The notes beneath the pieces were generated by a model, which saw nothing but the letters and a program-made list of their open reading frames with translations, searched no databases and was not told the DNA's origin. DNA of 63,172 nucleotides, the filler included. It is 5 parts of 5 records of this genome, joined end to end, with 100 filler letters (N's around TTAATTAATTAA, not from the genome) between each part and the next. Parts side by side here need not be neighbours in the genome. Positions count along the whole stretch, not along the records: positions 1 to 15,512 come from SRR31156797_23026; 4 more parts are not named here. One strand, written 5' to 3'. This document shows, piece by piece, positions 1 to 63,172 of the stretch (position 1 is the first letter of the stretch; each line of letters starts with the position of its first letter). The translations under genes and the position numbers were made by a program.

Positions 1-1
1 A

Positions 2-64
2 AAACATGAGATCGAATTTCAGAAAGAAATGAGAAGACAGCAGAAAAGAAGAGCTTCAGCATAA
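2..64 (+). CDS. 3' end of an unidentified gene (partial, runs off window start)
   Basis: Manual translation KHEIEFQKEMRRQQKRRASA* ending TAA at 62-64, followed by a T-rich tract; too short to assign. Confidence 0.45.
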   Translation, partial: KHEIEFQKEMRRQQKRRASA

Positions 65-151
65 CCTTTTCCTTATATCATCGCAAAATTATCCAATGGC
101 AGGAAGGAACCTGCCAGTACATATCTTTTTGTTACTTATTGTTGTTTATAA

Positions 152-1588
152 TTACTTGTTCTGTAATTTGATACGCTGCCCAAGTATACAGTTTCCACCC
201 CTGTGACCACCCAATGGGTTAAAGGTCGTTCCAAGGGAATTCATACATCTTGCCATAACAGCTGCCCCACGTGCAAGGCCGTCATCAACAAAAACCACAT
301 GCTCTTCGATCTTATGGTTTATTCCGAGTTCATGCAGATATTTCAGGATAAGCTTTGGCTTGTTTCCGGTAATACCTGCCCTTCCGGTAACACCGATGGC
401 TGAGTCTTCAAAAACAAGACCTTCGTCCTGTGCCACCTTGATCAGACGCTGAACAACACGTGCCATGACCTCATCTATAACTGCAAAAAGGACCTTAACA
501 TTGTGCTTTTCGTATATCTCAGCACCAAGTTGTGCAAGCTTATCCATATCCGAGCCATTGTTACCTATATCGCAGCCTATCAACACTACATTGATCTCAT
601 CTGCTGCCTCGGAATTGACAGGTACACTTCCATACCTTGTGCGTCCTTTTGGAACTTTTTCAATGACGATATAATTCAAAATCTTCTCAGCGTATTCCTT
701 TATGACTTTGCTCTTAAGCTTCAGGGCAATACCGTCAAGCGACTTGCCATCGAAAATATCAAGTGCCGTACCTTTTTTAGAATCAACTGTACCTGTTCCC
801 TTGATGATGGCATCGGGAATAGCACCTGCGTAACCACAGAAGTTACCGATAGTCTTTGCATAGGGAAGATCGGGACTGATGATCCTGCCATCAAGGGTCG
901 TACCGAAGTCCATTGAGATGCATGGATTACGGAAATCAACATCAACCCACTTTGCACCCTCTTTGATACCAGCCGTTGCAAGTTCTCCTTCCATCTCGTT
1001 GGCAACGATCTCAACACCTGTGGAACCCACAGGAGGTGTCACACTTGCCACTGCACCATCGAAAATTACCTTCTCGAGCTTGGAATATTTCTGGAACCTG
1101 CCTGGAATGTTAGAGATGGACATTGGAGGAGTCATCCTGTTAGGTGGCACACCTGCCATAAGACAGCCATCTGCAAGTGCCTTGATAAACTCACCTACCT
1201 CTTCAGGAGAATCAAAGCCTGCAACAACACCGGTTGAGCGTACCACGAAATGGATATCGGTCTTGATGTCAAGGTTTGCATCTTTCACAACTCCCAGAAG
1301 GGTATCCTTTACAAGTTCACCAACAGACTCCCTTGTCAGTTCCACACCGTTCAATGTCTTTCCGAATACCTCTTCTCCCGGTTTTGGAGGTCGGACATCC
1401 CTTGTCATGCTCACTGACTTCTTAACGAGCCTGGTCTTGCCATCCTCAAGGTTCGTCGCAGTAAGGATGCATTTGGTAGTGGTGTTTCCAACTTCCACCG
1501 ACGCTACGATAAAATATGATTTTGATTTGTCTTTAAGATCAAGTAAACGGACAGAAGGACTTTCTGCAATTCTTGGTTTATGCGACAT
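152..1588 (-). CDS. Methanogenesis marker protein 14 (ASKHA/reactivase-like ATPase fold)
   Basis: 478 aa; VASVEVGNTTTKCILTATNL, SMDFGTTLDGR and VDDGLARGAAVMARCMNSLG motifs typical of this methanogen-specific family. Confidence 0.85.
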   Translation of the reverse strand: MSHKPRIAESPSVRLLDLKDKSKSYFIVASVEVGNTTTKCILTATNLEDGKTRLVKKSVSMTRDVRPPKPGEEVFGKTLNGVELTRESVGELVKDTLLGVVKDANLDIKTDIHFVVRSTGVVAGFDSPEEVGEFIKALADGCLMAGVPPNRMTPPMSISNIPGRFQKYSKLEKVIFDGAVASVTPPVGSTGVEIVANEMEGELATAGIKEGAKWVDVDFRNPCISMDFGTTLDGRIISPDLPYAKTIGNFCGYAGAIPDAIIKGTGTVDSKKGTALDIFDGKSLDGIALKLKSKVIKEYAEKILNYIVIEKVPKGRTRYGSVPVNSEAADEINVVLIGCDIGNNGSDMDKLAQLGAEIYEKHNVKVLFAVIDEVMARVVQRLIKVAQDEGLVFEDSAIGVTGRAGITGNKPKLILKYLHELGINHKIEEHVVFVDDGLARGAAVMARCMNSLGTTFNPLGGHRGGNCILGQRIKLQNK

Positions 1589-1606
1589 TTGTTTCCCTCA
1601 TCTAAT

Positions 1607-1999
1607 TCACATGTAAGGTTGAAGTTTCTGGATGATATTCTGTTTTGGCACAGCACCGATTAGCTTGTCAACGAATTCCCCATTCTTGAAGATGAGCATT
1701 GCAGGTATGCTGGTTATACCGAACTTGATAGCTGTCATTTTTTCGTCATCCACGTTCAGCTTGCTAAAGACGACCTTACCCTGCATCTCTGTTGCCAGTT
1801 CATCGAGGACCGGAGAGATCATACGGCATGGACCACACCAAGGGGCCCAGCAGTCAACAAGGACAAGAGGATATTTTGAAACTAACTCATCAAGCGACGC
1901 ATCGTTTATTACCACTGTACCTGATGGATATTGTTGTTGCTCAAGTGAATGCTGGAGTTCTTGCATCCTTTTTTGCCTGATCTCTTCTAATTCATCCAT
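1607..1999 (-). CDS. trxA: Thioredoxin with charged N-terminal helical extension
   Basis: WAPWCGPC active site and FGITSIPAM cis-Pro motif; N-terminal DELEEIRQKRMQELQ extension. Confidence 0.93.
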   Translation of the reverse strand: MDELEEIRQKRMQELQHSLEQQQYPSGTVVINDASLDELVSKYPLVLVDCWAPWCGPCRMISPVLDELATEMQGKVVFSKLNVDDEKMTAIKFGITSIPAMLIFKNGEFVDKLIGAVPKQNIIQKLQPYM

Positions 2000-2049
2000 T
2001 GATTCACCTTTTCAATTTAAGATTTATATTATGTTTAAAGATATTTAAC

Positions 2050-2077
2050 TGTGACATTATCTGATATGGATGTCACA
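2050..2077. promoter_or_regulatory. Inverted repeat, candidate operator in the trxA / mrr-like divergent intergenic region
   Basis: TGTGACAT-N12-ATGTCACA, directly upstream of a TTAAATA TATA-like box (minus strand, 2042-2048) for trxA. Confidence 0.4.
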
Positions 2078-2201
2078 TATTTTCTCAATATTCTACCACA
2101 ATACATTTAATTGTTTGCATGGTTATGTACTAACTGCACAATACCGAGTCCTTCCGGGAAAAAAGGATAAACTGCCAGATCAATAGATAAACAGGATAAA
2201 A

Positions 2202-3215
2202 ATGGCGAAATGGACACTTGAGGAACTGTTGCAAACCGACCCGCAGGATTTTGAGACACTACTTTCCGGACTTTTCTCTGGAATGGGATATAAAACAGAG
2301 CCCACCCAATACTCAAGGGACAGGGGCATAGACATAGTAATCAGCATTGAAAACTTCGGACTCTCACACACGTGGCTGGTACAGGCAAAGAGATACACAG
2401 GTTCTGTTGGTGTAAAAGAGGTCAGGGAATACAGCAGCCTTCGCTACAGGGATCGTGTGGACGGTGTTATCATTGTTACAACTTCCAGTTTCACAAAAGA
2501 AGCAATGCAGGAAGCAGAAGAACACAATGTGAAACTAATAGACGGAAATCTGCTCACAGGAATGCTCAATCATTATCTGCCAGACGGATCCACAGAACCT
2601 GGCAATCATCGGCAAGGATATTCCCCTGAAGAGATAGGCAACGGAGCTATCCTGAAAAATGGAGAAGAGATCATTGCCAGTGAAGTAGTAATGACAAGTA
2701 ACGGTAAATTCACTCTCAATATCACTAACAGAAACATATTCCTGAAAAAGGAGAGTTCAAGCCTTTTTTCAAAGAACTCCAACATAGAAGAAAGAATAGA
2801 GGTCAAAGATATAGTCGGACTTCATACCGAAGACAACAGAGCGATACTAATTACCGGAAAAAAGAAGCTTAAACTGTACACACTAAACTCTGGAAAGCTT
2901 CCTGAACTCATGGAGATATTCAACACCTTGCAGCCAGAATATCTAAGAGGTGAGCACCTCATCCTTTCCTCAAGGAATGGAACACAGCTCACTATACTCA
3001 CCAACAAACGCCTTGTTATCACGGATATTTCCGAAGGGATGGTTACAGAAATCCAGAACAAAAAAATAGTTGGTGTTGAGGTAACCGGTGGCTTCCTCAA
3101 AAAGGACCAGTTGCATGTACTGGAAGATTCGGATGTTGTAACAAAACACCAGTTAGACGTTGATGATCCTTCTAAATGGAGGGATAGTATAGGGCAATGC
3201 GTCAGAACTTCGTGA
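2202..3215 (+). CDS. Mrr-like restriction endonuclease domain fused to two bacterial PH-like domains
   Basis: N-terminal DFETLLSGLF..GY...DRGIDIV...LVQAKRY...V.VKEVRE...IIVTTSSFTKEA (Mrr_cat PD-(D/Q)xK signature); C-terminal two repeats of (L..GE.(I/L)I)...(L/I)TN(R/K)(N/R)(I/L)...I..K.IVG. Confidence 0.8.
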   Translation: MAKWTLEELLQTDPQDFETLLSGLFSGMGYKTEPTQYSRDRGIDIVISIENFGLSHTWLVQAKRYTGSVGVKEVREYSSLRYRDRVDGVIIVTTSSFTKEAMQEAEEHNVKLIDGNLLTGMLNHYLPDGSTEPGNHRQGYSPEEIGNGAILKNGEEIIASEVVMTSNGKFTLNITNRNIFLKKESSSLFSKNSNIEERIEVKDIVGLHTEDNRAILITGKKKLKLYTLNSGKLPELMEIFNTLQPEYLRGEHLILSSRNGTQLTILTNKRLVITDISEGMVTEIQNKKIVGVEVTGGFLKKDQLHVLEDSDVVTKHQLDVDDPSKWRDSIGQCVRTS

Positions 3216-3228
3216 AACCTTAGTGGAA

Positions 3229-3254
3229 CTTCACAAGCGTGAAGCCTATATAAG
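3229..3254 (+). promoter_or_regulatory. Palindrome plus TATA box upstream of copZ
   Basis: CTTCAC-AAGC-GTGAAG (3229-3244) abutting TATATAAG (3247-3254). Confidence 0.45.
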
Positions 3255-3290
3255 TAAGCAATCAAAAGAGTAAGTCAGGAGATCAAAATC

Positions 3291-3500
3291 ATGGTCACAG
3301 AAACAATTAAAATTGAAGGTATGATGTGTGGACACTGCCAGGAAAACGTGGAAAAATCCATTGCTGCAATTGATGGGGTCAGTGAAGTAAAGGTAGACCT
3401 TGAAGCAAAGCAGGCAACTGTCACATTCAACTCTTCCGTTGCAGACCTTGATGCTATCAAGGCAGCAGTAGCAGATGCAGGCTACACCGTTGTAGCCTGA
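3291..3500 (+). CDS. copZ: Copper chaperone (HMA domain)
   Basis: 69 aa, GMMCGHC metal-binding motif, directly upstream of a P1B ATPase. Confidence 0.92.
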
Positions 3501-3543
3501 TGTATCGCAAATAGAACTATTCCCACTACTTTATTCCGACAAA

Positions 3544-6309
3544 ATGAAAGCAGATATCAAAGTTTATGGTATGACATGCATGCATTGTCACAAACGTGTC
3601 ACCGATGCCATATCAGCCCTGGAAAGTGTTAGCTCCATAGAGGTCAGTCTTGAAGATGAGAAAGCATCTGTGGACTTTAATGCTGACATCGTAAGTATTG
3701 AGGACATAAAGAAAGCAATCACTGACGCAGGGTATGAGGTTGGTGAAGATGCCTGCACCACACCCGGGGAAGGAGAAACTGCATGTCCTATCGTAATCGA
3801 GGATGTTAAACCTGAAGAAACAAAACCTGAACCCGGTTCTGTTGCGGAGATTGCCTTTAAGGTATCGGGTATGCAGTGCTCCGCATGTTCACAGAATGTC
3901 GAAAGGATACTGAAGAAACAGGAAGGTGTGATATCTGCTTCTGTGAACCTGCCAATGGAAAGGGCTGCCGTCAGTTATGACCCTGCTCTCATCAACCCCA
4001 AAGATATGGAAAAGGCCATTGATGCCATAGGATATCATGTTGTGAAGGACAGGGTGGTACTCGAAGTAGGCGGAATGAAATGCGCTGCCTGCTCACAGAA
4101 TGTTGAGAGGGTGCTAAGGAGACTTAAAGGAGTCAGTTCCGCTAACGTGAACATCAGCACCGGAAGAGCACAGGTTGAGTACAATTCCTCGCTTGTCTCG
4201 GTGGACGAGATGAGAAAGACCGTTGAAGGCATTGGATATTCTGCATCCCTGCCTGCTGACAGGAAGAAAACAGAGGACAGGGAAAGAAAGGAAAGGGAAC
4301 AAGAGATCAGACATCAGAGAAACAACCTGCTGATATCTGTCGCATTGCTGATCCCCATAATGCTCGGGAACATGAAAGGGATGTTCCCGGAATTGCTTGG
4401 ATTCACGCCTGATATCTTCTCGGACAGAAACGTTTTGTTTATACTCACTACCATAGTGATGCTCTTCCCGGGAAGGCAGTTCTTCGTCGGCACATACCGT
4501 GGCTTAAAACACGGTGTCACCGACATGAACCTGCTTATTGCCACCGGAACCGGTGCAGCCTATATCATCAGTATAGCTGCAAGTTATCTTGACCTGGGAC
4601 CGGGCTACGATCACCTGTACTATGATACTGCTGTGATGCTTATCACATTCATAACCCTTGGAAGATATCTGGAAGCAAGGGCCAAGGGACGTACGTCAGA
4701 ATCCATCAAGAAGCTCATAGGACTCCAGGCAAAGACAGCACGTATCGTCGTTGCCGGTGAAGAGAAGGAAGTACCTGTTGAAGATGTGCAGGTTGATGAT
4801 ATCGTCTTTGTAAGACCCGGAGAGAAGGTACCGGTGGATGGTATTGTCATCGAAGGCTCCTCTGCAATGGACGAGTCCATGATAACAGGCGAGAGCATAC
4901 CTGTGGAAAAGAACGTCAATGATATGGTGATCGGTTCCACCCTCAACAAGAGCGGAGCACTGAAGTTCAGGGCCACCAACGTTGGAGCGGATACAGCCCT
5001 TGCAAGAATAATCGAGCTTGTTGAGAACGCCCAGAACTCAAAGGCACCTATACAGAGGATCGCGGATGTCGTTGCAGGTCATTTCATCCTTGTGGTGCAC
5101 GTACTGGCACTTGTTGCATTCTTCTTCTGGTACTTCATAGGATACGAAAGATTTGACGTTGCAATCAATTCAGGAATAGCAAGTCCGTTCCTGTTCTCAC
5201 TGCTCATCTCCATCACCGTGCTTGTGATATCATGCCCCTGTGCCGTTGGACTTGCAACACCCGCCGCCATCATGGTGGGTACAGGCAAAGGTGCTGAGAA
5301 CGGTATACTCATCAAAGGCGGCGAAGCCCTTGAGAGGACCCTGAAAATAGACACGATCGTTTTCGACAAGACAGGAACCCTCACAAAAGGAAAGCCTGAA
5401 CTTACGGACATCATAATAACTGCCGGACACGACGAGGGCGAAGTGCTCGCCATCGCAGCCAGTGCTGAAAAAGGTTCCGAGCATCCTCTTGGAGAGGCCA
5501 TAGTGAAGGCTGCTGAAGAGAAGCAACTGGAACTAAGGAGTGTCGGGCATTTCAAGTCCATAGCAGGTCACGGTGTGGAAGCCACACTTGATGACAGCAG
5601 GATACTGCTCGGAACCCGCAAACTCATGGAAGACAATGATGTTGCCATATCCACAATCAATGCTGATATGGAACGACTTGAATCGGAAGGTAAGACTGCC
5701 ATGATAGTTGCAATGGACAGACAGACCATAGGTATTGTAGCTGTTGCGGATACCCTCAAAGATAACTCGAAGGAAGCTGTAGAAAAACTGCAGAACATGG
5801 GTATCGAGGTTGTGATGATTACCGGGGACAACCGCAGGACCGCAGATGCCATTGCCTCGCAACTTGGCATTAAGAGAGTGCTTTCAGAGGTACTTCCTGG
5901 AGATAAGGCATCCGAGATAAAAAAGCTTCAGGAAGAGGGCAGGATAGTTGCAATGGTGGGAGATGGCATCAACGATGCACCTGCACTCACGCAAGCCGAC
6001 ATCGGTATCGCCATGGGCGCAGGTACCGACGTTGCAATGGAATCAGCACAGATAGTCCTGATCAAGAACGACCTGAGGGACGTGCTGGCATCTATCAGAC
6101 TAAGCCGTCTGACAATGAACAAGATTAAACAGAACCTGTTCTGGGCATTCGGTTACAACAGTATCGGAATACCACTGGCAGCAGGAATACTGTATCCGTT
6201 CATCACAAAGATAGTGATCAGTCCGGAACTTGCAGCGGCTTTTATGGCGCTGAGTTCCATATCTGTAACAACCAATTCACTGCTAATGAAGAGAAGTAGG
6301 ATCAAATAA
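3544..6309 (+). CDS. copA: Cu(I)-exporting P1B-type ATPase with three N-terminal HMA domains
   Basis: GMTCMHC, GMQCSAC, GMKCAAC; TGES, CPC, DKTGT, SEHP and GDGINDAP motifs; YN and MxxSS transmembrane motifs. Confidence 0.96.
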
Positions 6310-6323
6310 AGGGGACTATAATT

Positions 6324-6554
6324 ATGGACAATATATCGCATAATAAAGGAAAATACGCACTTATTGCAAGCGTGCTTTCCTCACTTCTACTGGTTTTCAT
6401 CTTTGCAACGCTTTCCTTTGCAGTGAACAGTTTACGGACAGTGCCGCTTTACACTCAGGTAGACATAATTGCCGGAATGATCTTTGTGTTCATCCTGAGT
6501 ATGATAGTAGCAGCTTCGGTTTGGCCAGGGATTATTGAGAAAAGGATGCACTGA
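6324..6554 (+). CDS. Small two-helix membrane protein, unknown function
   Basis: 76 aa, two hydrophobic segments, 14 bp after copA with a GGGGA RBS-like sequence. Confidence 0.7.
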   Translation: MDNISHNKGKYALIASVLSSLLLVFIFATLSFAVNSLRTVPLYTQVDIIAGMIFVFILSMIVAASVWPGIIEKRMH

Positions 6555-6572
6555 CTTACAGGATGTTTACGC

Positions 6573-7112
6573 ATGGACAATGACAGTACTAGAATCGAAA
6601 ATGATGAATTCACACTAAGGTTATGGGAAGAAAAAGATGCAAAAAGACTTGCAGTTATTGCTAACAACCGGAAGGTAATTGATAATTTAAGAGACGGGAT
6701 TCCCCATCCATATTCCATTAACGATGCTAAACAGTTTATTTCCCTTGCCAGACAGAATTACCGCGCTTCAAAACTATTTGCTATCGAAATTGAAGGTGTG
6801 GTTGCAGGTAGTATAGGTGCATTTATCAAAGATAATGTGCACCGCAAAAGTGCAGAAATGGGCTTTTACCTGGCTGAAGAGTACTGGGGAAAAGGAATAA
6901 TGACAAAAGTACTCAGATCTATGACGCAATACCTGTTTGACAACTTTAACATCATCAGGATCTATGCACAGCCATTTGCCAATAATATAGGCTCAAGAAG
7001 AGCCCTTGAGAAGGCAGGATTTCGGCTTGAAGGTATCCTGAGAAATAATGTAATCAAGAATAACGTTGTACAGGACGACTGCATATACGCTATTCTTAAA
7101 GATGAGTTTTAA
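6573..7112 (+). CDS. GNAT family N-acetyltransferase (RimJ/RimL-like)
   Basis: AEMGFYLAEEYWGKGIMT and NIGSRRALEKAGFRLEG motifs. Confidence 0.9.
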   Translation: MDNDSTRIENDEFTLRLWEEKDAKRLAVIANNRKVIDNLRDGIPHPYSINDAKQFISLARQNYRASKLFAIEIEGVVAGSIGAFIKDNVHRKSAEMGFYLAEEYWGKGIMTKVLRSMTQYLFDNFNIIRIYAQPFANNIGSRRALEKAGFRLEGILRNNVIKNNVVQDDCIYAILKDEF

Positions 7113-7133
7113 ACTAAGATTTAATTTTGAATA

Positions 7134-8114
7134 TTAGTCCAGATCCACGTGAGGATTGATGTCACAGCCAGTACATGGCAGGCACATTGTATCAAAAGTA
7201 TCTGCACGCAGGCCGTATTCATCCAGTTTTTCCTTCAGGAAACGGTTTAGATGCAGCAACCTTTCTGCAGATGGTCTTTCCACAGTTACTTCACCTTCAC
7301 GCAAAGGATGCTGTGCAGCTGCCCTGAGAATCGGCAGAACACCAATAGAGACAAGTTCTTCAATACCTTTCTCTGCAGACTCATCTGTTTCACCAAGACC
7401 GACTATGAAGTTTGAACATACCTTGTTCTTTCCGAATACCTTTACACCTTCTCGAAGTGAATCGAGCAGGAATTCGAGGTCCTGGTCAGGACACAGTTCA
7501 GCATGGAGTTTACGGTCCATTGTTTCAACGTTGTATTTGAGCTCGTCAGCACCTGCTGCCTTGAGCCTTCTGGTGGAATCCTCTGTAGGATAGACTGATA
7601 CACCGATAGGTATGTCATACTTTTCTCTTAGCCTTCGGATAAGTTCCTCAGCCCTGTCAACCTCTTTCTCTGCGGATACCTCTACACCGGAAGTAATGGA
7701 AATAGCTTTCATGCCGCCTGTTCCATTGGCATCTGCTATCATCCTGAGCATCTGTTCCATGCTTTTGACCTTACCTCCAAGTTTTGGGACCGGGCAGAAC
7801 TTACAATCGAAGACACACTGCTCGCACATGGTAATAAAAGCCTGATCGGGACAGTGGATCAGTTCCTCTTCGATGCTACCCCTTGCTATCTCTGTTCCAT
7901 TCTTCCTGATTACAAGTTCCCCGTCCTCCATCTTTGCTTCCAGTAGAGAGCTTTCCTTGACTGCAAGACGTACACGGTGACCTTCAGAGTTGAAAAAGAA
8001 AGCTACATTACCGGCTCCTGGACCGGCTGTAGGAATAGTTAACCAATGGATGAGAGAAGGGTCCATTTTCACTGACCCCACTGAGATGAGTTGTGCTTTA
8101 ATTTCTGGTTTCAT
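7134..8114 (-). CDS. Radical SAM protein (biotin/lipoate-synthase-like barrel), function unknown
   Basis: CVFDCKFC (CxxxCxxC), YNVET, SNFIVGLGET; extra C-terminal CLPCTGC. Confidence 0.88.
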   Translation of the reverse strand: MKPEIKAQLISVGSVKMDPSLIHWLTIPTAGPGAGNVAFFFNSEGHRVRLAVKESSLLEAKMEDGELVIRKNGTEIARGSIEEELIHCPDQAFITMCEQCVFDCKFCPVPKLGGKVKSMEQMLRMIADANGTGGMKAISITSGVEVSAEKEVDRAEELIRRLREKYDIPIGVSVYPTEDSTRRLKAAGADELKYNVETMDRKLHAELCPDQDLEFLLDSLREGVKVFGKNKVCSNFIVGLGETDESAEKGIEELVSIGVLPILRAAAQHPLREGEVTVERPSAERLLHLNRFLKEKLDEYGLRADTFDTMCLPCTGCDINPHVDLD

Positions 8115-8386
8115 GGGTGCTCCAATACCAAATGTGTGATCGTTTTTAGTAATGTATCTATACAGGTTATTTTTGCCTGGAATACTTTATTGTTTCCCCA
8201 GGTCATTCCAGAGTGATCAACAAGATCACCCTGTTTTTTCCTCCGCTACAGCTAGTATGTAGGCTACTTAAATTGAACAAATATTATGCATTGAACCTTA
8301 ATGATTATTTGGCCCAAATTTTATTTTATACTATGCGAACAATAGATCGTTTGTTAAAAGGACATCCGTGATCCTGGGAGAAAAAG

Positions 8387-9547
8387 ATGCCTATTGATCC
8401 TATATGTAAAAAGATAGTTCCCGAAACTACACCGTTTGATACGGAATACGGAGGAAAGACCTATCATTTTTGTTCTGACTGGTGCCAGGTCAAGTTTGAG
8501 CACCTTGAAAAAAGTGTGATCAGAATGAAGAGATCCATTCCTGAAAAAGAGCGTATAGCTTTTGGAAAACTCAGGAAGGACATAATTAAACCGGGAATTT
8601 GTACTTTATGTGGAGCCTGTTCAGCTACATGCGAATCTATTACTATCAAAAATGAACAGCCTACCCTTGTTGACAAGTGTACAGCATGTGGTGTTTGTTA
8701 TAATCAGTGCCCTCGAACCATAACAACTGAAGAAGGACTGGTTGGAAAAATGCGCAATGCATACAGAGCACGTTCAGCACTTCCTGAGATCAATGGACAG
8801 GATGGCGGAGTTGTGACCTCTATGCTGGCATATGCACTTGATGAAGGACTCATTGACTGTGCCATTGTCACAAAAAGGTCAGAGGAAGAGCCATGGAAAC
8901 CTGTACCTGTTATTGCACGCACATCTGAGGATCTGCTGGATTCATCCGGTAGTATGTATAGCCACAGTATGACAATGAATGCTCTGATGAGTGCTATCAA
9001 ACAGGGATGGAGAAGTATTGCCTTTGTGGGTCCTAGCTGCAATATCGATGCGGTCACCAAGATGCAGAAAAGCCCGTATGGATTCCTGAACCTGTTTATG
9101 AGGGCAAACATCCTGAAGCTGGGGCTGTTCTGCATGGATACTTTCTATTACGAAGGAATCAAGGAATTTGTGCAAAGCAAGGATATGCGTCTGGAAGATA
9201 TCGAATCCATGAAGATACGCAAGGGACAGTTCGAATTCCATACCAATGAAGAACTTAAGGTATACCCTCTCCATGAGCTTGATATGTACAGGAGCAGTTC
9301 ATGCAAGTTCTGCACGGACATGGCTTCAGAAAATGCCGACATTTCATTTGGAGGCGTAGGTACACCACAGGGATGGACTACTGTTCTTGCCCGCTCAGGT
9401 CTTGGATATGAATTATACAATGAAGCCGTAGATAATGGTTACATTGACTCACATCTCCTTGAAGAAAAAGAAATGAAGGGAGCCCTTAATCTTGCTAAGA
9501 TGAAGAAGATCCAGATGTATTCACTCAACCGCAGACAGAATATATAA
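8387..9547 (+). CDS. YHS/TRASH + 2[4Fe-4S] ferredoxin + coenzyme F420 hydrogenase/dehydrogenase beta (FrhB-family) protein
   Basis: DPIC...YHFCSDWC (YHS); CTLCGACSATC and CTACGVCYNQCP; GQDGGVVT, VGPSC, GLFC, CKFCTD, ADISFGGVG (FrhB). Confidence 0.88.
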   Translation: MPIDPICKKIVPETTPFDTEYGGKTYHFCSDWCQVKFEHLEKSVIRMKRSIPEKERIAFGKLRKDIIKPGICTLCGACSATCESITIKNEQPTLVDKCTACGVCYNQCPRTITTEEGLVGKMRNAYRARSALPEINGQDGGVVTSMLAYALDEGLIDCAIVTKRSEEEPWKPVPVIARTSEDLLDSSGSMYSHSMTMNALMSAIKQGWRSIAFVGPSCNIDAVTKMQKSPYGFLNLFMRANILKLGLFCMDTFYYEGIKEFVQSKDMRLEDIESMKIRKGQFEFHTNEELKVYPLHELDMYRSSSCKFCTDMASENADISFGGVGTPQGWTTVLARSGLGYELYNEAVDNGYIDSHLLEEKEMKGALNLAKMKKIQMYSLNRRQNI

Positions 9548-9570
9548 TCAAAAATTTATTTTATGAATTG

Positions 9571-9598
9571 TGCAACAACTTTTTATAATATTGTTGCA
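9571..9598. promoter_or_regulatory. Inverted repeat bracketing a TATA box upstream of the small membrane protein gene
   Basis: TGCAACAA-CTTTTTATAATA-TTGTTGCA. Confidence 0.45.
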
Positions 9599-9610
9599 AA
9601 ATATTAAACT

Positions 9611-9922
9611 GTGAGCGAAGTTAGTTTATCGTGGATACCTTCTATTAGCAGAAAGATAGTTATAGCCTCTTTTCTTGCTGTTGGATGGGTATTTATTGCG
9701 CTTATTAGCGCGACTGTATTGAATATAGTAAGTTATGAAGAAGTCAGGTATTTCCATTGGATAATACTACTTACCCTGCCTGTGTGGATATTACTTGAAT
9801 CGCGTTCTACGCCCAAAAAGTTCAATGCTAAGGATGAAAAGAGGGGCATCATAGCAATGGTAGTAACTTTTGCAGCCTTTGTAATTGTAGCTCTGGCAGC
9901 TTTTCTGCAGGGAAACATCTGA
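9611..9922 (+). CDS. Small three-helix membrane protein, unknown function
   Basis: 103 aa, three hydrophobic segments, GTG start. Confidence 0.6.
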   Translation: MSEVSLSWIPSISRKIVIASFLAVGWVFIALISATVLNIVSYEEVRYFHWIILLTLPVWILLESRSTPKKFNAKDEKRGIIAMVVTFAAFVIVALAAFLQGNI

Positions 9923-9984
9923 AATTTGTGTGTTTTTATGACAAAACCTCTCCATTTTTAACTTTAGCCATACAATATCCAATT

Positions 9985-10791
9985 ATGACCTCACATGACT
10001 ACGTCCACGGCTACTCCGAAAGAGAATCAGTCCGCCTCAGCGACCAGGCAAATACACTTGAAGAACTCCTGCACAGCGATACGAAATATCCGGCCGGGAG
10101 TAAAGTGCTTGAAGCCGGATGCGGTATCGGTGCACAGACTGTCATCCTCGCAAAGAACAGCCCTCAGGCACAGATAACATCCATAGACATATCGGAGGAT
10201 TCCCTGAACAAAGCTAAAGAACGTGCCGCAAAAGAAGGAATCACAAATGTGGAGTTCCGCGTGGAAAGTATCTTCGACCTCCCCTTTGAGGAGGAGAGCT
10301 TCGACCATATTTTTGTTTGCTTCGTGCTTGAACACCTCAAAGAACCAGTTAAAGCACTGGCAAACCTGCGCAGAGTACTCAGAAAGGGCGGCACCATCAC
10401 AGTTATCGAAGGCGACCACGGATCATGTTTCTTTCACCCTGAAACAGAGGGCGCAGTGAAAGCCTGGAATAGCCTGATCGAAGTACAGGCGAGACTCGGC
10501 GGCGAATCACTCATCGGCAGGCAGGTCTATCCACTTATCAAGCAGGCAGGCTTCACCGACATCACCGTATCACCTCGCATGGTTTATAGCGATTCCAGCA
10601 GGCCACACATGGAGGAAGGTTTTGTAAGAAGGACCATTATCCCCATGGTGGAAGGAGTCAGGGAGAATGCCATTGATATGGGAATTATTGATGCAAATAC
10701 GTTTGACAGAGGGATTGAGGATTTGCACAGGACAGCGGCGGAGTATGGAACTTTCAATTATATGTTCTTTAAGGGTGTGGGAAAAAAGTAA
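9985..10791 (+). CDS. Class I SAM-dependent methyltransferase
   Basis: VLEAGCGIG motif I, SFDHIFVCFVLEHL, RVLRKGG; start moved from the track's 9928 to the in-frame ATG at 9985 (MTSHDYVHGYS). Confidence 0.9.
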   Translation: MTSHDYVHGYSERESVRLSDQANTLEELLHSDTKYPAGSKVLEAGCGIGAQTVILAKNSPQAQITSIDISEDSLNKAKERAAKEGITNVEFRVESIFDLPFEEESFDHIFVCFVLEHLKEPVKALANLRRVLRKGGTITVIEGDHGSCFFHPETEGAVKAWNSLIEVQARLGGESLIGRQVYPLIKQAGFTDITVSPRMVYSDSSRPHMEEGFVRRTIIPMVEGVRENAIDMGIIDANTFDRGIEDLHRTAAEYGTFNYMFFKGVGKK

Positions 10792-10880
10792 ACCTGCAGA
10801 TTAGACTGCAACGAAAATAAAAAGTAGTGCTTTGAAGGAGGGAAACTGCACTACTTTATTATCGGTTTTATTCACTACTT

Positions 10881-11131
10881 TTCGGATCGGCTATAAAGTC
10901 ATAGGCAAAAGCAGTGATGGACAGTGTGGAAGAAGGCATTATCCCAAAGGATGAGGTTGAAGATCTTCTCATCATTGTTTCAGTTTTCATCGAGTGGGAT
11001 GCAAAGGACAAAAGATATACGATTAAAACTACGAAGCAACGAAGCTTGCAATAAAGCGTGCAGTTGATGGAACTCCAACTGTGGATGAAGCACTTGCTAA
11101 AAAGGACAGTGCAGCCCATCCGTTTGCTTAA
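10881..11131 (+). pseudogene. fae: Decayed C-terminal half of formaldehyde-activating enzyme
   Basis: Manual translation [43 protein letters not shown], then a frameshift, then [37 protein letters not shown]; matches the Fae C-terminal consensus as I recall it; absent from the ORF track. Confidence 0.8.
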
Positions 11132-11141
11132 ATAATTGTTT

Positions 11142-11177
11142 CCTGCAGGATGACTGCAGGGTTTTATTCTTTTTTTG
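11142..11177 (+). terminator. Hairpin + T-tract after the fae remnant
   Basis: CCTGCAG-GATGA-CTGCAGG followed by GTTTTATTCTTTTTTTT. Confidence 0.5.
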
Positions 11178-11196
11178 CTGCAATTAGGGTCAATGT

Positions 11197-11358
11197 ATGG
11201 CAGCGATGAGTAATGAATTTTTTATTATGCAGTCAATTGTTTCGTCTTCACTTATGGATTCTATTCTTATGGCTGCACGTGAAAGTGACCCAGAGGTGCA
11301 GCGAGAGGCTCTGAAGCAGTTGATTGAGCTTGTTCTTCATGCTATTTTAAAGAAATAA
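11197..11358 (+). pseudogene. Short ORF, possibly the C-terminal remnant of a helical regulator (TetR-like)
   Basis: MAAMSNEFFIMQSIVSSSLMDSILMAARESDPEVQREALKQLIELVLHAILKK*; reads like a natural amphipathic C-terminus, family assignment weak. Confidence 0.25.
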
Positions 11359-11480
11359 TTAGGATGAAAGTCCATAGAATGAGATTTTGCACAGGATGGA
11401 GTGGAAGTACAAAACTATAAATATCAGCTAAACTTTTTTTATTGCGTTGATTGAAGTTAAAGTGTGGAGGGTAATCTGTA

Positions 11481-13508
11481 ATGAGGGCTTGGATAGTAGA
11501 TGGTGCTAATTTTTTAAAAACTGGAGAGAAGGGAATTAAAAAAGGAGACTTGACAACTACTAATAAGATTGACACTTTTCTTAAGGAAGACAATATCAAT
11601 TTTATAGTTGCACCTAAAGGCTACGGAAAAACAATCCTGTTAATATATAAACGATTATCATATGAATATTTTAATAAAAAACCAGGTTTTAAATATATCC
11701 CATCGGGTTCATCCTTAATAGACATTCCTAAAGGAGGTGCAGCAAACCTCAATTGGGGCGAACTCATGATTAAATTTTACAAAGACCAGAAAAATTGGGA
11801 AGGAATCTGGAGGGTTTGTATATCTTTATCGATGGTTCAAATTATTAAAAAGTGTTCACTTGACACTCACTATTCTATAAAAGAGAGTAATGATTGGCTG
11901 GAGGAAATCAGAAAAGACAAAGATGGAGTAAGATATCCATTACTCCGGAAATTAATTTATGAACATGTATTTGGAACACCACTGAGCTATTTAAATCATA
12001 TTTTAACTAATTTCAATCAATCAACGATTAGAAATCTTTTAAAAGAGCAACAATTTATGGATGAATTGGTAGCAGATATAGAAATACCAATAGCTATTTT
12101 TATTGACAATGTTGATGAATATTTTTCAGAGCACTTTGAGAAAGAGGGAGAAGAACACAGTCCTTCTGTAAGAGGGATATTTGACATTGATCTCTGGTAT
12201 GTATCACAGCAAGGGTTGATGTTTGCAATTAAAAGCATGTGTCGCTCCAACCGTCATTTAGATATTTTTGCGTCTGTTCGAAAAGAAGCATATATTAATT
12301 TAAAAGGCTCAACAGTAGAGAATATTCGTGGAGCTTGTATTGATATTCACTATTCACATAGCAAATTAAAAAATATTTTTAAAAATAATATTTTATGGAT
12401 GGATAAAAAACATCTAATTAAACCAGACGAAATTCATAGCAATCCAATATTTTCATTTCTGGGGATTTGCAAAATAGAGCATGAAAGTACAGGGGAAAAT
12501 GAAGATATTTTCGATTACGTTTATCGACATACTTTGCAAAGACCCAGAGACATTGTATCAATTGGTGGAAGTTTAGCTGAAATAGATAATGAAGATAGAA
12601 ATACTGAAGCCATAAGAATTGAGATAAACAAAGTCGCAACCCAAATTGCAAACGATTATATGGATATTTTTCTTCCACATACTTGCTTCGATGGAGAAGC
12701 AGAACTAAAGGATGTTTTTAACCGAATTCCTCACAATATACTTCGACTAGAGAACCTAAAACATATATGCTGCAGCTTTAATAATAATCACAATAAAAAC
12801 AATAAAAATTGTAAAACTTGCAACAAAAAACATATTTTTTGTGATCTATATAAACTTGGGCTACTTGGAATTGTTATGTTTGATACCAATGAAAATCGCT
12901 ATAAACAAAAATTTTTGAGCCTCGGGGAGAAGACATTTGAATCTCATGTTTTACCCATTAATCATGATCCAGAGGACAATTATTATTTGATTCATCCTAT
13001 TCTTAACGATATAATTGGTGGAAATCCAAAAACCCGCGTTAATAAAGAAATTACAGTTGGTTATAATAAGGATTGGACTAAGCCAAAGTTACCAGATTTT
13101 CTAACTAAAAAATATAAAATATTTTTGTCACATTCGAGTTATGACAAAGCTTTTGTAGACAAATTAGCTACATCTCTTCATAGTGAAAATATTAGATTGT
13201 GGTATGACAAATGGAACATTGAAGTTGGCGATTCAATTGTTGATGAAATTGATAAAGGAATTAAAGAAAGTGACTTTTTAGGGATAGTTATTTCAAGAAA
13301 CTCTCTAAATTCTAATTGGGTTAAAGAAGAATTGAACTCTGGTATAGTTAGACAACTAAAGGAAAAAAAAACATTTATTTTACCAATTCTAATAGACAAT
13401 GTATGGAATGATGTTCCATCATTTTTATCGGAGAAGAAATATGCTGACTTTAGGACAAATCATAAATCAGGTACTCAAGAGTTGATTAACAAACTAATTG
13501 GTTTATGA
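11481..13508 (+). CDS. P-loop ATPase (Sll1717/STAND-like) with C-terminal TIR domain; putative antiviral defence protein
   Basis: Walker A IVAPKGYGKT, Walker B IAIFIDNVDE, RHTLQRPRDIV motif; TIR: KIFLSHSSYDKAFV...WYDKWNIEVGDSI...SDFLGIVISRNSLNSNWVKEEL...ILPIL...KYADF; visibly AT-richer than its flanks. Confidence 0.88.
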   Translation: MRAWIVDGANFLKTGEKGIKKGDLTTTNKIDTFLKEDNINFIVAPKGYGKTILLIYKRLSYEYFNKKPGFKYIPSGSSLIDIPKGGAANLNWGELMIKFYKDQKNWEGIWRVCISLSMVQIIKKCSLDTHYSIKESNDWLEEIRKDKDGVRYPLLRKLIYEHVFGTPLSYLNHILTNFNQSTIRNLLKEQQFMDELVADIEIPIAIFIDNVDEYFSEHFEKEGEEHSPSVRGIFDIDLWYVSQQGLMFAIKSMCRSNRHLDIFASVRKEAYINLKGSTVENIRGACIDIHYSHSKLKNIFKNNILWMDKKHLIKPDEIHSNPIFSFLGICKIEHESTGENEDIFDYVYRHTLQRPRDIVSIGGSLAEIDNEDRNTEAIRIEINKVATQIANDYMDIFLPHTCFDGEAELKDVFNRIPHNILRLENLKHICCSFNNNHNKNNKNCKTCNKKHIFCDLYKLGLLGIVMFDTNENRYKQKFLSLGEKTFESHVLPINHDPEDNYYLIHPILNDIIGGNPKTRVNKEITVGYNKDWTKPKLPDFLTKKYKIFLSHSSYDKAFVDKLATSLHSENIRLWYDKWNIEVGDSIVDEIDKGIKESDFLGIVISRNSLNSNWVKEELNSGIVRQLKEKKTFILPILIDNVWNDVPSFLSEKKYADFRTNHKSGTQELINKLIGL

Positions 13509-13669
13509 ACATTATCTTTTAAACCTCAAATGTTTTGGTAACTTACCTAGATTACAGAACCAAAGATTTAATTCTTAGTCAAAGCTATTCAAAATAATTA
13601 TAAATTCAGGTAAAATGACTATAAAGAAACGTATGTTTCCATTTAGGCGAAAGCACATTGGTGAAAATA

Positions 13670-14314
13670 ATGCTGAACGACAATCAATCACTAATTCATT
13701 TTTACTACAAAAATTGTTCAGCAGGATTAGAAATCCATTTTCTAGTAATAGTATTAATAGCATTTGTAGTAATAATATTCTTTATCAAAACATTTTATAA
13801 AAAACAATTCCATGTTGACTATATTGATTTAAACTTCGACGCTAAACTGTTGAAATGCACTTACCATTTAGAACGAAATTATGAGAATTTGGAATTTGCT
13901 CATCGAATTTATACTGAACTAGTTACTAGGAAAGCAGCCATACCTGTCGAACCAAATAAAGATATTATTAAAGAAATATATGATTCGTGGTATGTCTTAT
14001 TTGGAATCACAAGGGGAGAAATCAAGAAGTTAACAGGTAAATCACTTCAAAGTGATTATTGTAATAATTTAGTTTCGATGTCAATTGATATTTTGAATAT
14101 TGGTTTGCGACCCCATTTGACTGCACACCAAGCAAAATTCAGAAAATGGTATTATGAAGAACTAGCTAAAGATGAAAGCATGGGTAAATCTCCACAAGAA
14201 ATCCAAAAAGCATACTATGAGTACGATGAATTGATGGACTCAATCAGAAATGTTAACGAATTGCTAGTCCAATATGCAGAGAATTTAAAAGATTTTATGA
14301 ATAAGGCCAAGTAG
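13670..14314 (+). CDS. Uncharacterised protein with one N-terminal transmembrane helix, partner of the ATPase-TIR gene
   Basis: GGTGA Shine-Dalgarno at 13660-13664 supports the ATG at 13670; hydrophobic IHFLVIVLIAFVVIIFFI, then helical domain ELVTRKAAIP...YDSWY.LF...LRPHLT.HQAKFRKWY. Confidence 0.78.
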   Translation: MLNDNQSLIHFYYKNCSAGLEIHFLVIVLIAFVVIIFFIKTFYKKQFHVDYIDLNFDAKLLKCTYHLERNYENLEFAHRIYTELVTRKAAIPVEPNKDIIKEIYDSWYVLFGITRGEIKKLTGKSLQSDYCNNLVSMSIDILNIGLRPHLTAHQAKFRKWYYEELAKDESMGKSPQEIQKAYYEYDELMDSIRNVNELLVQYAENLKDFMNKAK

Positions 14315-14364
14315 AATACACAATAAATGCTGTTCCTTCAAACGTTCTTTCTGAAAATATCCAT

Positions 14365-15057
14365 ATGGATTCGGTTACATGGATACAGCAGGAAATGGCC
14401 GACAAAAAAGAGCTCAGAGATTTTCTTCAGGCTAATCCTCCTGAAACGACAGGTGTTTTACAGGTTCAGGAATATGTAACACCATACGCTGATGCTGTGC
14501 AGGACTATCTTAAGGATGAAGATTTTGATGACGCAGATGGGATATATGAGACTGCAGTTTCATGGATATGGGCGTCTGATGCTACCCTGAACGACCAGCC
14601 GGATGGGTGGCTTACTCCTACGGAGTTTCTGCAGGATACTCCGGACTTCGATTCAAACCCTGTGTCAGGTGAGATCGTAAGTGATTGTTCCGAACAGGCT
14701 AATACTCTTGCATCGTTACTGATAGGCTCCGGTGGATATGATGAAGATACCTTAAGGGTTGTTATGGGTCAGGTGACCAGCAGTAACACTAATGGCGGAC
14801 ATGCATGGATCGAAGTCTACGAGGACGGGGAATGGTTCCCTGTGGATGCCACAGTAGGTCCGCACTATGATGAGGACCTTGAGGAAGTGGTCTATCCTGA
14901 TAATTACAAAGATATTGACTTCGATTACTTCCGGGATGAAAACTACTTTGTGGTAGATATCTGGTATTATTATAACAATGAATACATCATTGATGTAAGT
15001 TCAGGTACAGGAGAAGCACCTGATAATTGGGATTCCACTCCTTCCAGTTATTATTGA
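14365..15057 (+). CDS. Transglutaminase-like (Cys-His-Asp) domain protein, probably 5'-truncated
   Basis: SDCSEQA (Cys), GGHAWIEV (His), PVDAT (Asp); very acidic; frame stays open upstream to 14305 with no ATG. Confidence 0.75.
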   Translation: MDSVTWIQQEMADKKELRDFLQANPPETTGVLQVQEYVTPYADAVQDYLKDEDFDDADGIYETAVSWIWASDATLNDQPDGWLTPTEFLQDTPDFDSNPVSGEIVSDCSEQANTLASLLIGSGGYDEDTLRVVMGQVTSSNTNGGHAWIEVYEDGEWFPVDATVGPHYDEDLEEVVYPDNYKDIDFDYFRDENYFVVDIWYYYNNEYIIDVSSGTGEAPDNWDSTPSSYY

Positions 15058-15185
15058 TTTTTTCATTTTCTTTTTTCGGTTCTGCAGAATTCCTCATTTT
15101 AATGGTTTATGTGATTGCGTATGCCTGCCATGATTGCAGGGTATCTATAGATTCAAATTCATACCAAAACACATGAAGAAAATGA

Positions 15186-15512
15186 TCAACTCTTCTTTCC
15201 CACCACAACAAACCCATTAATCCGATTCCCTGTCCTCGTCACAAACTCATCCCATTTGAAGTGAGCAATACTGAATCTGTTCTCGACCAGCAAAAAAACA
15301 AGCTCCTTTTCGGTGAAGTGGTGAGCAACGTAAGCAACTTCTCCGGTATCCTCATCGCGAGCTAAGAATGACCCCATCCCATTTGTTACCGAAAAGTCTC
15401 TGATGTAGCGTTCACGGTAGATCTTTGAATGCCAAGTCTGACCGAAATCCGCAAGATAGAGGTTACCTTGTGGCTTCAGGACCCTGTGCGCTTCCTTAAT
15501 GATGCGGGAACG
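15186..15512 (-). CDS. Class I SAM methyltransferase, C-terminal part (5' end lost at contig break)
   Basis: Manual translation RSRIIKEAHRVLKPQGNLYLADF...HHFTEKELVFLL; open to the N gap. Confidence 0.75.
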   Translation of the reverse strand, partial: RSRIIKEAHRVLKPQGNLYLADFGQTWHSKIYRERYIRDFSVTNGMGSFLARDEDTGEVAYVAHHFTEKELVFLLVENRFSIAHFKWDEFVTRTGNRINGFVVVGKKS

Positions 15513-15612
15513 NNNNNNNNNNNNNNNNNNNNNNNNNNNNNNNNNNNNNNNNNNNNTTAATTAATTAANNNNNNNNNNNNNNNNNNNNNNNNNNNNNNNN
15601 NNNNNNNNNNNN
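15513..15612. other. Artificial contig linker
   Basis: 44 N + TTAATTAATTAA (stops in all six frames) + 44 N; composition and taxonomy change across it. Confidence 0.98.
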
Positions 15613-16821
15613 CCATTGATGAGCAATGTTTCCTATCATTTCTCCCATTGAAGCAAGTTTTGCTTGGTGCATAATCATTTGATCTTTTTGCCTTAAATCA
15701 TCAATCTGCTCTTGTACTTTTTTATCTAGTTTCTGGTTTTGATCTTGGAGTTTTTTATTAAGTTTTTCAATTTTTTCATGGCTTGTTTTGAGATCTATAA
15801 TAGAATGGTTTAAACTCCGAGTCATCAGATTAAAATTCTCTGCTAATATCTCCATCTCATCATTCGTTTTAATATCAACTGTTTTAGTTAGATCTCCTTT
15901 TGAGATCTCTTTTGTGAGATTAACGATCTTATTGAGATGATTTAAAAACTTTTTTTTGATAATAAAGATAGAGGTAAAATTGACTAATAATAAAATAAGA
16001 GAAAAAATCACTAGTTCTATTTGGATCAGTTTATTTGGGATAGCATTTAAAGATCCTTCTTTTATACTTAAAAGAATAAAGATATTATCCTTCCAATCAC
16101 TGATAATCGAATAGGTGTTTTCATTATTGATTTGCAGTTTGTGGATATGTTGAGATTGAGATAAACTAGAAAGATCTGATAAAGAGAGTTGCGTGTTGTT
16201 CTCTTTATCTAAATCTGAAAAAACTATAGTATTATTTTGAATAACTCTTATAGTACTGGTTTCTTCATCTCCTTGATGAAAAAAATTTGAAATAGGGATT
16301 TTTACTAATAATACTCCTTTAAATTCATCAAAAAAGTTTATTTTCGAAAGACTAAGTACTATCACATACTCATTAAGATATTTATCAAAAAGGACAGTAG
16401 AGACATCTATCTCTTTTTTGTTTTTTAAGTTTTTTATATCTAATTTTGTATTTAAATTGATCTTTTTACCATGTATACGTGAAGAGATTTCAGTACCTTG
16501 TTCATCAAAATATGCTATTGATGTAAAGATATGACTATATTTTTGTAAAAAATATTCGACCATATTCTCTTCATAATTATCTGCATATTTTTCTAAAGCT
16601 TCATCTTTTATTAGTAAGTGTAGATGGTTTCTATAAAAATCCAGTCTCTCTAAAAAATTATTTTCTATCTTTGAGATACGATATTTCATATGGTTTTCTT
16701 CAAGTTCTAAAAGATAGTTTTTAGTAAGAAAAAAAGTAGTTACAGAGATAAAAATAAAGACACTAAAAAGTAATAGGGTTTGAAAAAGAGCTACTTTTTT
16801 TATTAATGTAAAATGTTGCAT
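15613..16821 (-). CDS. HAMP-domain sensor histidine kinase (3' truncated at contig break)
   Basis: Two TM segments flanking a periplasmic domain, HAMP (GDLTKTV...DEMEILAENFNLM), H-box LASMGEMIGNIAHQW. Confidence 0.88.
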
Positions 16822-16833
16822 TCGTATTTAAAA

Positions 16834-17619
16834 TTAATATTTTATGGAAACTAAACCATTTTTTTCTAAAATAGTTTTTACTTCATCACTTAAAATATAT
16901 TGGATAAAACTATTAATAGCTATAGATTTTTGAGGATTTTGTGTAATCACTAAGCCTAAAGGCACTAAAAGTTTATACTCACTATCTAAAGGATGGACAT
17001 TATTAAGACTTAAGATATTTATCCCTTCTTGTTTTGCTTCACTATAAGGAAGATATCCAATAGTATTGTGATGTTTTTGTATGATTTTTGTTGTATCTTG
17101 CGTATTAAAGATAACTTTTCCAATATTTTGATTGGTATCTTTAAACTTAGCTATTTGCTTATTTAAGATGCTTGCAGAGGAATCACCAGGTTCTCTTCTT
17201 ATCACATAAACCTTACCATGTAATGATTTGTCAACTTGATCCCAGCTTGAAATATCACCATTATAAATAGCTAGAAGATCTTTTTCACTTATATTTTTTA
17301 AAGAATTCAAGTTCTTATTGGTAACAATTGCTATTGGAGAATCAGCAAATTTGATATATTTTAAATTGTATTTTTCCTCTTTTTCTTTGATAGGCCTTGC
17401 AACTCTCCCTATGTCACATAATCCCTCAGCAGTATTTCGAATACCACCACCACTTCCGATACTCTCTGGGATAACGATTTTTATATCACTTTGTTTCTCT
17501 TCAAAACTTTTTTTAATAGTTGTTAATATATTGATACTATCCCCTGTACCACAAATTGTTAATGTCTCCTTAGCATAAAGTGTGTATATTAGAAACAAAG
17601 AGAATAAAATTATTTTCAT
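16834..17619 (-). CDS. PstS-like periplasmic solute-binding protein
   Basis: Signal peptide, LTICGTGDS, GSGGGIR, DIGRVARP, RREPGDSS. Confidence 0.8.
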   Translation of the reverse strand: MKIILFSLFLIYTLYAKETLTICGTGDSINILTTIKKSFEEKQSDIKIVIPESIGSGGGIRNTAEGLCDIGRVARPIKEKEEKYNLKYIKFADSPIAIVTNKNLNSLKNISEKDLLAIYNGDISSWDQVDKSLHGKVYVIRREPGDSSASILNKQIAKFKDTNQNIGKVIFNTQDTTKIIQKHHNTIGYLPYSEAKQEGINILSLNNVHPLDSEYKLLVPLGLVITQNPQKSIAINSFIQYILSDEVKTILEKNGLVSIKY

Positions 17620-17819
17620 GTCATAAGTCCTTAAAATTTTTTAGATTTTAGTATATTTGTATTTTGTAAATAGATTGTAACTAATTGTTTTTATTGAATA
17701 ACTTAAATTCTTTTGAATCTTTTACAAAAAATAGATCCAATTATGGGTTAATTTTCTATTCCTATAAAAATTAAAAAAAGTTTCGATACAATCCCACAAA
17801 ATTTATATAAAGTGATACT

Positions 17820-18353
17820 ATGGAAGAACTAATAAAAGACTGGGGATATATTATACTTTTTTTATACTCATTTGGTGGAGGATTTGTTGCCTTAGTTGTA
17901 GCAGGGATACTCTCATATAGTGGGGATTTGAATATTGTGATCTCTATTGTCGTAGCTGGAACTGCTAACTTTATAGGAGATCAGTTTTTATTTACATTGG
18001 CTAGAAAAAATAAACATCAAGCAAAACAGATGATGCAAAAACATCGTCGTAAAATAGCCCTTTCACACCTTATGATGAGAAAATATGGTTCATGGGTTAT
18101 TTTTCTACAAAAATATATCTATGGGATAAAAACTCTTATCCCTTTAGCTATGGGGCTTACAAAATATGATTATAAAAAATTTATTATTTTTAATATCTTA
18201 GCTACTGCTCTTTGGGCACTAGTAGTTGGGCTTTCAGCTTATACATTGGGTGAGCTTGTATATACTTATATCGAAGAGATTAAGTCCTTTTTCCCAATTA
18301 TTATAGGTTTGATTTTACTGGGGATATATCTTTTATTTAAAAGATTATCCTAA
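17820..18353 (+). CDS. DedA family membrane protein
   Basis: GDQFLFTLAR, IFLQKYIYGIKTLIPLAMG, FIIFNILA. Confidence 0.85.
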   Translation: MEELIKDWGYIILFLYSFGGGFVALVVAGILSYSGDLNIVISIVVAGTANFIGDQFLFTLARKNKHQAKQMMQKHRRKIALSHLMMRKYGSWVIFLQKYIYGIKTLIPLAMGLTKYDYKKFIIFNILATALWALVVGLSAYTLGELVYTYIEEIKSFFPIIIGLILLGIYLLFKRLS

Positions 18354-18519
18354 ATTTACTTTTCTTTTTTATTGTAATTTAAATACTAAATAGACACTTT
18401 TTTATAGTTTTTATTATTATTTTTGTCTTAATTGTATAAAAAATATCCCCCCGTATTATTTTCTTTTGGGTTTTTTTTCATTAGAATAGACTGTTCATAA
18501 ATCAAAATTAGGAGTGAAT

Positions 18520-19536
18520 ATGACAAAACTAGTGAAATTATCGATTGCAGCTGTTACAGCGTGCGCTTTAAGTGCAAGTGCAGGAACTTTAGAAAACGTT
18601 AAAAAAGAAGGATTCCTTAAGTGTGGTGTTAACACAGGACTTCCAGGATTCTCAGAAGTGGGAAGTGATAAAAAATGGAAAGGGATAGATGTTGATGTTT
18701 GTAGAGCAGTTGCAGCAGCTGTTTTAGGAGATGCGGAAAAAGTAAAATATGTACCATTAACTGCAAAAGAGAGATTTACAGCTCTTCAAAGTGGTGAAAT
18801 TGATGTTTTATCTCGAAATACTACTTGGACTGCTACTAGAGATGCTTCTTTAGGAGCTAACTTTGCAGGTGTTACATATTATGATGGTCAGGGTTTTCTT
18901 ATTAATAAAGATTTAGGAATCAATACAGCAAAAAAACTTGATGGTGCATCAGTTTGTATTCAAGCTGGAACTACTACTGAGCTTAACTTAGCAGATTATT
19001 TCAACACAAACGGTATGAAATATAATCCAATTACATACGATACAACTGATCAAGTTTCAAAAGGGTTTGAATCAGGACGTTGTGATGTTATCACTTCTGA
19101 TGCTTCTCAACTTTATGCATTAAGAACAAAATTTAAAAATCCAGATAAATTTAAAGTTTTACCAAATATTATTTCAAAAGAGCCTTTAGGGCCACTTGTA
19201 AGACAAGGTGATGATGTATGGTTTAATATCGTAAAATGGTCTTTAAATGCATTAAAAGCTGGTGAAGAGTTTGGAATTACATCTACAAATGTAGATAAAA
19301 TGGCAAAAGAGAGTAAAAATCCAGAGATTCAAAGAATCTTAGGAGTAAGTGGTAAAATCGGTGAAGATTTAAAACTTGATAAAAAATGGGCATATAATAT
19401 TTTAAAACAAGTAGGAAACTACGGTGAATCGTTTGAGAGAAATGTAGGGAAAAAATCTCCACTTAAAATCTCAAGAGGACTTAATAATCTTTGGACAACA
19501 AAAGGCGGATTACAATACGCTCCTCCATTTAGATAA
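18520..19536 (+). CDS. aapJ: General L-amino acid ABC transporter, periplasmic binding protein
   Basis: GIDVDVCRAVAAAV, RFTALQSGEIDVLSRNTTWT, ISKEPLGP, C-terminal YAPPFR; AGGAG RBS before the ATG at 18520. Confidence 0.92.
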   Translation: MTKLVKLSIAAVTACALSASAGTLENVKKEGFLKCGVNTGLPGFSEVGSDKKWKGIDVDVCRAVAAAVLGDAEKVKYVPLTAKERFTALQSGEIDVLSRNTTWTATRDASLGANFAGVTYYDGQGFLINKDLGINTAKKLDGASVCIQAGTTTELNLADYFNTNGMKYNPITYDTTDQVSKGFESGRCDVITSDASQLYALRTKFKNPDKFKVLPNIISKEPLGPLVRQGDDVWFNIVKWSLNALKAGEEFGITSTNVDKMAKESKNPEIQRILGVSGKIGEDLKLDKKWAYNILKQVGNYGESFERNVGKKSPLKISRGLNNLWTTKGGLQYAPPFR

Positions 19537-19542
19537 TAAGTA

Positions 19543-19628
19543 TTATAAAACTTAAGAGTTTCTCTTAGGTTTTATAAAGTGTGCAATCAATACTGATAAA
19601 TATGCACGTATCTATCACTATTGGTTGC
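19543..19628 (+). terminator. Two stem-loops between aapJ and aapQ
   Basis: TTATAAAACTTAAGAG-TTT-CTCTTAGGTTTTATAA (19543-19577) and GCAATCAATACTGATA...TATCACTATTGGTTGC (19583-19628) followed by a T-run. Confidence 0.6.
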
Positions 19629-19658
19629 TTTTTTAGTTATTATTAAGAAAGGAAAGTT

Positions 19659-20816
19659 GTGTCAATTTTAAATAATAAATTATTTCGAGATATAGCTTCG
19701 CAGTTTATCATAGTAGTACTGCTTGTGTTATTTTTATGGTATATCATCTCAAATCTGCTTTACAATATTGATCAAAGAGGGATCACTACAGGGTTTAGTT
19801 TTTTTAATCATGTAGCTGGATTTGGTATCTCAGAATCTCCCGTGATTGATTATGATGATAGAAAATCTACTTACTTTGATGCATTTTTAGTAGGTCTTTT
19901 AAATACTATGATTGTCTCTGGAGTTGGGATCATCTTTGCATCAATCATTGGACTTCTTGTTGGAATCGCAAGATTATCAAAAAACTATATCGTTTCAAGG
20001 TTAGCATTAGCATATATTGAATTTTTTAGAAATATCCCGCTTCTTCTTCAAATCCTCTTTTGGTACAATGTTGTTTTAGCAACTCTACCAAGTCCAAGAC
20101 AAAGTCTTGTTTTATCTGCTGCAACATTTTTAAACAATCGTGGTCTATATCTTCCAAAACCAATGTTTCAAGATAATTTTTGGATTATATTAGTCACAAT
20201 TGCTATTGCAATAGCAATTGTAGTCTATCTTGCAAAATGGGCTGATAAAAGATTTGAAGAGACTGGACAGGATTTTCTTCTGTGGCCTTGGGCAGTAGTG
20301 ATCATTCTTGGGTTACCATTGGTTGTTTATAATATTATTGAAACCCCAATTATTATGAATCTACCAGCTCTTCAAGGATTTAACTATAGTGGTGGGCTTC
20401 GGTTCTCTCCTGAGTTTTTAGCTCTTGGTTTTGCCCTTAGTATCTATACTGCTTCACTTATTGCTGAAGCGGTAAGAAGTGGGATCGAAGCGGTTCAAAA
20501 AGGGCAAAAAGAAGCTGCTGCTTCTTTAGGACTTAGTAGTTATAAGGCTATGAAACTAGTGGTATTACCCCAAGCGATTCGAATCTCAATTCCTCCAATA
20601 TTAGGACAATATCTAAACTTGATCAAAAACTCATCTTTAGCTACAGCTATTGGATACCCTGAGATCGTTACTGTATTTAGTGGAACAGTACTTAACCAAA
20701 CTGGACAAGCAATAGAGATCATTGCTGTAACTATGGCAGTATATTTAACGATTAGTTTAACAGTTTCTGTGATCTTAAATATTGTGAATAAAAAACTAGA
20801 GATAAAGGAGAGATAA
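19659..20816 (+). CDS. aapQ: General L-amino acid ABC transporter permease
   Basis: VGLLNT, YIEFFRNIPLLLQ, EAA loop GQKEAAASLGL, KNSSLA. Confidence 0.92.
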   Translation: MSILNNKLFRDIASQFIIVVLLVLFLWYIISNLLYNIDQRGITTGFSFFNHVAGFGISESPVIDYDDRKSTYFDAFLVGLLNTMIVSGVGIIFASIIGLLVGIARLSKNYIVSRLALAYIEFFRNIPLLLQILFWYNVVLATLPSPRQSLVLSAATFLNNRGLYLPKPMFQDNFWIILVTIAIAIAIVVYLAKWADKRFEETGQDFLLWPWAVVIILGLPLVVYNIIETPIIMNLPALQGFNYSGGLRFSPEFLALGFALSIYTASLIAEAVRSGIEAVQKGQKEAAASLGLSSYKAMKLVVLPQAIRISIPPILGQYLNLIKNSSLATAIGYPEIVTVFSGTVLNQTGQAIEIIAVTMAVYLTISLTVSVILNIVNKKLEIKER

Positions 20817-21904
20817 TGGCAGTTTATGAAGAAAAAATAGCTAGACCAGCTCCTGCAGGACTTCGTGGTCCTTGGCATTGGATGAAAGAGAATCTTTTTG
20901 CTTCTCCTATGGATATTATCCAAACATTTTTAGTAGTGGCATTTTTAGCATGGGTTATTCCTCCATTTTTAGATTGGGCACTGTTTGATGCTTCCTTTAT
21001 AGGTGAGACAAAAGCAGATGCAATTGGTAGTGGAGCAAACTGGATCTTTATTAAAGAGAAGATCGATATGTTTATCTATGGTTTTTATCCAGCTGAAGAG
21101 ATATATCGGATCAATATAGTTTTTGCACTATTTTTTGTGACAGTAATACTTTTTAAATATGTAGCCAGAAGTTTTTGGCAAAAAGCATTAGTATTTATCG
21201 CATATCCTGTTATCGCATTTATCCTTATTAAAGGGGGATATTTTGGTTTTGTAGACGTTCCTACTGATAAATGGGGAGGATTGATGCTTACTTTAGTAAT
21301 TGCAGGAGTTGGTATTGTCCTTTCAATTCCATTAGGAACTGTACTTGCTCTTGGTCGTCAGTCAAAACTTCCTATTATTCAGAACTTAAGTGTTTTTTAT
21401 ATTGAGTTTATTAGAGGGGTTCCTATTATTACGATGCTTTTTATGGGATCTGTTTTATTACCTTTATTTTTTGCTGAAGGTGTTGAAGTAGATAAATTAT
21501 TGCGAGCACTTATTGTAATAGTTATGATTGAGTCTGCCTTTGTAGCTGAAGCGGTTAGAGGTGGTCTTCAATCAATTCCAAAAGGGCAATATGAAGCAGC
21601 TGATTCATTGGGTCTAGGGTATTGGCAAAGTATGCTTTTTGTGATTTTACCACAAGCTTTAAAAGTAGCTTTACCAAACTTAGTAGGGATTGCCATTGAG
21701 TTATTTAAAGATACTTCACTTGTTATGATTATTGGACTATTTGATGTGTTATCAATGGTGCACTTAACAGCGAATGATTCAAATTGGTTAGGAATGGAAA
21801 CAGAAGGGTATGTATTTGTTACCTTTATTTACTGGGTATTCTGTTATGGAATGTCAAAATATAGTATGATCTTAGAAAATAGATTTAATACAGATCATCG
21901 ATAA
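20816..21904 (+). CDS. aapM: General L-amino acid ABC transporter permease
   Basis: WGGLMLTL, FIRGVP, GQYEAADSLGL, FKDTSLV. Confidence 0.92.
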   Translation: MAVYEEKIARPAPAGLRGPWHWMKENLFASPMDIIQTFLVVAFLAWVIPPFLDWALFDASFIGETKADAIGSGANWIFIKEKIDMFIYGFYPAEEIYRINIVFALFFVTVILFKYVARSFWQKALVFIAYPVIAFILIKGGYFGFVDVPTDKWGGLMLTLVIAGVGIVLSIPLGTVLALGRQSKLPIIQNLSVFYIEFIRGVPIITMLFMGSVLLPLFFAEGVEVDKLLRALIVIVMIESAFVAEAVRGGLQSIPKGQYEAADSLGLGYWQSMLFVILPQALKVALPNLVGIAIELFKDTSLVMIIGLFDVLSMVHLTANDSNWLGMETEGYVFVTFIYWVFCYGMSKYSMILENRFNTDHR

Positions 21905-21919
21905 AGATATGGAGTTGTA

Positions 21920-22657
21920 ATGGAAAATATAATTGAAATAAAAAATTTAAATAAATGGTATGGAGATTTTCACGTACTAAAAGATATCAACCTTAATATT
22001 AAAAAAGGTGAGATCGTGGTAGTATGTGGGCCTAGTGGAAGTGGAAAGTCTACAGTTACAAGATGTATAAATTACCTTGAGCAGTTTCAAGAAGGGGAAT
22101 TGATTGTAAATGGTACAACACTTACTGATGATGTAAAAAAGATCAAACAAGTAAGAAGTGAAGTAGCTATGGTGTTCCAGCACTTTGAACTTTTTCCCCA
22201 TCTAAGTATTCTTAGTAATCTTATCTTAGCTCCAATGCATGTACATCATATGCCTAAAAAAGAAGCTACAGCTATGGCAATGAAATATCTTGAGCGTGTA
22301 AATATTGCCGATCAAGCGGATAAATACCCAAATCAACTTAGTGGTGGACAAAAGCAAAGGGTGGCAATCGCACGTGCTCTTTGTGCAAATCCAAAGATTA
22401 TGCTTTTTGATGAGCCTACTTCAGCACTTGATCCAGAGATGATCTCAGAGGTTCTAGATGTAATGATCGAGCTTGCTAGCGAAGATAAAACAATGGTGTG
22501 TGTAACCCATGAGATGGGATTTGCTAAAAAAGTAGCTGATAGAGTGATCTTTATGGCAGATGGTCAAATCGTTGAAGAAAACACACCAGATGAGTTTTTC
22601 AATAACCCAAAAAGTGAAAGACTCAAGCAGTTCTTACAACAAATTCTTTCCCATTGA
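21920..22657 (+). CDS. aapP: Amino acid ABC transporter ATP-binding protein
   Basis: [36 protein letters not shown]. Confidence 0.93.
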
Positions 22658-24555
22658 AAAAGTACAAAAAAGCTTGTCTGATCGTAAAAGATCAGACAAG
22701 TAAAACCCTTATAGAGCTTCAAGAGTTCTATGAAAATCACTATAAACAATCTTTACCTATTGTTACTTATAATGAAGAGATAGAGTTTGAAGAAGATACT
22801 ATCTATTTTTTATATCTTGGTGATGAACTAATAAAAAAGTTTTTATTTGAAAATAAAGATCAAAAGCTCAATCTTTCTATTCTTCCAAATGAAGATTCGA
22901 CTCAGAGTATTACAAGATATGGGCTTTCAAAAGATATCTATGAAGCTTTTGACGATGCTTTTAGAGAAGAGCTTCGCGTCAATGATCAGCTTTTAATATG
23001 CAATGAACAAGTGGTATTTAATAAAATCTCTATTGGAAATGTACAAAACTTTAGCAGATATAGTGATAGTGCATGGGCAAATATAAAAAGATTTTTTAAA
23101 AACCTAAAAAATCTTCGATATCAAGCGATCACTTTTGAAACTGAGAAGAAAAATAGTTTGAAAACAGTAGTGAGTGGAGTGTTGGTTTTAGAAGATTATA
23201 CGGTATATAAGAGTTTTAGAAATATTGAAAATAGCTCTTTTCATGATGGGAAGTTAAATGCTTTTATTATCTCTCCATCAAGTATACTCTCTTATATTTA
23301 TCATTTTTTGATCATTGTCTTTTATCATAAGTTCTCACTTAATCGTCTTCCTCGTGGTATTGGATTTATCTCTGCAAAAAAACTTTCTCTTAGTAGTGGA
23401 ACCCCATTTGAGTTTACTGTAGATTCTGTGGCAGTGAGCTCAAAAGAGATCCATATAGATGTAGTACAAAGTGAACTTAATATCAACTATGGTAAAAAGT
23501 TTGAAGACTCCATCAATGAAAAAAACCAATATGATGAAAAAGAGAGCTTTAATGTACGCTATCTTCCAAAAGGGGAGTTAAAAGATCTTTTAATAAAAGG
23601 ACGAATTCCACTACTTAAAAAAGCTAGTGATGAAGATATGAAAGAGACTTTTACTTCTATAAAAGAGGGTGCAAAAGTAACTTCGATCTTTATCACACTT
23701 ATGATTCTAAGTACCTTACTTGCAACTGTAGGGATCTTTCAAGACTCTACACCATCAGTAATTGGTGCGATGATCTTAGCTCCACTTATGACACCTATTA
23801 TCTCTTTAGCAATGGGGACGGTAAGAAGTGATAACTTAATTATTAAAAGAAGTGTTTTAACTCTTGGATTAGGAATCTTAAGTGCCTTGTTTTTTTCAAG
23901 TTTAGTTACTCTTATGATTCCTCTTGATAGCGCAACCTCTTCACAAATATATTCAAGGATCAACCCAAACCTTCTTGATCTTTTTGTAGCAATATTCTCA
24001 GGAATTGCAGGAGCTTATGCTGCTTCAAAAGAGGAAGTGGCAAAATCTTTAGCTGGTGTGGCTATCGCTGTGGCACTTGTACCTCCACTTTGTGTAAGTG
24101 GTATAGGAATAGGGTGGGGTGAGTTTAATATCGTTTATGGATCATTTTTACTTTTTTTAACCAACCTTTTTGGAGTAATCGTAGCTGCTGCAATCACTTT
24201 TATTATCCTTGGATTTGCTCCTATTCATAGAGCAAAAAAAGGGATAGTATACTCTTCAATTATGGTTTTAGTAGTCTCTATTCCTCTTTATTTTTCATTT
24301 CTTTCTTTGATTGAGCAAAATCAAGATTATGAAAGATTACAAAATATTAAAAGCATAGAGTTATATAATAAAAAAGTAAGTTTTAATATCATTTCAGTGA
24401 ATAATACTTCTAGTGATAAAACAGTGATCAATCTAGAGGTGATCTCAACTACCCCATTAAACTCATCTGAATATAGTGTCTTAAAAGGGAAAATAGAAAA
24501 AATACTAGATAAAGAGATCACGCTTTATGTGATACCAAAACTTATCATTGAATAA
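22654..24555 (+). CDS. TIGR00341/DUF389 membrane protein with N-terminal degenerate diacylglycerol-kinase-like domain
   Basis: C-terminal [35 protein letters not shown]-terminal soluble region with [12 protein letters not shown] and FEFTVDS, resembling a DAGK accessory domain. Confidence 0.78.
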
Positions 24556-24564
24556 GGAGAAAAA

Positions 24565-25179
24565 ATGGATTTTTATAGTTTGATCGCTTTTATTGGAGCA
24601 ATGTTTATTTTAGCAGTTAGCCCAGGTCCTGGACTTTTTGCTGTAGTGTCACGTTCACTTGCTAGTGGATTTGAACATGCCTCAGTGATGATCATAGGGA
24701 TTGTTTTAGGGGATATTATCTATCTTTTGATGGCAATTTTTGGATTAAGTATGATCGCTGAACTTATGGGAAGTTTTTTTATTATTATAAAATATATTGG
24801 TGGCTTGTATTTGATCTATTTAGGCTATAAGATTATCACTTCTAAAGTGGAAGAGCATAATCTAACAGGAGTTAAAGAGCTATCGTGGAAAGCAAACTTT
24901 TTTAGCGGTCTTTTTATCACTTTAGGAAACCCTAAAGTGATCATCTTTTATCTTGGGTTTTTACCTGCATTTATGGATCTAGGAAACTTAAGTAATGGGG
25001 ATATCTTATTATCTATCCTTGTTGTAGCGTCTGTATTAGCTGTAGTGATGTTAACTTATGCACACTTAGCTGCAAAGTCTAGAAAACTTTTTAAAAGTAA
25101 AAAAGCGATGCAAAAACTAAACTATGCTTCGGGGGGAATTATGATGAGTGCAGGGGCTGTTTTAATTATCAAAAACTAA
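24565..25179 (+). CDS. LysE/RhtB family amino-acid exporter
   Basis: SPGPG, GGLYLIYLG, GNPKVIIFY. Confidence 0.9.
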   Translation: MDFYSLIAFIGAMFILAVSPGPGLFAVVSRSLASGFEHASVMIIGIVLGDIIYLLMAIFGLSMIAELMGSFFIIIKYIGGLYLIYLGYKIITSKVEEHNLTGVKELSWKANFFSGLFITLGNPKVIIFYLGFLPAFMDLGNLSNGDILLSILVVASVLAVVMLTYAHLAAKSRKLFKSKKAMQKLNYASGGIMMSAGAVLIIKN

Positions 25180-25182
25180 AAG

Positions 25183-25224
25183 AGCAATTTTATTCTATAA
25201 AATGGGAATCTTTTTCGCTATTAT
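25183..25224 (+). promoter_or_regulatory. Candidate AraC operator plus -10 element (copy 1)
   Basis: AGCAATTTTATTCTATA (25183-25199), 19 nt before TATTAT (25219-25224). Confidence 0.55.
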
Positions 25225-25230
25225 TATATT

Positions 25231-26028
25231 ATGAGTTTAGAGATACTAAAAAACACTTTTTTTGAAAATATACAAAGTAAAAAAGAATCTTTTCATAGGC
25301 ACTATCATGATACATATACTATAGGTGTAACTCATGATGGTGTATTTAAATATTTTAATTCAAATAAAGCTTTTTACTCTTATAGATATTCAACAAAGAT
25401 ATCAAATCCTGCTGAAGTTCATGGTGGAGACTCGGATAGCTGGAGATATACAAACTTTTATCCATCAAATGAATTAATGGCTCAAATATATGAGCAAATA
25501 TTTTTAGAAAAAAAGCTTCCTATCTTTCAAGAGTATATTATCGATGATCCTATACTGTATCAGCTACTTTGTAATCTTTTTCAAAGTGTATATTCTAAAC
25601 AAGATGAGATGCTTATAGAGATAAGTCTTCTAGAAGCTCTTTCATACTTAATCAAAAACCATACTTTTTATACAAAGAGTTATGATGATCTTTTTGATGA
25701 TAAAAAGGTCGTAAAAACTTCCATAGAATATATAAAAGACACTATAGATTCAAATATCTCCTTAGAGCAATTAGCACAAAATGCAAGTATGAGCAAATAC
25801 CATTTTTTAAGGGTATTTAAAAAAGAACTAGGGATCACCCCACACAACTATATCCTTTCTCAAAAGGTGCAAAAAACCGTACAAAAGATATTTAAAGGGA
25901 TGAGTTTAAGTGATGCAAGTGTAGATACTGGCTTTAGCGATCAATCCCATTTTACAAGAAACTTTAAAAAGATCTATGGCTATACTCCAAGTAAAGTTTT
26001 TGATCCTTCAAAAATTATTCTTTATTAA
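25231..26028 (+). CDS. AraC family transcriptional regulator (cupin ligand domain)
   Basis: RHYHDTY cupin; SKYHFLRVFKKELGITPHNY and GFSDQSHFTRNFKKIYGYTP. Confidence 0.93.
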   Translation: MSLEILKNTFFENIQSKKESFHRHYHDTYTIGVTHDGVFKYFNSNKAFYSYRYSTKISNPAEVHGGDSDSWRYTNFYPSNELMAQIYEQIFLEKKLPIFQEYIIDDPILYQLLCNLFQSVYSKQDEMLIEISLLEALSYLIKNHTFYTKSYDDLFDDKKVVKTSIEYIKDTIDSNISLEQLAQNASMSKYHFLRVFKKELGITPHNYILSQKVQKTVQKIFKGMSLSDASVDTGFSDQSHFTRNFKKIYGYTPSKVFDPSKIILY

Positions 26029-26036
26029 AAGCTAGT

Positions 26037-26726
26037 ATGATCCATAAAAGAGAACTACAAATCGCATTTAAAGTATCTATCCCTATTATGATGGGATATG
26101 GAGTCTTAGGCTTTGCCTTTGGACTTTTAGCAGTAAGCGTAGGACTTCCTTGGTATATCGCGTTTATTATGTCTATCTTTATCTATGCAGGAGCCTTACA
26201 GTTTTTAGCTATTGGGTTTATCACCTCAAAAGTTGGTTTTATTGATATCTTTATCTCTTCATTTTTTGTAAATATTAGACAAGCTTTTTATGGACTCTCA
26301 GTACTCAATAAGTTTAAAAAAAGTGGCAAACTAAAACCATACCTTATCTTTGGTCTAACTGATGAAACCTATGCATTGCTAACTACCATTAAAGAGGATG
26401 ATCAAATAAAGAAAAAATATTACTATTTTTATCTTTCACTGTTTAATCAATCCTATTGGATCATCGGAACTGTTTTAGGAGCATTATTTGGCTCAATGAT
26501 AGAGTTTGATACAAGTGGACTAGAGTTTTCACTCACTGCTTTATTTGTAGTTTTAGCAATTGAACAATATAAAACAAAAAAACAATATCTTCCTTTTATA
26601 ATTGGAGCAGTAGCTTCACTAATAGCGATTATATTAGTTCCAGTAAATAATATGCTTTTAGTCTCTATCGCTTTAGCTTTACTTGGAATGTTTCTTTTTA
26701 AAAATAGGTTTGAAGATGGAATCTAG
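26037..26726 (+). CDS. azlC: Branched-chain amino acid exporter, AzlC subunit
   Basis: GFAFG, YAGALQF, LTDETYA, GLEFSLTALF. Confidence 0.9.
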   Translation: MIHKRELQIAFKVSIPIMMGYGVLGFAFGLLAVSVGLPWYIAFIMSIFIYAGALQFLAIGFITSKVGFIDIFISSFFVNIRQAFYGLSVLNKFKKSGKLKPYLIFGLTDETYALLTTIKEDDQIKKKYYYFYLSLFNQSYWIIGTVLGALFGSMIEFDTSGLEFSLTALFVVLAIEQYKTKKQYLPFIIGAVASLIAIILVPVNNMLLVSIALALLGMFLFKNRFEDGI

Positions 26727-27036
26727 TGAAATCTATATAGCTATTGCTATTATGGCACTAGCCAATCTAATAACTAGAGCCTTGCCTTTTTTATTTTTTA
26801 CAAAAAAAGAGCCTCCACACTATATTCTCTTTATTGAGCAAAATTTTCCACCTATTATTATGATCATTTTGATCTTTTATACTCTCTCCTCAATTGATCT
26901 TGTAAATCAACTCTATGGATTAAAAGAGATATTGGCTATAGGATTTACAGCTTATCTGCATCTTCGATTTAATAATTATCTGATCTCTATAGTATTAGGA
27001 ACTTTATTTTATATGGGATTAGTGCAGTTTATATAA
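26716..27036 (+). CDS. azlD: Branched-chain amino acid exporter, AzlD subunit
   Basis: TRALPFLFF, SIVLGTLFYM; start moved to the ATG at 26716, overlapping the azlC end. Confidence 0.88.
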   Translation: MESSEIYIAIAIMALANLITRALPFLFFTKKEPPHYILFIEQNFPPIIMIILIFYTLSSIDLVNQLYGLKEILAIGFTAYLHLRFNNYLISIVLGTLFYMGLVQFI

Positions 27037-27038
27037 AT

Positions 27039-27080
27039 AGCAATATTATTCTATACAAAAAACTCCCCTCGTGCTATACT
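27039..27080 (+). promoter_or_regulatory. Candidate AraC operator plus extended -10 (copy 2)
   Basis: AGCAATATTATTCTATA (27039-27055), 19 nt before the TATACT of TGCTATACT (27075-27080). Confidence 0.55.
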
Positions 27081-27108
27081 TTTACAAAATCTATAAAAAA
27101 GTCAACAA

Positions 27109-28011
27109 ATGGAAAGCCAAAAAACAAAGTTTTATATTTTAATGATTATAGCTATGACCTCATGGGGTGCTTCATGGGTCAATGCAAAAGTTTTAAGTAA
27201 TTATATTACTGCTGAAGAGATGATATTTTATAGATATATTATAAGTACTGTTACTTTAGCTCCAATTTTATTTTTCATGAAAAAATCTTTTAGTATAGAT
27301 CTAAAAACTTTTAAACTTGCTTTTTTAGCTTCCATATTTTTAGTGATTTATTCAATCTTCTTTTTTAATGGAACTAAATTTGGTACAGCAGGGCTTGGAG
27401 GTGCTTTTGTAACTACTTTAAATCCCATAGTTACTTTCATAATTATGGTAGCTTTTTTTAAAAAAGAGTTATTTAAAAAAGATATTTTTGCACTTTTTTT
27501 AGGAGCTATTGGGATTATGACTATTTTAAATGTATGGTCATTTAAATTTGAAGATATCTTTGTGATTTCAAATCTTTATTTTATCTATGCAGCTTTTACT
27601 TGGTCTTTTTTAACCATTACCAATTCAAAGCTAAAAAACTATGATCATTTGATGTTTACTTTTTATATTTATCTATTTACTACAATTATAGGTTTTTCTA
27701 TTACGCCATTTGAGAGTGGAAATATCTTTGAATTTGATTCAATTTTTTGGATAAATATGTTTATCATCTCAGTACTTAGTACTACCTTTGCTACATCTAT
27801 CTATTTTGTAGCCACTACTAAAATAGGGGCAAATGAAGCAAGTTCATTTGTTTTTTTAGTGCCATTTAATGCTATCTTTTTAAGTTTTTTATTTTTAGAT
27901 GAGCCTATCTATTTTACCACTCTAATTGGTACTATTATGACTATAATTGCTGTTTCAATGCTAAACAATGTAAAATTTCCAAGTTTGAGAAAACCAAAAC
28001 AATCTTTGTAG
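27109..28011 (+). CDS. DMT/EamA family transporter
   Basis: About 10 TM segments, SWGASW, two EamA repeats, FLDEPI. Confidence 0.88.
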   Translation: MESQKTKFYILMIIAMTSWGASWVNAKVLSNYITAEEMIFYRYIISTVTLAPILFFMKKSFSIDLKTFKLAFLASIFLVIYSIFFFNGTKFGTAGLGGAFVTTLNPIVTFIIMVAFFKKELFKKDIFALFLGAIGIMTILNVWSFKFEDIFVISNLYFIYAAFTWSFLTITNSKLKNYDHLMFTFYIYLFTTIIGFSITPFESGNIFEFDSIFWINMFIISVLSTTFATSIYFVATTKIGANEASSFVFLVPFNAIFLSFLFLDEPIYFTTLIGTIMTIIAVSMLNNVKFPSLRKPKQSL

Positions 28012-28070
28012 TTAAGTTATAACTTTCTTTTTTTATATTACAATAAAAAATTAAAAAAAAGGAGTTATAG

Positions 28071-29201
28071 ATGGGAATAAAAGCTAAATTACTGCTTGGA
28101 GCATTATCTATTGCTGCACTTAATTCTAGTGTATTAGCAAAAGAGGTAAAGATCGGTGTGGTTATGCCTATGAGTGGACCAATTGGGGGATTTGGACAAA
28201 GTGCCAATAAAGGGATCGAATTGGCTCATGAGCTTACACCAAAACTTAAAAATGGTGATACGATTAAAGTTGTCTTACTTGATAATAAATCTGATAAGAT
28301 CGAATCAGCAAATGCGATGCAAAAGCTGGTATCATCAGATAAAGTTGCTGCAGCAGTTGGAGCACTTACTTCTACAAACACTATGGCTATTACAAAAATT
28401 GCAGGAGCTGGAAAAGTTCCTTTAGTAGCTCCTGTTGCTACAAATATACTGGTCACAAAAAATAGAGAATTTGCAAACAGAGTATGTTTCTCAGATGCTT
28501 TCCAAGGGCAAGTAGCAGCGAACTTTATTAAAAATGAGCTTGGAAAGAAAAAAGTGGTTCTTATCACTGATGTAAAGCAAGATTATTCAATTGGTATTTC
28601 AAAAGTGTTTAAAAAATATTTTAAAAGTATCGGTGGAACAGTTGTAAAACAAGTGATGATGAACTCAGGAGATACAGACTTTAAAGCGATGATCTCTAGT
28701 ATCAAAGCGATGAAACCTGAGCTTGTATTTTATCCTATCTATTCAGCAGAAGCTGCATTAATTGCAAAACAAGCAAAACAATTAGGGCTAAATGTCCCTT
28801 TTGTAGGAACAGATGGTATGACGGCTGATAAAGTATTTTTTGAAACTGGTGGGGATGCGATTGAAGGTTTTTATAATACAGACCTTTACTCACCAGAAGC
28901 TCCAAAGACAACTGATGCAAGTAAAGTATTTGAAAAAGCATATAAGAAAAAATATAATGAAGATGTTCACCCATTTGCAGCTTTAAGTGCTGATGCATAT
29001 GGGGTAATCGTACATGCCATGAATCAGTGTAAGGATCCTAGTGATGGAGCTTGTATCAATGAAAAGATCAAATCAACTAAAAATTTCCCTGGGGTTTCAG
29101 GAGTTATTTCAATTGGATCAAATGGTGATGCTACAAGAAGTGCAGTGATCAATCAAATTGTAGATGGTAAACAAGTTTACAAAACAACAGTAAACCCATA
29201 A
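28071..29201 (+). CDS. livK: Branched-chain amino acid ABC transporter binding protein
   Basis: KIGVVMPMSGP, RVCFSDAFQG, GDTDFKA, FPGVSG; first gene of the liv cluster (LivJ versus LivK specificity not resolved). Confidence 0.85.
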   Translation: MGIKAKLLLGALSIAALNSSVLAKEVKIGVVMPMSGPIGGFGQSANKGIELAHELTPKLKNGDTIKVVLLDNKSDKIESANAMQKLVSSDKVAAAVGALTSTNTMAITKIAGAGKVPLVAPVATNILVTKNREFANRVCFSDAFQGQVAANFIKNELGKKKVVLITDVKQDYSIGISKVFKKYFKSIGGTVVKQVMMNSGDTDFKAMISSIKAMKPELVFYPIYSAEAALIAKQAKQLGLNVPFVGTDGMTADKVFFETGGDAIEGFYNTDLYSPEAPKTTDASKVFEKAYKKKYNEDVHPFAALSADAYGVIVHAMNQCKDPSDGACINEKIKSTKNFPGVSGVISIGSNGDATRSAVINQIVDGKQVYKTTVNP

Positions 29202-29215
29202 TTAATAGAAGGATG

Positions 29216-29245
29216 AAAAGAGCTTGAATGTCAAGCTCTTTTTTT
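29216..29245 (+). terminator. Stem-loop + U-tract after livK
   Basis: AAAAGAGCTTGA-ATG-TCAAGCTCTTTT followed by further T. Confidence 0.7.
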
Positions 29246-29254
29246 ATTAGTACT

Positions 29255-30151
29255 ATGGATTTTTCAACTTTTATTCAACAACTTATTAACGGTATCAGTG
29301 TAGGTTCTATGTATGGACTTATAGCCATTGGATATACTATGGTGTACGGAGTTTTACGACTTATAAACTTTGCCCATGGAGATATTATGATGGTGGGAGC
29401 ATTTAGTGCTTATCTGGCGATGAGTATCTTTGGCTTTGATCTTACAAGTAGTATATTCTTTGCACTTCTAATCTCTGTACTTGTAGGGGTCTTAACTGAT
29501 AAAGTAGCCTATAAACCATTGAGGCACTCTCCAAGAATCTCTCTTTTAATCACTGCTATTGGAGTGAGTTTCTTTTTAGAAAACTTTGTCAATGTACTTT
29601 TTGGAGGGACCCCAAAATCATTTTCAGTTCCACCGTTTTTTGAACAAACATTTTATATAGGTGAAGCGATCTTTACTCCTTTAGTTTTTTTAGTTCCTAT
29701 TGTAACTGTGATCTTACTATTAGCTCTTTTGGCTCTTTTATATCGTACTAAATATGGTATTGCAATTCGTGCATTAGCCTTTGATATAAAAACAGTTTCA
29801 CTTATGGGGATAGATTCAAATAAGATCATTATGTATGTTTTTATTATAGGCTCATCCCTTGCGGCTATTGGTGGAATATTTTGGGCGCTAAGTTATCCAA
29901 TACTCACCCCATATATGGGTGTAATGATTGGGCTAAAAGCATTTGCTGCAGCAGTTCTTGGTGGAATAGGTTCAGTATATGGTGCATTTTTAGGAGGGAT
30001 AATCTTAGGATTTACAGAGGTGGTTTTTGTAGCATTTTTTCCAGAACTTGGTGGATATAAAGATGCTATCGCTTTTGTATTTTTAATCTTTGTACTTCTA
30101 TTTAGACCAACAGGGATTATGGGAATCAATTTTGAAAAGAGTAGGTTTTAA
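29255..30151 (+). CDS. livH: Branched-chain amino acid ABC permease
   Basis: QQLINGIS.GSMYGLIAIGYTMVYG, NFAHG, KAFAAAVLGGIGS; start moved to the ATG at 29255. Confidence 0.92.
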   Translation: MDFSTFIQQLINGISVGSMYGLIAIGYTMVYGVLRLINFAHGDIMMVGAFSAYLAMSIFGFDLTSSIFFALLISVLVGVLTDKVAYKPLRHSPRISLLITAIGVSFFLENFVNVLFGGTPKSFSVPPFFEQTFYIGEAIFTPLVFLVPIVTVILLLALLALLYRTKYGIAIRALAFDIKTVSLMGIDSNKIIMYVFIIGSSLAAIGGIFWALSYPILTPYMGVMIGLKAFAAAVLGGIGSVYGAFLGGIILGFTEVVFVAFFPELGGYKDAIAFVFLIFVLLFRPTGIMGINFEKSRF

Positions 30152-30153
30152 AA

Positions 30154-31185
30154 ATGTTAAGTAGATCAAATATTATAAAACTTATACTTATAATGGGAGT
30201 GGTTGGATTTTTATTTATAGCGCAGAATAATTTTAATGACTACACAATTAGAATCTTAAATAATATCGCTATTTTTATTATATTAGCAGCTTCATATAAT
30301 CTTATCAATGGAGTGACAGGACAATTTTCCCTTGAACCCAATGGATTTGTAGCCATTGGTGCTTATGTAACTGCTTTAGCACTTTTAAGTGAAGATATGA
30401 AATGGGAGATGTTCCAACTTGAAGATCCTCACCCTTGGATACTTGCTTTACAATTAGACTTGATCCCAGCACTACTACTAAGTGGTATTGCGGCAACTAT
30501 TGTAGCTGTATTTTTGGCAGCTCCTGTATTTAGAGTACGGGGAGATTATCTTGCTATTGTAACTTTAGGGTTTGGATTTATTATTAAAGTGATTGCTATT
30601 AATAATCCTGAGTTTACCAATGGTTCTATTGGTCTTAATGATATCCCAACAGTTATTGATCTTTATTGGACGGGAGGTTTGGCTATTATTAGTGTGATCC
30701 TTATTTTAAATATAGTTTATTCAAAATATGGACGTGCTATGAAAGCAGTAAGAGATGATGAGGATGCAGCAAGTGCTATTGGGATCAATACCTTTAAAAT
30801 AAAAACCTTAGCATTTGGTACAAGTGCATTTTTTGAAGGAGTTGGTGGTGGATTGTTAGCTATTTTACTTACTACTATTTCACCCGATCTTTTTACTTTC
30901 TTTTTAACCTTTCAGCTTCTAATCATCATTGTTCTTGGAGGACTAGGATCAATGAGTGGAGCGATCATAGGAACTATACTCGTAGTAGGTGGAATGGAAT
31001 GGCTACGATTCTTAGATGGACCGCTGAGTTTTATGGGGATGGAGATGGATGCACACCCAGGGCTTAGAATGGTAGTATTCTCTTTACTTCTTATTATTGT
31101 GATGCTTTTTGCAAGAGAGGGTATTATGGGGAAACGTGAATTTTCTGATATCTTTAAAGCTAAAAAAAGAAAGGATAAGAGATGA
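30154..31185 (+). CDS. livM: Branched-chain amino acid ABC permease
   Basis: RGDYLAIVTLGFG, GRAMKAVRDDEDAA, VLGGLGS. Confidence 0.92.
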   Translation: MLSRSNIIKLILIMGVVGFLFIAQNNFNDYTIRILNNIAIFIILAASYNLINGVTGQFSLEPNGFVAIGAYVTALALLSEDMKWEMFQLEDPHPWILALQLDLIPALLLSGIAATIVAVFLAAPVFRVRGDYLAIVTLGFGFIIKVIAINNPEFTNGSIGLNDIPTVIDLYWTGGLAIISVILILNIVYSKYGRAMKAVRDDEDAASAIGINTFKIKTLAFGTSAFFEGVGGGLLAILLTTISPDLFTFFLTFQLLIIIVLGGLGSMSGAIIGTILVVGGMEWLRFLDGPLSFMGMEMDAHPGLRMVVFSLLLIIVMLFAREGIMGKREFSDIFKAKKRKDKR

Positions 31186-31949
31186 TCCTTGAACTTAAAA
31201 ATATCACAAAAAACTTTGGTGGAGTCACTGCTATTAATGATACCTCTTTTGGAGTGGAACAAAAGCAGATCTATGGACTCATAGGTCCAAATGGAGCAGG
31301 GAAAACTACTCTTTTTAATATCATCACAGGAAACTATGATCCCACAAAAGGTGAAGTGTATCTAGATGACAAAAATATTACAAAGATGAAAAACTATAAG
31401 ATAGTAAGAGAAGGGATCGCTAGAACTTTTCAAAATATCAGACTTTTTTCTTCTATGAGTGTGGAAGAGAATATCTTAATAGGACTAGATTCTAATGCAA
31501 ACTATACTTATCTTGAAGCGATGTTTCGACTGCCAAGATATTATACGAAAGAGAAAACTATAAAACAAAAAGCATACGAAGTGATGGAGTTTTTAGATAT
31601 CTTATCATTTAAAGAAGAAAAAGCTACAAGTCTTAGCTATGGGATACAAAGAAAAGTGGAGATTGCTAGGGCACTAGCTACAAGTCCAAAGCTTCTACTT
31701 CTTGATGAACCAGCAGCAGGGATGAACCCAAATGAAACCCATGAACTAGCAGAACTTTTATTTAAGATACGGGATCAATATGATCTTACGATTCTTTTAA
31801 TAGAACACGATATGAAGTTTGTCAATCATCTTTGCGATAAAGTGATGGTACTTGATTATGGGAAAACTATCTTTGAGGGGGATATAAAAGATGCTATCAA
31901 AGATGAAGAGGTAATTAAAGCATATCTAGGGGATTTTAAACATGCTTAA
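31182..31949 (+). CDS. livG: Branched-chain amino acid ABC ATPase
   Basis: GPNGAGKTT, ARTFQNIRLF, LLDEPAAGMN, IEHDM. Confidence 0.93.
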   Translation: MILELKNITKNFGGVTAINDTSFGVEQKQIYGLIGPNGAGKTTLFNIITGNYDPTKGEVYLDDKNITKMKNYKIVREGIARTFQNIRLFSSMSVEENILIGLDSNANYTYLEAMFRLPRYYTKEKTIKQKAYEVMEFLDILSFKEEKATSLSYGIQRKVEIARALATSPKLLLLDEPAAGMNPNETHELAELLFKIRDQYDLTILLIEHDMKFVNHLCDKVMVLDYGKTIFEGDIKDAIKDEEVIKAYLGDFKHA

Positions 31950-32637
31950 AATAAAAGATCTAAATGTATATTATGGACTGATTCAAGCAGTTAAAGGGAT
32001 AAGCTTTGAAGTACCAAAAGGACAGATCATCTCCCTTGTTGGCTCAAATGGTGCAGGAAAAACATCAACTTTAGAAGCGATAGTAGGAGATGTAAAAAAA
32101 AGTGGTGAGATACTTTATAATGAAAAAAACATTATAAAAGATCCTACCCATACAATAGTCCAAGAGGGGATCTCTTTAGTTCCTGAGGGTCGTCGAGTAT
32201 TTATCAATCTAACAGTAGAAGAAAACCTAAAAATTGGTGCTTATAACAATGTAGAACAGTTTGAGAGTAAAAAAGAACATATGTATCAACTTTTTCCTAG
32301 ACTAGTAGATAAGAAATCCCAACTAGCTGGAACTATGAGTGGAGGAGAGCAGCAGATGCTTGCAATCGCTAGAGCTTTGATGAGCTCTCCCAAGCTTTTA
32401 ATGCTAGATGAGCCATCTTTAGGATTGGCTCCAAAGATAGTAGGGGAAGTGATAGAGACAATTTCTCATCTAAAAGATGAGGGACTTACAGTACTTTTAG
32501 TAGAACAAAATGCTTTTGCTGCACTTGCTATTAGTAATTATGGATATGTATTGGAAAATGGTGTGATCGCTTTAGAGGGTAATGCTAAAGAGTTGATGGA
32601 AAATGATGAGATTAAGAAAAAGTATTTAGGGGGATAA
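31942..32637 (+). CDS. livF: Branched-chain amino acid ABC ATPase
   Basis: GSNGAGKTS, VPEGRRVF, SGGEQQML, DEPSLGLAP, VEQNA. Confidence 0.93.
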   Translation: MLKIKDLNVYYGLIQAVKGISFEVPKGQIISLVGSNGAGKTSTLEAIVGDVKKSGEILYNEKNIIKDPTHTIVQEGISLVPEGRRVFINLTVEENLKIGAYNNVEQFESKKEHMYQLFPRLVDKKSQLAGTMSGGEQQMLAIARALMSSPKLLMLDEPSLGLAPKIVGEVIETISHLKDEGLTVLLVEQNAFAALAISNYGYVLENGVIALEGNAKELMENDEIKKKYLGG

Positions 32638-32652
32638 GTTAGGTTTTCTATC

Positions 32653-32994
32653 TTAACTTATTATTTCATTAAAAAGACTCTGAATATGATTCATCTCTTT
32701 TTCATCAAGAGATGAAAGCTTTTCGATAAATCTCGTATTATCAATTGATCGAATATGTGCTAGTAAAATATCAGAGTCTTTGTCTAGTTTATCTTTTTTT
32801 ATAACTCTATATCGTAATGGTTCAGCATCATTTATCAGATCAGTTGTCAGTGGTAAAACCATAGTAGTTGGATATCCACCAGAATTAAGCTCATTATTTT
32901 GTATTACAAGAGCTGGTCTAATTTTTCCAATCTCATTTGATTTTTTAATAGGATTAAAATTGATAAGCCAAATCTCTCCTCTAGAAGCTGTCAT
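32653..32994 (-). CDS. mazF: Type II toxin, MazF/PemK family endoribonuclease
   Basis: RGEIWLINFNP...EIGKIRPALVIQ, VLPLTT, IRSIDNTRF. Confidence 0.9.
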   Translation of the reverse strand: MTASRGEIWLINFNPIKKSNEIGKIRPALVIQNNELNSGGYPTTMVLPLTTDLINDAEPLRYRVIKKDKLDKDSDILLAHIRSIDNTRFIEKLSSLDEKEMNHIQSLFNEIIS

Positions 32995-33208
32995 CTAAAG
33001 AATCCTCCAACTCTTTATATACTTGAAAATCACTTTTCATAGTTTTATCCATAGCTTTTTGGAGTCTTGTTTTCTGGTTCTTTTCTAGATCTTGGGCATA
33101 ATACTTAATCGCTTCACGTATTACATCACTCTTTTTTTTATGAAATTTAGTACTCACTGAGTTTAATATCTCTTCTAATTCACTATTTAGTCTAACAGTA
33201 GCTATCAT
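32981..33208 (-). CDS. Ribbon-helix-helix (CopG-like) antitoxin
   Basis: TVRL...KKSDVIREAI; overlaps the toxin start by 14 nt. Confidence 0.85.
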   Translation of the reverse strand: MIATVRLNSELEEILNSVSTKFHKKKSDVIREAIKYYAQDLEKNQKTRLQKAMDKTMKSDFQVYKELEDSLDDSF

Positions 33209-33221
33209 AATAAACCCCTTT

Positions 33222-33248
33222 TGTATTTTGTAATACAGTATTATAACA
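33222..33248 (-). promoter_or_regulatory. TA promoter with overlapping palindromes (autoregulatory operators)
   Basis: TGTATT-N4-AATACA (33222-33237) and TAATAC-A-GTATTA (33231-33243); the second overlaps an extended -10 TGTTATAAT on the minus strand (33240-33248). Confidence 0.55.
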
Positions 33249-33320
33249 TACTTTTTAGAACTTGCATATTCTTAAGCTCCTTCTTGTTAGCATTTCTTAT
33301 AAACTCTTCAAAGGAATATA

Positions 33321-33922
33321 ATGCTTTATAACACAAAAGACCTAGAACCAATAAATATCTATCACCTTATGACTCAAACAGTAATACCTAGACCAATTGC
33401 ATGGATAGTGACTGAAGATGAAGGTGTGATTAATATTGCTCCATTTAGTTTTTTTACACCACTTTCATCCAATCCTGCAACTGTTTTAGTTTCTATTGGA
33501 TATAAAGATAGTGAAAAAACTATATTAAAAGATACGTTGGTAAATATTAAAAAAACAGATCGTTGTACTATTTGTGTAGTGGATAGTTTTAATTTAGAAA
33601 AGATGCACTTTAGTTCAAAAATAGTGCCAAAGGATCAAAGTGAAGCAGAGCTTTTTAATATCAAAACAAAAAAGCTCTTAGAAGAGTTTCCTCTAATGAT
33701 AAAAGATACAAGTGCTGCATATTTTTGTTCTTTAAACCAAACCATTGATCTAGGGAGTGAATCAACAATTCCAGTTATTTTAAATGTTCATAATATCTTT
33801 GCAGATGATTCTAAAATCGTCACAAAAGGGGAGAAAAAAGTAGTAGAGTTTGATCCAGTGGCTAGAATAGGCGTGAATATGCTTATTTAGGAGAAAAAAT
33901 TCCAGCTCCAAAAATTCCATAA
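33321..33922 (+). CDS. Flavin reductase-like (FMN-binding split barrel) protein; apparent 1-nt frameshift near the 3' end
   Basis: VIPRPIAWIVT, NIAPFSFF, KDTLVNI; the track frame stops at 33890 but a shifted frame continues REYAYLGEKIPAPKIP* to 33922. Confidence 0.8.
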
Positions 33923-33988
33923 GGTTTATTTAATCTAAAAAGCTTTTCCTTATGATATAATCAAACATTATATTTTTTGGAGGCAATA

Positions 33989-34858
33989 ATGAATGAAAAA
34001 ATAAGTCAAGAAGTGATTGATCTATATGATGAATATACCCATGCACCACTTGATAGACGTGATTTTTTATCAAAGTTAGGAAAAATAGTAGGGGGAAGTG
34101 CAGCAGCAGTTGCGATGCTTCCACTTTTACAAAACAACTATGCACAAGCAGCTATCATTGATCCAAACGATGATTCAATTGAAAGTGGTATGGCAAGTTA
34201 TCCTTTTTTTAAAAATACAGTAAACTACTATCAAGCAAAGCCTAAAGGTGCTGGACCTTTTCCTACTGTATTGGTTATCCATGAAAATAGGGGGCTTAAT
34301 CCTCATATAAAAGATATTGTAAGACGTCTTGCCAAAGAGGGATTCTTAGCATATGCACCAGATGCTCTTAGTTTTATGGGAGGAACTCCAGAAAATGAAG
34401 ATGAAGCAAGAGCTATGATCAAAAAGCTTGATGCCGTAGATACGATGGACATCTATAGATCAAGTGTAAATAAGATGATTAAAAAGAATCCACATAGTAA
34501 TCAAAGTGTTGGATGTGTCGGATTTTGCTGGGGAGGTGGCTGGGCCAATAAAATGGCAGCTCACTGTGGAGAGCTCAAATCTTCTGTAGCATATTATGGA
34601 CGACAGCTTAATTTAAAAGAGACAAAAAAAGTAAGAGTTCCACTTATGCTTCATTATGCAGGTTTAGATAAACGTATCAATGCTGGAACAGTTGAATATG
34701 TACAAAACCTTATGGATGAAGGAAAAGAGTTTACAGTGCATCACTACGCTGGAGTAAATCATGCGTTTAACAATGATACCAATACAGCTAGATACAATAA
34801 AGAAGCGGCTGAGCTTTCTTGGGAAAGAACAGTAGCATTTTTGAAAGAAACCTTATAA
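33989..34858 (+). CDS. Dienelactone hydrolase family protein (YghX-like) with twin-arginine-like leader
   Basis: LYDEYTH..LDRRDFL, IHENRGLNPHI, GFCWGG nucleophile, HAFNND; GGAGG RBS before the ATG at 33989. Confidence 0.9.
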   Translation: MNEKISQEVIDLYDEYTHAPLDRRDFLSKLGKIVGGSAAAVAMLPLLQNNYAQAAIIDPNDDSIESGMASYPFFKNTVNYYQAKPKGAGPFPTVLVIHENRGLNPHIKDIVRRLAKEGFLAYAPDALSFMGGTPENEDEARAMIKKLDAVDTMDIYRSSVNKMIKKNPHSNQSVGCVGFCWGGGWANKMAAHCGELKSSVAYYGRQLNLKETKKVRVPLMLHYAGLDKRINAGTVEYVQNLMDEGKEFTVHHYAGVNHAFNNDTNTARYNKEAAELSWERTVAFLKETL

Positions 34859-34862
34859 ATAT

Positions 34863-34888
34863 AAAAAGCTCTTGTAAAAGAGCTTTTT
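34863..34888 (+). terminator. Intrinsic terminator
   Basis: AAAAAGCTCTT-GTAA-AAGAGCTTTTT. Confidence 0.7.
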
Positions 34889-34896
34889 GACTTTTC

Positions 34897-35166
34897 ATGA
34901 ATAAACTTTTTCATACAAATATCATCAATTTTCCAATAGGCTCTTTTTATACTCTGTATAAATCCTCGAAATATCTTGTCTCAAAACAGCTGTATAGTGA
35001 TGGAAAGATCATTAAAATCTATGCTGAAGAGTTAAAAGGAAATGATATAGTAAGCGGGAACTATTTTCTTTCAATTAAAAATGGTCTTTTAAAACCTTGT
35101 GAGATGAGTGATAAAAAGGTGATAGACTTTGTTTGTCATTCACAATTACTTAAACATAACGAATAG
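34897..35166 (+). CDS. Small conserved hypothetical protein
   Basis: 89 aa, KIYAEELKGNDIVSGNY...LKPCEMS..KVIDFV looks like a conserved small-protein family; no function supported. Confidence 0.65.
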   Translation: MNKLFHTNIINFPIGSFYTLYKSSKYLVSKQLYSDGKIIKIYAEELKGNDIVSGNYFLSIKNGLLKPCEMSDKKVIDFVCHSQLLKHNE

Positions 35167-36031
35167 GCACATAATAATCAACTTTAAACATCTTATCATC
35201 ACTTAAAAAATGGTTTTTTTGAAAAATAGTATACGAAGGAATCGTACTCGTCTCAAACCCACTATCTGGTAACCAATGGTGATATACCCATTGGATCATC
35301 TTTAAGATATCTCCATATTTCCCTTCGATTTCAAATTTGGCACAGATCCCTTCAAAGATATCAAATGTGGGTAAATTGGTATTTTTAAGCTTAATATGAT
35401 CAGAAACAGCTACACAGGCAACATATTGACACTGAGACAATGGGGTGATAATAGGATTATCATGATAGATCCCTATTTGCTCATACTCTTCGATCTCATT
35501 GGTATATATCCAAGCAAGCATTTTTTGCCATAAGGCAAATGCTCCACTATCGTAACCTATCTGACGCATATAGTAGACTTTTTTCTTATTCGTTCGCACG
35601 ATTTTTGGCTCTAAATGGGAATAATCAGCTTGCGACCATTTAGTAGCTTTAGAGGCACTTAATATCTGATTGGAATACTCTTTATATCCACCATGTCTCC
35701 ACTCTTTTGGAGTTTGATGAAATCTACTTTTAAAAGCACGTATAAAAGAGGTCTGCGAACTGTATCCACACATATTGGCTACTTCTGTTATGGTTGAATA
35801 TTTATTGGTAATAAGGAGGTTTGATGCTTTTTGTAAACGAATAGATTTTATAGTCTCATAGATATTACTTCCCATCTGTTCTTTAAAGATCTTATGAAGA
35901 TGATATTTACTCACTTCAAGCTCAAACGCAAGTGCATCAATATTGATATCTGTTTCTATATGATCATTGATATAGTTAAGTAGATCATTTGCTATTTTTG
36001 AATGTTTTAAAGTAGTTTGTTTTTTATGCAT
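35150..36031 (-). CDS. AraC family regulator with C-terminal GyrI-like effector domain
   Basis: N-terminal HTH (SKYHLHKIFK, CGYSSQTSFIRAFKSRF), C-terminal GIYHDNP..TP, VYHHWLPDSG. Confidence 0.92.
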   Translation of the reverse strand: MHKKQTTLKHSKIANDLLNYINDHIETDINIDALAFELEVSKYHLHKIFKEQMGSNIYETIKSIRLQKASNLLITNKYSTITEVANMCGYSSQTSFIRAFKSRFHQTPKEWRHGGYKEYSNQILSASKATKWSQADYSHLEPKIVRTNKKKVYYMRQIGYDSGAFALWQKMLAWIYTNEIEEYEQIGIYHDNPIITPLSQCQYVACVAVSDHIKLKNTNLPTFDIFEGICAKFEIEGKYGDILKMIQWVYHHWLPDSGFETSTIPSYTIFQKNHFLSDDKMFKVDYYVPIRYV

Positions 36032-36061
36032 GAGAATAATTTTACCTAAAATAGTATTTAA

Positions 36062-36159
36062 AATAGATAAGAATAGAAAATAAAATTAACAATAATAGAT
36101 AATAATAGAAACTAAAATAGTGCAGAATAAGATAAAAATAGTTGTTATAATTCTGCACT
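36062..36159 (+). promoter_or_regulatory. Divergent promoter region with direct and inverted repeats
   Basis: AATAGATAA(G/T)AATAGAAA at 36062 and 36094; AGTGCAGAAT-N21-ATTCTGCACT (36119-36159) overlapping TGTTATAAT. Confidence 0.5.
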
Positions 36160-36178
36160 TTAAAAAAAGGATGGGAAA

Positions 36179-36451
36179 ATGAAATTGATTAAGAAAAAAA
36201 ATCAGATCATTCAAGGGTATTTTGACGATATTTTACCATACGTGGAGTATCAAAAAAATGACGAAACTCTTGAATTTCAATGTTTATTACGATTAGGTTC
36301 AACTGAACAGTTTCAATGTAAAAAGATAAAAAAGTATATTGATTATACAAAAGTAAGAGATGATGCTTTTTTATTAGATTTTACTAACTCTTCTATTAAA
36401 GATGCATATAGAGGATTAACAGTAATACATAAAGAGATCTTAGAGGCATAG
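36179..36451 (+). CDS. Hypothetical protein
   Basis: 90 aa ORF with RBS, abutting the downstream LysE gene. Confidence 0.6.
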   Translation: MKLIKKKNQIIQGYFDDILPYVEYQKNDETLEFQCLLRLGSTEQFQCKKIKKYIDYTKVRDDAFLLDFTNSSIKDAYRGLTVIHKEILEA

Positions 36452-37066
36452 ATGCAAGATATTTACTCCCTAACTATGCTTCTCTCACTTGCAACTTTTA
36501 CATTTTCAAGTGTTATGACACCAGGACCAAATAATATTATGCTTTTAAGTTCAGGACTTACTTTTGGCTATAAAAGGACTATTCCTCATATCTTCGGTGT
36601 ACTTTTAGGCTTTCCAGTGATGGTAGTTTTAGTTGGTCTTGGTTTAGGGGTTGTTTTTGAAAGGTTTCCTTTTGTGTTAACACTTTTAAAACTCGTTGGA
36701 TTTTTATATCTTCTATGGATGGCGTATAAAATAGCCACCAATATAGATAGCTATGATATGAAAGATATCCACGGAAAACCATTTACCTTTTTCCAAGCAG
36801 TACTTTTTCAATGGGTCAATCCAAAAGCTTGGATCATGGCTATCACTTCAATTTCACTCTTTGTTACATCAGCGCAAAATAGTATTATGCTAGTATTAAT
36901 AGTAGCATTTGTATATATGTTATCAGGGATTATCTCTACAAACTCTTGGGCACTTGGAGGTGTGTTATTAAAAAAGATCCTTACAAGTGCTAAAATGATC
37001 AGTATTTTTAATAAAACTATGGCTTTTTTTCTTGTAGTCTCTATTATCCCTTTTGTAATAGAATAG
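36452..37066 (+). CDS. LysE family exporter (cysteine/O-acetylserine exporter-like)
   Basis: TPGPNNIMLLSSGLTFG, FQWVNPKAW. Confidence 0.9.
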   Translation: MQDIYSLTMLLSLATFTFSSVMTPGPNNIMLLSSGLTFGYKRTIPHIFGVLLGFPVMVVLVGLGLGVVFERFPFVLTLLKLVGFLYLLWMAYKIATNIDSYDMKDIHGKPFTFFQAVLFQWVNPKAWIMAITSISLFVTSAQNSIMLVLIVAFVYMLSGIISTNSWALGGVLLKKILTSAKMISIFNKTMAFFLVVSIIPFVIE

Positions 37067-37074
37067 GGTGGTTA

Positions 37075-37683
37075 TCAACTAACCATCCAAGATGACTCTA
37101 TAAGCAAAGTATCATTTTCATAAATTTTTCCTACAAACCTATCTCCTACCACGTAGTTTCCTACCCCTTTTGGGGTTCCACTCATAATGATATCCCCATC
37201 TTCTAGATCCATAAAAGATTTTACTTCATCAAGCATTTGCTGTGGTTTATAGATCATAAGATCATGATCAGCAAACTGGATAAGAGTATCATTGATAAAA
37301 AGTTCAAATCGTATCTTTGTGATATCACCAGTAAATGGGATAAAGTTACCCAATACGGCACTTCCATTAAAAGCTTTGGCTCGCTCCCAAGGCCACCCTT
37401 TTTGTTTGATCTTATTTTGTATCTCTGCTTTTGTAAGGTCAAGTCCAAACCCAATGCCAGCTATCTCACCATTTTCTATTAAAAAGCAGATCTCCCCTTC
37501 AAATCTAGTATCTGGTGTAAAGTATTTTAATGTATCAGTTATAGCACTATTAGGTTTATTAAAGACCACCATAGTATCAGGAGTCTCATTTCCAAGCTCT
37601 TGTATATGCTCCACATAGTTTCGTCCTAGACAGACTACTTTTGAGGGAGTAATTGTTTGGTTGTTATATTGTATTGTTTTCAT
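37075..37683 (-). CDS. Fumarylacetoacetate hydrolase family protein
   Basis: KVVCLGRNYVEH, FNKPNS, EGEI, GLDLT, PWERAKAF, GDIIMSGTPKGVG. Confidence 0.92.
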   Translation of the reverse strand: MKTIQYNNQTITPSKVVCLGRNYVEHIQELGNETPDTMVVFNKPNSAITDTLKYFTPDTRFEGEICFLIENGEIAGIGFGLDLTKAEIQNKIKQKGWPWERAKAFNGSAVLGNFIPFTGDITKIRFELFINDTLIQFADHDLMIYKPQQMLDEVKSFMDLEDGDIIMSGTPKGVGNYVVGDRFVGKIYENDTLLIESSWMVS

Positions 37684-37851
37684 AAGGAATATTGTAGTTA
37701 TTACTTACTTGGAAAAGTTTTAAAAGTCTAATAAAAAACCTACAAAACTTGAAAAGTTTTACGAAGTTACACTTTTAAATACTATACAAAAATTTTCATT
37801 TTATATACAATCTTCCCACTTATACAAGAAACTATATGTTAAAATAAAAAA

Positions 37852-38688
37852 ATGAAGAGAGTATGGATGAAACAGATTATAGCAATGTTTTTACTTATTA
37901 CTACAATGTATGGGCAAGAGAAAAACACTATAGTTTTTGCACCACTTCCTATGGAGAATGCTGTAAAAACTCTAGAGATATTTTCTCCTATGATTGAGTA
38001 TTTAGAAAAAAACTTAAATAAAAAAATAGATGTGGCTTACAGAGGCTCAAATAGTGAAGTGGTTGATGGGCTTGTTGATGGTTCTATCGATTTGGCATAT
38101 CTTGGTCCTTTGCCATATATAGATCTTATCAAAAAAACAGATGATGTAAAGATCATAGTTCAGTTTTTAGAAAAAAACAACAAAGACACCTACACTTGTA
38201 CACTTTTTATAAGGGAAGACTCAAATCTTGATCTTCACTCCATAAAAGATAAAAAGTTTGCATTAACCCAAAAGTTCTCTACTTGTGGATATGTTTTTGC
38301 ACAAGAGATATTATTACAAAACAATAGCTCAATGGAACAAAATCAGTTTCAATATATTGGGTCTCACTATGATACAATTGTTGAAGTGTTAAGTGGAAGT
38401 TATGATATAGGAACTGCAAAAACAAGTATTTTTAAAAAATTTGAGTATTTAGGTGTAAAACCAGTAGCTGTAAGTGAAGCAAACCCTGGGTTAGTACTTG
38501 TGGCAAATAGTAAAACACTTGGATTAAATACTTTACAAGAGTTACAAACTTTAATGTTACATGCAGATGATGCCCAAAGACAAAAGTGGGGAGAAAAAAT
38601 ACAACGTAAATCAATTATTCCTCAAAAAGAACTATTTAAAGTATATGAAAAAAGGGTGAAAGATATTCAACCTCAAGATGAGAAATAA
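37852..38688 (+). CDS. PhnD/phosphonate-type periplasmic binding protein
   Basis: Signal peptide (true start may be 37867), FAPLP, IDLAYLGPLPY, STCGY, GSHYDTIVEVLSGSYDIG. Confidence 0.82.
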   Translation: MKRVWMKQIIAMFLLITTMYGQEKNTIVFAPLPMENAVKTLEIFSPMIEYLEKNLNKKIDVAYRGSNSEVVDGLVDGSIDLAYLGPLPYIDLIKKTDDVKIIVQFLEKNNKDTYTCTLFIREDSNLDLHSIKDKKFALTQKFSTCGYVFAQEILLQNNSSMEQNQFQYIGSHYDTIVEVLSGSYDIGTAKTSIFKKFEYLGVKPVAVSEANPGLVLVANSKTLGLNTLQELQTLMLHADDAQRQKWGEKIQRKSIIPQKELFKVYEKRVKDIQPQDEK

Positions 38689-40288
38689 ACCAACCCTTTA
38701 TGTAATGATCCTCACTCCTATATTTTTTGTAGGGATAGGAGTTATGATCACAGCAATGCTATATTCTCAAAAACTTTTTGAAAAAGAGTATTTAGGAGAT
38801 CACAAGTCACACATGCAATATGATGCAAATCTTATTTTCAATGCCATTAAAAGTAAATATAGACAACTTATCTTTACCATAGGAGATGATCCTAAAAAGT
38901 TTTATCAAGCACAAATAGCACTAAAAGCAGAAATAAAAAGAGACCTAGAAAAATATATAGCTAATATTGATTACTCTTTATACCTTTATAATACAAAGAC
39001 TCATCAGCAAATAAATCTAGATAAAGTTACTATAAGTGATACTCAGTTGAAAGATCTAAAGATAAATACCCCTGAAGTATTAAAACTAAATGGAGTGAAA
39101 CATATTGTTTATAAATTTGATTTTAAACCATTTTTTTGGGAAATAATTCTTACAAAAGATACAAGTATTATATATTCTATTGTCAAATCAAATAGTTATA
39201 TGTTAGGGATTACTTTTCTTGTTTTTATGACAATTTTTACGATTCTTCTTTGGATTATTTTGCAATATGGAATTAAAAAAGATATAGATAAGATAATAAA
39301 TTTTTTTAAAAAAGATGATACGTCATCAAAAATAGAGATAAATAGTGCTTCTTTGGAGATTGAACATATCCAAAAAGGGGTTAATAATGCTTATAACAAG
39401 ATCAATCAATATCATAATGAAATGGAGAGCTTAAATAGATCACTTGAGCATAAGATAGAAAAAAGAACTCAAGAGCTTGAGGCTCAAAAACAAAAAGCAG
39501 AAAATGCTGCCAAATCAAAAGCAGAATTTCTTGCTAATATGTCTCATGAGATTAGAACACCACTGAATGCTGTTGTTGGATTTATTGATATATTAAAAGA
39601 AGAAACAAAAGAAAATGATACAAAAAAATATATTGAGATCATCGATAATGCAAGTAAATCACTTCTTCAAATCATTGAAGATATCTTGGATTTTAGTAAG
39701 ATCGAAAATGGTAAATTAGAGATAGATAAAATTGATTTTGATACAAAATCTGAATTTAGTGTAATCACTCATCTTTTTGAGGCGAGATGTAAAGAAAAAA
39801 ACATCTCATTAGTACTCAATATTGATAAAAAGCTTCCTCCTATTTTAAATACTGATCCTTTAAGAATAAAACAAGTGATCTCAAACCTTATTAGTAATGC
39901 TGTAAAATTTACGTCTTCAGGAAAGAAAATATTTGTGGATATACACTATGATAATGAAAGATTAAAAGTTTTAGTAAAAGATCAAGGGATAGGGATAGCA
40001 CAAGAGAAGCTAGAACATATATTTGAAGCTTTTTCTCAAGAAGACAGCTCAACTACTAGAAAATATGGTGGAACAGGCTTGGGGCTTAGTATTAGTAAAG
40101 AGCTTATTAACCTTTTAGGTGGAGAGTTACAAGTAAAGAGTGAAGTTGGAGTAGGAAGTGAGTTCTATTTTACGATCCCTGTAAAAACAGGAGATAAACT
40201 GCAAGTAGAATCGGTACAGAACTTTGATAAAAACTTTTCAAATATTTCTGTTTTATTAGTTGAAGATAATAAAGCAAATCAAATGTTT
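38678..40288 (+). CDS. Hybrid sensor histidine kinase (3' truncated within the receiver domain)
   Basis: FLANMSHEIRTPLN, NLISNAVKFT, DQGIG, YGGTGLGLSI, receiver start VLLVEDN. Confidence 0.92.
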
Positions 40289-40388
40289 NNNNNNNNNNNN
40301 NNNNNNNNNNNNNNNNNNNNNNNNNNNNNNNNTTAATTAATTAANNNNNNNNNNNNNNNNNNNNNNNNNNNNNNNNNNNNNNNNNNNN
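40289..40388. other. Artificial contig linker
   Basis: 44 N + TTAATTAATTAA + 44 N. Confidence 0.98.
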
Positions 40389-40484
40389 ATTATATTAATT
40401 TTATCGCCATTCTCCTATCATTTGTTTCAACTTTACTTCATTTTAATTAATAGTTTAGCCTGTCAATTTGATCTCAAAAATGGA

Positions 40485-40509
40485 AAACGCCCCGTTATAC
40501 GAGGCGTTT
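40485..40509 (-). terminator. Intrinsic terminator downstream of the PPIase gene
   Basis: AAACGCCCCG-TTATA-CGAGGCGTTT stem-loop, 24 nt past the stop codon. Confidence 0.55.
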
Positions 40510-40533
40510 AATATCTAATATGTGAAAATGATT

Positions 40534-41559
40534 TTACTGTAGGGTGAATTCAAATCCATATTTTGCTACCAATTCGTCAAGCATTGGCGGGAAAGCGGCT
40601 TCTTTTTTCTGTTCTTCCAATGCCGTTGTAACTTCATCACGCACATCATCAAGGGTCTTGCCGTCTTTACGGTCTTCGATCTTTATGATATGATAACCGT
40701 AAGGTGTTTCAACTAGGTCCGTAATAGTGCCAACGGGCAGCGTAAAACTGGCGTCTTCAAAAGACTGCACCATTCTGCCGCGTGGGAAATCAGCGTAAAG
40801 TCCACCGGATTGTTTTGAACCGGGATCTTCACTGTAAGTTTCAACGAGAGAAACAAAGTCTTCGCCGTTCTGCGCGCGATCTTTGACAGATTCGGCCAGA
40901 GTTTTAATGCTGTCTACTTCCGCTTCGGGTTTACCTTGTGTCAGGAATAGAATGTGGCGGACTGTCGCAGTTTCCTGTGAGTAATGTTCTTTGTTGTTGT
41001 TGAAATATTCCACGATCTCTTCTTCACTTACACTGACGTTGACGTCCTTAAGGGCGATCTCATCAATGTATTTCATGATCATCATGTTCTTTTTCGTGTC
41101 TTCGCGAACAAAATCCAGATCGATCTGTTGAAGTTTCAATTGTTCAAGAAAAGCTTCTTTGCCACCATTGGGTGCATAAAGATTCTTTTCAATAAATGCA
41201 TCAACTGAATCCTTTGAAACCGTTAAGCCTTCTTTTTTAGCTTCTGCGATCAAAATATCCTGCTGTGCTTTTAATGTTACGATCTGCATAACAAAAGATT
41301 CGATCCTTGCGGGATCAACATTGGAAATTATAGAAATGTCGCCGCGCATACCCTGGTATACGGATTCCATTATATCATAATTCTTGATCTCGAACTCTGA
41401 GGTTTTTGCCAATACAGCTGATGTATCGGGATGCATGTAAGGTATTTTTTCGCCCATGGCTTCAAAGAATTCCACCTGAGCGGGGCTTAGATCGGCTTTG
41501 TCCGAACACCCGACGAACATCATTGTTGCTAATGCCATAATGAGTAAGGTCCTTTTCAT
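40534..41559 (-). CDS. PrsA/SurA-like parvulin peptidyl-prolyl isomerase, lipoprotein
   Basis: Lipobox FVGC; VRHILF, YSEDPGSKQSGG, MVQSFEDASF, ETPYGYHIIK. Confidence 0.9.
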   Translation of the reverse strand: MKRTLLIMALATMMFVGCSDKADLSPAQVEFFEAMGEKIPYMHPDTSAVLAKTSEFEIKNYDIMESVYQGMRGDISIISNVDPARIESFVMQIVTLKAQQDILIAEAKKEGLTVSKDSVDAFIEKNLYAPNGGKEAFLEQLKLQQIDLDFVREDTKKNMMIMKYIDEIALKDVNVSVSEEEIVEYFNNNKEHYSQETATVRHILFLTQGKPEAEVDSIKTLAESVKDRAQNGEDFVSLVETYSEDPGSKQSGGLYADFPRGRMVQSFEDASFTLPVGTITDLVETPYGYHIIKIEDRKDGKTLDDVRDEVTTALEEQKKEAAFPPMLDELVAKYGFEFTLQ

Positions 41560-41571
41560 TTATTGTCCTTT

Positions 41572-42993
41572 CTATTGATTTACGTATTCCAATTCCATGT
41601 GGTAGTCCCACGTGTTAAAATATAAATTTCCACCGCGCCATTCAACCTCTCCGCGTTGAAAATCATTTGTTTCCGAACGAAGAAATTGTTTTGCGGGGAA
41701 GAGAGGTTGAGCATAATCACTGTTGACGATCAAACGATATGCATCCATGCCACCAAGGTAGAATTCACGCGCATCGTTATCTTTTAATTCCTGGCGACCA
41801 AAGGATTGGTCCACGGGAACCCAGCCGGGGCCTTCAAAGTATACCCGACCCCAGTCATGTAGGTTTTTATTGCCGGGATGCAACATCCAGCCGCTTTCCC
41901 ATTGAGTGGGAATCCCATTGTAACGGCAAAGCACCATAAATAACAGGGTTACCTGCCCGCAATCACCATGGTTGTTGGCGATCACATAGTCGGGAATATT
42001 TTCGATCGTTGAATATTCGCGAGCTCCGGCCCAAGGATAATTTTCTGTGATATAGTTGAAAATCTTCCTTGCAATCTTATAGGGATCTATCTCGTCGCCA
42101 ACGATCTTTTTAGACAGCGCTTTTACAGATGGCGTAAACAGTAGGTGAGGGTCGCGCTCTGAAGTGTATTTTTTATACTCTTCGCTATCTTTATTGTATG
42201 GCTTGATCTCCATATTTTCAAGATCATACCATTGGGGCCGCGTGGTTGTAGAAAATTCAATTTCAAAACTGGTGGGCTTGCCCGCAATTGCGGGCTTTTG
42301 CATATATACTGTGCGATGAGGTTTGCAATTGGGAGTTAAAATGTAATCCTTTTGAGAGGTTGCCAGCAGCTTCACATCTTCCTGGCGAAGAGGGATCTCC
42401 TTTGGAAAAGGCAACCAGCAGCGAACCATTTCACCCGCCGGAACAGCGTCGGTATCAACGGTTAAAGTATATTTGAATTTCATTTTAATCGATTCACCCG
42501 TGATCTTGTTTTCTTTTTTCAAGTCCTCAATGACCTCGGGGATGTTTTGTTCCAGAAATTCAACCAAGCTGCCTTTCGTATCACCATCAACTTCAATTTT
42601 GCGGGCTTTTGCTGTTTTATCAATTCTAAAAACATTGGCGGCTGACCGGGAGAAGTAACGCTTTATATCATCAATGACCATGTTTTCTAAAACATTGCTG
42701 TCTTCCCAGGCCTGTAATTGCTCTTCGGTGATATCGGGATAATACTTTTTAATGTATGTTAATACATCATCGCGAGATTTGTTAAAATCAAGCTCAATGC
42801 GGTGCATAATATCTTTCTTTTCTTCTAACGCAATACGCTCAAGATCAGAGATATTATCCCTTGCAATGGTATTATTGATCTGTTTTTTTGCCATAGCATA
42901 CTGTCCCTTGTCGATCTTTTCATCTATGGAACTGCATCCGCTCAACACAAGAACGATTAGAGCGGCTATGATAGAGATCCGTGCGCTTTTCAT
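41572..42993 (-). CDS. Transglutaminase-like domain lipoprotein
   Basis: Lipobox LSGC; HGDCGQ (Cys), LHDWG (His), WVPVD (Asp). Confidence 0.85.
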   Translation of the reverse strand: MKSARISIIAALIVLVLSGCSSIDEKIDKGQYAMAKKQINNTIARDNISDLERIALEEKKDIMHRIELDFNKSRDDVLTYIKKYYPDITEEQLQAWEDSNVLENMVIDDIKRYFSRSAANVFRIDKTAKARKIEVDGDTKGSLVEFLEQNIPEVIEDLKKENKITGESIKMKFKYTLTVDTDAVPAGEMVRCWLPFPKEIPLRQEDVKLLATSQKDYILTPNCKPHRTVYMQKPAIAGKPTSFEIEFSTTTRPQWYDLENMEIKPYNKDSEEYKKYTSERDPHLLFTPSVKALSKKIVGDEIDPYKIARKIFNYITENYPWAGAREYSTIENIPDYVIANNHGDCGQVTLLFMVLCRYNGIPTQWESGWMLHPGNKNLHDWGRVYFEGPGWVPVDQSFGRQELKDNDAREFYLGGMDAYRLIVNSDYAQPLFPAKQFLRSETNDFQRGEVEWRGGNLYFNTWDYHMELEYVNQ

Positions 42994-43002
42994 CGCGGAC
43001 TC

Positions 43003-44130
43003 CTATTTTTTCTCGATCATTTCCAAATTTGCCCGGGGTAGAAGAACCTCTTTCTTGGTCTCGTATAGCTTTACTTTAGCAACACGGGCAAGAGAGCCGG
43101 ATTCAAGGCGCTGAAGCTCATGCGGCAGGTCTGTAACCTCGCCAAGCATGCCAAAATAAGGTGCACGAATAACGCGAACCTCGGTGCCTTTGTCCATACC
43201 AAAGAGTTCGGCTTTTTCTTCTTTCATTTTGGTTTCGCCTTCAAGCGGAATAATGATCTCCGGGCGAATAACACCGGCGCGGATCTGTGTTGCGCCATTA
43301 ACTGATGCCATTTTGCCTTCGTGCGAGCTCAAGAGCTTAAAGGTTAGGTCCGCCATATGGACTTCACCAAAACCTTCTGTAACGATCAAGGTGGTTGTGA
43401 TGTCTTCCTGGCCCGTAATAGCAACCCCGATGTCGTAGCCGACGATCTTTTTAATGTCGCTATAGTTGAATCCGCCAACAACAACACCGATCGCGCCAAG
43501 GCGTTCGGCTTTCTTGAAGGCTTTCAGGCTAAGGAAAGAACCACCAACAAGAACCTTACCCTTGCAGTCGTCGGTAATAAGGTCTTCTGTGATGGGTGTA
43601 TTCGTATCTTGTGTCAGGACCTTGATCTCGCCGCGACGTTCACCACCAATACCAAAAATTCCCTGAATAAAGGATGCTGCGGTTTTGATCTCTACGCCTT
43701 CGTCTTCAATGATATCATCAACTAATCCATTGATGTATGCCTGAACCGATACGGGAATGGGCGCTTCGCGAATAATGGCCTGACCGGTAACGCTTGAAAC
43801 AGATTCAAGTGTTCCTGTGGCCGGCGCCAGCGCTTTGGTTTTAAATAATCCGAAAATACCCGGCGTTTCTGCAATAAGTTCGTCTTTTTCTACAGTTTCG
43901 CCCGGTTGTTTTACAAGAAGTTCCGGGATCTCGCTGGCGTCAATATTTAACATGTTTGCCAGGTTGACGGGAACAACGTTTCCGGGAAGGTTTGTTGTTG
44001 CCACAACATCTTCCGCTTTAACCGTGTCGCCTTTTTTAACAACAACGTCGCCCTTCAAAGGAAGGCGGCGTGTCTTGTGCACGACGGTCTTTTTAATGAC
44101 TTTTAGTCCGGGTGTATATGCATGTGCCAT
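43003..44130 (-). CDS. Conserved uncharacterised protein (barrel-sandwich/lipoyl-like repeats + C-terminal KOW-like motif), partner of the GlmL-type ATPase
   Basis: MAHAYTPGLKV, GDVVVKKGDTVKAEDVVA, VKQPGETVEKDELIAE, IQGIFGIGGER, TEGFG, NGATQIRAGVIRPEII, GTEVRVIRAPYFG.LGEV. Confidence 0.75.
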   Translation of the reverse strand: MAHAYTPGLKVIKKTVVHKTRRLPLKGDVVVKKGDTVKAEDVVATTNLPGNVVPVNLANMLNIDASEIPELLVKQPGETVEKDELIAETPGIFGLFKTKALAPATGTLESVSSVTGQAIIREAPIPVSVQAYINGLVDDIIEDEGVEIKTAASFIQGIFGIGGERRGEIKVLTQDTNTPITEDLITDDCKGKVLVGGSFLSLKAFKKAERLGAIGVVVGGFNYSDIKKIVGYDIGVAITGQEDITTTLIVTEGFGEVHMADLTFKLLSSHEGKMASVNGATQIRAGVIRPEIIIPLEGETKMKEEKAELFGMDKGTEVRVIRAPYFGMLGEVTDLPHELQRLESGSLARVAKVKLYETKKEVLLPRANLEMIEKK

Positions 44131-44174
44131 TTTATCTCCTTTATGATAAATATTGAAGCGTTAACTTCAATGAT

Positions 44175-45989
44175 CTATTCTCCAAATTCCTGGGCTACCT
44201 TGCTCCATTCCTGAAGTTTTGCAACGCGTTGTGCAGGATCTTCGGGAAGAACAAAAGGACGGCGACCGCGAGCATCAATAATAATACCAACAAGCCCACC
44301 GTAAATATCTGTTTTAATAGCCTGTCCGGGACCACCGCCAACATCAACACCGCGTGCAGGAATGATCTCGGCTTCGACCGCTTCGTAGGGAGCTTCGAAC
44401 AACTCCATTTCACCAAGAGTATAAGCTTTGTCAATATTCTTGCCATCAGGAAGCGTAAACTTAATGCGTACGTATTCTTTACCCGGTTTGACCTGACCGA
44501 CAGGAGCAATACATGTACCAAGTCTTAAAAGACAGTCTTTGTTAAATACTTCGGTCGCGGCCTGTTCATGTACAGAGGCAAGAACACCCAATTGGGGCAT
44601 CATGAAAATTGAGTCGACTGCGATCTGCGTAATACCTTCGGGTAAGAAGGCGTCGATCATCATACGGGCTGATTGGTGACGACGAGGCGCGTGTGATAAA
44701 ACACCGCCGGAGCCGACAAGAATGTCAAGATCCATCATGTTAACTAAAGTCTCGCCCGAGGCGGACTGGTCAAATGCATCAGAAATGGTACGTTCTTTTT
44801 GAACACCCTTTAAGCCGACAGCAAATTCTTTGTGTTGAACGAAGGAAAGGCGAAGCGCTTCACGCGCGATCGCTTGTTCGATCTTTAATTCTTCAAGAGA
44901 TTGGGGAATGGTCGTTGGCCGGATCATTTTATTTCCGATACGATTTCTTAGATCAACCTCATCAATTTCAAATGGCACCCAGCGAAGGATGTTCGGCAGG
45001 GTGGCTGATGCCAGCACGTTTGAGATCGAATAAGACATTCCCAGGTTTGCGCTTACTGTACGGTTGAATACCGGGTCGCCTTTTTCCAGATCTTTAAAAA
45101 CGGAAAAAACATCTGTTGTTGCACCGCCGATATCAACACCAAGGACCGTGATCCCTTCTTTGCGGGCAATAACCTGCATGATCTCACCAACAGCACCGGG
45201 CGTCGGCATGATCGGAGCATCACTCATGTCCATTAATTTTTTATAACCCGGAGCTTGCGCCATGACGTGTTCCATGAAAAGATCATGGATCTTATCGCGT
45301 GCGGGGCCGAGATTTTCTCTTTCAAGAACCGGGCGAAGATTTGGAACAACACTTAGATCCGTCTCTTCTTTCAGGTTTTTTTCAATTTCATCGTTAGCTT
45401 TTTGGTTGCCGGCGTATATAACGGGAAGTTTATAATTAATACCAAGACGCGGCTTGGGATTTGCGGCTTTTAAAAGCTCTGACATTTCAACAACGCTTTT
45501 AATATTACCGTGGTCTGTTCCGCCGGAAAGAAGGATCATGTCCGGACGAAGATGTCGGATACGTTGGATCTTTTCGTGGGGCAAACGTCCGTCGTTGGAT
45601 GCCAATACATCCATCACGATTGCGCCCGCGCCCAATGCGGCACGTTCGGCTGATTCGGCACTCATTGCTTTCACAATACCGGATACGACCATTTGAAGTC
45701 CGCCGCCGGCCGAGCTGGTTGAAATATAAATATCCACACCCTTTTCACCTTTTTGCGGGGTGATGATCTTGTCGCCATCCAATAGTTGGCGGCCGCGAAG
45801 TTCTTCAACTTCCTTCGCTGCATTCAATACTCCCTTTGTAACATCTTCAAATGGAGCTTCAACGGTTGTCGGCGCTTCCCCTCTTACGACCAATCTGTAC
45901 TCGTTGCCCTGTTTCTCAATGAGAATGGCTTTGGTCGTGGTACTGCCGCAATCCGTTGCAAGAATGGATTTGATTGCTTCAGGTTTCAT
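44175..45989 (-). CDS. GlmL/MutL (glutamate mutase L)-family ASKHA ATPase
   Basis: ATDCGSTTTK, SSAGGGL, AALGAG, LLSGGTD.G, MPTPGAV, GVDIGGATTDVFS, RTVSANLGMSYS, VGSGGVL. Confidence 0.85.
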   Translation of the reverse strand: MKPEAIKSILATDCGSTTTKAILIEKQGNEYRLVVRGEAPTTVEAPFEDVTKGVLNAAKEVEELRGRQLLDGDKIITPQKGEKGVDIYISTSSAGGGLQMVVSGIVKAMSAESAERAALGAGAIVMDVLASNDGRLPHEKIQRIRHLRPDMILLSGGTDHGNIKSVVEMSELLKAANPKPRLGINYKLPVIYAGNQKANDEIEKNLKEETDLSVVPNLRPVLERENLGPARDKIHDLFMEHVMAQAPGYKKLMDMSDAPIMPTPGAVGEIMQVIARKEGITVLGVDIGGATTDVFSVFKDLEKGDPVFNRTVSANLGMSYSISNVLASATLPNILRWVPFEIDEVDLRNRIGNKMIRPTTIPQSLEELKIEQAIAREALRLSFVQHKEFAVGLKGVQKERTISDAFDQSASGETLVNMMDLDILVGSGGVLSHAPRRHQSARMMIDAFLPEGITQIAVDSIFMMPQLGVLASVHEQAATEVFNKDCLLRLGTCIAPVGQVKPGKEYVRIKFTLPDGKNIDKAYTLGEMELFEAPYEAVEAEIIPARGVDVGGGPGQAIKTDIYGGLVGIIIDARGRRPFVLPEDPAQRVAKLQEWSKVAQEFGE

Positions 45990-46095
45990 AAAGTCCTCTT
46001 TTTACTTTTATCCTGCGATAAATGTCTAATCTATTCAATTGTAGTAATCTCAAAGTCAAGTGTGTAATCTATCATTTTTTATGAAAAAAACCACA

Positions 46096-46941
46096 CTAAA
46101 CGAAAAATTTTATGTATACAAAAATCCAGTATAATGGCGCAACAACGGCAATAGAATCAAAGCGATCCAGAAAACCGCCGTGGGTCAATAGAATATTCGA
46201 TGAATCTTTAACGCCGATCTCCCGCTTGATCTTGGATTCCACCAGATCTCCAACTTGACCGAATATGCCAGCACATAAAGCTAGCGCAATATAATCGAAC
46301 ACTTGAAAGAACGGCACAAAGTCTACAAGCCAGCATATCAACATGCCGATCAAAGAAAAGATAAAACCGCCGACGGCCCCTTCAACGGTTTTTTTGGGGC
46401 TGACCGTGGGAAACAAGGGGTGTTTTCCAAGCAGTTTCCCGACATAGTATGCAAAAATATCGGTGGAATAAACCGCTATGATCATGGTTATCACGATATT
46501 TCTACCAATGTCCAGATCCGGATGAGACGGTACGCTGATATTCCGAAGAAGTACCATCGCCCCAAGCGATAAACCGGGATAGATCATTGAGCCCAAACCC
46601 ACAAACGACATTTTTATAAACTCCGGGCTTCTGTAAAACAGCAAGCTGATATTGGTGAATACGGCGGTAAAAAGAAGAATGGGAAGAACAAGGTCCAGGT
46701 GCCCCAGGTACATGACCAACAAACTCAAGGGCGTCATGATCAGGGTTAATACCATAAGGACGCGGGGAGGGTAGTGTACCATTTTCAATAATTCATATTG
46801 GGATAAAATTGCAATGATAGCAACAATGGCTAAAAACCATACGCCGCCAAACCATGCAGCGGCCAGGAATATTGGTCCCAGTGTAAATCCAATGATTAAT
46901 CGTTGTTTATGTGATCTTTCCATGCAGTCAAAAATATACAC
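46096..46941 (-). CDS. cdsA: Phosphatidate cytidylyltransferase
   Basis: DIFAYYVG, SPKKTVEG, GDLVESKIKR..GVKDSS..L..HGGFLDRFDS (true start may be the ATG at MERSHK). Confidence 0.93.
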   Translation of the reverse strand: MYIFDCMERSHKQRLIIGFTLGPIFLAAAWFGGVWFLAIVAIIAILSQYELLKMVHYPPRVLMVLTLIMTPLSLLVMYLGHLDLVLPILLFTAVFTNISLLFYRSPEFIKMSFVGLGSMIYPGLSLGAMVLLRNISVPSHPDLDIGRNIVITMIIAVYSTDIFAYYVGKLLGKHPLFPTVSPKKTVEGAVGGFIFSLIGMLICWLVDFVPFFQVFDYIALALCAGIFGQVGDLVESKIKREIGVKDSSNILLTHGGFLDRFDSIAVVAPLYWIFVYIKFFV

Positions 46942-47061
46942 AATAAGCCACGCTTATTAAATGTTTTTATCTTAAAAATTTACTGATTGGTCGCTTTGTG
47001 ATCTTTCAAACCAAATACTAATAACGTTGAATATCAATTGTTAAAATTATCCCACGGCAAA

Positions 47062-48156
47062 CTAACTGTCGATATTGATGATATTAACATGATCTATATC
47101 AATTCCATGTTTTCGTAGATCGCTCATGTCGGTTGTGCTTATTAAAACTTGTTTTGCGTTTTTGATCTGTTCGACAATGCGCTTGCTGTTGTTAAGATCA
47201 AGCTCTGCAAACAGGTCATCAAGCAAATAAACCGGCTCTTTGCCGTTGAGATTTTTTATAATCTGTCCTTCGGCCAGTTTTAACAGGGTCATCCAGATCT
47301 TATGTTCACCTTGAGATGCATAATGGATCAACGGTGTATTGTTTCTGTAAAAAATATATTTATCGTAATTGGGGCCCCACATTGTGCGCTTCAGTATGAT
47401 CTCTTTTTCAATATTGTTTTGTGATTGCTCGCTGTGTGTGATCCTGAAATCCGCTTCGTTGTCCGCAACCAGGGATGGTCTATATGTGATCGATCCATCA
47501 TTTTCATTCTCAAAGGTTGATCTGTAAAGATCCTTCAGGTGGCGGTTGAACGTAGCAATATAAGATCTGCGTGTATCAACTATGCGAAACATAATAGGGG
47601 AAAGTTGCTCATCGTAGATCTCCAATTGTTGGCTGTAGTTGTAATCTTTGATCTCGTTCAGTTGTTTCAGGTGGGCATTTCGATTTTTTAATAATTTCTT
47701 ATAGGTGATAAGGTCTTTCAAATACGGTTTTGATATTTGCGAAATAAAACGATCAAAATACACTCGCCTCTCAACACTTGGGCCGGCCGTTACCCGGTAA
47801 TCTTCGGGAGATTGAAAAACCAGGGGGAAAGACCCGATGATATCCGACAGGCGTTTCATGCTTTCGTCGTCAAAAATGAACTTTTTGCCTTTTTTCTTCC
47901 AATAATTTCCCTGTGTGATCTTATGGGGACTGTCTTCCCATTGTGCGCTGATCTGAAAATATTCATCATCGCGACGTATCATATCGGCATCTTGCAGGGC
48001 TTTGAATGATTTTGTAAACGAAATAAAATAAATGGCTTCAAGTAAGGATGTTTTACCAACCCCATTTTCACCAAGAATAACATTCACCCCGGGTTGAAAC
48101 CTAACCGATTTTTCCTTAAAGATGCGAAAATTTTTAACACTAAGCTGTTTGATCAT
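47062..48156 (-). CDS. recF: DNA replication/repair protein RecF
   Basis: GENGVGKTSLLEAI, RRVYFD, ASQGE, LLDDLFAELD; located near dnaN. Confidence 0.92.
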   Translation of the reverse strand: MIKQLSVKNFRIFKEKSVRFQPGVNVILGENGVGKTSLLEAIYFISFTKSFKALQDADMIRRDDEYFQISAQWEDSPHKITQGNYWKKKGKKFIFDDESMKRLSDIIGSFPLVFQSPEDYRVTAGPSVERRVYFDRFISQISKPYLKDLITYKKLLKNRNAHLKQLNEIKDYNYSQQLEIYDEQLSPIMFRIVDTRRSYIATFNRHLKDLYRSTFENENDGSITYRPSLVADNEADFRITHSEQSQNNIEKEIILKRTMWGPNYDKYIFYRNNTPLIHYASQGEHKIWMTLLKLAEGQIIKNLNGKEPVYLLDDLFAELDLNNSKRIVEQIKNAKQVLISTTDMSDLRKHGIDIDHVNIINIDS

Positions 48157-48194
48157 CTATGTAATATACATGTATTTTAATTGTATTCTAATTT

Positions 48195-48899
48195 TTACTT
48201 CATATCCAACGTAAACAGGTATTCATATCCAAGCACTACAACAACGGGCGCATAGGATATTGTATTATTGTGCGCATAAGATAGGCCCGCTTGTATATTA
48301 AGCTTATGTTGATCTCCCCCTAAGGAGATAAAAGCGAAAGGCTCAAAGAAAGAATCAACATATTGACCGCCCGTATTAACCCCATCTGTTGCTTCGTGGT
48401 AGACATTCACCAAAACTTCTTTTACTGCAATGCCGGCATTAAAGTACTTGCTACGGAAACCCACATCTGCTTGAAAATATAATTTTCCGAAATTCCTTTT
48501 TGTTAGTTCGTTTGTAGATAGATTCCTGGCTCCGGTGTACCCTAAACCACCGCCTGCATATATTTCAGCGACGAATTTATCCGCAAATGGGAAATAAAAT
48601 CCAGCCCCAAACTCACCATTTAAATTGCTATTCCGAAAGTAATCACTTGGAATATCCGGATCTATTTCTGTTTCTTTGACTTTTAATGATAAAAAATTCG
48701 ATCCCGCTTGTAATGCAAAATTATCAGTAAGGGCGTATGCTGCTGTTAAATACCCGGAATATCCCTTTAAGCCAGCTGATATTTTCACCTCATCTTTTGA
48801 TTGCAGTAATGGCGCATTTGCCACACTGGGATAATACATGAAATTTGAACAGGAAAAGAATAAGGCTACTATAACAAGTAATAGCAATGATTTTTTCAT
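48195..48899 (-). CDS. Putative outer-membrane beta-barrel lipoprotein
   Basis: Lipobox FFSC; alternating aromatic/glycine strands (EFGAGFYFP, EIYAGGGLG, YFQADVGFR). Confidence 0.65.
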   Translation of the reverse strand: MKKSLLLLVIVALFFSCSNFMYYPSVANAPLLQSKDEVKISAGLKGYSGYLTAAYALTDNFALQAGSNFLSLKVKETEIDPDIPSDYFRNSNLNGEFGAGFYFPFADKFVAEIYAGGGLGYTGARNLSTNELTKRNFGKLYFQADVGFRSKYFNAGIAVKEVLVNVYHEATDGVNTGGQYVDSFFEPFAFISLGGDQHKLNIQAGLSYAHNNTISYAPVVVVLGYEYLFTLDMK

Positions 48900-48921
48900 A
48901 TGTTTACCTTTTAATATTTGA

Positions 48922-50034
48922 TCACATTAAACGGATCGGCATCAACAAGAAAAGTATTTCTTCATCCTGAACTTGTTCTGTTGGAAAAAACAATCCGGCC
49001 ATTAAAGCGTTCTTTAAATGGATTTCTACTTTTTCACCATCTATGTGGCGGATCATTTCTCGTAAGTAGTCCGAATTGTAGCCTATAACAAACTCTTCGC
49101 CTGAATATTCCAGATTGATCTCTTCTTTTGCCGTGGATGCTGTTTCAATATCTTCAGCTTTGATCAGCGCTGAATTTTGTGAAAAGCCAAGAGATATCTG
49201 GCGTGTATTCTTGCTTGCAAAAATCCCAACACGCTTTACGACCGATAAAAGTTCATCTATGCCGACCAAAACCTTTTTATCATTCTCTGCGGGAATAACA
49301 CTTTCGTAGTCCGGGAAACGTTCTTCAATAATACGAGAATAGATGGTGGTATTTTTTAATTCCAACATTGCATGGTTGTGTCCAATGCGGAGAGTAACGA
49401 ACTCAACATCTTTTATACTGCTTACACATAAATTTAAAAATTTAGGCGGGACAATAATATCTTTAATATCTTCCGCACCTTCAAATTCTTTGAGTGTGTA
49501 TTTAACCAAGCGGTGGCCATCTGTAGATACAGCGCGTAATTCTTTTTCACTGAATTGGAAAAGAACACCGTTCAGCGCAACTTTCATTTCATCGCGACTT
49601 ACGGCAAAGCCTGTTTTTTCTACAATACGTTTAAACTTTTCGGCCTGCAGTGTAATTATTTTACTATCATCAACAACCGGTTCGGTTGGAAACTCCATGG
49701 CCGGATGCCCCATGATCTTATATTCTCCTCCAATATCTGTGGTAATAATAACTTGCTCGTCTTCGATATGGAAGTGAAGTGTTGTATTGGGAAGTTCGCC
49801 GGTGATCTCTTTAATGATCTTACTTGGAACCGCGATAGCTCCTTCCTCTTCCATTTGGATATCGCATGATGCTGTCATTGTAATTTCAAGATCAGTTGAG
49901 CGCATCTTTAATGTATTATCTTTTACTGTAAACAGAATGCAAGATAAGATCGGGAGAGTGGATCTAACCGGAGTTACATTTGATACCTTTTGTAAAACAT
50001 GGAAAAAGTTTTCTTTCGAAACTGTAAATTTCAT
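48922..50034 (-). CDS. dnaN: DNA polymerase III beta clamp
   Basis: TLPILS, STDLEI, LNGV, VSTDGHRL, FPDYESVIP, LLMPIRL. Confidence 0.96.
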   Translation of the reverse strand: MKFTVSKENFFHVLQKVSNVTPVRSTLPILSCILFTVKDNTLKMRSTDLEITMTASCDIQMEEEGAIAVPSKIIKEITGELPNTTLHFHIEDEQVIITTDIGGEYKIMGHPAMEFPTEPVVDDSKIITLQAEKFKRIVEKTGFAVSRDEMKVALNGVLFQFSEKELRAVSTDGHRLVKYTLKEFEGAEDIKDIIVPPKFLNLCVSSIKDVEFVTLRIGHNHAMLELKNTTIYSRIIEERFPDYESVIPAENDKKVLVGIDELLSVVKRVGIFASKNTRQISLGFSQNSALIKAEDIETASTAKEEINLEYSGEEFVIGYNSDYLREMIRHIDGEKVEIHLKNALMAGLFFPTEQVQDEEILFLLMPIRLM

Positions 50035-50096
50035 TTATCACCTCTGATCATTTAAAAATTAACGATAATTAATTTAATATCTTTTTCTTTAAAATA

Positions 50097-50196
50097 NNNN
50101 NNNNNNNNNNNNNNNNNNNNNNNNNNNNNNNNNNNNNNNNTTAATTAATTAANNNNNNNNNNNNNNNNNNNNNNNNNNNNNNNNNNNNNNNNNNNN
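50097..50196. other. Artificial contig linker
   Basis: 44 N + TTAATTAATTAA + 44 N. Confidence 0.98.
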
Positions 50197-50453
50197 TCAT
50201 GTTTTTCTGCCAACGTCGCGTCCACGGAGTTCCTCTTCCCCTCGACAGTGTCGTTGAGAAGGCGGATATAGCTCTCCGCATCCACCCGTTTCAGCATCAG
50301 CGCTGTGGTCAGATTGATAGACTTTCCGAAGGTTTCCCTCTTGTCCGGATCACCCATCTGGGGAAATCCGTTGGACTTGAAGACTTCTATGGTTTCAGGA
50401 TAGTCGCTCACGATCTTGAAAAGCGTATCCTGGGCATTGATATAGCTCATCAT
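50197..50453 (-). CDS. DUF1858-domain protein, N-terminal part (3' truncated)
   Basis: INAQDTLFKIVSDYPETIEVFKSNGF...INLTTALMLKRVD; ATGA overlap with the Rrf2 stop. Confidence 0.65.
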
Positions 50454-50881
50454 TGATTCTCCTCCGGGGACGCACTCCCCTTTTTGAACCTGTCCAGGCG
50501 GATGCCGGAAAAGGTATCGACGATCTCACGGCTCAGGGAGCACAGCCTGTTGCCGAACAGACAGCTGTCGAAGGCGCAGTCCTGATAGCCCATGGGGCAG
50601 CTGCTGCGGGAAACGGGGCCTTCCAGTACCTCATAGACCTCCAGAAAGCTGATCTCTCCGGGATCGCGGTTCAGAACGAAGCCGCCCCCCGGTCCCTTGC
50701 GGGACCGGATGATTCCCGCCCGGTTCAGGGCCTGAAAGACCTTGGCCAGATGAGCCTCCGAGGCCTTCAGGCGGCCCGCCGCCGTCTTTACATTGATCCT
50801 CTCGGGATCGGCTTCGGCAATCAGGGCCAGGCCGTGGAACCCCAGGGAAGCGGCTTCCGAAATATTGATTAGCTGACTCAT
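50450..50881 (-). CDS. Rrf2 family transcriptional regulator (three Cys, likely Fe-S)
   Basis: SEAHLAKVFQ.L..AGII.SRKGPGGGF.L, EVLEG, CPMGYQDCAFDSC; start moved to MSQLINISEA at 50881. Confidence 0.9.
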   Translation of the reverse strand: MSQLINISEAASLGFHGLALIAEADPERINVKTAAGRLKASEAHLAKVFQALNRAGIIRSRKGPGGGFVLNRDPGEISFLEVYEVLEGPVSRSSCPMGYQDCAFDSCLFGNRLCSLSREIVDTFSGIRLDRFKKGSASPEENQ

Positions 50882-50959
50882 CTTCTCCGATCTCTCCTCG
50901 TCACTCAAACGATCGATGGCCCTCATGCAATCGGGCCTCTCTCATATCGCCTTCTTAAT

Positions 50960-50979
50960 TTCGGAATTACAATACCTAA
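50960..50979. promoter_or_regulatory. Imperfect palindrome, candidate Rrf2 operator
   Basis: TTCGGAATT-AC-AATACCTAA overlapping a minus-strand TTGTTT-N17-TATTGT promoter-like spacing. Confidence 0.4.
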
Positions 50980-51080
50980 TTACCTTTTTAGAAACAAGCC
51001 GTGATCCAGGATTTTTATGAAGAAGGGAGGAGAAATGGTTTATAATGTAACCCATGTTACGGGAGAACCCGGGAGGCCTT

Positions 51081-52391
51081 ATGCTGGACCTGACAAGAAC
51101 CATGGAATCCGAATGCACGAAGAAAGAGGAGCTGCTGGAGCAGATCATCGACGGCTTTCTGTCGGACAGGGATCCACCCTTTCGCAGACGCATCCTAGAA
51201 GAGTGTCTGCGCAGAGAAAAGGAAGCCTCCACCATGGTCGGCTCAGGGATAGCCTTCCCTCATGCGGTGGTCAAAGAGCAGATCTCTCCCGGAGTTTTCT
51301 GCTGTCTGGCGAAGAGGGGAGTCCCCTGGAACAGCGGGGGAGACAAGGTCAATATCGTGATTCTTCTGATCTGTCATGAGGAGAGCCACCTCCCCACCCT
51401 GTCTGAGCTGGCCTCCATCCTTCAGATGCCGGGCGTTCCCGACAGGCTGATAAGCTGCGAGTCGGCCTCCGAGATGGGGGGTATCCTGCAGTCGGCGCAG
51501 CGACAGAAGGAGGAGCGCCGATCCCCGGAAAAGGAGTCGGTTACCCTGGAGCTTCTGGAGAATATCAACCGCCTGCACCGGGGATCTCCTGGCATGCGCA
51601 TCGTCCTCTTCTCCAACTCTCTGGAACAGATCACGAACCTGGCCGGACGACTGAGCTCGGAAGAGATCATCCTGATAAGCAGCAGGCCCCGCGTCCTGGA
51701 GCGAAAGGAGAAACTGAAGTCAAGGTTCCGGCAGATAATCGGGGTTCCCTCCATCAAGGACAGGAGCACCGTCCTGAAACAGTTGTGGACAGACAAGATC
51801 CTGAAAGAGGGGGATCTGGCACTCTCCCTCTGGGGATTTGAGTTCGACGACATGGCACACAGCATCAGCCTTTCCTCCGTCCCCCGGGATCTCTATGACG
51901 AGGCGCGCGTCCTGAACTACAACATCCCCCACGATGTGAATCTGGAGATCCTCAGCAGGGCCGTCTCCCTGGCGTCGGAGCTATCTCGGCAGGGACGGGA
52001 GGGGAAACCGGCGGGAACGATCTTCGTCGTGGGGGAGTACGGCAGCCTGAAAGACTACTGCCGTCAGCTGATCATCAATCCCTTCGGCGGACTGGAGGAT
52101 CACGAGAGGAGCATACTGGATCCCAGCCTCTCCGAGACCATCAAGGAGTTCTCCAAGATCGACGGCGCCTATATCGTCGACAACTCGGGAAAGGTCATAT
52201 CCGGGGGGACCTATCTCTCCATCCCCCCTCACCGGATGGATCTCGAACCGGGGTTGGGGGCCAGGCACGCCGCCGCCCTGGGGATAACCATGGTGGCCCC
52301 TGTAGCCTCTGTCGTGATCTCCGAGTCAACAGGGCATATAAGGGTGTTCTGGGACGGGGCGGAACAGGATGTATTCATCCCTTCCGAATAA
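51081..52391 (+). CDS. PTS EIIA domain fused to a DisA_N diadenylate cyclase (DacZ-like)
   Basis: EIIA: RREKEASTMVGSGIAFPHA, GVPWNS; DAC: GREGKPAGTIFVVG, NPF, KEFSKIDGAYIV, GLGARHAAALGIT, VISESTG; GGAGG RBS before the ATG at 51081. Confidence 0.88.
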   Translation: MLDLTRTMESECTKKEELLEQIIDGFLSDRDPPFRRRILEECLRREKEASTMVGSGIAFPHAVVKEQISPGVFCCLAKRGVPWNSGGDKVNIVILLICHEESHLPTLSELASILQMPGVPDRLISCESASEMGGILQSAQRQKEERRSPEKESVTLELLENINRLHRGSPGMRIVLFSNSLEQITNLAGRLSSEEIILISSRPRVLERKEKLKSRFRQIIGVPSIKDRSTVLKQLWTDKILKEGDLALSLWGFEFDDMAHSISLSSVPRDLYDEARVLNYNIPHDVNLEILSRAVSLASELSRQGREGKPAGTIFVVGEYGSLKDYCRQLIINPFGGLEDHERSILDPSLSETIKEFSKIDGAYIVDNSGKVISGGTYLSIPPHRMDLEPGLGARHAAALGITMVAPVASVVISESTGHIRVFWDGAEQDVFIPSE

Positions 52392-52469
52392 TGTATGATT
52401 TCGCGTCAGCCCTGTTTTCGCCAGGACTAAAGAATTTCTCTCTCTATCCTAGTTAATTCGCATAAACTA

Positions 52470-52498
52470 TTGACATTAGTCACAGCTATCTCTATATT
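52470..52498 (+). promoter_or_regulatory. Sigma70-type promoter for DUF2023-flavodoxin
   Basis: TTGACA (52470)-N17-TATATT (52493). Confidence 0.6.
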
Positions 52499-52526
52499 CA
52501 TATCAGCAGAATCCCCGGAGTCGTTG

Positions 52527-52871
52527 ATGAAAGTATTTGTCCATCATATTTACGAACTGAAGAAAGGCTTGCGCCGTCTTGTTCTTCATACCTTTCCCCT
52601 GGAACAGGAGGCTTACATCCGGAAACGTCTGGAAAAGGAAGGGATTCCCTATCTGATTCACCACGTGAACGAGAAGAAAGGCAATGTGTTTTTCGGATAT
52701 CAGGTTTGCGTTGATGTCCTCCGGCAGTTCGAAACCCTCAAACTCAATGAGATCAGCGATCAAGAGGATTTTATTCTGGGAATCCTTCTCGGCTACGACA
52801 CGAGACTGCAGTGCCTCCGCTATCTGGAGAGGATAGAAGAAAACAGTAATCAATATGCCCGTCGGGCATAA
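52527..52871 (+). CDS. DUF2023 family protein
   Basis: MKVFVHHIYELKKGLR.LVLHT, NVFFG, EDFILGILLGYD...QC.RY; start moved to the ATG at 52527. Confidence 0.8.
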   Translation: MKVFVHHIYELKKGLRRLVLHTFPLEQEAYIRKRLEKEGIPYLIHHVNEKKGNVFFGYQVCVDVLRQFETLKLNEISDQEDFILGILLGYDTRLQCLRYLERIEENSNQYARRA

Positions 52872-52899
52872 CAGGATATTTGACCTAAGGAGTTAAGGT

Positions 52900-53379
52900 A
52901 TGAAAGCAGTAGTATACGGATCAACCACAGGAAACACAGAAGCGGCGGCGGAGAAGATCGCGGCGGCTCTGGGAGGAGCAGATGTGCTCTCTGCTTCCGA
53001 CGCCGCATCGGCGGATCTCGGAAAGTACGAGGTTCTGGTTTTCGGAACCTCCACATGGGGTATCGGAGACCTGCAGGATGACTGGGAAGACAATATCGGA
53101 CTCCTGGACAATATTGACTACAGCGGAAAGACCGTCGGTATCTTCGGCCTGGGAGATCAAGAAGGTTATCCCGATTCCTTCGTGGACGGAATGGCCGCCC
53201 TCAAGAACCGCATCACAGCCGCCGGCGGAAAGGTGAGCGGAGAGTGGCCCGTAGACGGCTATGAGTTTGACAGCTCCGTCGCCGTCGACGGTAACAACTT
53301 CGTGGGCCTGGCGCTGGACGAAGACAACCAGTCGGACCAGACCGACGAAAGGATCAACAACTGGGTAAAATTGCTCTAA
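52900..53379 (+). CDS. fldA: Long-chain flavodoxin
   Basis: YGSTTGNTE, GTSTWGIGDLQDDW, FGLGDQEGY, FVGLALDEDNQ. Confidence 0.95.
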   Translation: MKAVVYGSTTGNTEAAAEKIAAALGGADVLSASDAASADLGKYEVLVFGTSTWGIGDLQDDWEDNIGLLDNIDYSGKTVGIFGLGDQEGYPDSFVDGMAALKNRITAAGGKVSGEWPVDGYEFDSSVAVDGNNFVGLALDEDNQSDQTDERINNWVKLL

Positions 53380-53453
53380 GCAGAGTATTAAAATTGTAAT
53401 CGCAGCTCATTTTTGTAGCTTGAAAATGCGGCATAAAATTGAAACGCGCACTT

Positions 53454-53489
53454 AGGCCGTCTTCGTGGGGGAGACGGCCTTCCCTTTTT
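53454..53489 (+). terminator. Intrinsic terminator between convergent fldA and sua5
   Basis: AGGCCGTCT-N9-AGACGGCCT followed by TCCCTTTTT. Confidence 0.6.
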
Positions 53490-53549
53490 ATAAGCTGCTG
53501 AAGAGCCTCTTTATCCCTGTGTGCGGAGAACTCTTTCCATTGTGGAAAC

Positions 53550-54506
53550 CTATTTCTCAGAGGCCTTGTAGATCCTGTCCATCACGGCGCGGCCCACACC
53601 CTCTTCGGGCACCTTTTCGGCATAGATACAGCATATGTCCTGCTGATCCAGGGTATGAAGGGCCGTAAACAGACGGGAAGCGGCCTCCAGGGGATTCCCG
53701 GCGGCTGAGAGGACCTCACTGCAGGCGAAGCCGTTCCCCCTCTCTTCGTCCCTGAAGATCAACGCGCCCGCCCCTTCCCTGCCGGGGACGGAGGAAAGGT
53801 CATCGACGATATGCAGGGGTTTGCGGGGAGAGTAGTGCATCTCCAGCTGTCCCGGAGCCGTGGGAGAGCTGGTGGTCCGGTTGAACACATCCACCGGCCC
53901 CAGCGCGCTCTCGATCTCTTCCCGGGTCAGCCCCCCGGGACGCAGGATTATGGGGGTTTCCCGGCTCAGATCCAGAACCGTGGATTCCACGCCCACGCGG
54001 CAGCTTCCTCCCTCCAGGATCATATCGATCCGGTCCCCCAGATCCTCCTCCACATGGTCGGCTCTCGTGGGACTCAGGTAGCCGAAGGAGTTGGCCGAGG
54101 GGGCCGCAACGGCGCCGCTGGACAGGCGGATCAGCTCCAGGGCGATGGGGTGATCGGGCATACGGACCGCCATGGTCTGCAAGCCCGAGGTCACCAGAGA
54201 GGGAATGATATCCCTTTTCGGAACGATCAGGGTCAGGGCTCCAGGCCAGAACCTCTCCGCCAGATCATAGATCCGTTTGTCACGGATATCCGCCACAGTC
54301 TCCAGCATCGCCAAATCGGCGATGTGGGTGATAAGGGGGTCGAAACTGGGACGTTTCTTGGCCTCGAATATCCGGGCCACCGCTTCAGAGTTCAGGGCAT
54401 TCCCCCCCAGCCCGTAAACGGTTTCCGTCGGAAAGGCGACCAGGCCGCCGTCTTTGATGACCTGAGCGGCCTTCTCTATATTCTTCTGATTGCTTTCAAA
54501 TATCAT
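53550..54506 (-). CDS. sua5: L-threonylcarbamoyladenylate synthase (Sua5-type)
   Basis: AFPTETVYGLG, AKKRPSFDPLI.H, FWPG.LT, AAPSAN, GVESTV, APGQLEMHYSP; start moved to MIFESNQK at 54506. Confidence 0.93.
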   Translation of the reverse strand: MIFESNQKNIEKAAQVIKDGGLVAFPTETVYGLGGNALNSEAVARIFEAKKRPSFDPLITHIADLAMLETVADIRDKRIYDLAERFWPGALTLIVPKRDIIPSLVTSGLQTMAVRMPDHPIALELIRLSSGAVAAPSANSFGYLSPTRADHVEEDLGDRIDMILEGGSCRVGVESTVLDLSRETPIILRPGGLTREEIESALGPVDVFNRTTSSPTAPGQLEMHYSPRKPLHIVDDLSSVPGREGAGALIFRDEERGNGFACSEVLSAAGNPLEAASRLFTALHTLDQQDICCIYAEKVPEEGVGRAVMDRIYKASEK

Positions 54507-54772
54507 AATAATCCTCACAGCGATCCGGGAACACCATATTACCACATAAGCAGAGAACTAAGGATGTATCATCCGATAGCTGCATTCCTCGGGCGATGTC
54601 CCCCCTCCAGGCGGGACACGGCTCCCATTTCATTCGCGAATCAAATTACTACAGATAAAGAACTTGTTCCAGTATCCTTCAGTGAATCCCAGGCAATTTC
54701 CACAGGACTTTCTCTCCCGGCGCCCTTATCAAAAAAAATTGCTGTGAGAGACTTCTAAATACAGCGGATCTC

Positions 54773-55693
54773 GTGTCATCATACAGGACAGGAGATCATA
54801 TTTTGAACATAGCTTATCCTGCGGTCCTTGCCGGTACCCTACTGGGCGGCTCATCAGGACTTTTCATCAAGGCCCTGCCCTACTCAAGCCCCGCCCTGTC
54901 GGCCTTCCGCATGGGCGTGCCCTTTCTCTTTTTTCTTCCCCTGATGATACGTCGGGGAATCGTTTTCGGTCCCCCCGCCTACAGGAAAAAACTCTGGACG
55001 GGCTCCCTTCTCAATGCCATGAGGATGGTCCTCTATATTCTGGCATTCAAGCTGACGACCCTGGCCAATGCGGTGGTCCTGCTCTACCTGTGGCCACTGT
55101 TCGCCCTGCTGATCGATACCGGGATTCGCAGGGAAAAGATCAAAGGTCGTGAGGCGGGATTGCTTCTCCTTGCCATCGCCGGAGTGATCATGATGAATCT
55201 CGGAAAGGGGTTTTCTTTCTCCATCAGCGATCTTGCGGGCAGTGTATGCATGATCCTTTCCGCATTGATGTTCTCCATCACCGCACTGATCTTCAAGGAA
55301 GCTCTGAAGGATCACAGCGAAGGAGAGGTTCTCTACTTTCAGAACGCCCTGGGAGGGATACTGAGCATCCCCTTCCTTCTGTTTGAGATGCCCGCCTACA
55401 GCGTTGGCGACTTCGGAATGGGCGTGGTCTACGGACTGGTGATCGGGGTTGTCGCTTTCGGCTGTTTCTTCGTCGCCATGAAGAGGCTGCCCATCTTTCA
55501 GTACGGAGCCCTGACCTATATAGAGGTGATCTTCGGAGTCAGCTTCGGAATCATCTTCCTGGGGGAACAGATGTCTCTCGTAAAGGCCGCGGGCATGGTT
55601 CTTATCCTGACGGCCAGCGTCCTTTCCAGGATCATCGATCAGAAAGGCTCGGCCACCGTTCAGGCCGAGCGGCCCGTTATGGAAGAGAACTGA
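54773..55693 (+). CDS. DMT/EamA family transporter
   Basis: About 10 TM segments, LANAVVLLYLWP, LTYIEVIFG..FLGE; exact start uncertain. Confidence 0.85.
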   Translation: MSSYRTGDHILNIAYPAVLAGTLLGGSSGLFIKALPYSSPALSAFRMGVPFLFFLPLMIRRGIVFGPPAYRKKLWTGSLLNAMRMVLYILAFKLTTLANAVVLLYLWPLFALLIDTGIRREKIKGREAGLLLLAIAGVIMMNLGKGFSFSISDLAGSVCMILSALMFSITALIFKEALKDHSEGEVLYFQNALGGILSIPFLLFEMPAYSVGDFGMGVVYGLVIGVVAFGCFFVAMKRLPIFQYGALTYIEVIFGVSFGIIFLGEQMSLVKAAGMVLILTASVLSRIIDQKGSATVQAERPVMEEN

Positions 55694-55747
55694 AACGGGG
55701 AGCGCTTCGCGCCTCAGCGTAGCAAGACCGGCACGGGCTGTGAAGAC

Positions 55748-56788
55748 TCAGAATGTCAGCCGGAAGCTGGTCCCCTGATGATTCCGCCAGACGATCCTGC
55801 CATTGAGCTGGGAGCTCAGGGTTTTCACAAGGCGCAGGCCCAGGCCGCTATGGCTATGATCCGGATCGAATCCGGGACCGTTATCCGCGATGCTGAGGCA
55901 GATCCGGTCGCTTCCCCCGTCTTCCAGGGCAAAGCGGAGCTTCAGATAGCCTCCCTCCGTAACGGCGTACTTCATGCTGTTCGTCATCACCTCATGGACG
56001 ATGAGCCCCAGATAAAGGGTTCTGTCCCTGTCCAGACAGAAACTGCCGGCGGTCCAGCGTTTGGTCAGGACTATATTGTGATCCCCCAGGGAGCTGAGGA
56101 TGTTATCCAGAAGAGAATCAAGATAGGAGGAGATGTCCTGATAAAGGGGCTGCCCTTCCAGGTAGAGCTGATCGTGGATCAGGGAGATGGAAAAGACCCG
56201 GTCCTGCAGCTTTGCGCACTCCTCCTTGAAGAGGGAATCGTCCGCCCGATTGGCGTGAAGCTGAATCAGGCTCTTGATGATATTCAGATTATTCTTAACG
56301 CGGTGATTCAGCTCCCGAAACAGCAGATCCTTCTCCTCCAAAGCCTCTCTCAGCCTCTGCTCCGTGGCCTTCCTGCTCTCGTTCTCCTCAATAAGGCGAT
56401 AAAAGAATTCACTGAGGTAGCCTGTGGATGATCCCACGACAATGCCGAAGGACTCTGCGATCACGAGACTGGCGGGACGGTACTCGGGATGCCCCATCAG
56501 ATGGAAGGAAAGCAGATTCAGCGGCAAGGCCAGAAGGCCTCCGATGAAACCTCCCCGGAACCCGAAAACAAAAGAGACCGCCAGCAAGGGAAACAGGACG
56601 AAATAGTTGCATGAGATTCTCAGGACATCGCCGAAGAAGACCATAACAATCGTATAGATGGCGAGGGAAAACGCAATCGCGGCGACTTTGTAGCGGCCGG
56701 AAAGGAGTCTGAGGAAAGAGCTGAGGCGCCGGTCCATCAGTTTTATGTCGAAAGGAGGCTTTAATATCATAGGGCTCTTTGTCCGCAA
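55748..56788 (-). CDS. Membrane sensor histidine kinase (HisKA_2 type)
   Basis: N-terminal TM segments; ELNHRVKNNL, HEVMTNSMKYA, DNGPG, GLGLRLV; start uncertain. Confidence 0.88.
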   Translation of the reverse strand: MRTKSPMILKPPFDIKLMDRRLSSFLRLLSGRYKVAAIAFSLAIYTIVMVFFGDVLRISCNYFVLFPLLAVSFVFGFRGGFIGGLLALPLNLLSFHLMGHPEYRPASLVIAESFGIVVGSSTGYLSEFFYRLIEENESRKATEQRLREALEEKDLLFRELNHRVKNNLNIIKSLIQLHANRADDSLFKEECAKLQDRVFSISLIHDQLYLEGQPLYQDISSYLDSLLDNILSSLGDHNIVLTKRWTAGSFCLDRDRTLYLGLIVHEVMTNSMKYAVTEGGYLKLRFALEDGGSDRICLSIADNGPGFDPDHSHSGLGLRLVKTLSSQLNGRIVWRNHQGTSFRLTF

Positions 56789-56924
56789 ATAATACTACAA
56801 AAAGAGTTTCCCGACTATACTCCCCTTTCGCCCCCCCTGCGAAAGCCTGTGAGGGAAAGGAAAAGGAGCTGCTCCGGAATCACGGAACAGCCCCGGGAAA
56901 CTTCAATTAAAAGCCGATAAGCAT

Positions 56925-56954
56925 TCAGTTCACCCTGTTGGTCACCTTGCCTGC
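56925..56954 (-). CDS. 3' end of an upstream gene (partial)
   Basis: AGKVTNRVN* at the contig edge, followed by a GC-rich hairpin; resembles ends of 2-hydroxyacid dehydrogenases but too short to call. Confidence 0.3.
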   Translation of the reverse strand, partial: AGKVTNRVN

Positions 56955-57054
56955 NNNNNNNNNNNNNNNNNNNNNNNNNNNNNNNNNNNNNNNNNNNNTT
57001 AATTAATTAANNNNNNNNNNNNNNNNNNNNNNNNNNNNNNNNNNNNNNNNNNNN
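56955..57054. other. Artificial contig linker
   Basis: 44 N + TTAATTAATTAA + 44 N. Confidence 0.98.
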
Positions 57055-57458
57055 ATGAGAGAAGCATGGTCATAAGGGCAAAGCTTGAACACGAACTGGC
57101 CCAGATGACCGAGGAAGAAGCGGCCGAGTTTCTGGCTGAATTTAATATAACTTCATCCGCCATGGACAGGGTGATCAATGAGTCATACAAACTATTGGGG
57201 CTTATTTCATTTTTTACCGTAGGAGAAGACGAGGTCCGGGCCTGGACTATCAAAGAGGAAACCCAGGCCCTGGATGCGGCTGAAGTAATCCATTCTGATA
57301 TTAAAAAAGGATTCATTCGGGCGGAAGTGGTGTCGTACGAGGATTTAATGGATGCCGGAAGCCACCAGGAAGCCAAGAAAAAAGGGACTGTCAGACTTGA
57401 GGGGAAGACCTATCCCGTTCAAGACGGAGATATAATCAATTTCCGTTTCAACGTATAA
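57055..57458 (+). CDS. ychF: YchF ATPase, C-terminal TGS part (5' truncated)
   Basis: LLGLISFFTVGEDEVRAWTI, IHSDIKKGFIRAEV, RLEGKTY.VQDGDIINFRFNV. Confidence 0.92.
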
Positions 57459-57607
57459 ATTAGAGCATATAGTACAGTGGCGCCAAGCTGCAAATAGTTG
57501 CTGGTCAAAGGCGTCACGGAATGATAACATTCTGAAAATACGACGATCTATTAATTGTCCACTTTTCTTGTCCACCTGTTATACTGGGCATTAGCTGGAA
57601 ACTTCAC

Positions 57608-58063
57608 ATGAAACGAATACTGACCGCCTGTTTTATAATTCTTCTGACGGCGTCAAATTATTCTTTTGCCGCGGATGGCAAGGACTTGGCCGCTATTTCC
57701 ACCAAGGCCGGAGAATTACGCCTGGTTAAACGGGAACAAAACCGCTATTTCATGTTGAATAAAGATGAAATATACAAGGGCACAGATTTTCTGGTTATAA
57801 AAAGATTTTTCAGACCAAGAAATTCTTACGACGGGCTATTAATAAAAGATTATGACGGCCCCATTGCCTGCCCGGTTCTGTTTCGTTTTATCACCATTAG
57901 AAAAGATAAATCCTGGTCCGTAACCAAACCTTTTGGACACTGCGCGGATAAACCGGGGCTATCGATGAAAGGCGACCTGATAACCATAAAGTTCAAAGCC
58001 TTCGGCAGCCGGCCCGCCGCAACCTGGACCTACAACGGCAAGGAACTTAAGCAAATCAAGTAG
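57608..58063 (+). CDS. Secreted hypothetical protein
   Basis: Signal peptide (SFAA), two Cys in the mature part (ACP, GHC) that could form a disulfide. Confidence 0.65.
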   Translation: MKRILTACFIILLTASNYSFAADGKDLAAISTKAGELRLVKREQNRYFMLNKDEIYKGTDFLVIKRFFRPRNSYDGLLIKDYDGPIACPVLFRFITIRKDKSWSVTKPFGHCADKPGLSMKGDLITIKFKAFGSRPAATWTYNGKELKQIK

Positions 58064-58137
58064 CTTTGCCGCCCCTTGAAACAACGGTCGGGTTAAGGAT
58101 CTTGGGAAGTTAAAAAACAGGAGCAAATACGGAAAAC

Positions 58138-58887
58138 ATGGACATTGACAGGATTAAAGAAGTGTTGGAGAAAGTCCGGTCCGGCGCGGCCGGCGTGGAT
58201 GAGGCGCTGGATCAATTTAAGAATCTGCCTTATGAAGATGTCGGCCTGGCCACCGTGGACCACCACAGGGCGTTGCGCCAGGGGTTTCCCGAAGTAATAT
58301 ACGGACAGGGTAAAACCGAATCGGAAATTATAACCATTATGGACCGGATGATAAATGCGGGTGATAACGTTCTTGTCACCAGGCTGGACGACCATGCCGC
58401 GAAAAGCATAGTGGAAAGATTTCCGGAAGCGGAATACAATGACCGCGCCCGCTGCCTGACATTTATGGTCAATCCTGTAAAAATAAAAGGCAGAGGAAAA
58501 ATCCTGGTCATCTCCGCCGGCACAAGCGACCGCCCGGTGGCTGAAGAAGCCCTGTTAACCGCCCGTTTTTTAGGCAATGAAGCAGATCATATGGCCGACG
58601 TGGGCGTTGCGGGTCTGCACAGGCTGCTTAACCAGAGCAGCCGCCTGGCTGAAGCAGCCGTTTTTATTGTTGTGGCTGGAATGGAAGGCGCCTTGCCCAG
58701 TGTTGTCGGCGGGTTGGTGGACAAACCCGTAATCGCCGTACCCACCAGCGTCGGTTACGGAGCCAGCTTCAATGGACTGACCGCTTTGCTGGCCATGCTG
58801 AATTCCTGCGCCTCGGGCGTTTCCGTAGTCAACATAGACAACGGGTTCGGCGCCGCTTACGTGGCTTCATTGATAAACAAGCCATAA
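58138..58887 (+). CDS. larB: Nickel pincer cofactor biosynthesis protein LarB (PurE-like)
   Basis: DHHRALRQGFPEVIYGQGKT, AGTSDRPVAEEA, DVGVAGLHRL, AGMEGALPSVVGG, PTSVGYG, VNIDNGFGAA. Confidence 0.92.
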   Translation: MDIDRIKEVLEKVRSGAAGVDEALDQFKNLPYEDVGLATVDHHRALRQGFPEVIYGQGKTESEIITIMDRMINAGDNVLVTRLDDHAAKSIVERFPEAEYNDRARCLTFMVNPVKIKGRGKILVISAGTSDRPVAEEALLTARFLGNEADHMADVGVAGLHRLLNQSSRLAEAAVFIVVAGMEGALPSVVGGLVDKPVIAVPTSVGYGASFNGLTALLAMLNSCASGVSVVNIDNGFGAAYVASLINKP

Positions 58888-58910
58888 GCCCTGAAAAGGC
58901 CCGTGTCAGT

Positions 58911-59672
58911 ATGCAGATAATTGCGGACAACCTGCAGCCCCTGAGCAGATCGGTCGCGACCGCCCTGGAAAAACTCGATCCACGCCCGCTTCAGGACATC
59001 GCCTTAAAATGTGAAAAAGCGGGCGCGCGCCTACTGGATATCAATCCGGGATATTTATCAAAGAAAAACCATCACCGAATGACCTTTATGGTTGAAGCGG
59101 TTCAGGAAGCAACCGACTTAAGGTTGGTTCTGGACAGCCCGGACCCGGAAATATTGGCCCAGGGCCTTGCCGTATGTAAAAAGCCGCCCATAATCAATGC
59201 TCTTTCCATGGACCCAAAAAGAATAGACCGCATATTGCCCTTGGCCCTGGAATCGGGCGCATACCTGGTAATTTTAATTATGGATGAAAGGTCGGTTTCA
59301 CCTGTTATGCTGGATGAAAAAATGGCCTTGGCCATTGAACTCAGAGAAATCTGCCTGGCTGCCGGCATGCCGCACGACAGGTTGATATTTGATCCGGTCG
59401 TACCGACCTTGCAAGGACCGGATGCTTTTTCTCATGTCGGGCAGGCGGTCGAATTCATAAGGCTCCTTTCCGCCGGCGCGGTTTTCGGAGAAAGCGCAAA
59501 AACCATGATCGGCCTGTCCAACCTTCGAAGCGGGCAAAGAGAATTGCTGCCGGCCCGCCTTGACGAAGTTTGCCTGTCAATGTCGGCCGGCGCGGGTTTG
59601 GCATATGCTCTGATAAATGTATTTCAAGATCAAAACATGTTGACCGCCGGAACAATCAACCAGTTTAAATAG
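58911..59672 (+). CDS. Pterin-binding (dihydropteroate synthase fold) methyltetrahydrofolate:corrinoid methyltransferase-like protein
   Basis: GARLLDINPG, LVLDSPDPE, IINA, IFDPVV, IGLSNL. Confidence 0.78.
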   Translation: MQIIADNLQPLSRSVATALEKLDPRPLQDIALKCEKAGARLLDINPGYLSKKNHHRMTFMVEAVQEATDLRLVLDSPDPEILAQGLAVCKKPPIINALSMDPKRIDRILPLALESGAYLVILIMDERSVSPVMLDEKMALAIELREICLAAGMPHDRLIFDPVVPTLQGPDAFSHVGQAVEFIRLLSAGAVFGESAKTMIGLSNLRSGQRELLPARLDEVCLSMSAGAGLAYALINVFQDQNMLTAGTINQFK

Positions 59673-59737
59673 CCGGAAATAGTAAATGCGGTTTTCCGCC
59701 GATATCATTTCTTTTGTTGAAAAATTAAGGAGGAGTC

Positions 59738-60433
59738 ATGTCAGCAGCAGGTTTTTCAGGGTTCCCCAAACAATGCGTTTCTTTTTTTCAAGAACTTGAT
59801 CAGAACAACAACAAGGAATGGTTTGACCTGCACCGCCAGGATTATGAGGATTTCGTTCAGACTCCGGCAAAGGAATTTGTTCTGGCCCTGGGTGAAAGGC
59901 TCAGAAAAATTCGCCCCGAAATTCAGGCCGACCCACGCGTCAATAAATCATTATTTCGGATTAACAGGGATGTCAGGTTCAGCAAGGACAAGTCGCCTTA
60001 CAAAACCAACATGGGTTTATGGTTCTGGGAAGGCATGGGAAAGCGGATGGAATGTCCCGGGTTTTATTTTCACTTTGAACCATCAAGGCTGATGCTGGGC
60101 TGTGGCTTTTACATGTTTTCCAAGGAAACCCTTTCAGTATACCGCGATGCGGTTGTGGATCCCAAACTGGGACCGGCCCTGGCAAAAGCCATTGACAAGT
60201 TGAATAAAAATGGCTTTTCCACGGGCGGAGAACATTATAAGAAGACGCCCAGGGGGTACGACCCGCAGCATAAAAACGCCCGGTTGCTGTTACATAACGG
60301 ACTTCATTGTGCAAATGAATCGACAATTCCAAAAGAGTTTTTCACGCCTGAAATAGTCAATTATTGCGCGGAGCGATATAAGAAAATGCTGCCGCTCCAC
60401 GAATGGCTTTTAAAAATGATGGAAAGGGTATGA
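59738..60433 (+). CDS. DUF2461 (TIGR02453) family protein
   Basis: NNNKEWF, FRINRDVRFSKDKSPYKTN, PGFYFH, KKTPRGY. Confidence 0.9.
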   Translation: MSAAGFSGFPKQCVSFFQELDQNNNKEWFDLHRQDYEDFVQTPAKEFVLALGERLRKIRPEIQADPRVNKSLFRINRDVRFSKDKSPYKTNMGLWFWEGMGKRMECPGFYFHFEPSRLMLGCGFYMFSKETLSVYRDAVVDPKLGPALAKAIDKLNKNGFSTGGEHYKKTPRGYDPQHKNARLLLHNGLHCANESTIPKEFFTPEIVNYCAERYKKMLPLHEWLLKMMERV

Positions 60434-60517
60434 GGTCTTATTCCGAAACCTGACATGCTTTAACCGGGCGCCTGGACATGCCCGGCCGGGTTACTCCGTT
60501 GAATAATCAATGATATT

Positions 60518-60547
60518 GTTGGGTTGCGCTGCGTTAACCCAACCTAC
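60518..60547 (-). repeat. GTAG-family REP element (single copy in this window)
   Basis: Minus strand reads GTAG-GTTGGGTT-AACGCAGCGC-AACCCAAC: GTAG tetranucleotide followed by a perfect 8-bp hairpin. Confidence 0.7.
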
Positions 60548-60782
60548 ATTATTTGCCGTTTTGTTTGCCTTCATGAAAACCATCTCAAAATAAATACTTA
60601 TTTCCTCTTAATAGGTATTCTAATATACAGTAGAATTTACGCATCACTTCAAACCCGCCGGCATATGGGTGCGCTTCGGTTACGATTTCTGTTGTTTTAA
60701 ATAAAAAGCGGATATACACTTGCCGACTTGATCCGGAACTAATGGATTGGTAAAAGGCGCGTCGGATCCGTAGAGATGTGTA

Positions 60783-62192
60783 ATGAAGAGCATTGATAAA
60801 ATAAAAAAAAGATGGTCGGCCCAAGGGGGTTACCGCGAGTTTTTGATTATGGCCTTCCCGCTGATACTGAGTACGGCGGCCTGGTCAATTCAGCATTTTG
60901 TGGACAGGGTTTTTCTGACCTGGCATTCTCCGGAAGCCATTGCCGCGGCCTTGCCCGCCGGCTTGCTGAATTTTGCCCTGATCAGCGTATTCATGGGTGC
61001 GGCTACCTATGCCAGTACATTCGTAGCTCAATACTACGGGGCTGAAAGGTATCATCGTATAGGTCCGGCGGTTTGGCAGGGGCTATATATCTCATTGATA
61101 GGCGGCATTGCAATCGCTGCCGTAATACCATTCGCCAAAGATATATTCGGATTCTTCGGCCATGATCCCGTAGTCCAGAAACTCGAAGTAGAATATTTCC
61201 AGGTGCTTTGCATCGGAGCCGGACCCGTTATCGCTTCATCGGCCCTTTCCGGCTTTTACTCGGGCCGCGGCAAGCCCTGGTTGGTCATGGTCATCAACAT
61301 GTTGACGACAGGGGTTAACCTGGTCCTTGATTATGCATTGATATTCGGCAACTGGGGCTTTCCCGAAATGGGCATCCGGGGCGCGGCCCTGGCCACTGTA
61401 ATAGCGGCCCTTTTTTCGTTCACGTCATTTATGGCCATAACCTGTTCGCCGGGTTATAATAAAAAATACAAAACCCTGAGCGGTTGGCGCCCCGACAAGG
61501 AATTATTCCATCGTTTGCTGCGTTACGGCGCCCCGGCAGGCATTCAGTTTTTCCTGGATATTATCAGTTTTTCGCTGTTCGTTCTTTTTGTCGGCAAATT
61601 GGGAACGGTCAGCCTGGCGGCGACCAATATTGCTTTCAACATAAATTCTCTGGCCTTCATGCCCATGCTCGGCTCGGGTATCGCCATAAGCGTGCTGGTG
61701 GGTCAGCATCTGGGAGCTGACAAGCCTCATCTTGCTGAAAAAACGGTCTATTCGGGCTTTCATGTGACCCTTCTTTACATGTCGCTCATTTCCGCGGCAT
61801 ACGTTTTAACTCCCGGCATCTTTATCGCGCCTTTCGCCGCCCAATCCGATCCTGAAACATTTGCCGAAATCGGGGCGTTGGCAGTAATTTTACTCAGGTT
61901 TGTGGCTGTATTCGGGATTTTCGACACCCTTAACATAGTCTTTGCAGCGGGCATCAAAGGCGCAGGCGACACCAGGTTTGTCATGTTCAGCATGTTTGTT
62001 TTCGCGGTGATCGGAATGGCTATTCCTACATACGTTGCTATTAACTACCTGGGATACGGCCTCATGGCTTCATGGGTTATTGTAACGACAAGTGTTTCCC
62101 TTTTGGGGTTTACGTTTTTAATCCGGTTTCTTGGAGGCCGCTGGAAATCCATGCGAGTTATCGAGCAGTCGGATGCATTAACGATGGTTTAA
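60783..62192 (+). CDS. MATE family efflux transporter
   Basis: 12-TM pattern, FVDRVF, FVAQYYGA, PEMGIRGAALAT, LVGQHLGA, KGAGDT. Confidence 0.92.
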   Translation: MKSIDKIKKRWSAQGGYREFLIMAFPLILSTAAWSIQHFVDRVFLTWHSPEAIAAALPAGLLNFALISVFMGAATYASTFVAQYYGAERYHRIGPAVWQGLYISLIGGIAIAAVIPFAKDIFGFFGHDPVVQKLEVEYFQVLCIGAGPVIASSALSGFYSGRGKPWLVMVINMLTTGVNLVLDYALIFGNWGFPEMGIRGAALATVIAALFSFTSFMAITCSPGYNKKYKTLSGWRPDKELFHRLLRYGAPAGIQFFLDIISFSLFVLFVGKLGTVSLAATNIAFNINSLAFMPMLGSGIAISVLVGQHLGADKPHLAEKTVYSGFHVTLLYMSLISAAYVLTPGIFIAPFAAQSDPETFAEIGALAVILLRFVAVFGIFDTLNIVFAAGIKGAGDTRFVMFSMFVFAVIGMAIPTYVAINYLGYGLMASWVIVTTSVSLLGFTFLIRFLGGRWKSMRVIEQSDALTMV

Positions 62193-62211
62193 CCGAAAAC
62201 ATGAACCTTGG

Positions 62212-62240
62212 TTGTACATTAAGATACATTGATATATAAT
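62212..62240 (+). promoter_or_regulatory. Sigma70-type promoter for tex
   Basis: TTGTAC (62212)-N17-TATAAT (62235). Confidence 0.55.
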
Positions 62241-62312
62241 TGAATATGACGCCTCCGGCGCGAGTCAAGCCCGCCGGATGTCGCCATATTATTTCATGGG
62301 TTAGGAGTATTA

Positions 62313-63172
62313 ATGGATCAGAATCACATTAATAAAATAGCAGAAGAACTGAATCTGGCGGCGGGGCAAGTGGCGGCCGCGGCTGAGTTGCTCGAAGCCG
62401 ACGCCACTGTCCCCTTTATAGCCAGGTATCGCAAGGAAGCCACCGGTTCCCTTGATGAAGTGGCCATAACGGAAATACGGGACCGGCTGGCCCAATTGAA
62501 AGAATTGGACAAACGTCGGGAAAGCATTCTCAAATCCCTGGAGGAAAGAGAACTGCTGACGGACGAATTAAAGGAAAAGATAGACGCGGCCGAAACAATG
62601 GCCGTGCTGGAAGACATATATTTGCCCTTCAGGCCGAAGCGAAGAACCAGGGCGACAATTGCCCGGGAAAAGGGCCTGGAGCCGTTAGCCGCGATTCTCT
62701 TTGACCAGGATCAAAGCACTGTTCCTGAAGAAGAAGCGTCGGCTTTCCTTGATTCCGAAAAAGGCGTGGAAACGGAAAAAGACGCATTGGACGGCGCACG
62801 GGATATAATTGCCGAATGGGTTAATGAAGACCAGGAAGCCAGGGCCAAAATGCGTATGCTGTTTGAAAATGAGGCGAGCATTCAGTCCAGGGTGATAACG
62901 GGCAAAGAGGAAGAAGGCGCCAAGTTCAGAGATTATTTTGAATGGGAGGAATCCGTGAAAAACGCTCCCTCTCACCGGATATTGGCCATGAGAAGGGGCG
63001 AAACCGAGGGATTTCTTTACTTGAGATTCAGGCCTTCGGATGAAAAAGCGCTGGCAATTTTGGAAGAGATGTTTGTCCAGAACGAGTCAGCGGCGGCCAT
63101 GCAGGTAAAAGAGGCGGTTATAGATTGTTACAATCGCCTGCTTTCCCTTTCCATGGAAACGGAAATGCGCCT
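62313..63172 (+). CDS. tex: Tex family RNA-binding transcription accessory protein (3' truncated at window end)
   Basis: Manual translation MDQNHINKIAEEL...ATVPFIARYRKEATGSLDEV...LEDIYLPFRPKRRTRATIAREKGLEPLA...PSHRILAMRRGE; AGGAG RBS; missing from the ORF track because it has no stop. Confidence 0.93.
   Translation, partial: MDQNHINKIAEELNLAAGQVAAAAELLEADATVPFIARYRKEATGSLDEVAITEIRDRLAQLKELDKRRESILKSLEERELLTDELKEKIDAAETMAVLEDIYLPFRPKRRTRATIAREKGLEPLAAILFDQDQSTVPEEEASAFLDSEKGVETEKDALDGARDIIAEWVNEDQEARAKMRMLFENEASIQSRVITGKEEEGAKFRDYFEWEESVKNAPSHRILAMRRGETEGFLYLRFRPSDEKALAILEEMFVQNESAAAMQVKEAVIDCYNRLLSLSMETEMR

Follow-up and report, generated by a model that had tools for sequence, protein, structure and literature searches.

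The AT-rich island and its two genes

The window, meaning the whole stretch of DNA analysed (63,172 nucleotides), consists of five contigs joined by spacers, and the locus considered here lies on the methanogen-type contig at positions 1–15512. Two co-oriented genes occupy an AT-rich island of this contig, gene 1 encoding an ATPase fused to a TIR domain and gene 2 a smaller protein with a predicted membrane helix. The features, with the basis of each in parentheses, are:

11360..14330, no strand: AT-rich island with both genes (GC and GC3 contrast)
11481..13508, + strand: gene 1, 675 aa, Sll1717-family ATPase with C-terminal TIR fusion (ORF, NF047389, TIR_2)
11481..13070, + strand: ATPase module, residues 1–530, ORC/Cdc6-like AAA+/STAND-like fold (VIA-align)
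11610..11633, + strand: Walker A APKGYGKT, residues 44–51 (motif position)
12096..12119, + strand: Walker B IFIDNVDE, residues 206–213 (motif position)
12540..12551, + strand: RPRD motif, residues 354–357, family signature HTLxRPRD (motif position)
12768..12842, + strand: Cys/His cluster, about residues 430–454 (consensus of 35 sequences)
13110..13505, + strand: TIR domain, residues 544–675 (Pfam TIR_2 and TIR, AbTir, Foldseek)
13329..13331, + strand: codon of E617, putative catalytic Glu of the TIR domain (alignment to AbTir)
13509..13669, no strand: intergenic spacer between gene 1 and gene 2, 161 nt, GC 0.27
13670..14314, + strand: gene 2, 214 aa from ATG, or 218 aa from TTG at 13658 (ORF)
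13739..13807, + strand: predicted transmembrane helix, residues 28–50 in TTG numbering, LEIHFLVIVLIAFVVIIFFIKTF (AF2 helix, hydrophobic sequence)
13880..14302, + strand: conserved helical domain, residues 75–215, 40 invariant columns (23-sequence alignment, AF2)

GC content is 0.28–0.33 within the island (11500–14250), compared to 0.44–0.51 at 9750–10750 and 0.42–0.45 at 14250–15000. The GC3 values of the ATPase part (0.25), the TIR part (0.20) and gene 2 (0.27) lie below those of the 10 other genes on the contig (0.36–0.53), and the composition of the island is foreign to the contig in both genes. No direct repeats flanking the island were found. ORF calls, GC and GC3 therefore bear out the original prediction of an AT-rich block of ~3 kb with two co-oriented genes; the 'gene remnants on both sides' that it described were not confirmed, as the upstream side holds only short ORFs (83 and 53 aa) and the downstream side a 230-aa transglutaminase-like ORF that is apparently whole. 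A methyltransferase fragment, also downstream, is ended by the end of the contig at 15512.

Gene 1 (AF2 model pLDDT 84.5) matches NCBIfam NF047389 with an E-value of 5.3e-19 over residues 26–508 (profile positions 19–450 of 454), and its score of 68.7 bits against a curated cut-off of 75 marks it, by sequence, as a clear relative of this family just below the naming threshold. Structural comparison of the modelled ATPase module with VIA-align returned the archaeal AAA+ protein SSO1545 (2fna_B; Z 10.8, rmsd 5.2, 318 aligned), Cdc6/Orc1 (2qby_A; Z 10.5, 323 aligned) and the TIR-NLR WRR4A (9qlv_A; Z 10.3, 296 aligned). Across 35 aligned relatives, K46, G47, G49, K50 and T51 of Walker A are nearly invariant, D209 and D212 of Walker B are invariant, and the RPRD motif combines an invariant P355 with nearly invariant R354 and R356. 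The same alignment gives the Cys/His consensus ICxxxN...CxxCxxxHxFCxLYKxGLLG, a possible metal site. The search for ATPase relatives yielded 131 at E ≤ 0.001, and across Sll1717 relatives the C-terminal enzyme is exchanged (cyclase, PIG-L, methyltransferase, kinase, deaminase or AlbA_2), a pattern suggesting a one-protein system with its own effector in the C-terminal domain.

The TIR domain of gene 1 is recognised by Pfam TIR_2 (E 9.2e-28, residues 547–667), by sequence matches in the PDB to AbTir (E 1e-15) and BtTir, and by Foldseek (7uxu_A, E 1.8e-5, target-normalised TM-score 0.81). E617, the second Glu of NWVKEEL, aligns to the Glu of the AbTir 'YEL' motif, which we take to be the catalytic Glu of AbTir, and its retention favours the Thoeris-like reading developed below. 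The best PADLOC model for this domain is PDC-S66, a single TIR gene (E 9.4e-28); gene 1 was rejected as a PDC-S66 protein because only positions 137–241 of the 282-position profile, corresponding to the TIR part, were matched. The PADLOC TIR-NLR model likewise covers the TIR only (residues 546–644).

For gene 2, the start at ATG 13670 is favoured by the N-termini of homologues. Its AF2 model (pLDDT 81.9) comprises a hydrophobic helix at residues 28–50 followed by a helical bundle at 75–215, and the Lys-rich KTFYKKQ after the helix indicates by the positive-inside rule that the C-terminal domain is probably cytosolic. Motifs conserved in this domain among 23 sequences include RNYxNLE.AH, TRKAA, EIYxSWYxLF, LNxGLRPHLTxxQAxFRKWY and SPQxIQ. 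Gene 2 found no match in Pfam, PADLOC, NCBIfam or PHROGs, and Foldseek on the model returned nothing at E ≤ 0.001. The ClyA-type comparison with 6mrt_A (Z 9.2, rmsd 4.4, 142 aligned) and those with MakB, YaxB, PaxB and MakA (Z 7.0–8.0) lie under the helical-bundle noise level of ~13; none of the fold matches rises above noise, which counts against a Thoeris-like reading. Assignment to DUF6650/ThsG (PF20355) was rejected, with an hhalign probability of 0.07% and no Pfam match among 23 family members. The sole DUF6650 lead was an Atlas cluster (score 0.78) in which 13% of members are DUF6650.

Taken together, the motif positions and the 35-sequence alignment uphold the Walker A/B, RPRD and Cys/His segments that had been proposed for gene 1, and the TIR_2 match and AbTir alignment uphold its C-terminal TIR with a retained Glu. 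The AF2 model of gene 1 contains no TPR, WD40 or LRR sensor, in agreement with the noted lack of a TPR/WD40 repeat sensor, and the ORF and model of gene 2 agree with its description as co-oriented, with one transmembrane helix and a helical domain.

The gene 2 family and its TIR partners

Homologues of gene 2 number 1006 at E ≤ 0.001, of which 0 carry a Pfam match, and form 706 clusters at 50% identity in an exhaustive search, with 280 matches in 185,579 species genomes. The family spans archaea and over ten bacterial phyla; record titles show it to be mostly bacterial, and the proposal of a specifically archaeal system was not borne out. With our own HMMs, a TIR gene was found within 2.5 kb of the gene 2 homologue at 81 of 85 loci, which supports a Thoeris-like reading and, from the gene 2 side, strongly backs the earlier notion of a membrane protein acting together with a TIR. 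At 65 of the 85 the TIR gene is co-oriented and within 300 nt (57 upstream, 8 downstream); only four loci lack a TIR gene, one of these at a contig edge.

The usual operon of the family is [TIR][TIR or Nmad2][gene 2]. By Pfam, the gene directly upstream is a TIR in 53 and Nmad2 in 11 of 79 cases, and among 56 second-upstream co-oriented genes scanned (77 listed) there were 34 TIR and 2 Nmad2; TIR and Nmad2 occur together at 13 loci. The partner TIRs match PADLOC ThsB models, a further point for the Thoeris-like reading, and TIR genes of the PDC-S66 and PDC-M50B types adjoin gene 2 homologues (loci L047, L030, L033 and L035, with many ThsB/M50B matches), including a full-length PDC-S66 at L047 (E 3e-111). 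A TIR-WD40 lies near the gene 2 homologue at L033 and a TIR-Sel1/TPR at L003. Such fusion of partner TIRs to varied sensor-type modules is what one would expect if they shared an effector. Among 148 further neighbours, 40 match PADLOC at E ≤ 1e-5, of which 17 are TIR-type; the others include type IIG/type III restriction, PD-T4-7, mad2 and PDC-S04/S05. Gene 2 also follows a thymidylate-synthase-like gene and a 5-hmdU kinase at L068, a UPRTase at L006 and a SIR2-like gene at L011.

Co-occurrence of the two genes and comparison with known systems

The ATPase profile matches 1 of 80 gene 2 loci, and no gene 2 homologue was present in 80 metagenomic Sll1717-family loci (0/80), 78 of which have no match to the TIR part of gene 1, most resembling adenylate-cyclase-named relatives. 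Among TIR-bearing relatives of gene 1 with flanking sequence, the closest two, L086 (62% identity) and L087 (44% identity), also lack gene 2: downstream of L086 come another TIR gene interrupted by stop codons and an NDT-like domain, and downstream of L087 unrelated ORFs. A split form does occur in Treponema (L023), as a co-oriented operon of Sll1717 ATPase, unknown gene, TIR and gene 2 joined by gaps of 57 and 19 nt and then a 4-nt overlap; its stand-alone ATPase is recognised by our own HMM (E 2.4e-13) and by hhalign, which aligns the HTLxRPR motif (probability 97%, E 1.1e-10). An analogous NTPase–TIR–gene 2 arrangement exists in Bacteroidales (L035), where a Roc-COR-TIR of 958 aa lies 46 nt upstream of gene 2. 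The lack of co-occurrence elsewhere that the original prediction named as a refutation is thus seen for the two genes as such, but not for their domains (L023 and L035). The ATPase fusion is the rare part of the gene 2-family pattern.

Other evidence on coupling comes from the island itself. The TIR of gene 1 is the only one recognised beside gene 2 among the scanned ORFs of the contig, and both genes share the same odd GC3 within a sharply bounded 3-kb island, two observations that count for coupling. Against it, the 161-nt spacer exceeds the usual junction of the family, in which the TIR gene overlaps with gene 2 or directly adjoins it, and the TIR tree contains no supported node joining the TIR of gene 1 with gene 2-linked TIRs. 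No defence-dense neighbourhood was seen in the contig, where the only such gene is an Mrr-type endonuclease 8 kb away, and this too speaks against a Thoeris-like reading.

In the accessible part of Yirmiya et al. (2025, 10.64898/2025.12.03.692087), Thoeris types I–XI are described as a TIR signal generator, ThsB, with a separate effector; TIR operons with membrane effectors are verified there as defence systems, and in the verified types the non-TIR gene is the effector. The island resembles Thoeris in that a TIR with an apparently intact catalytic site has as its neighbour a distinct gene without a TIR that encodes a membrane helix, and the multi-TIR operons with one output gene typical of the gene 2 family are similar in form. 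The two genes may form one operon, being adjacent and co-oriented but 161 nt apart; at the family level the linkage to TIR genes is 81 of 85 loci. It differs in that gene 2 is unmatched by Pfam SIR2, SLOG, Macro, DUF2270, DUF6650 and SLATT (a comparison that covered ThsA and ThsC–ThsI among the verified effectors ThsA and ThsC–ThsL), and in that its TIR shares a polypeptide with a 530-residue ATPase. Proteins of this class are excluded by the same source, as far as accessible, which sets aside TIRs in STAND/Avs proteins as likely NAD+-depleting effectors. The gene 2 family may already figure among its 18 unverified effectors (Fig. 1C, Tables S1–S3).

Gene 1 shares with the uncharacterised Sll1717 fusions of NF047389 a full-length profile match, the Walker A, Walker B, HTLxRPRD and Cys/His motifs and a swappable C-terminal enzyme, and differs from them in having a Thoeris-type membrane gene downstream, which is absent in 80/80 other family loci. 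STAND-type TIR receptors (TIR-NLR/Avs-like proteins and plant TIR-NLRs) similarly join an NTPase switch and a TIR in one protein, and the modelled fold of gene 1 resembles both Orc/Cdc6-type AAA+ proteins and the plant TIR-NLR 9qlv_A; unlike in those receptors, its TIR is C-terminal rather than N-terminal and the model has no repeat sensor. An Avs/AVAST-type assignment was rejected on this reversed domain order, the lack of a repeat domain in the AF2 model, and the absence of an Avs model among the PADLOC matches. The small protein of PDC-M50 (small protein plus TIR) is also distinct, as gene 2 matches no PADLOC model, PDC-M50A included. Within gene 1, PADLOC thus recognises the TIR part alone, and within gene 2 nothing, consistent with the earlier statement that the pair corresponds to no named system. 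DS-4 'NTTI' of E. coli (thymidylate synthase, kinase, 5-hmdU kinase, TIR and Nmad2), which the accessible part of PMC13092281 places among validated DefensePredictor systems, shares with some gene 2 neighbourhoods its TIR, Nmad2, thymidylate-synthase-like and 5-hmdU-kinase genes (L068 and the TIR plus Nmad2 loci); the inspected E. coli locus has no gene 2, and the window has no Nmad2, thymidylate synthase or kinase gene.

A candidate Thoeris-like pathway

Our preferred reading, to which we give an even chance, is that the island encodes, in an atypical layout, an abortive-infection system of the Thoeris-like, TIR-based kind, with the signal-generating TIR joined to a STAND-like ATPase as sensor. 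Gene 1 would be sensor switch and TIR enzyme in one protein: upon a trigger, its Sll1717-family ORC/Cdc6-like ATPase would bind ATP and multimerise, bringing the C-terminal TIR domains together so that NAD+ is cleaved and an ADP-ribose-derived product set free. Gene 2 would provide the output, anchored by its one N-terminal membrane helix. Its conserved, putatively cytosolic helical domain, rich in Arg, Lys, Trp and Tyr, may bind the TIR product, and the ligand-bound protein would then assemble to cause membrane damage or another form of growth arrest. What we observe are the domains and motifs with their intact catalytic residues, the foreign composition common to the two genes, the near-obligate TIR linkage of the gene 2 family, and the split (L023) and analogous (L035) NTPase–TIR–gene 2 arrangements; we infer the coupling of these two genes, the making and sensing of a signal, the attack on the membrane and the antiviral role.

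Alternatively, the two genes may be independent modules that are neighbours by chance, gene 1 being self-contained, with an ATPase that senses and a TIR that kills by NAD+ depletion, and gene 2 an orphan Thoeris-type effector whose own small TIR genes were lost, or which is served in trans. We consider this somewhat unlikely. It is consistent with a family whose C-terminal enzyme is exchanged and whose members mostly occur singly (80 loci), with the close relatives of gene 1 that lack gene 2, with the intergenic spacer, and with the treatment of STAND/Avs TIRs as likely NAD+-depleting effectors in the accessible part of 10.64898/2025.12.03.692087. However, an orphan would be unusual given how rarely gene 2 homologues occur without a TIR gene (4/85), the same odd composition extends over both genes in the sharply bounded island, and NTPase, TIR and gene 2 occur in single operons at L023 and L035.

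Two further explanations concern the function of gene 2. It may be no effector but a protein at the membrane in direct contact with TIR proteins, whether to anchor them, to restrain the TIR as an inhibitor, or to sense events at the envelope and then activate the TIR. Many operons (L001, L002, L005 and L014 among them) have a TIR gene overlapping gene 2, which suggests translational coupling and would fit such contact, as would a strongly conserved gene 2 domain alongside variable TIR partners, and the frequent presence of two distinct TIR genes in an operon that offers no further sensor candidate. We nevertheless judge this reading improbable, since in the verified Thoeris types the effector role falls to the gene without a TIR (10.64898/2025.12.03.692087, accessible part) and the conserved basic and aromatic residues would be equally suited to a nucleotide pocket and to a protein contact surface. 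A role in nucleotide modification or pool control, with the TS/5-hmdU-kinase/TIR/Nmad2 type and outside NAD-derived signalling, appears very unlikely: Nmad2 directly precedes gene 2 at 11 of 79 loci, L068, L006 and L011 place other nucleotide-related or SIR2-like genes there, and NTTI is itself a validated system (PMC13092281, accessible part), yet TIR genes alone accompany gene 2 in most loci, the inspected NTTI-type locus lacks it, and no enzyme-like fold was matched by the modelled gene 2 protein, which carries a membrane helix.

In plants, the TIR-NLR pathway signals to a separate membrane executioner, and the logic of the Thoeris-like system proposed here would be similar if gene 1 is coupled to gene 2. 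A tentative and rather speculative extension is that the island represents a prokaryotic counterpart of that pathway, in which an NTPase-switched TIR receptor (here, at L035, and split at L023) would make an NAD-derived messenger without itself killing, while a separate helical-bundle membrane family would read the messenger as executioner and constitute a new Thoeris-class effector.

STAND-like ATPase-TIR proteins are usually assumed to be self-contained NAD+ killers. If the coupling is true, they are not always self-contained and could feed signalling to a separate membrane output. Coupled or not, gene 2 points to a large family without a name, nearly always linked to ThsB-type TIR genes and sometimes to Nmad2, which makes it a ready candidate for a new type of Thoeris effector and for finding the TIR-made molecule that it reads. 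A profile of the family would let defence-annotation tools label several hundred operons that are now unlabelled.

The AT-rich island and its setting

The original prediction of an AT-rich island encoding an ATPase–TIR fusion and a membrane-bound partner proved to be real. The flagged block is occupied by two ORFs in the same orientation, and its GC content is 0.28–0.33, compared to 0.42–0.51 alongside. GC3 is 0.25 in the ATPase part of gene 1, 0.20 in its TIR part and 0.27 in gene 2, as against 0.36–0.53 for the contig's ten other genes. The block is compositionally foreign, with one composition common to both genes. The start of gene 2 was placed at the ATG at 13670 because the N-termini of its homologues point there. 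The features are as follows:

11481–13508, + strand: gene 1 ORF (ATPase–TIR), 675 aa
Gene 1 residues 44–51, + strand: Walker A, APKGYGKT, conserved in 35 relatives
Gene 1 residues 206–213, + strand: Walker B, IFIDNVDE, conserved in 35 relatives
Gene 1 residues 354–357, + strand: RPRD motif, conserved in 35 relatives
Within gene 1, + strand: Cys/His cluster, conserved in 35 relatives
Gene 1 residues 544–675, + strand: TIR domain, Pfam TIR_2, E 9.2e-28
13658–14314 (from TTG) or 13670–14314 (from ATG), + strand: gene 2 ORF, 214 aa from the ATG

The island lies on the first of the window's five contigs (1–15512, GC 0.415), and its context is usable only up to 15512, where that contig ends. The joints between contigs, each consisting of 44 N, TTAATTAATTAA and a further 44 N, occur at 15513–15612, 40289–40388, 50097–50196 and 56955–57054. 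Given their differing GC (in order, 0.415, 0.315, 0.421, 0.550 and 0.489), the bin behind the five contigs may be a mix of organisms. The rest of contig 1 is of archaeal, methanogen type, with DUF2114, an FrhB-like protein, CopA, a radical SAM protein and methyltransferases. The sole other defence-like gene seen on this contig, 8 kb upstream of the island, encodes an Mrr-type restriction endonuclease of 337 aa (2202–3215, + strand; Mrr_cat E 1.7e-30, NA-iREase1 E 2e-13). Immediately upstream of gene 1, a 53-aa ORF (…ESDPEVQREALKQLIELV…; 11197–11358, + strand) resembles one HEAT/PBS-type repeat and could represent part of a gene. No direct or inverted repeats were found flanking the island ends, and a sigma-70 promoter scan, using a model ill-suited to archaea, gave chance-level results. 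A search of sequencing runs detected the island in the probable source sample only, with no RNA run among the holders listed.

An ATPase module joined to a TIR domain

Residues 26–508 of gene 1 match almost the whole of NCBIfam profile NF047389 ('P-loop ATPase, Sll1717 family'; E 5.3e-19), with a score of 68.7 bits that falls below the curated 75. The AF2 model (pLDDT 84.5) aligns over ~300–320 residues with an archaeal AAA+ ATPase (2fna_B, Z 10.8), Cdc6/Orc1 (2qby_A, Z 10.5) and a plant TIR-NLR (9qlv_A, Z 10.3), and on the basis of these alignments the ATPase is an ORC/Cdc6-like, STAND-like switch. The model has no repeat sensor of any kind, bearing out the earlier remark that TPR and WD40 sensors were not visible, and the Walker A/B, RPRD and Cys/His motifs first read from the sequence are all present. 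The proposed C-terminal TIR domain with a retained glutamate was also recovered: its closest solved relative is AbTir (E 1e-15), and E617 aligns with the Glu of AbTir 'YEL'. PADLOC recognized the TIR part of gene 1 alone (best model PDC-S66) and nothing in gene 2, in agreement with the view that the pair corresponds to no named system.

Gene 1 has 131 relatives at E ≤ 0.001 among 7394 candidates, including 16 full-length TIR forms (41–64% identity). Many others carry the same ATPase followed by a different enzyme, such as a class-3 cyclase (JGI names), PIG-L deacetylase, methyltransferase, kinase, deaminase, AlbA_2 or ABC-type ATPase. The viral contig collection contained no relatives. On plasmids, the ATPase part matched a Butyrivibrio SEFIR protein (23.5% identity) and an Undibacterium protein (23.4%), and the remaining plasmid matches listed involve the TIR part only. 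A literature search on 'Sll1717' found no paper.

The gene 2 family and its TIR neighbours

Gene 2 matched nothing in Pfam, PADLOC, NCBIfam or PHROGs, and no title or abstract describing its family was found in a literature search. Its family is nevertheless large, and sharply conserved. Of 1163 candidates, 1006 are homologues at E ≤ 0.001; an exhaustive search gave 706 clusters at 50% identity, and species genomes (185,579 searched) contain 280 relatives. An alignment of 23 sequences contains 40 invariant columns, and archaeal and bacterial members are still ~40% identical. Hosts include archaea (Methanosarcinaceae, Methanoregula) and Bacteroidota, Acidobacteriota, Bacillota (including a Bacillus toyonensis plasmid), Pseudomonadota, Chlorobiota, Planctomycetota, Spirochaetota and candidate-phyla bacteria; the viral contig collection yielded five relatives and the plasmid search two records. 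In longer members of 280–340 aa (proteins P0287, P0306, P0310, P0316, P0329, P0333, P0350 and P0379), the conserved domain is C-terminal, following a 130–190-residue N-terminal part with no significant Pfam match.

The AF2 model of gene 2 (pLDDT 81.9) comprises short N-terminal hairpins, a hydrophobic helix (28–50) and a helical bundle (75–215), and the Lys residues that directly follow this helix point to a cytosolic location for the bundle. No fold match rose above noise: Foldseek against the PDB gave none at E ≤ 0.001, and ClyA-family pore formers, which topped the VIA-align results (Z 7.0–9.2), scored below helical-bundle noise and are a lead only. Kinship with DUF6650/ThsG, an idea that arose from Atlas and for which DUF6650 proteins were collected, was rejected after hhalign with single sequences and with the DUF6650 alignment found nothing.

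TIR genes are the characteristic neighbours of this family. Among the best 80 of 280 genome loci, the gene directly upstream of the gene 2 homologue encodes a TIR in 53 of 79 cases and Nmad2 in 11 of 79; among 56 co-oriented second-upstream genes that were scanned, 34 encode a TIR and two Nmad2. Our own TIR profiles, applied to 85 loci (80 genome and five from the viral collection), place a co-oriented TIR gene within 300 nt of the homologue in 65 loci and any TIR gene within 2.5 kb in 81, leaving four with none. The usual operons are [TIR][TIR][gene 2], of which Paenibacillus cremeus (L028) and the Aeromonas and Bacteroidota loci provide canonical examples, and [TIR][Nmad2][gene 2]. Their genes frequently overlap, and the TIR partners match the PADLOC ThsB and PDC-M50B models. 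PADLOC matches at E ≤ 1e-5 were obtained for 40 of 148 further neighbours (a raw rate, without a matched background set); 17 of the 40 are additional TIR genes, and among the other matches near gene 2 homologues are restriction enzymes of types IIG and III, PD-T4-7, mad2 and PDC-S04/S05.

Several individual neighbourhoods merit description. Nmad2 (PF18753) adjoins gene 2 in 13 loci, at gene –1 (L020, L022, L026, L027, L032, L038, L050, L064, L067, L072, L079) or gene –2 (L012, L025), usually alongside a TIR gene, so that TIR, Nmad2 and gene 2 make up a recurrent trio; a literature search on 'Nmad2' found nothing related. In a Vicinamibacterales MAG (L068:4077–7441), a thymidylate-kinase/5-hmdU-kinase fusion and a thymidylate-synthase-like gene precede the homologue, which elsewhere follows a UPRTase (L006) or a SIR2-like gene (L011); other nucleotide enzymes are thus among the partners of this family as well. 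The Chlorobiaceae locus L009 (2631–3584, 7967–9816; same in L010), where the homologue lies between a caspase-like gene and strong matches to the PADLOC candidates PDC-S04 (E 3e-126) and PDC-S05 (E 1.5e-145), is a dense defence island. In Lysinibacillus (L057:3687–7513), a 682-aa TIR and SLOG-cluster-2 protein is followed by a 275-aa TIR protein and then the homologue, and this order therefore places two candidate outputs within one TIR operon. Large unannotated neighbours (L009, 670 aa; L003, 683 aa; L001, 497 aa) were compared with the ATPase family using hhalign, which found no kinship.

Possible coupling of the two genes and relation to known systems

We put at about even the chance that the two genes form a Thoeris-like pathway in which gene 1 signals to gene 2. 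The main rival, that gene 1 is a one-protein ATPase–TIR killer adjoining an orphan effector, appears rather unlikely to us. In favour of coupling, gene 2 homologues almost never occur without a TIR neighbour, and here gene 1 carries the only TIR among the contig 1 ORFs scanned; the foreign composition is common to both genes; and in other loci TIR partners are joined to a variety of sensor-type modules, including Roc-COR-TIR directly upstream of the homologue (L035), TIR-WD40 (L033), TIR-Sel1 (L003) and PDC-S66-type TIRs (L047 and L030). In addition, a Treponema MAG (L023) encodes a tight operon in which a stand-alone Sll1717-type ATPase is followed by an unknown gene, then by a TIR gene and gene 2; this ATPase matches our own profile (E 2.4e-13) and aligns by hhalign with 97% probability, including the HTLxRPR motif.

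However, L023 is alone among 80 gene 2 loci in matching the ATPase profile, and gene 2 occurs in none of 80 metagenomic ATPase-family loci, only two of which matched the TIR part of gene 1. Co-occurrence of the predicted pair is therefore seen at the level of domains (L023 and L035), but not of the genes as such. Of the two TIR-matching loci, L086 holds the relative nearest to gene 1 for which flanking DNA is available (62% identity), and this is followed by a stop-broken second TIR gene and an NDT-like domain; the relative in L087 (44% identity) is followed by unrelated ORFs. The L086 segment (1700–2700), a TIR-like frame with in-frame stops and then a nucleoside-deoxyribosyltransferase-like stretch, is not gene 2, and the broken frame is a decayed or mis-assembled TIR gene. 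The 161-nt spacer between gene 1 and gene 2 is also longer than the family norm. Finally, a quick-method TIR phylogeny (107 domains, 125 columns) groups gene 1 with eight of its full-length relatives (SH-aLRT 96) but lacks support at deeper nodes, and therefore offers no evidence on the origin of the gene 1 TIR.

Part of the gene 2 family is also connected to DS-4 'NTTI' of E. coli, listed among the validated systems in the DefensePredictor study (PMC13092281). Nmad2, thymidylate-synthase-like and 5-hmdU-kinase neighbours provide the link, and Nmad2 occurs together with a TIR there too, as in the trio. Gene 2 is absent from the E. coli locus inspected, and an Aeromonas Nmad2–gene 2 query of E. 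coli genomes matched through the Nmad2 part alone (16 of 5426 genomes).

In the Thoeris-like pathway, the gene 1 ATPase would sense a trigger and multimerize, the TIR would then cleave NAD+ to produce a messenger, and the cytosolic domain of gene 2 would bind this messenger, with the gene 2 protein attacking the membrane. The anatomy of the two proteins and the linkage to TIR genes are observed; we infer that a signal is made and sensed and that the system is antiviral. A preprint by Yirmiya et al. (December 2025; 10.64898/2025.12.03.692087), the sole relevant paper found by searching 'ThsJ' and 'type IX Thoeris', reports verified Thoeris types V–XI and 29 putative types, several with membrane effectors. 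The Pfam models SIR2, Macro, DUF2270, DUF6650 and SLATT do not match gene 2, which has no Pfam match; the family may still be among the unverified effectors of Fig. 1C of that preprint. As TIRs in STAND proteins were left out by Yirmiya et al., the ATPase–TIR link would be new.
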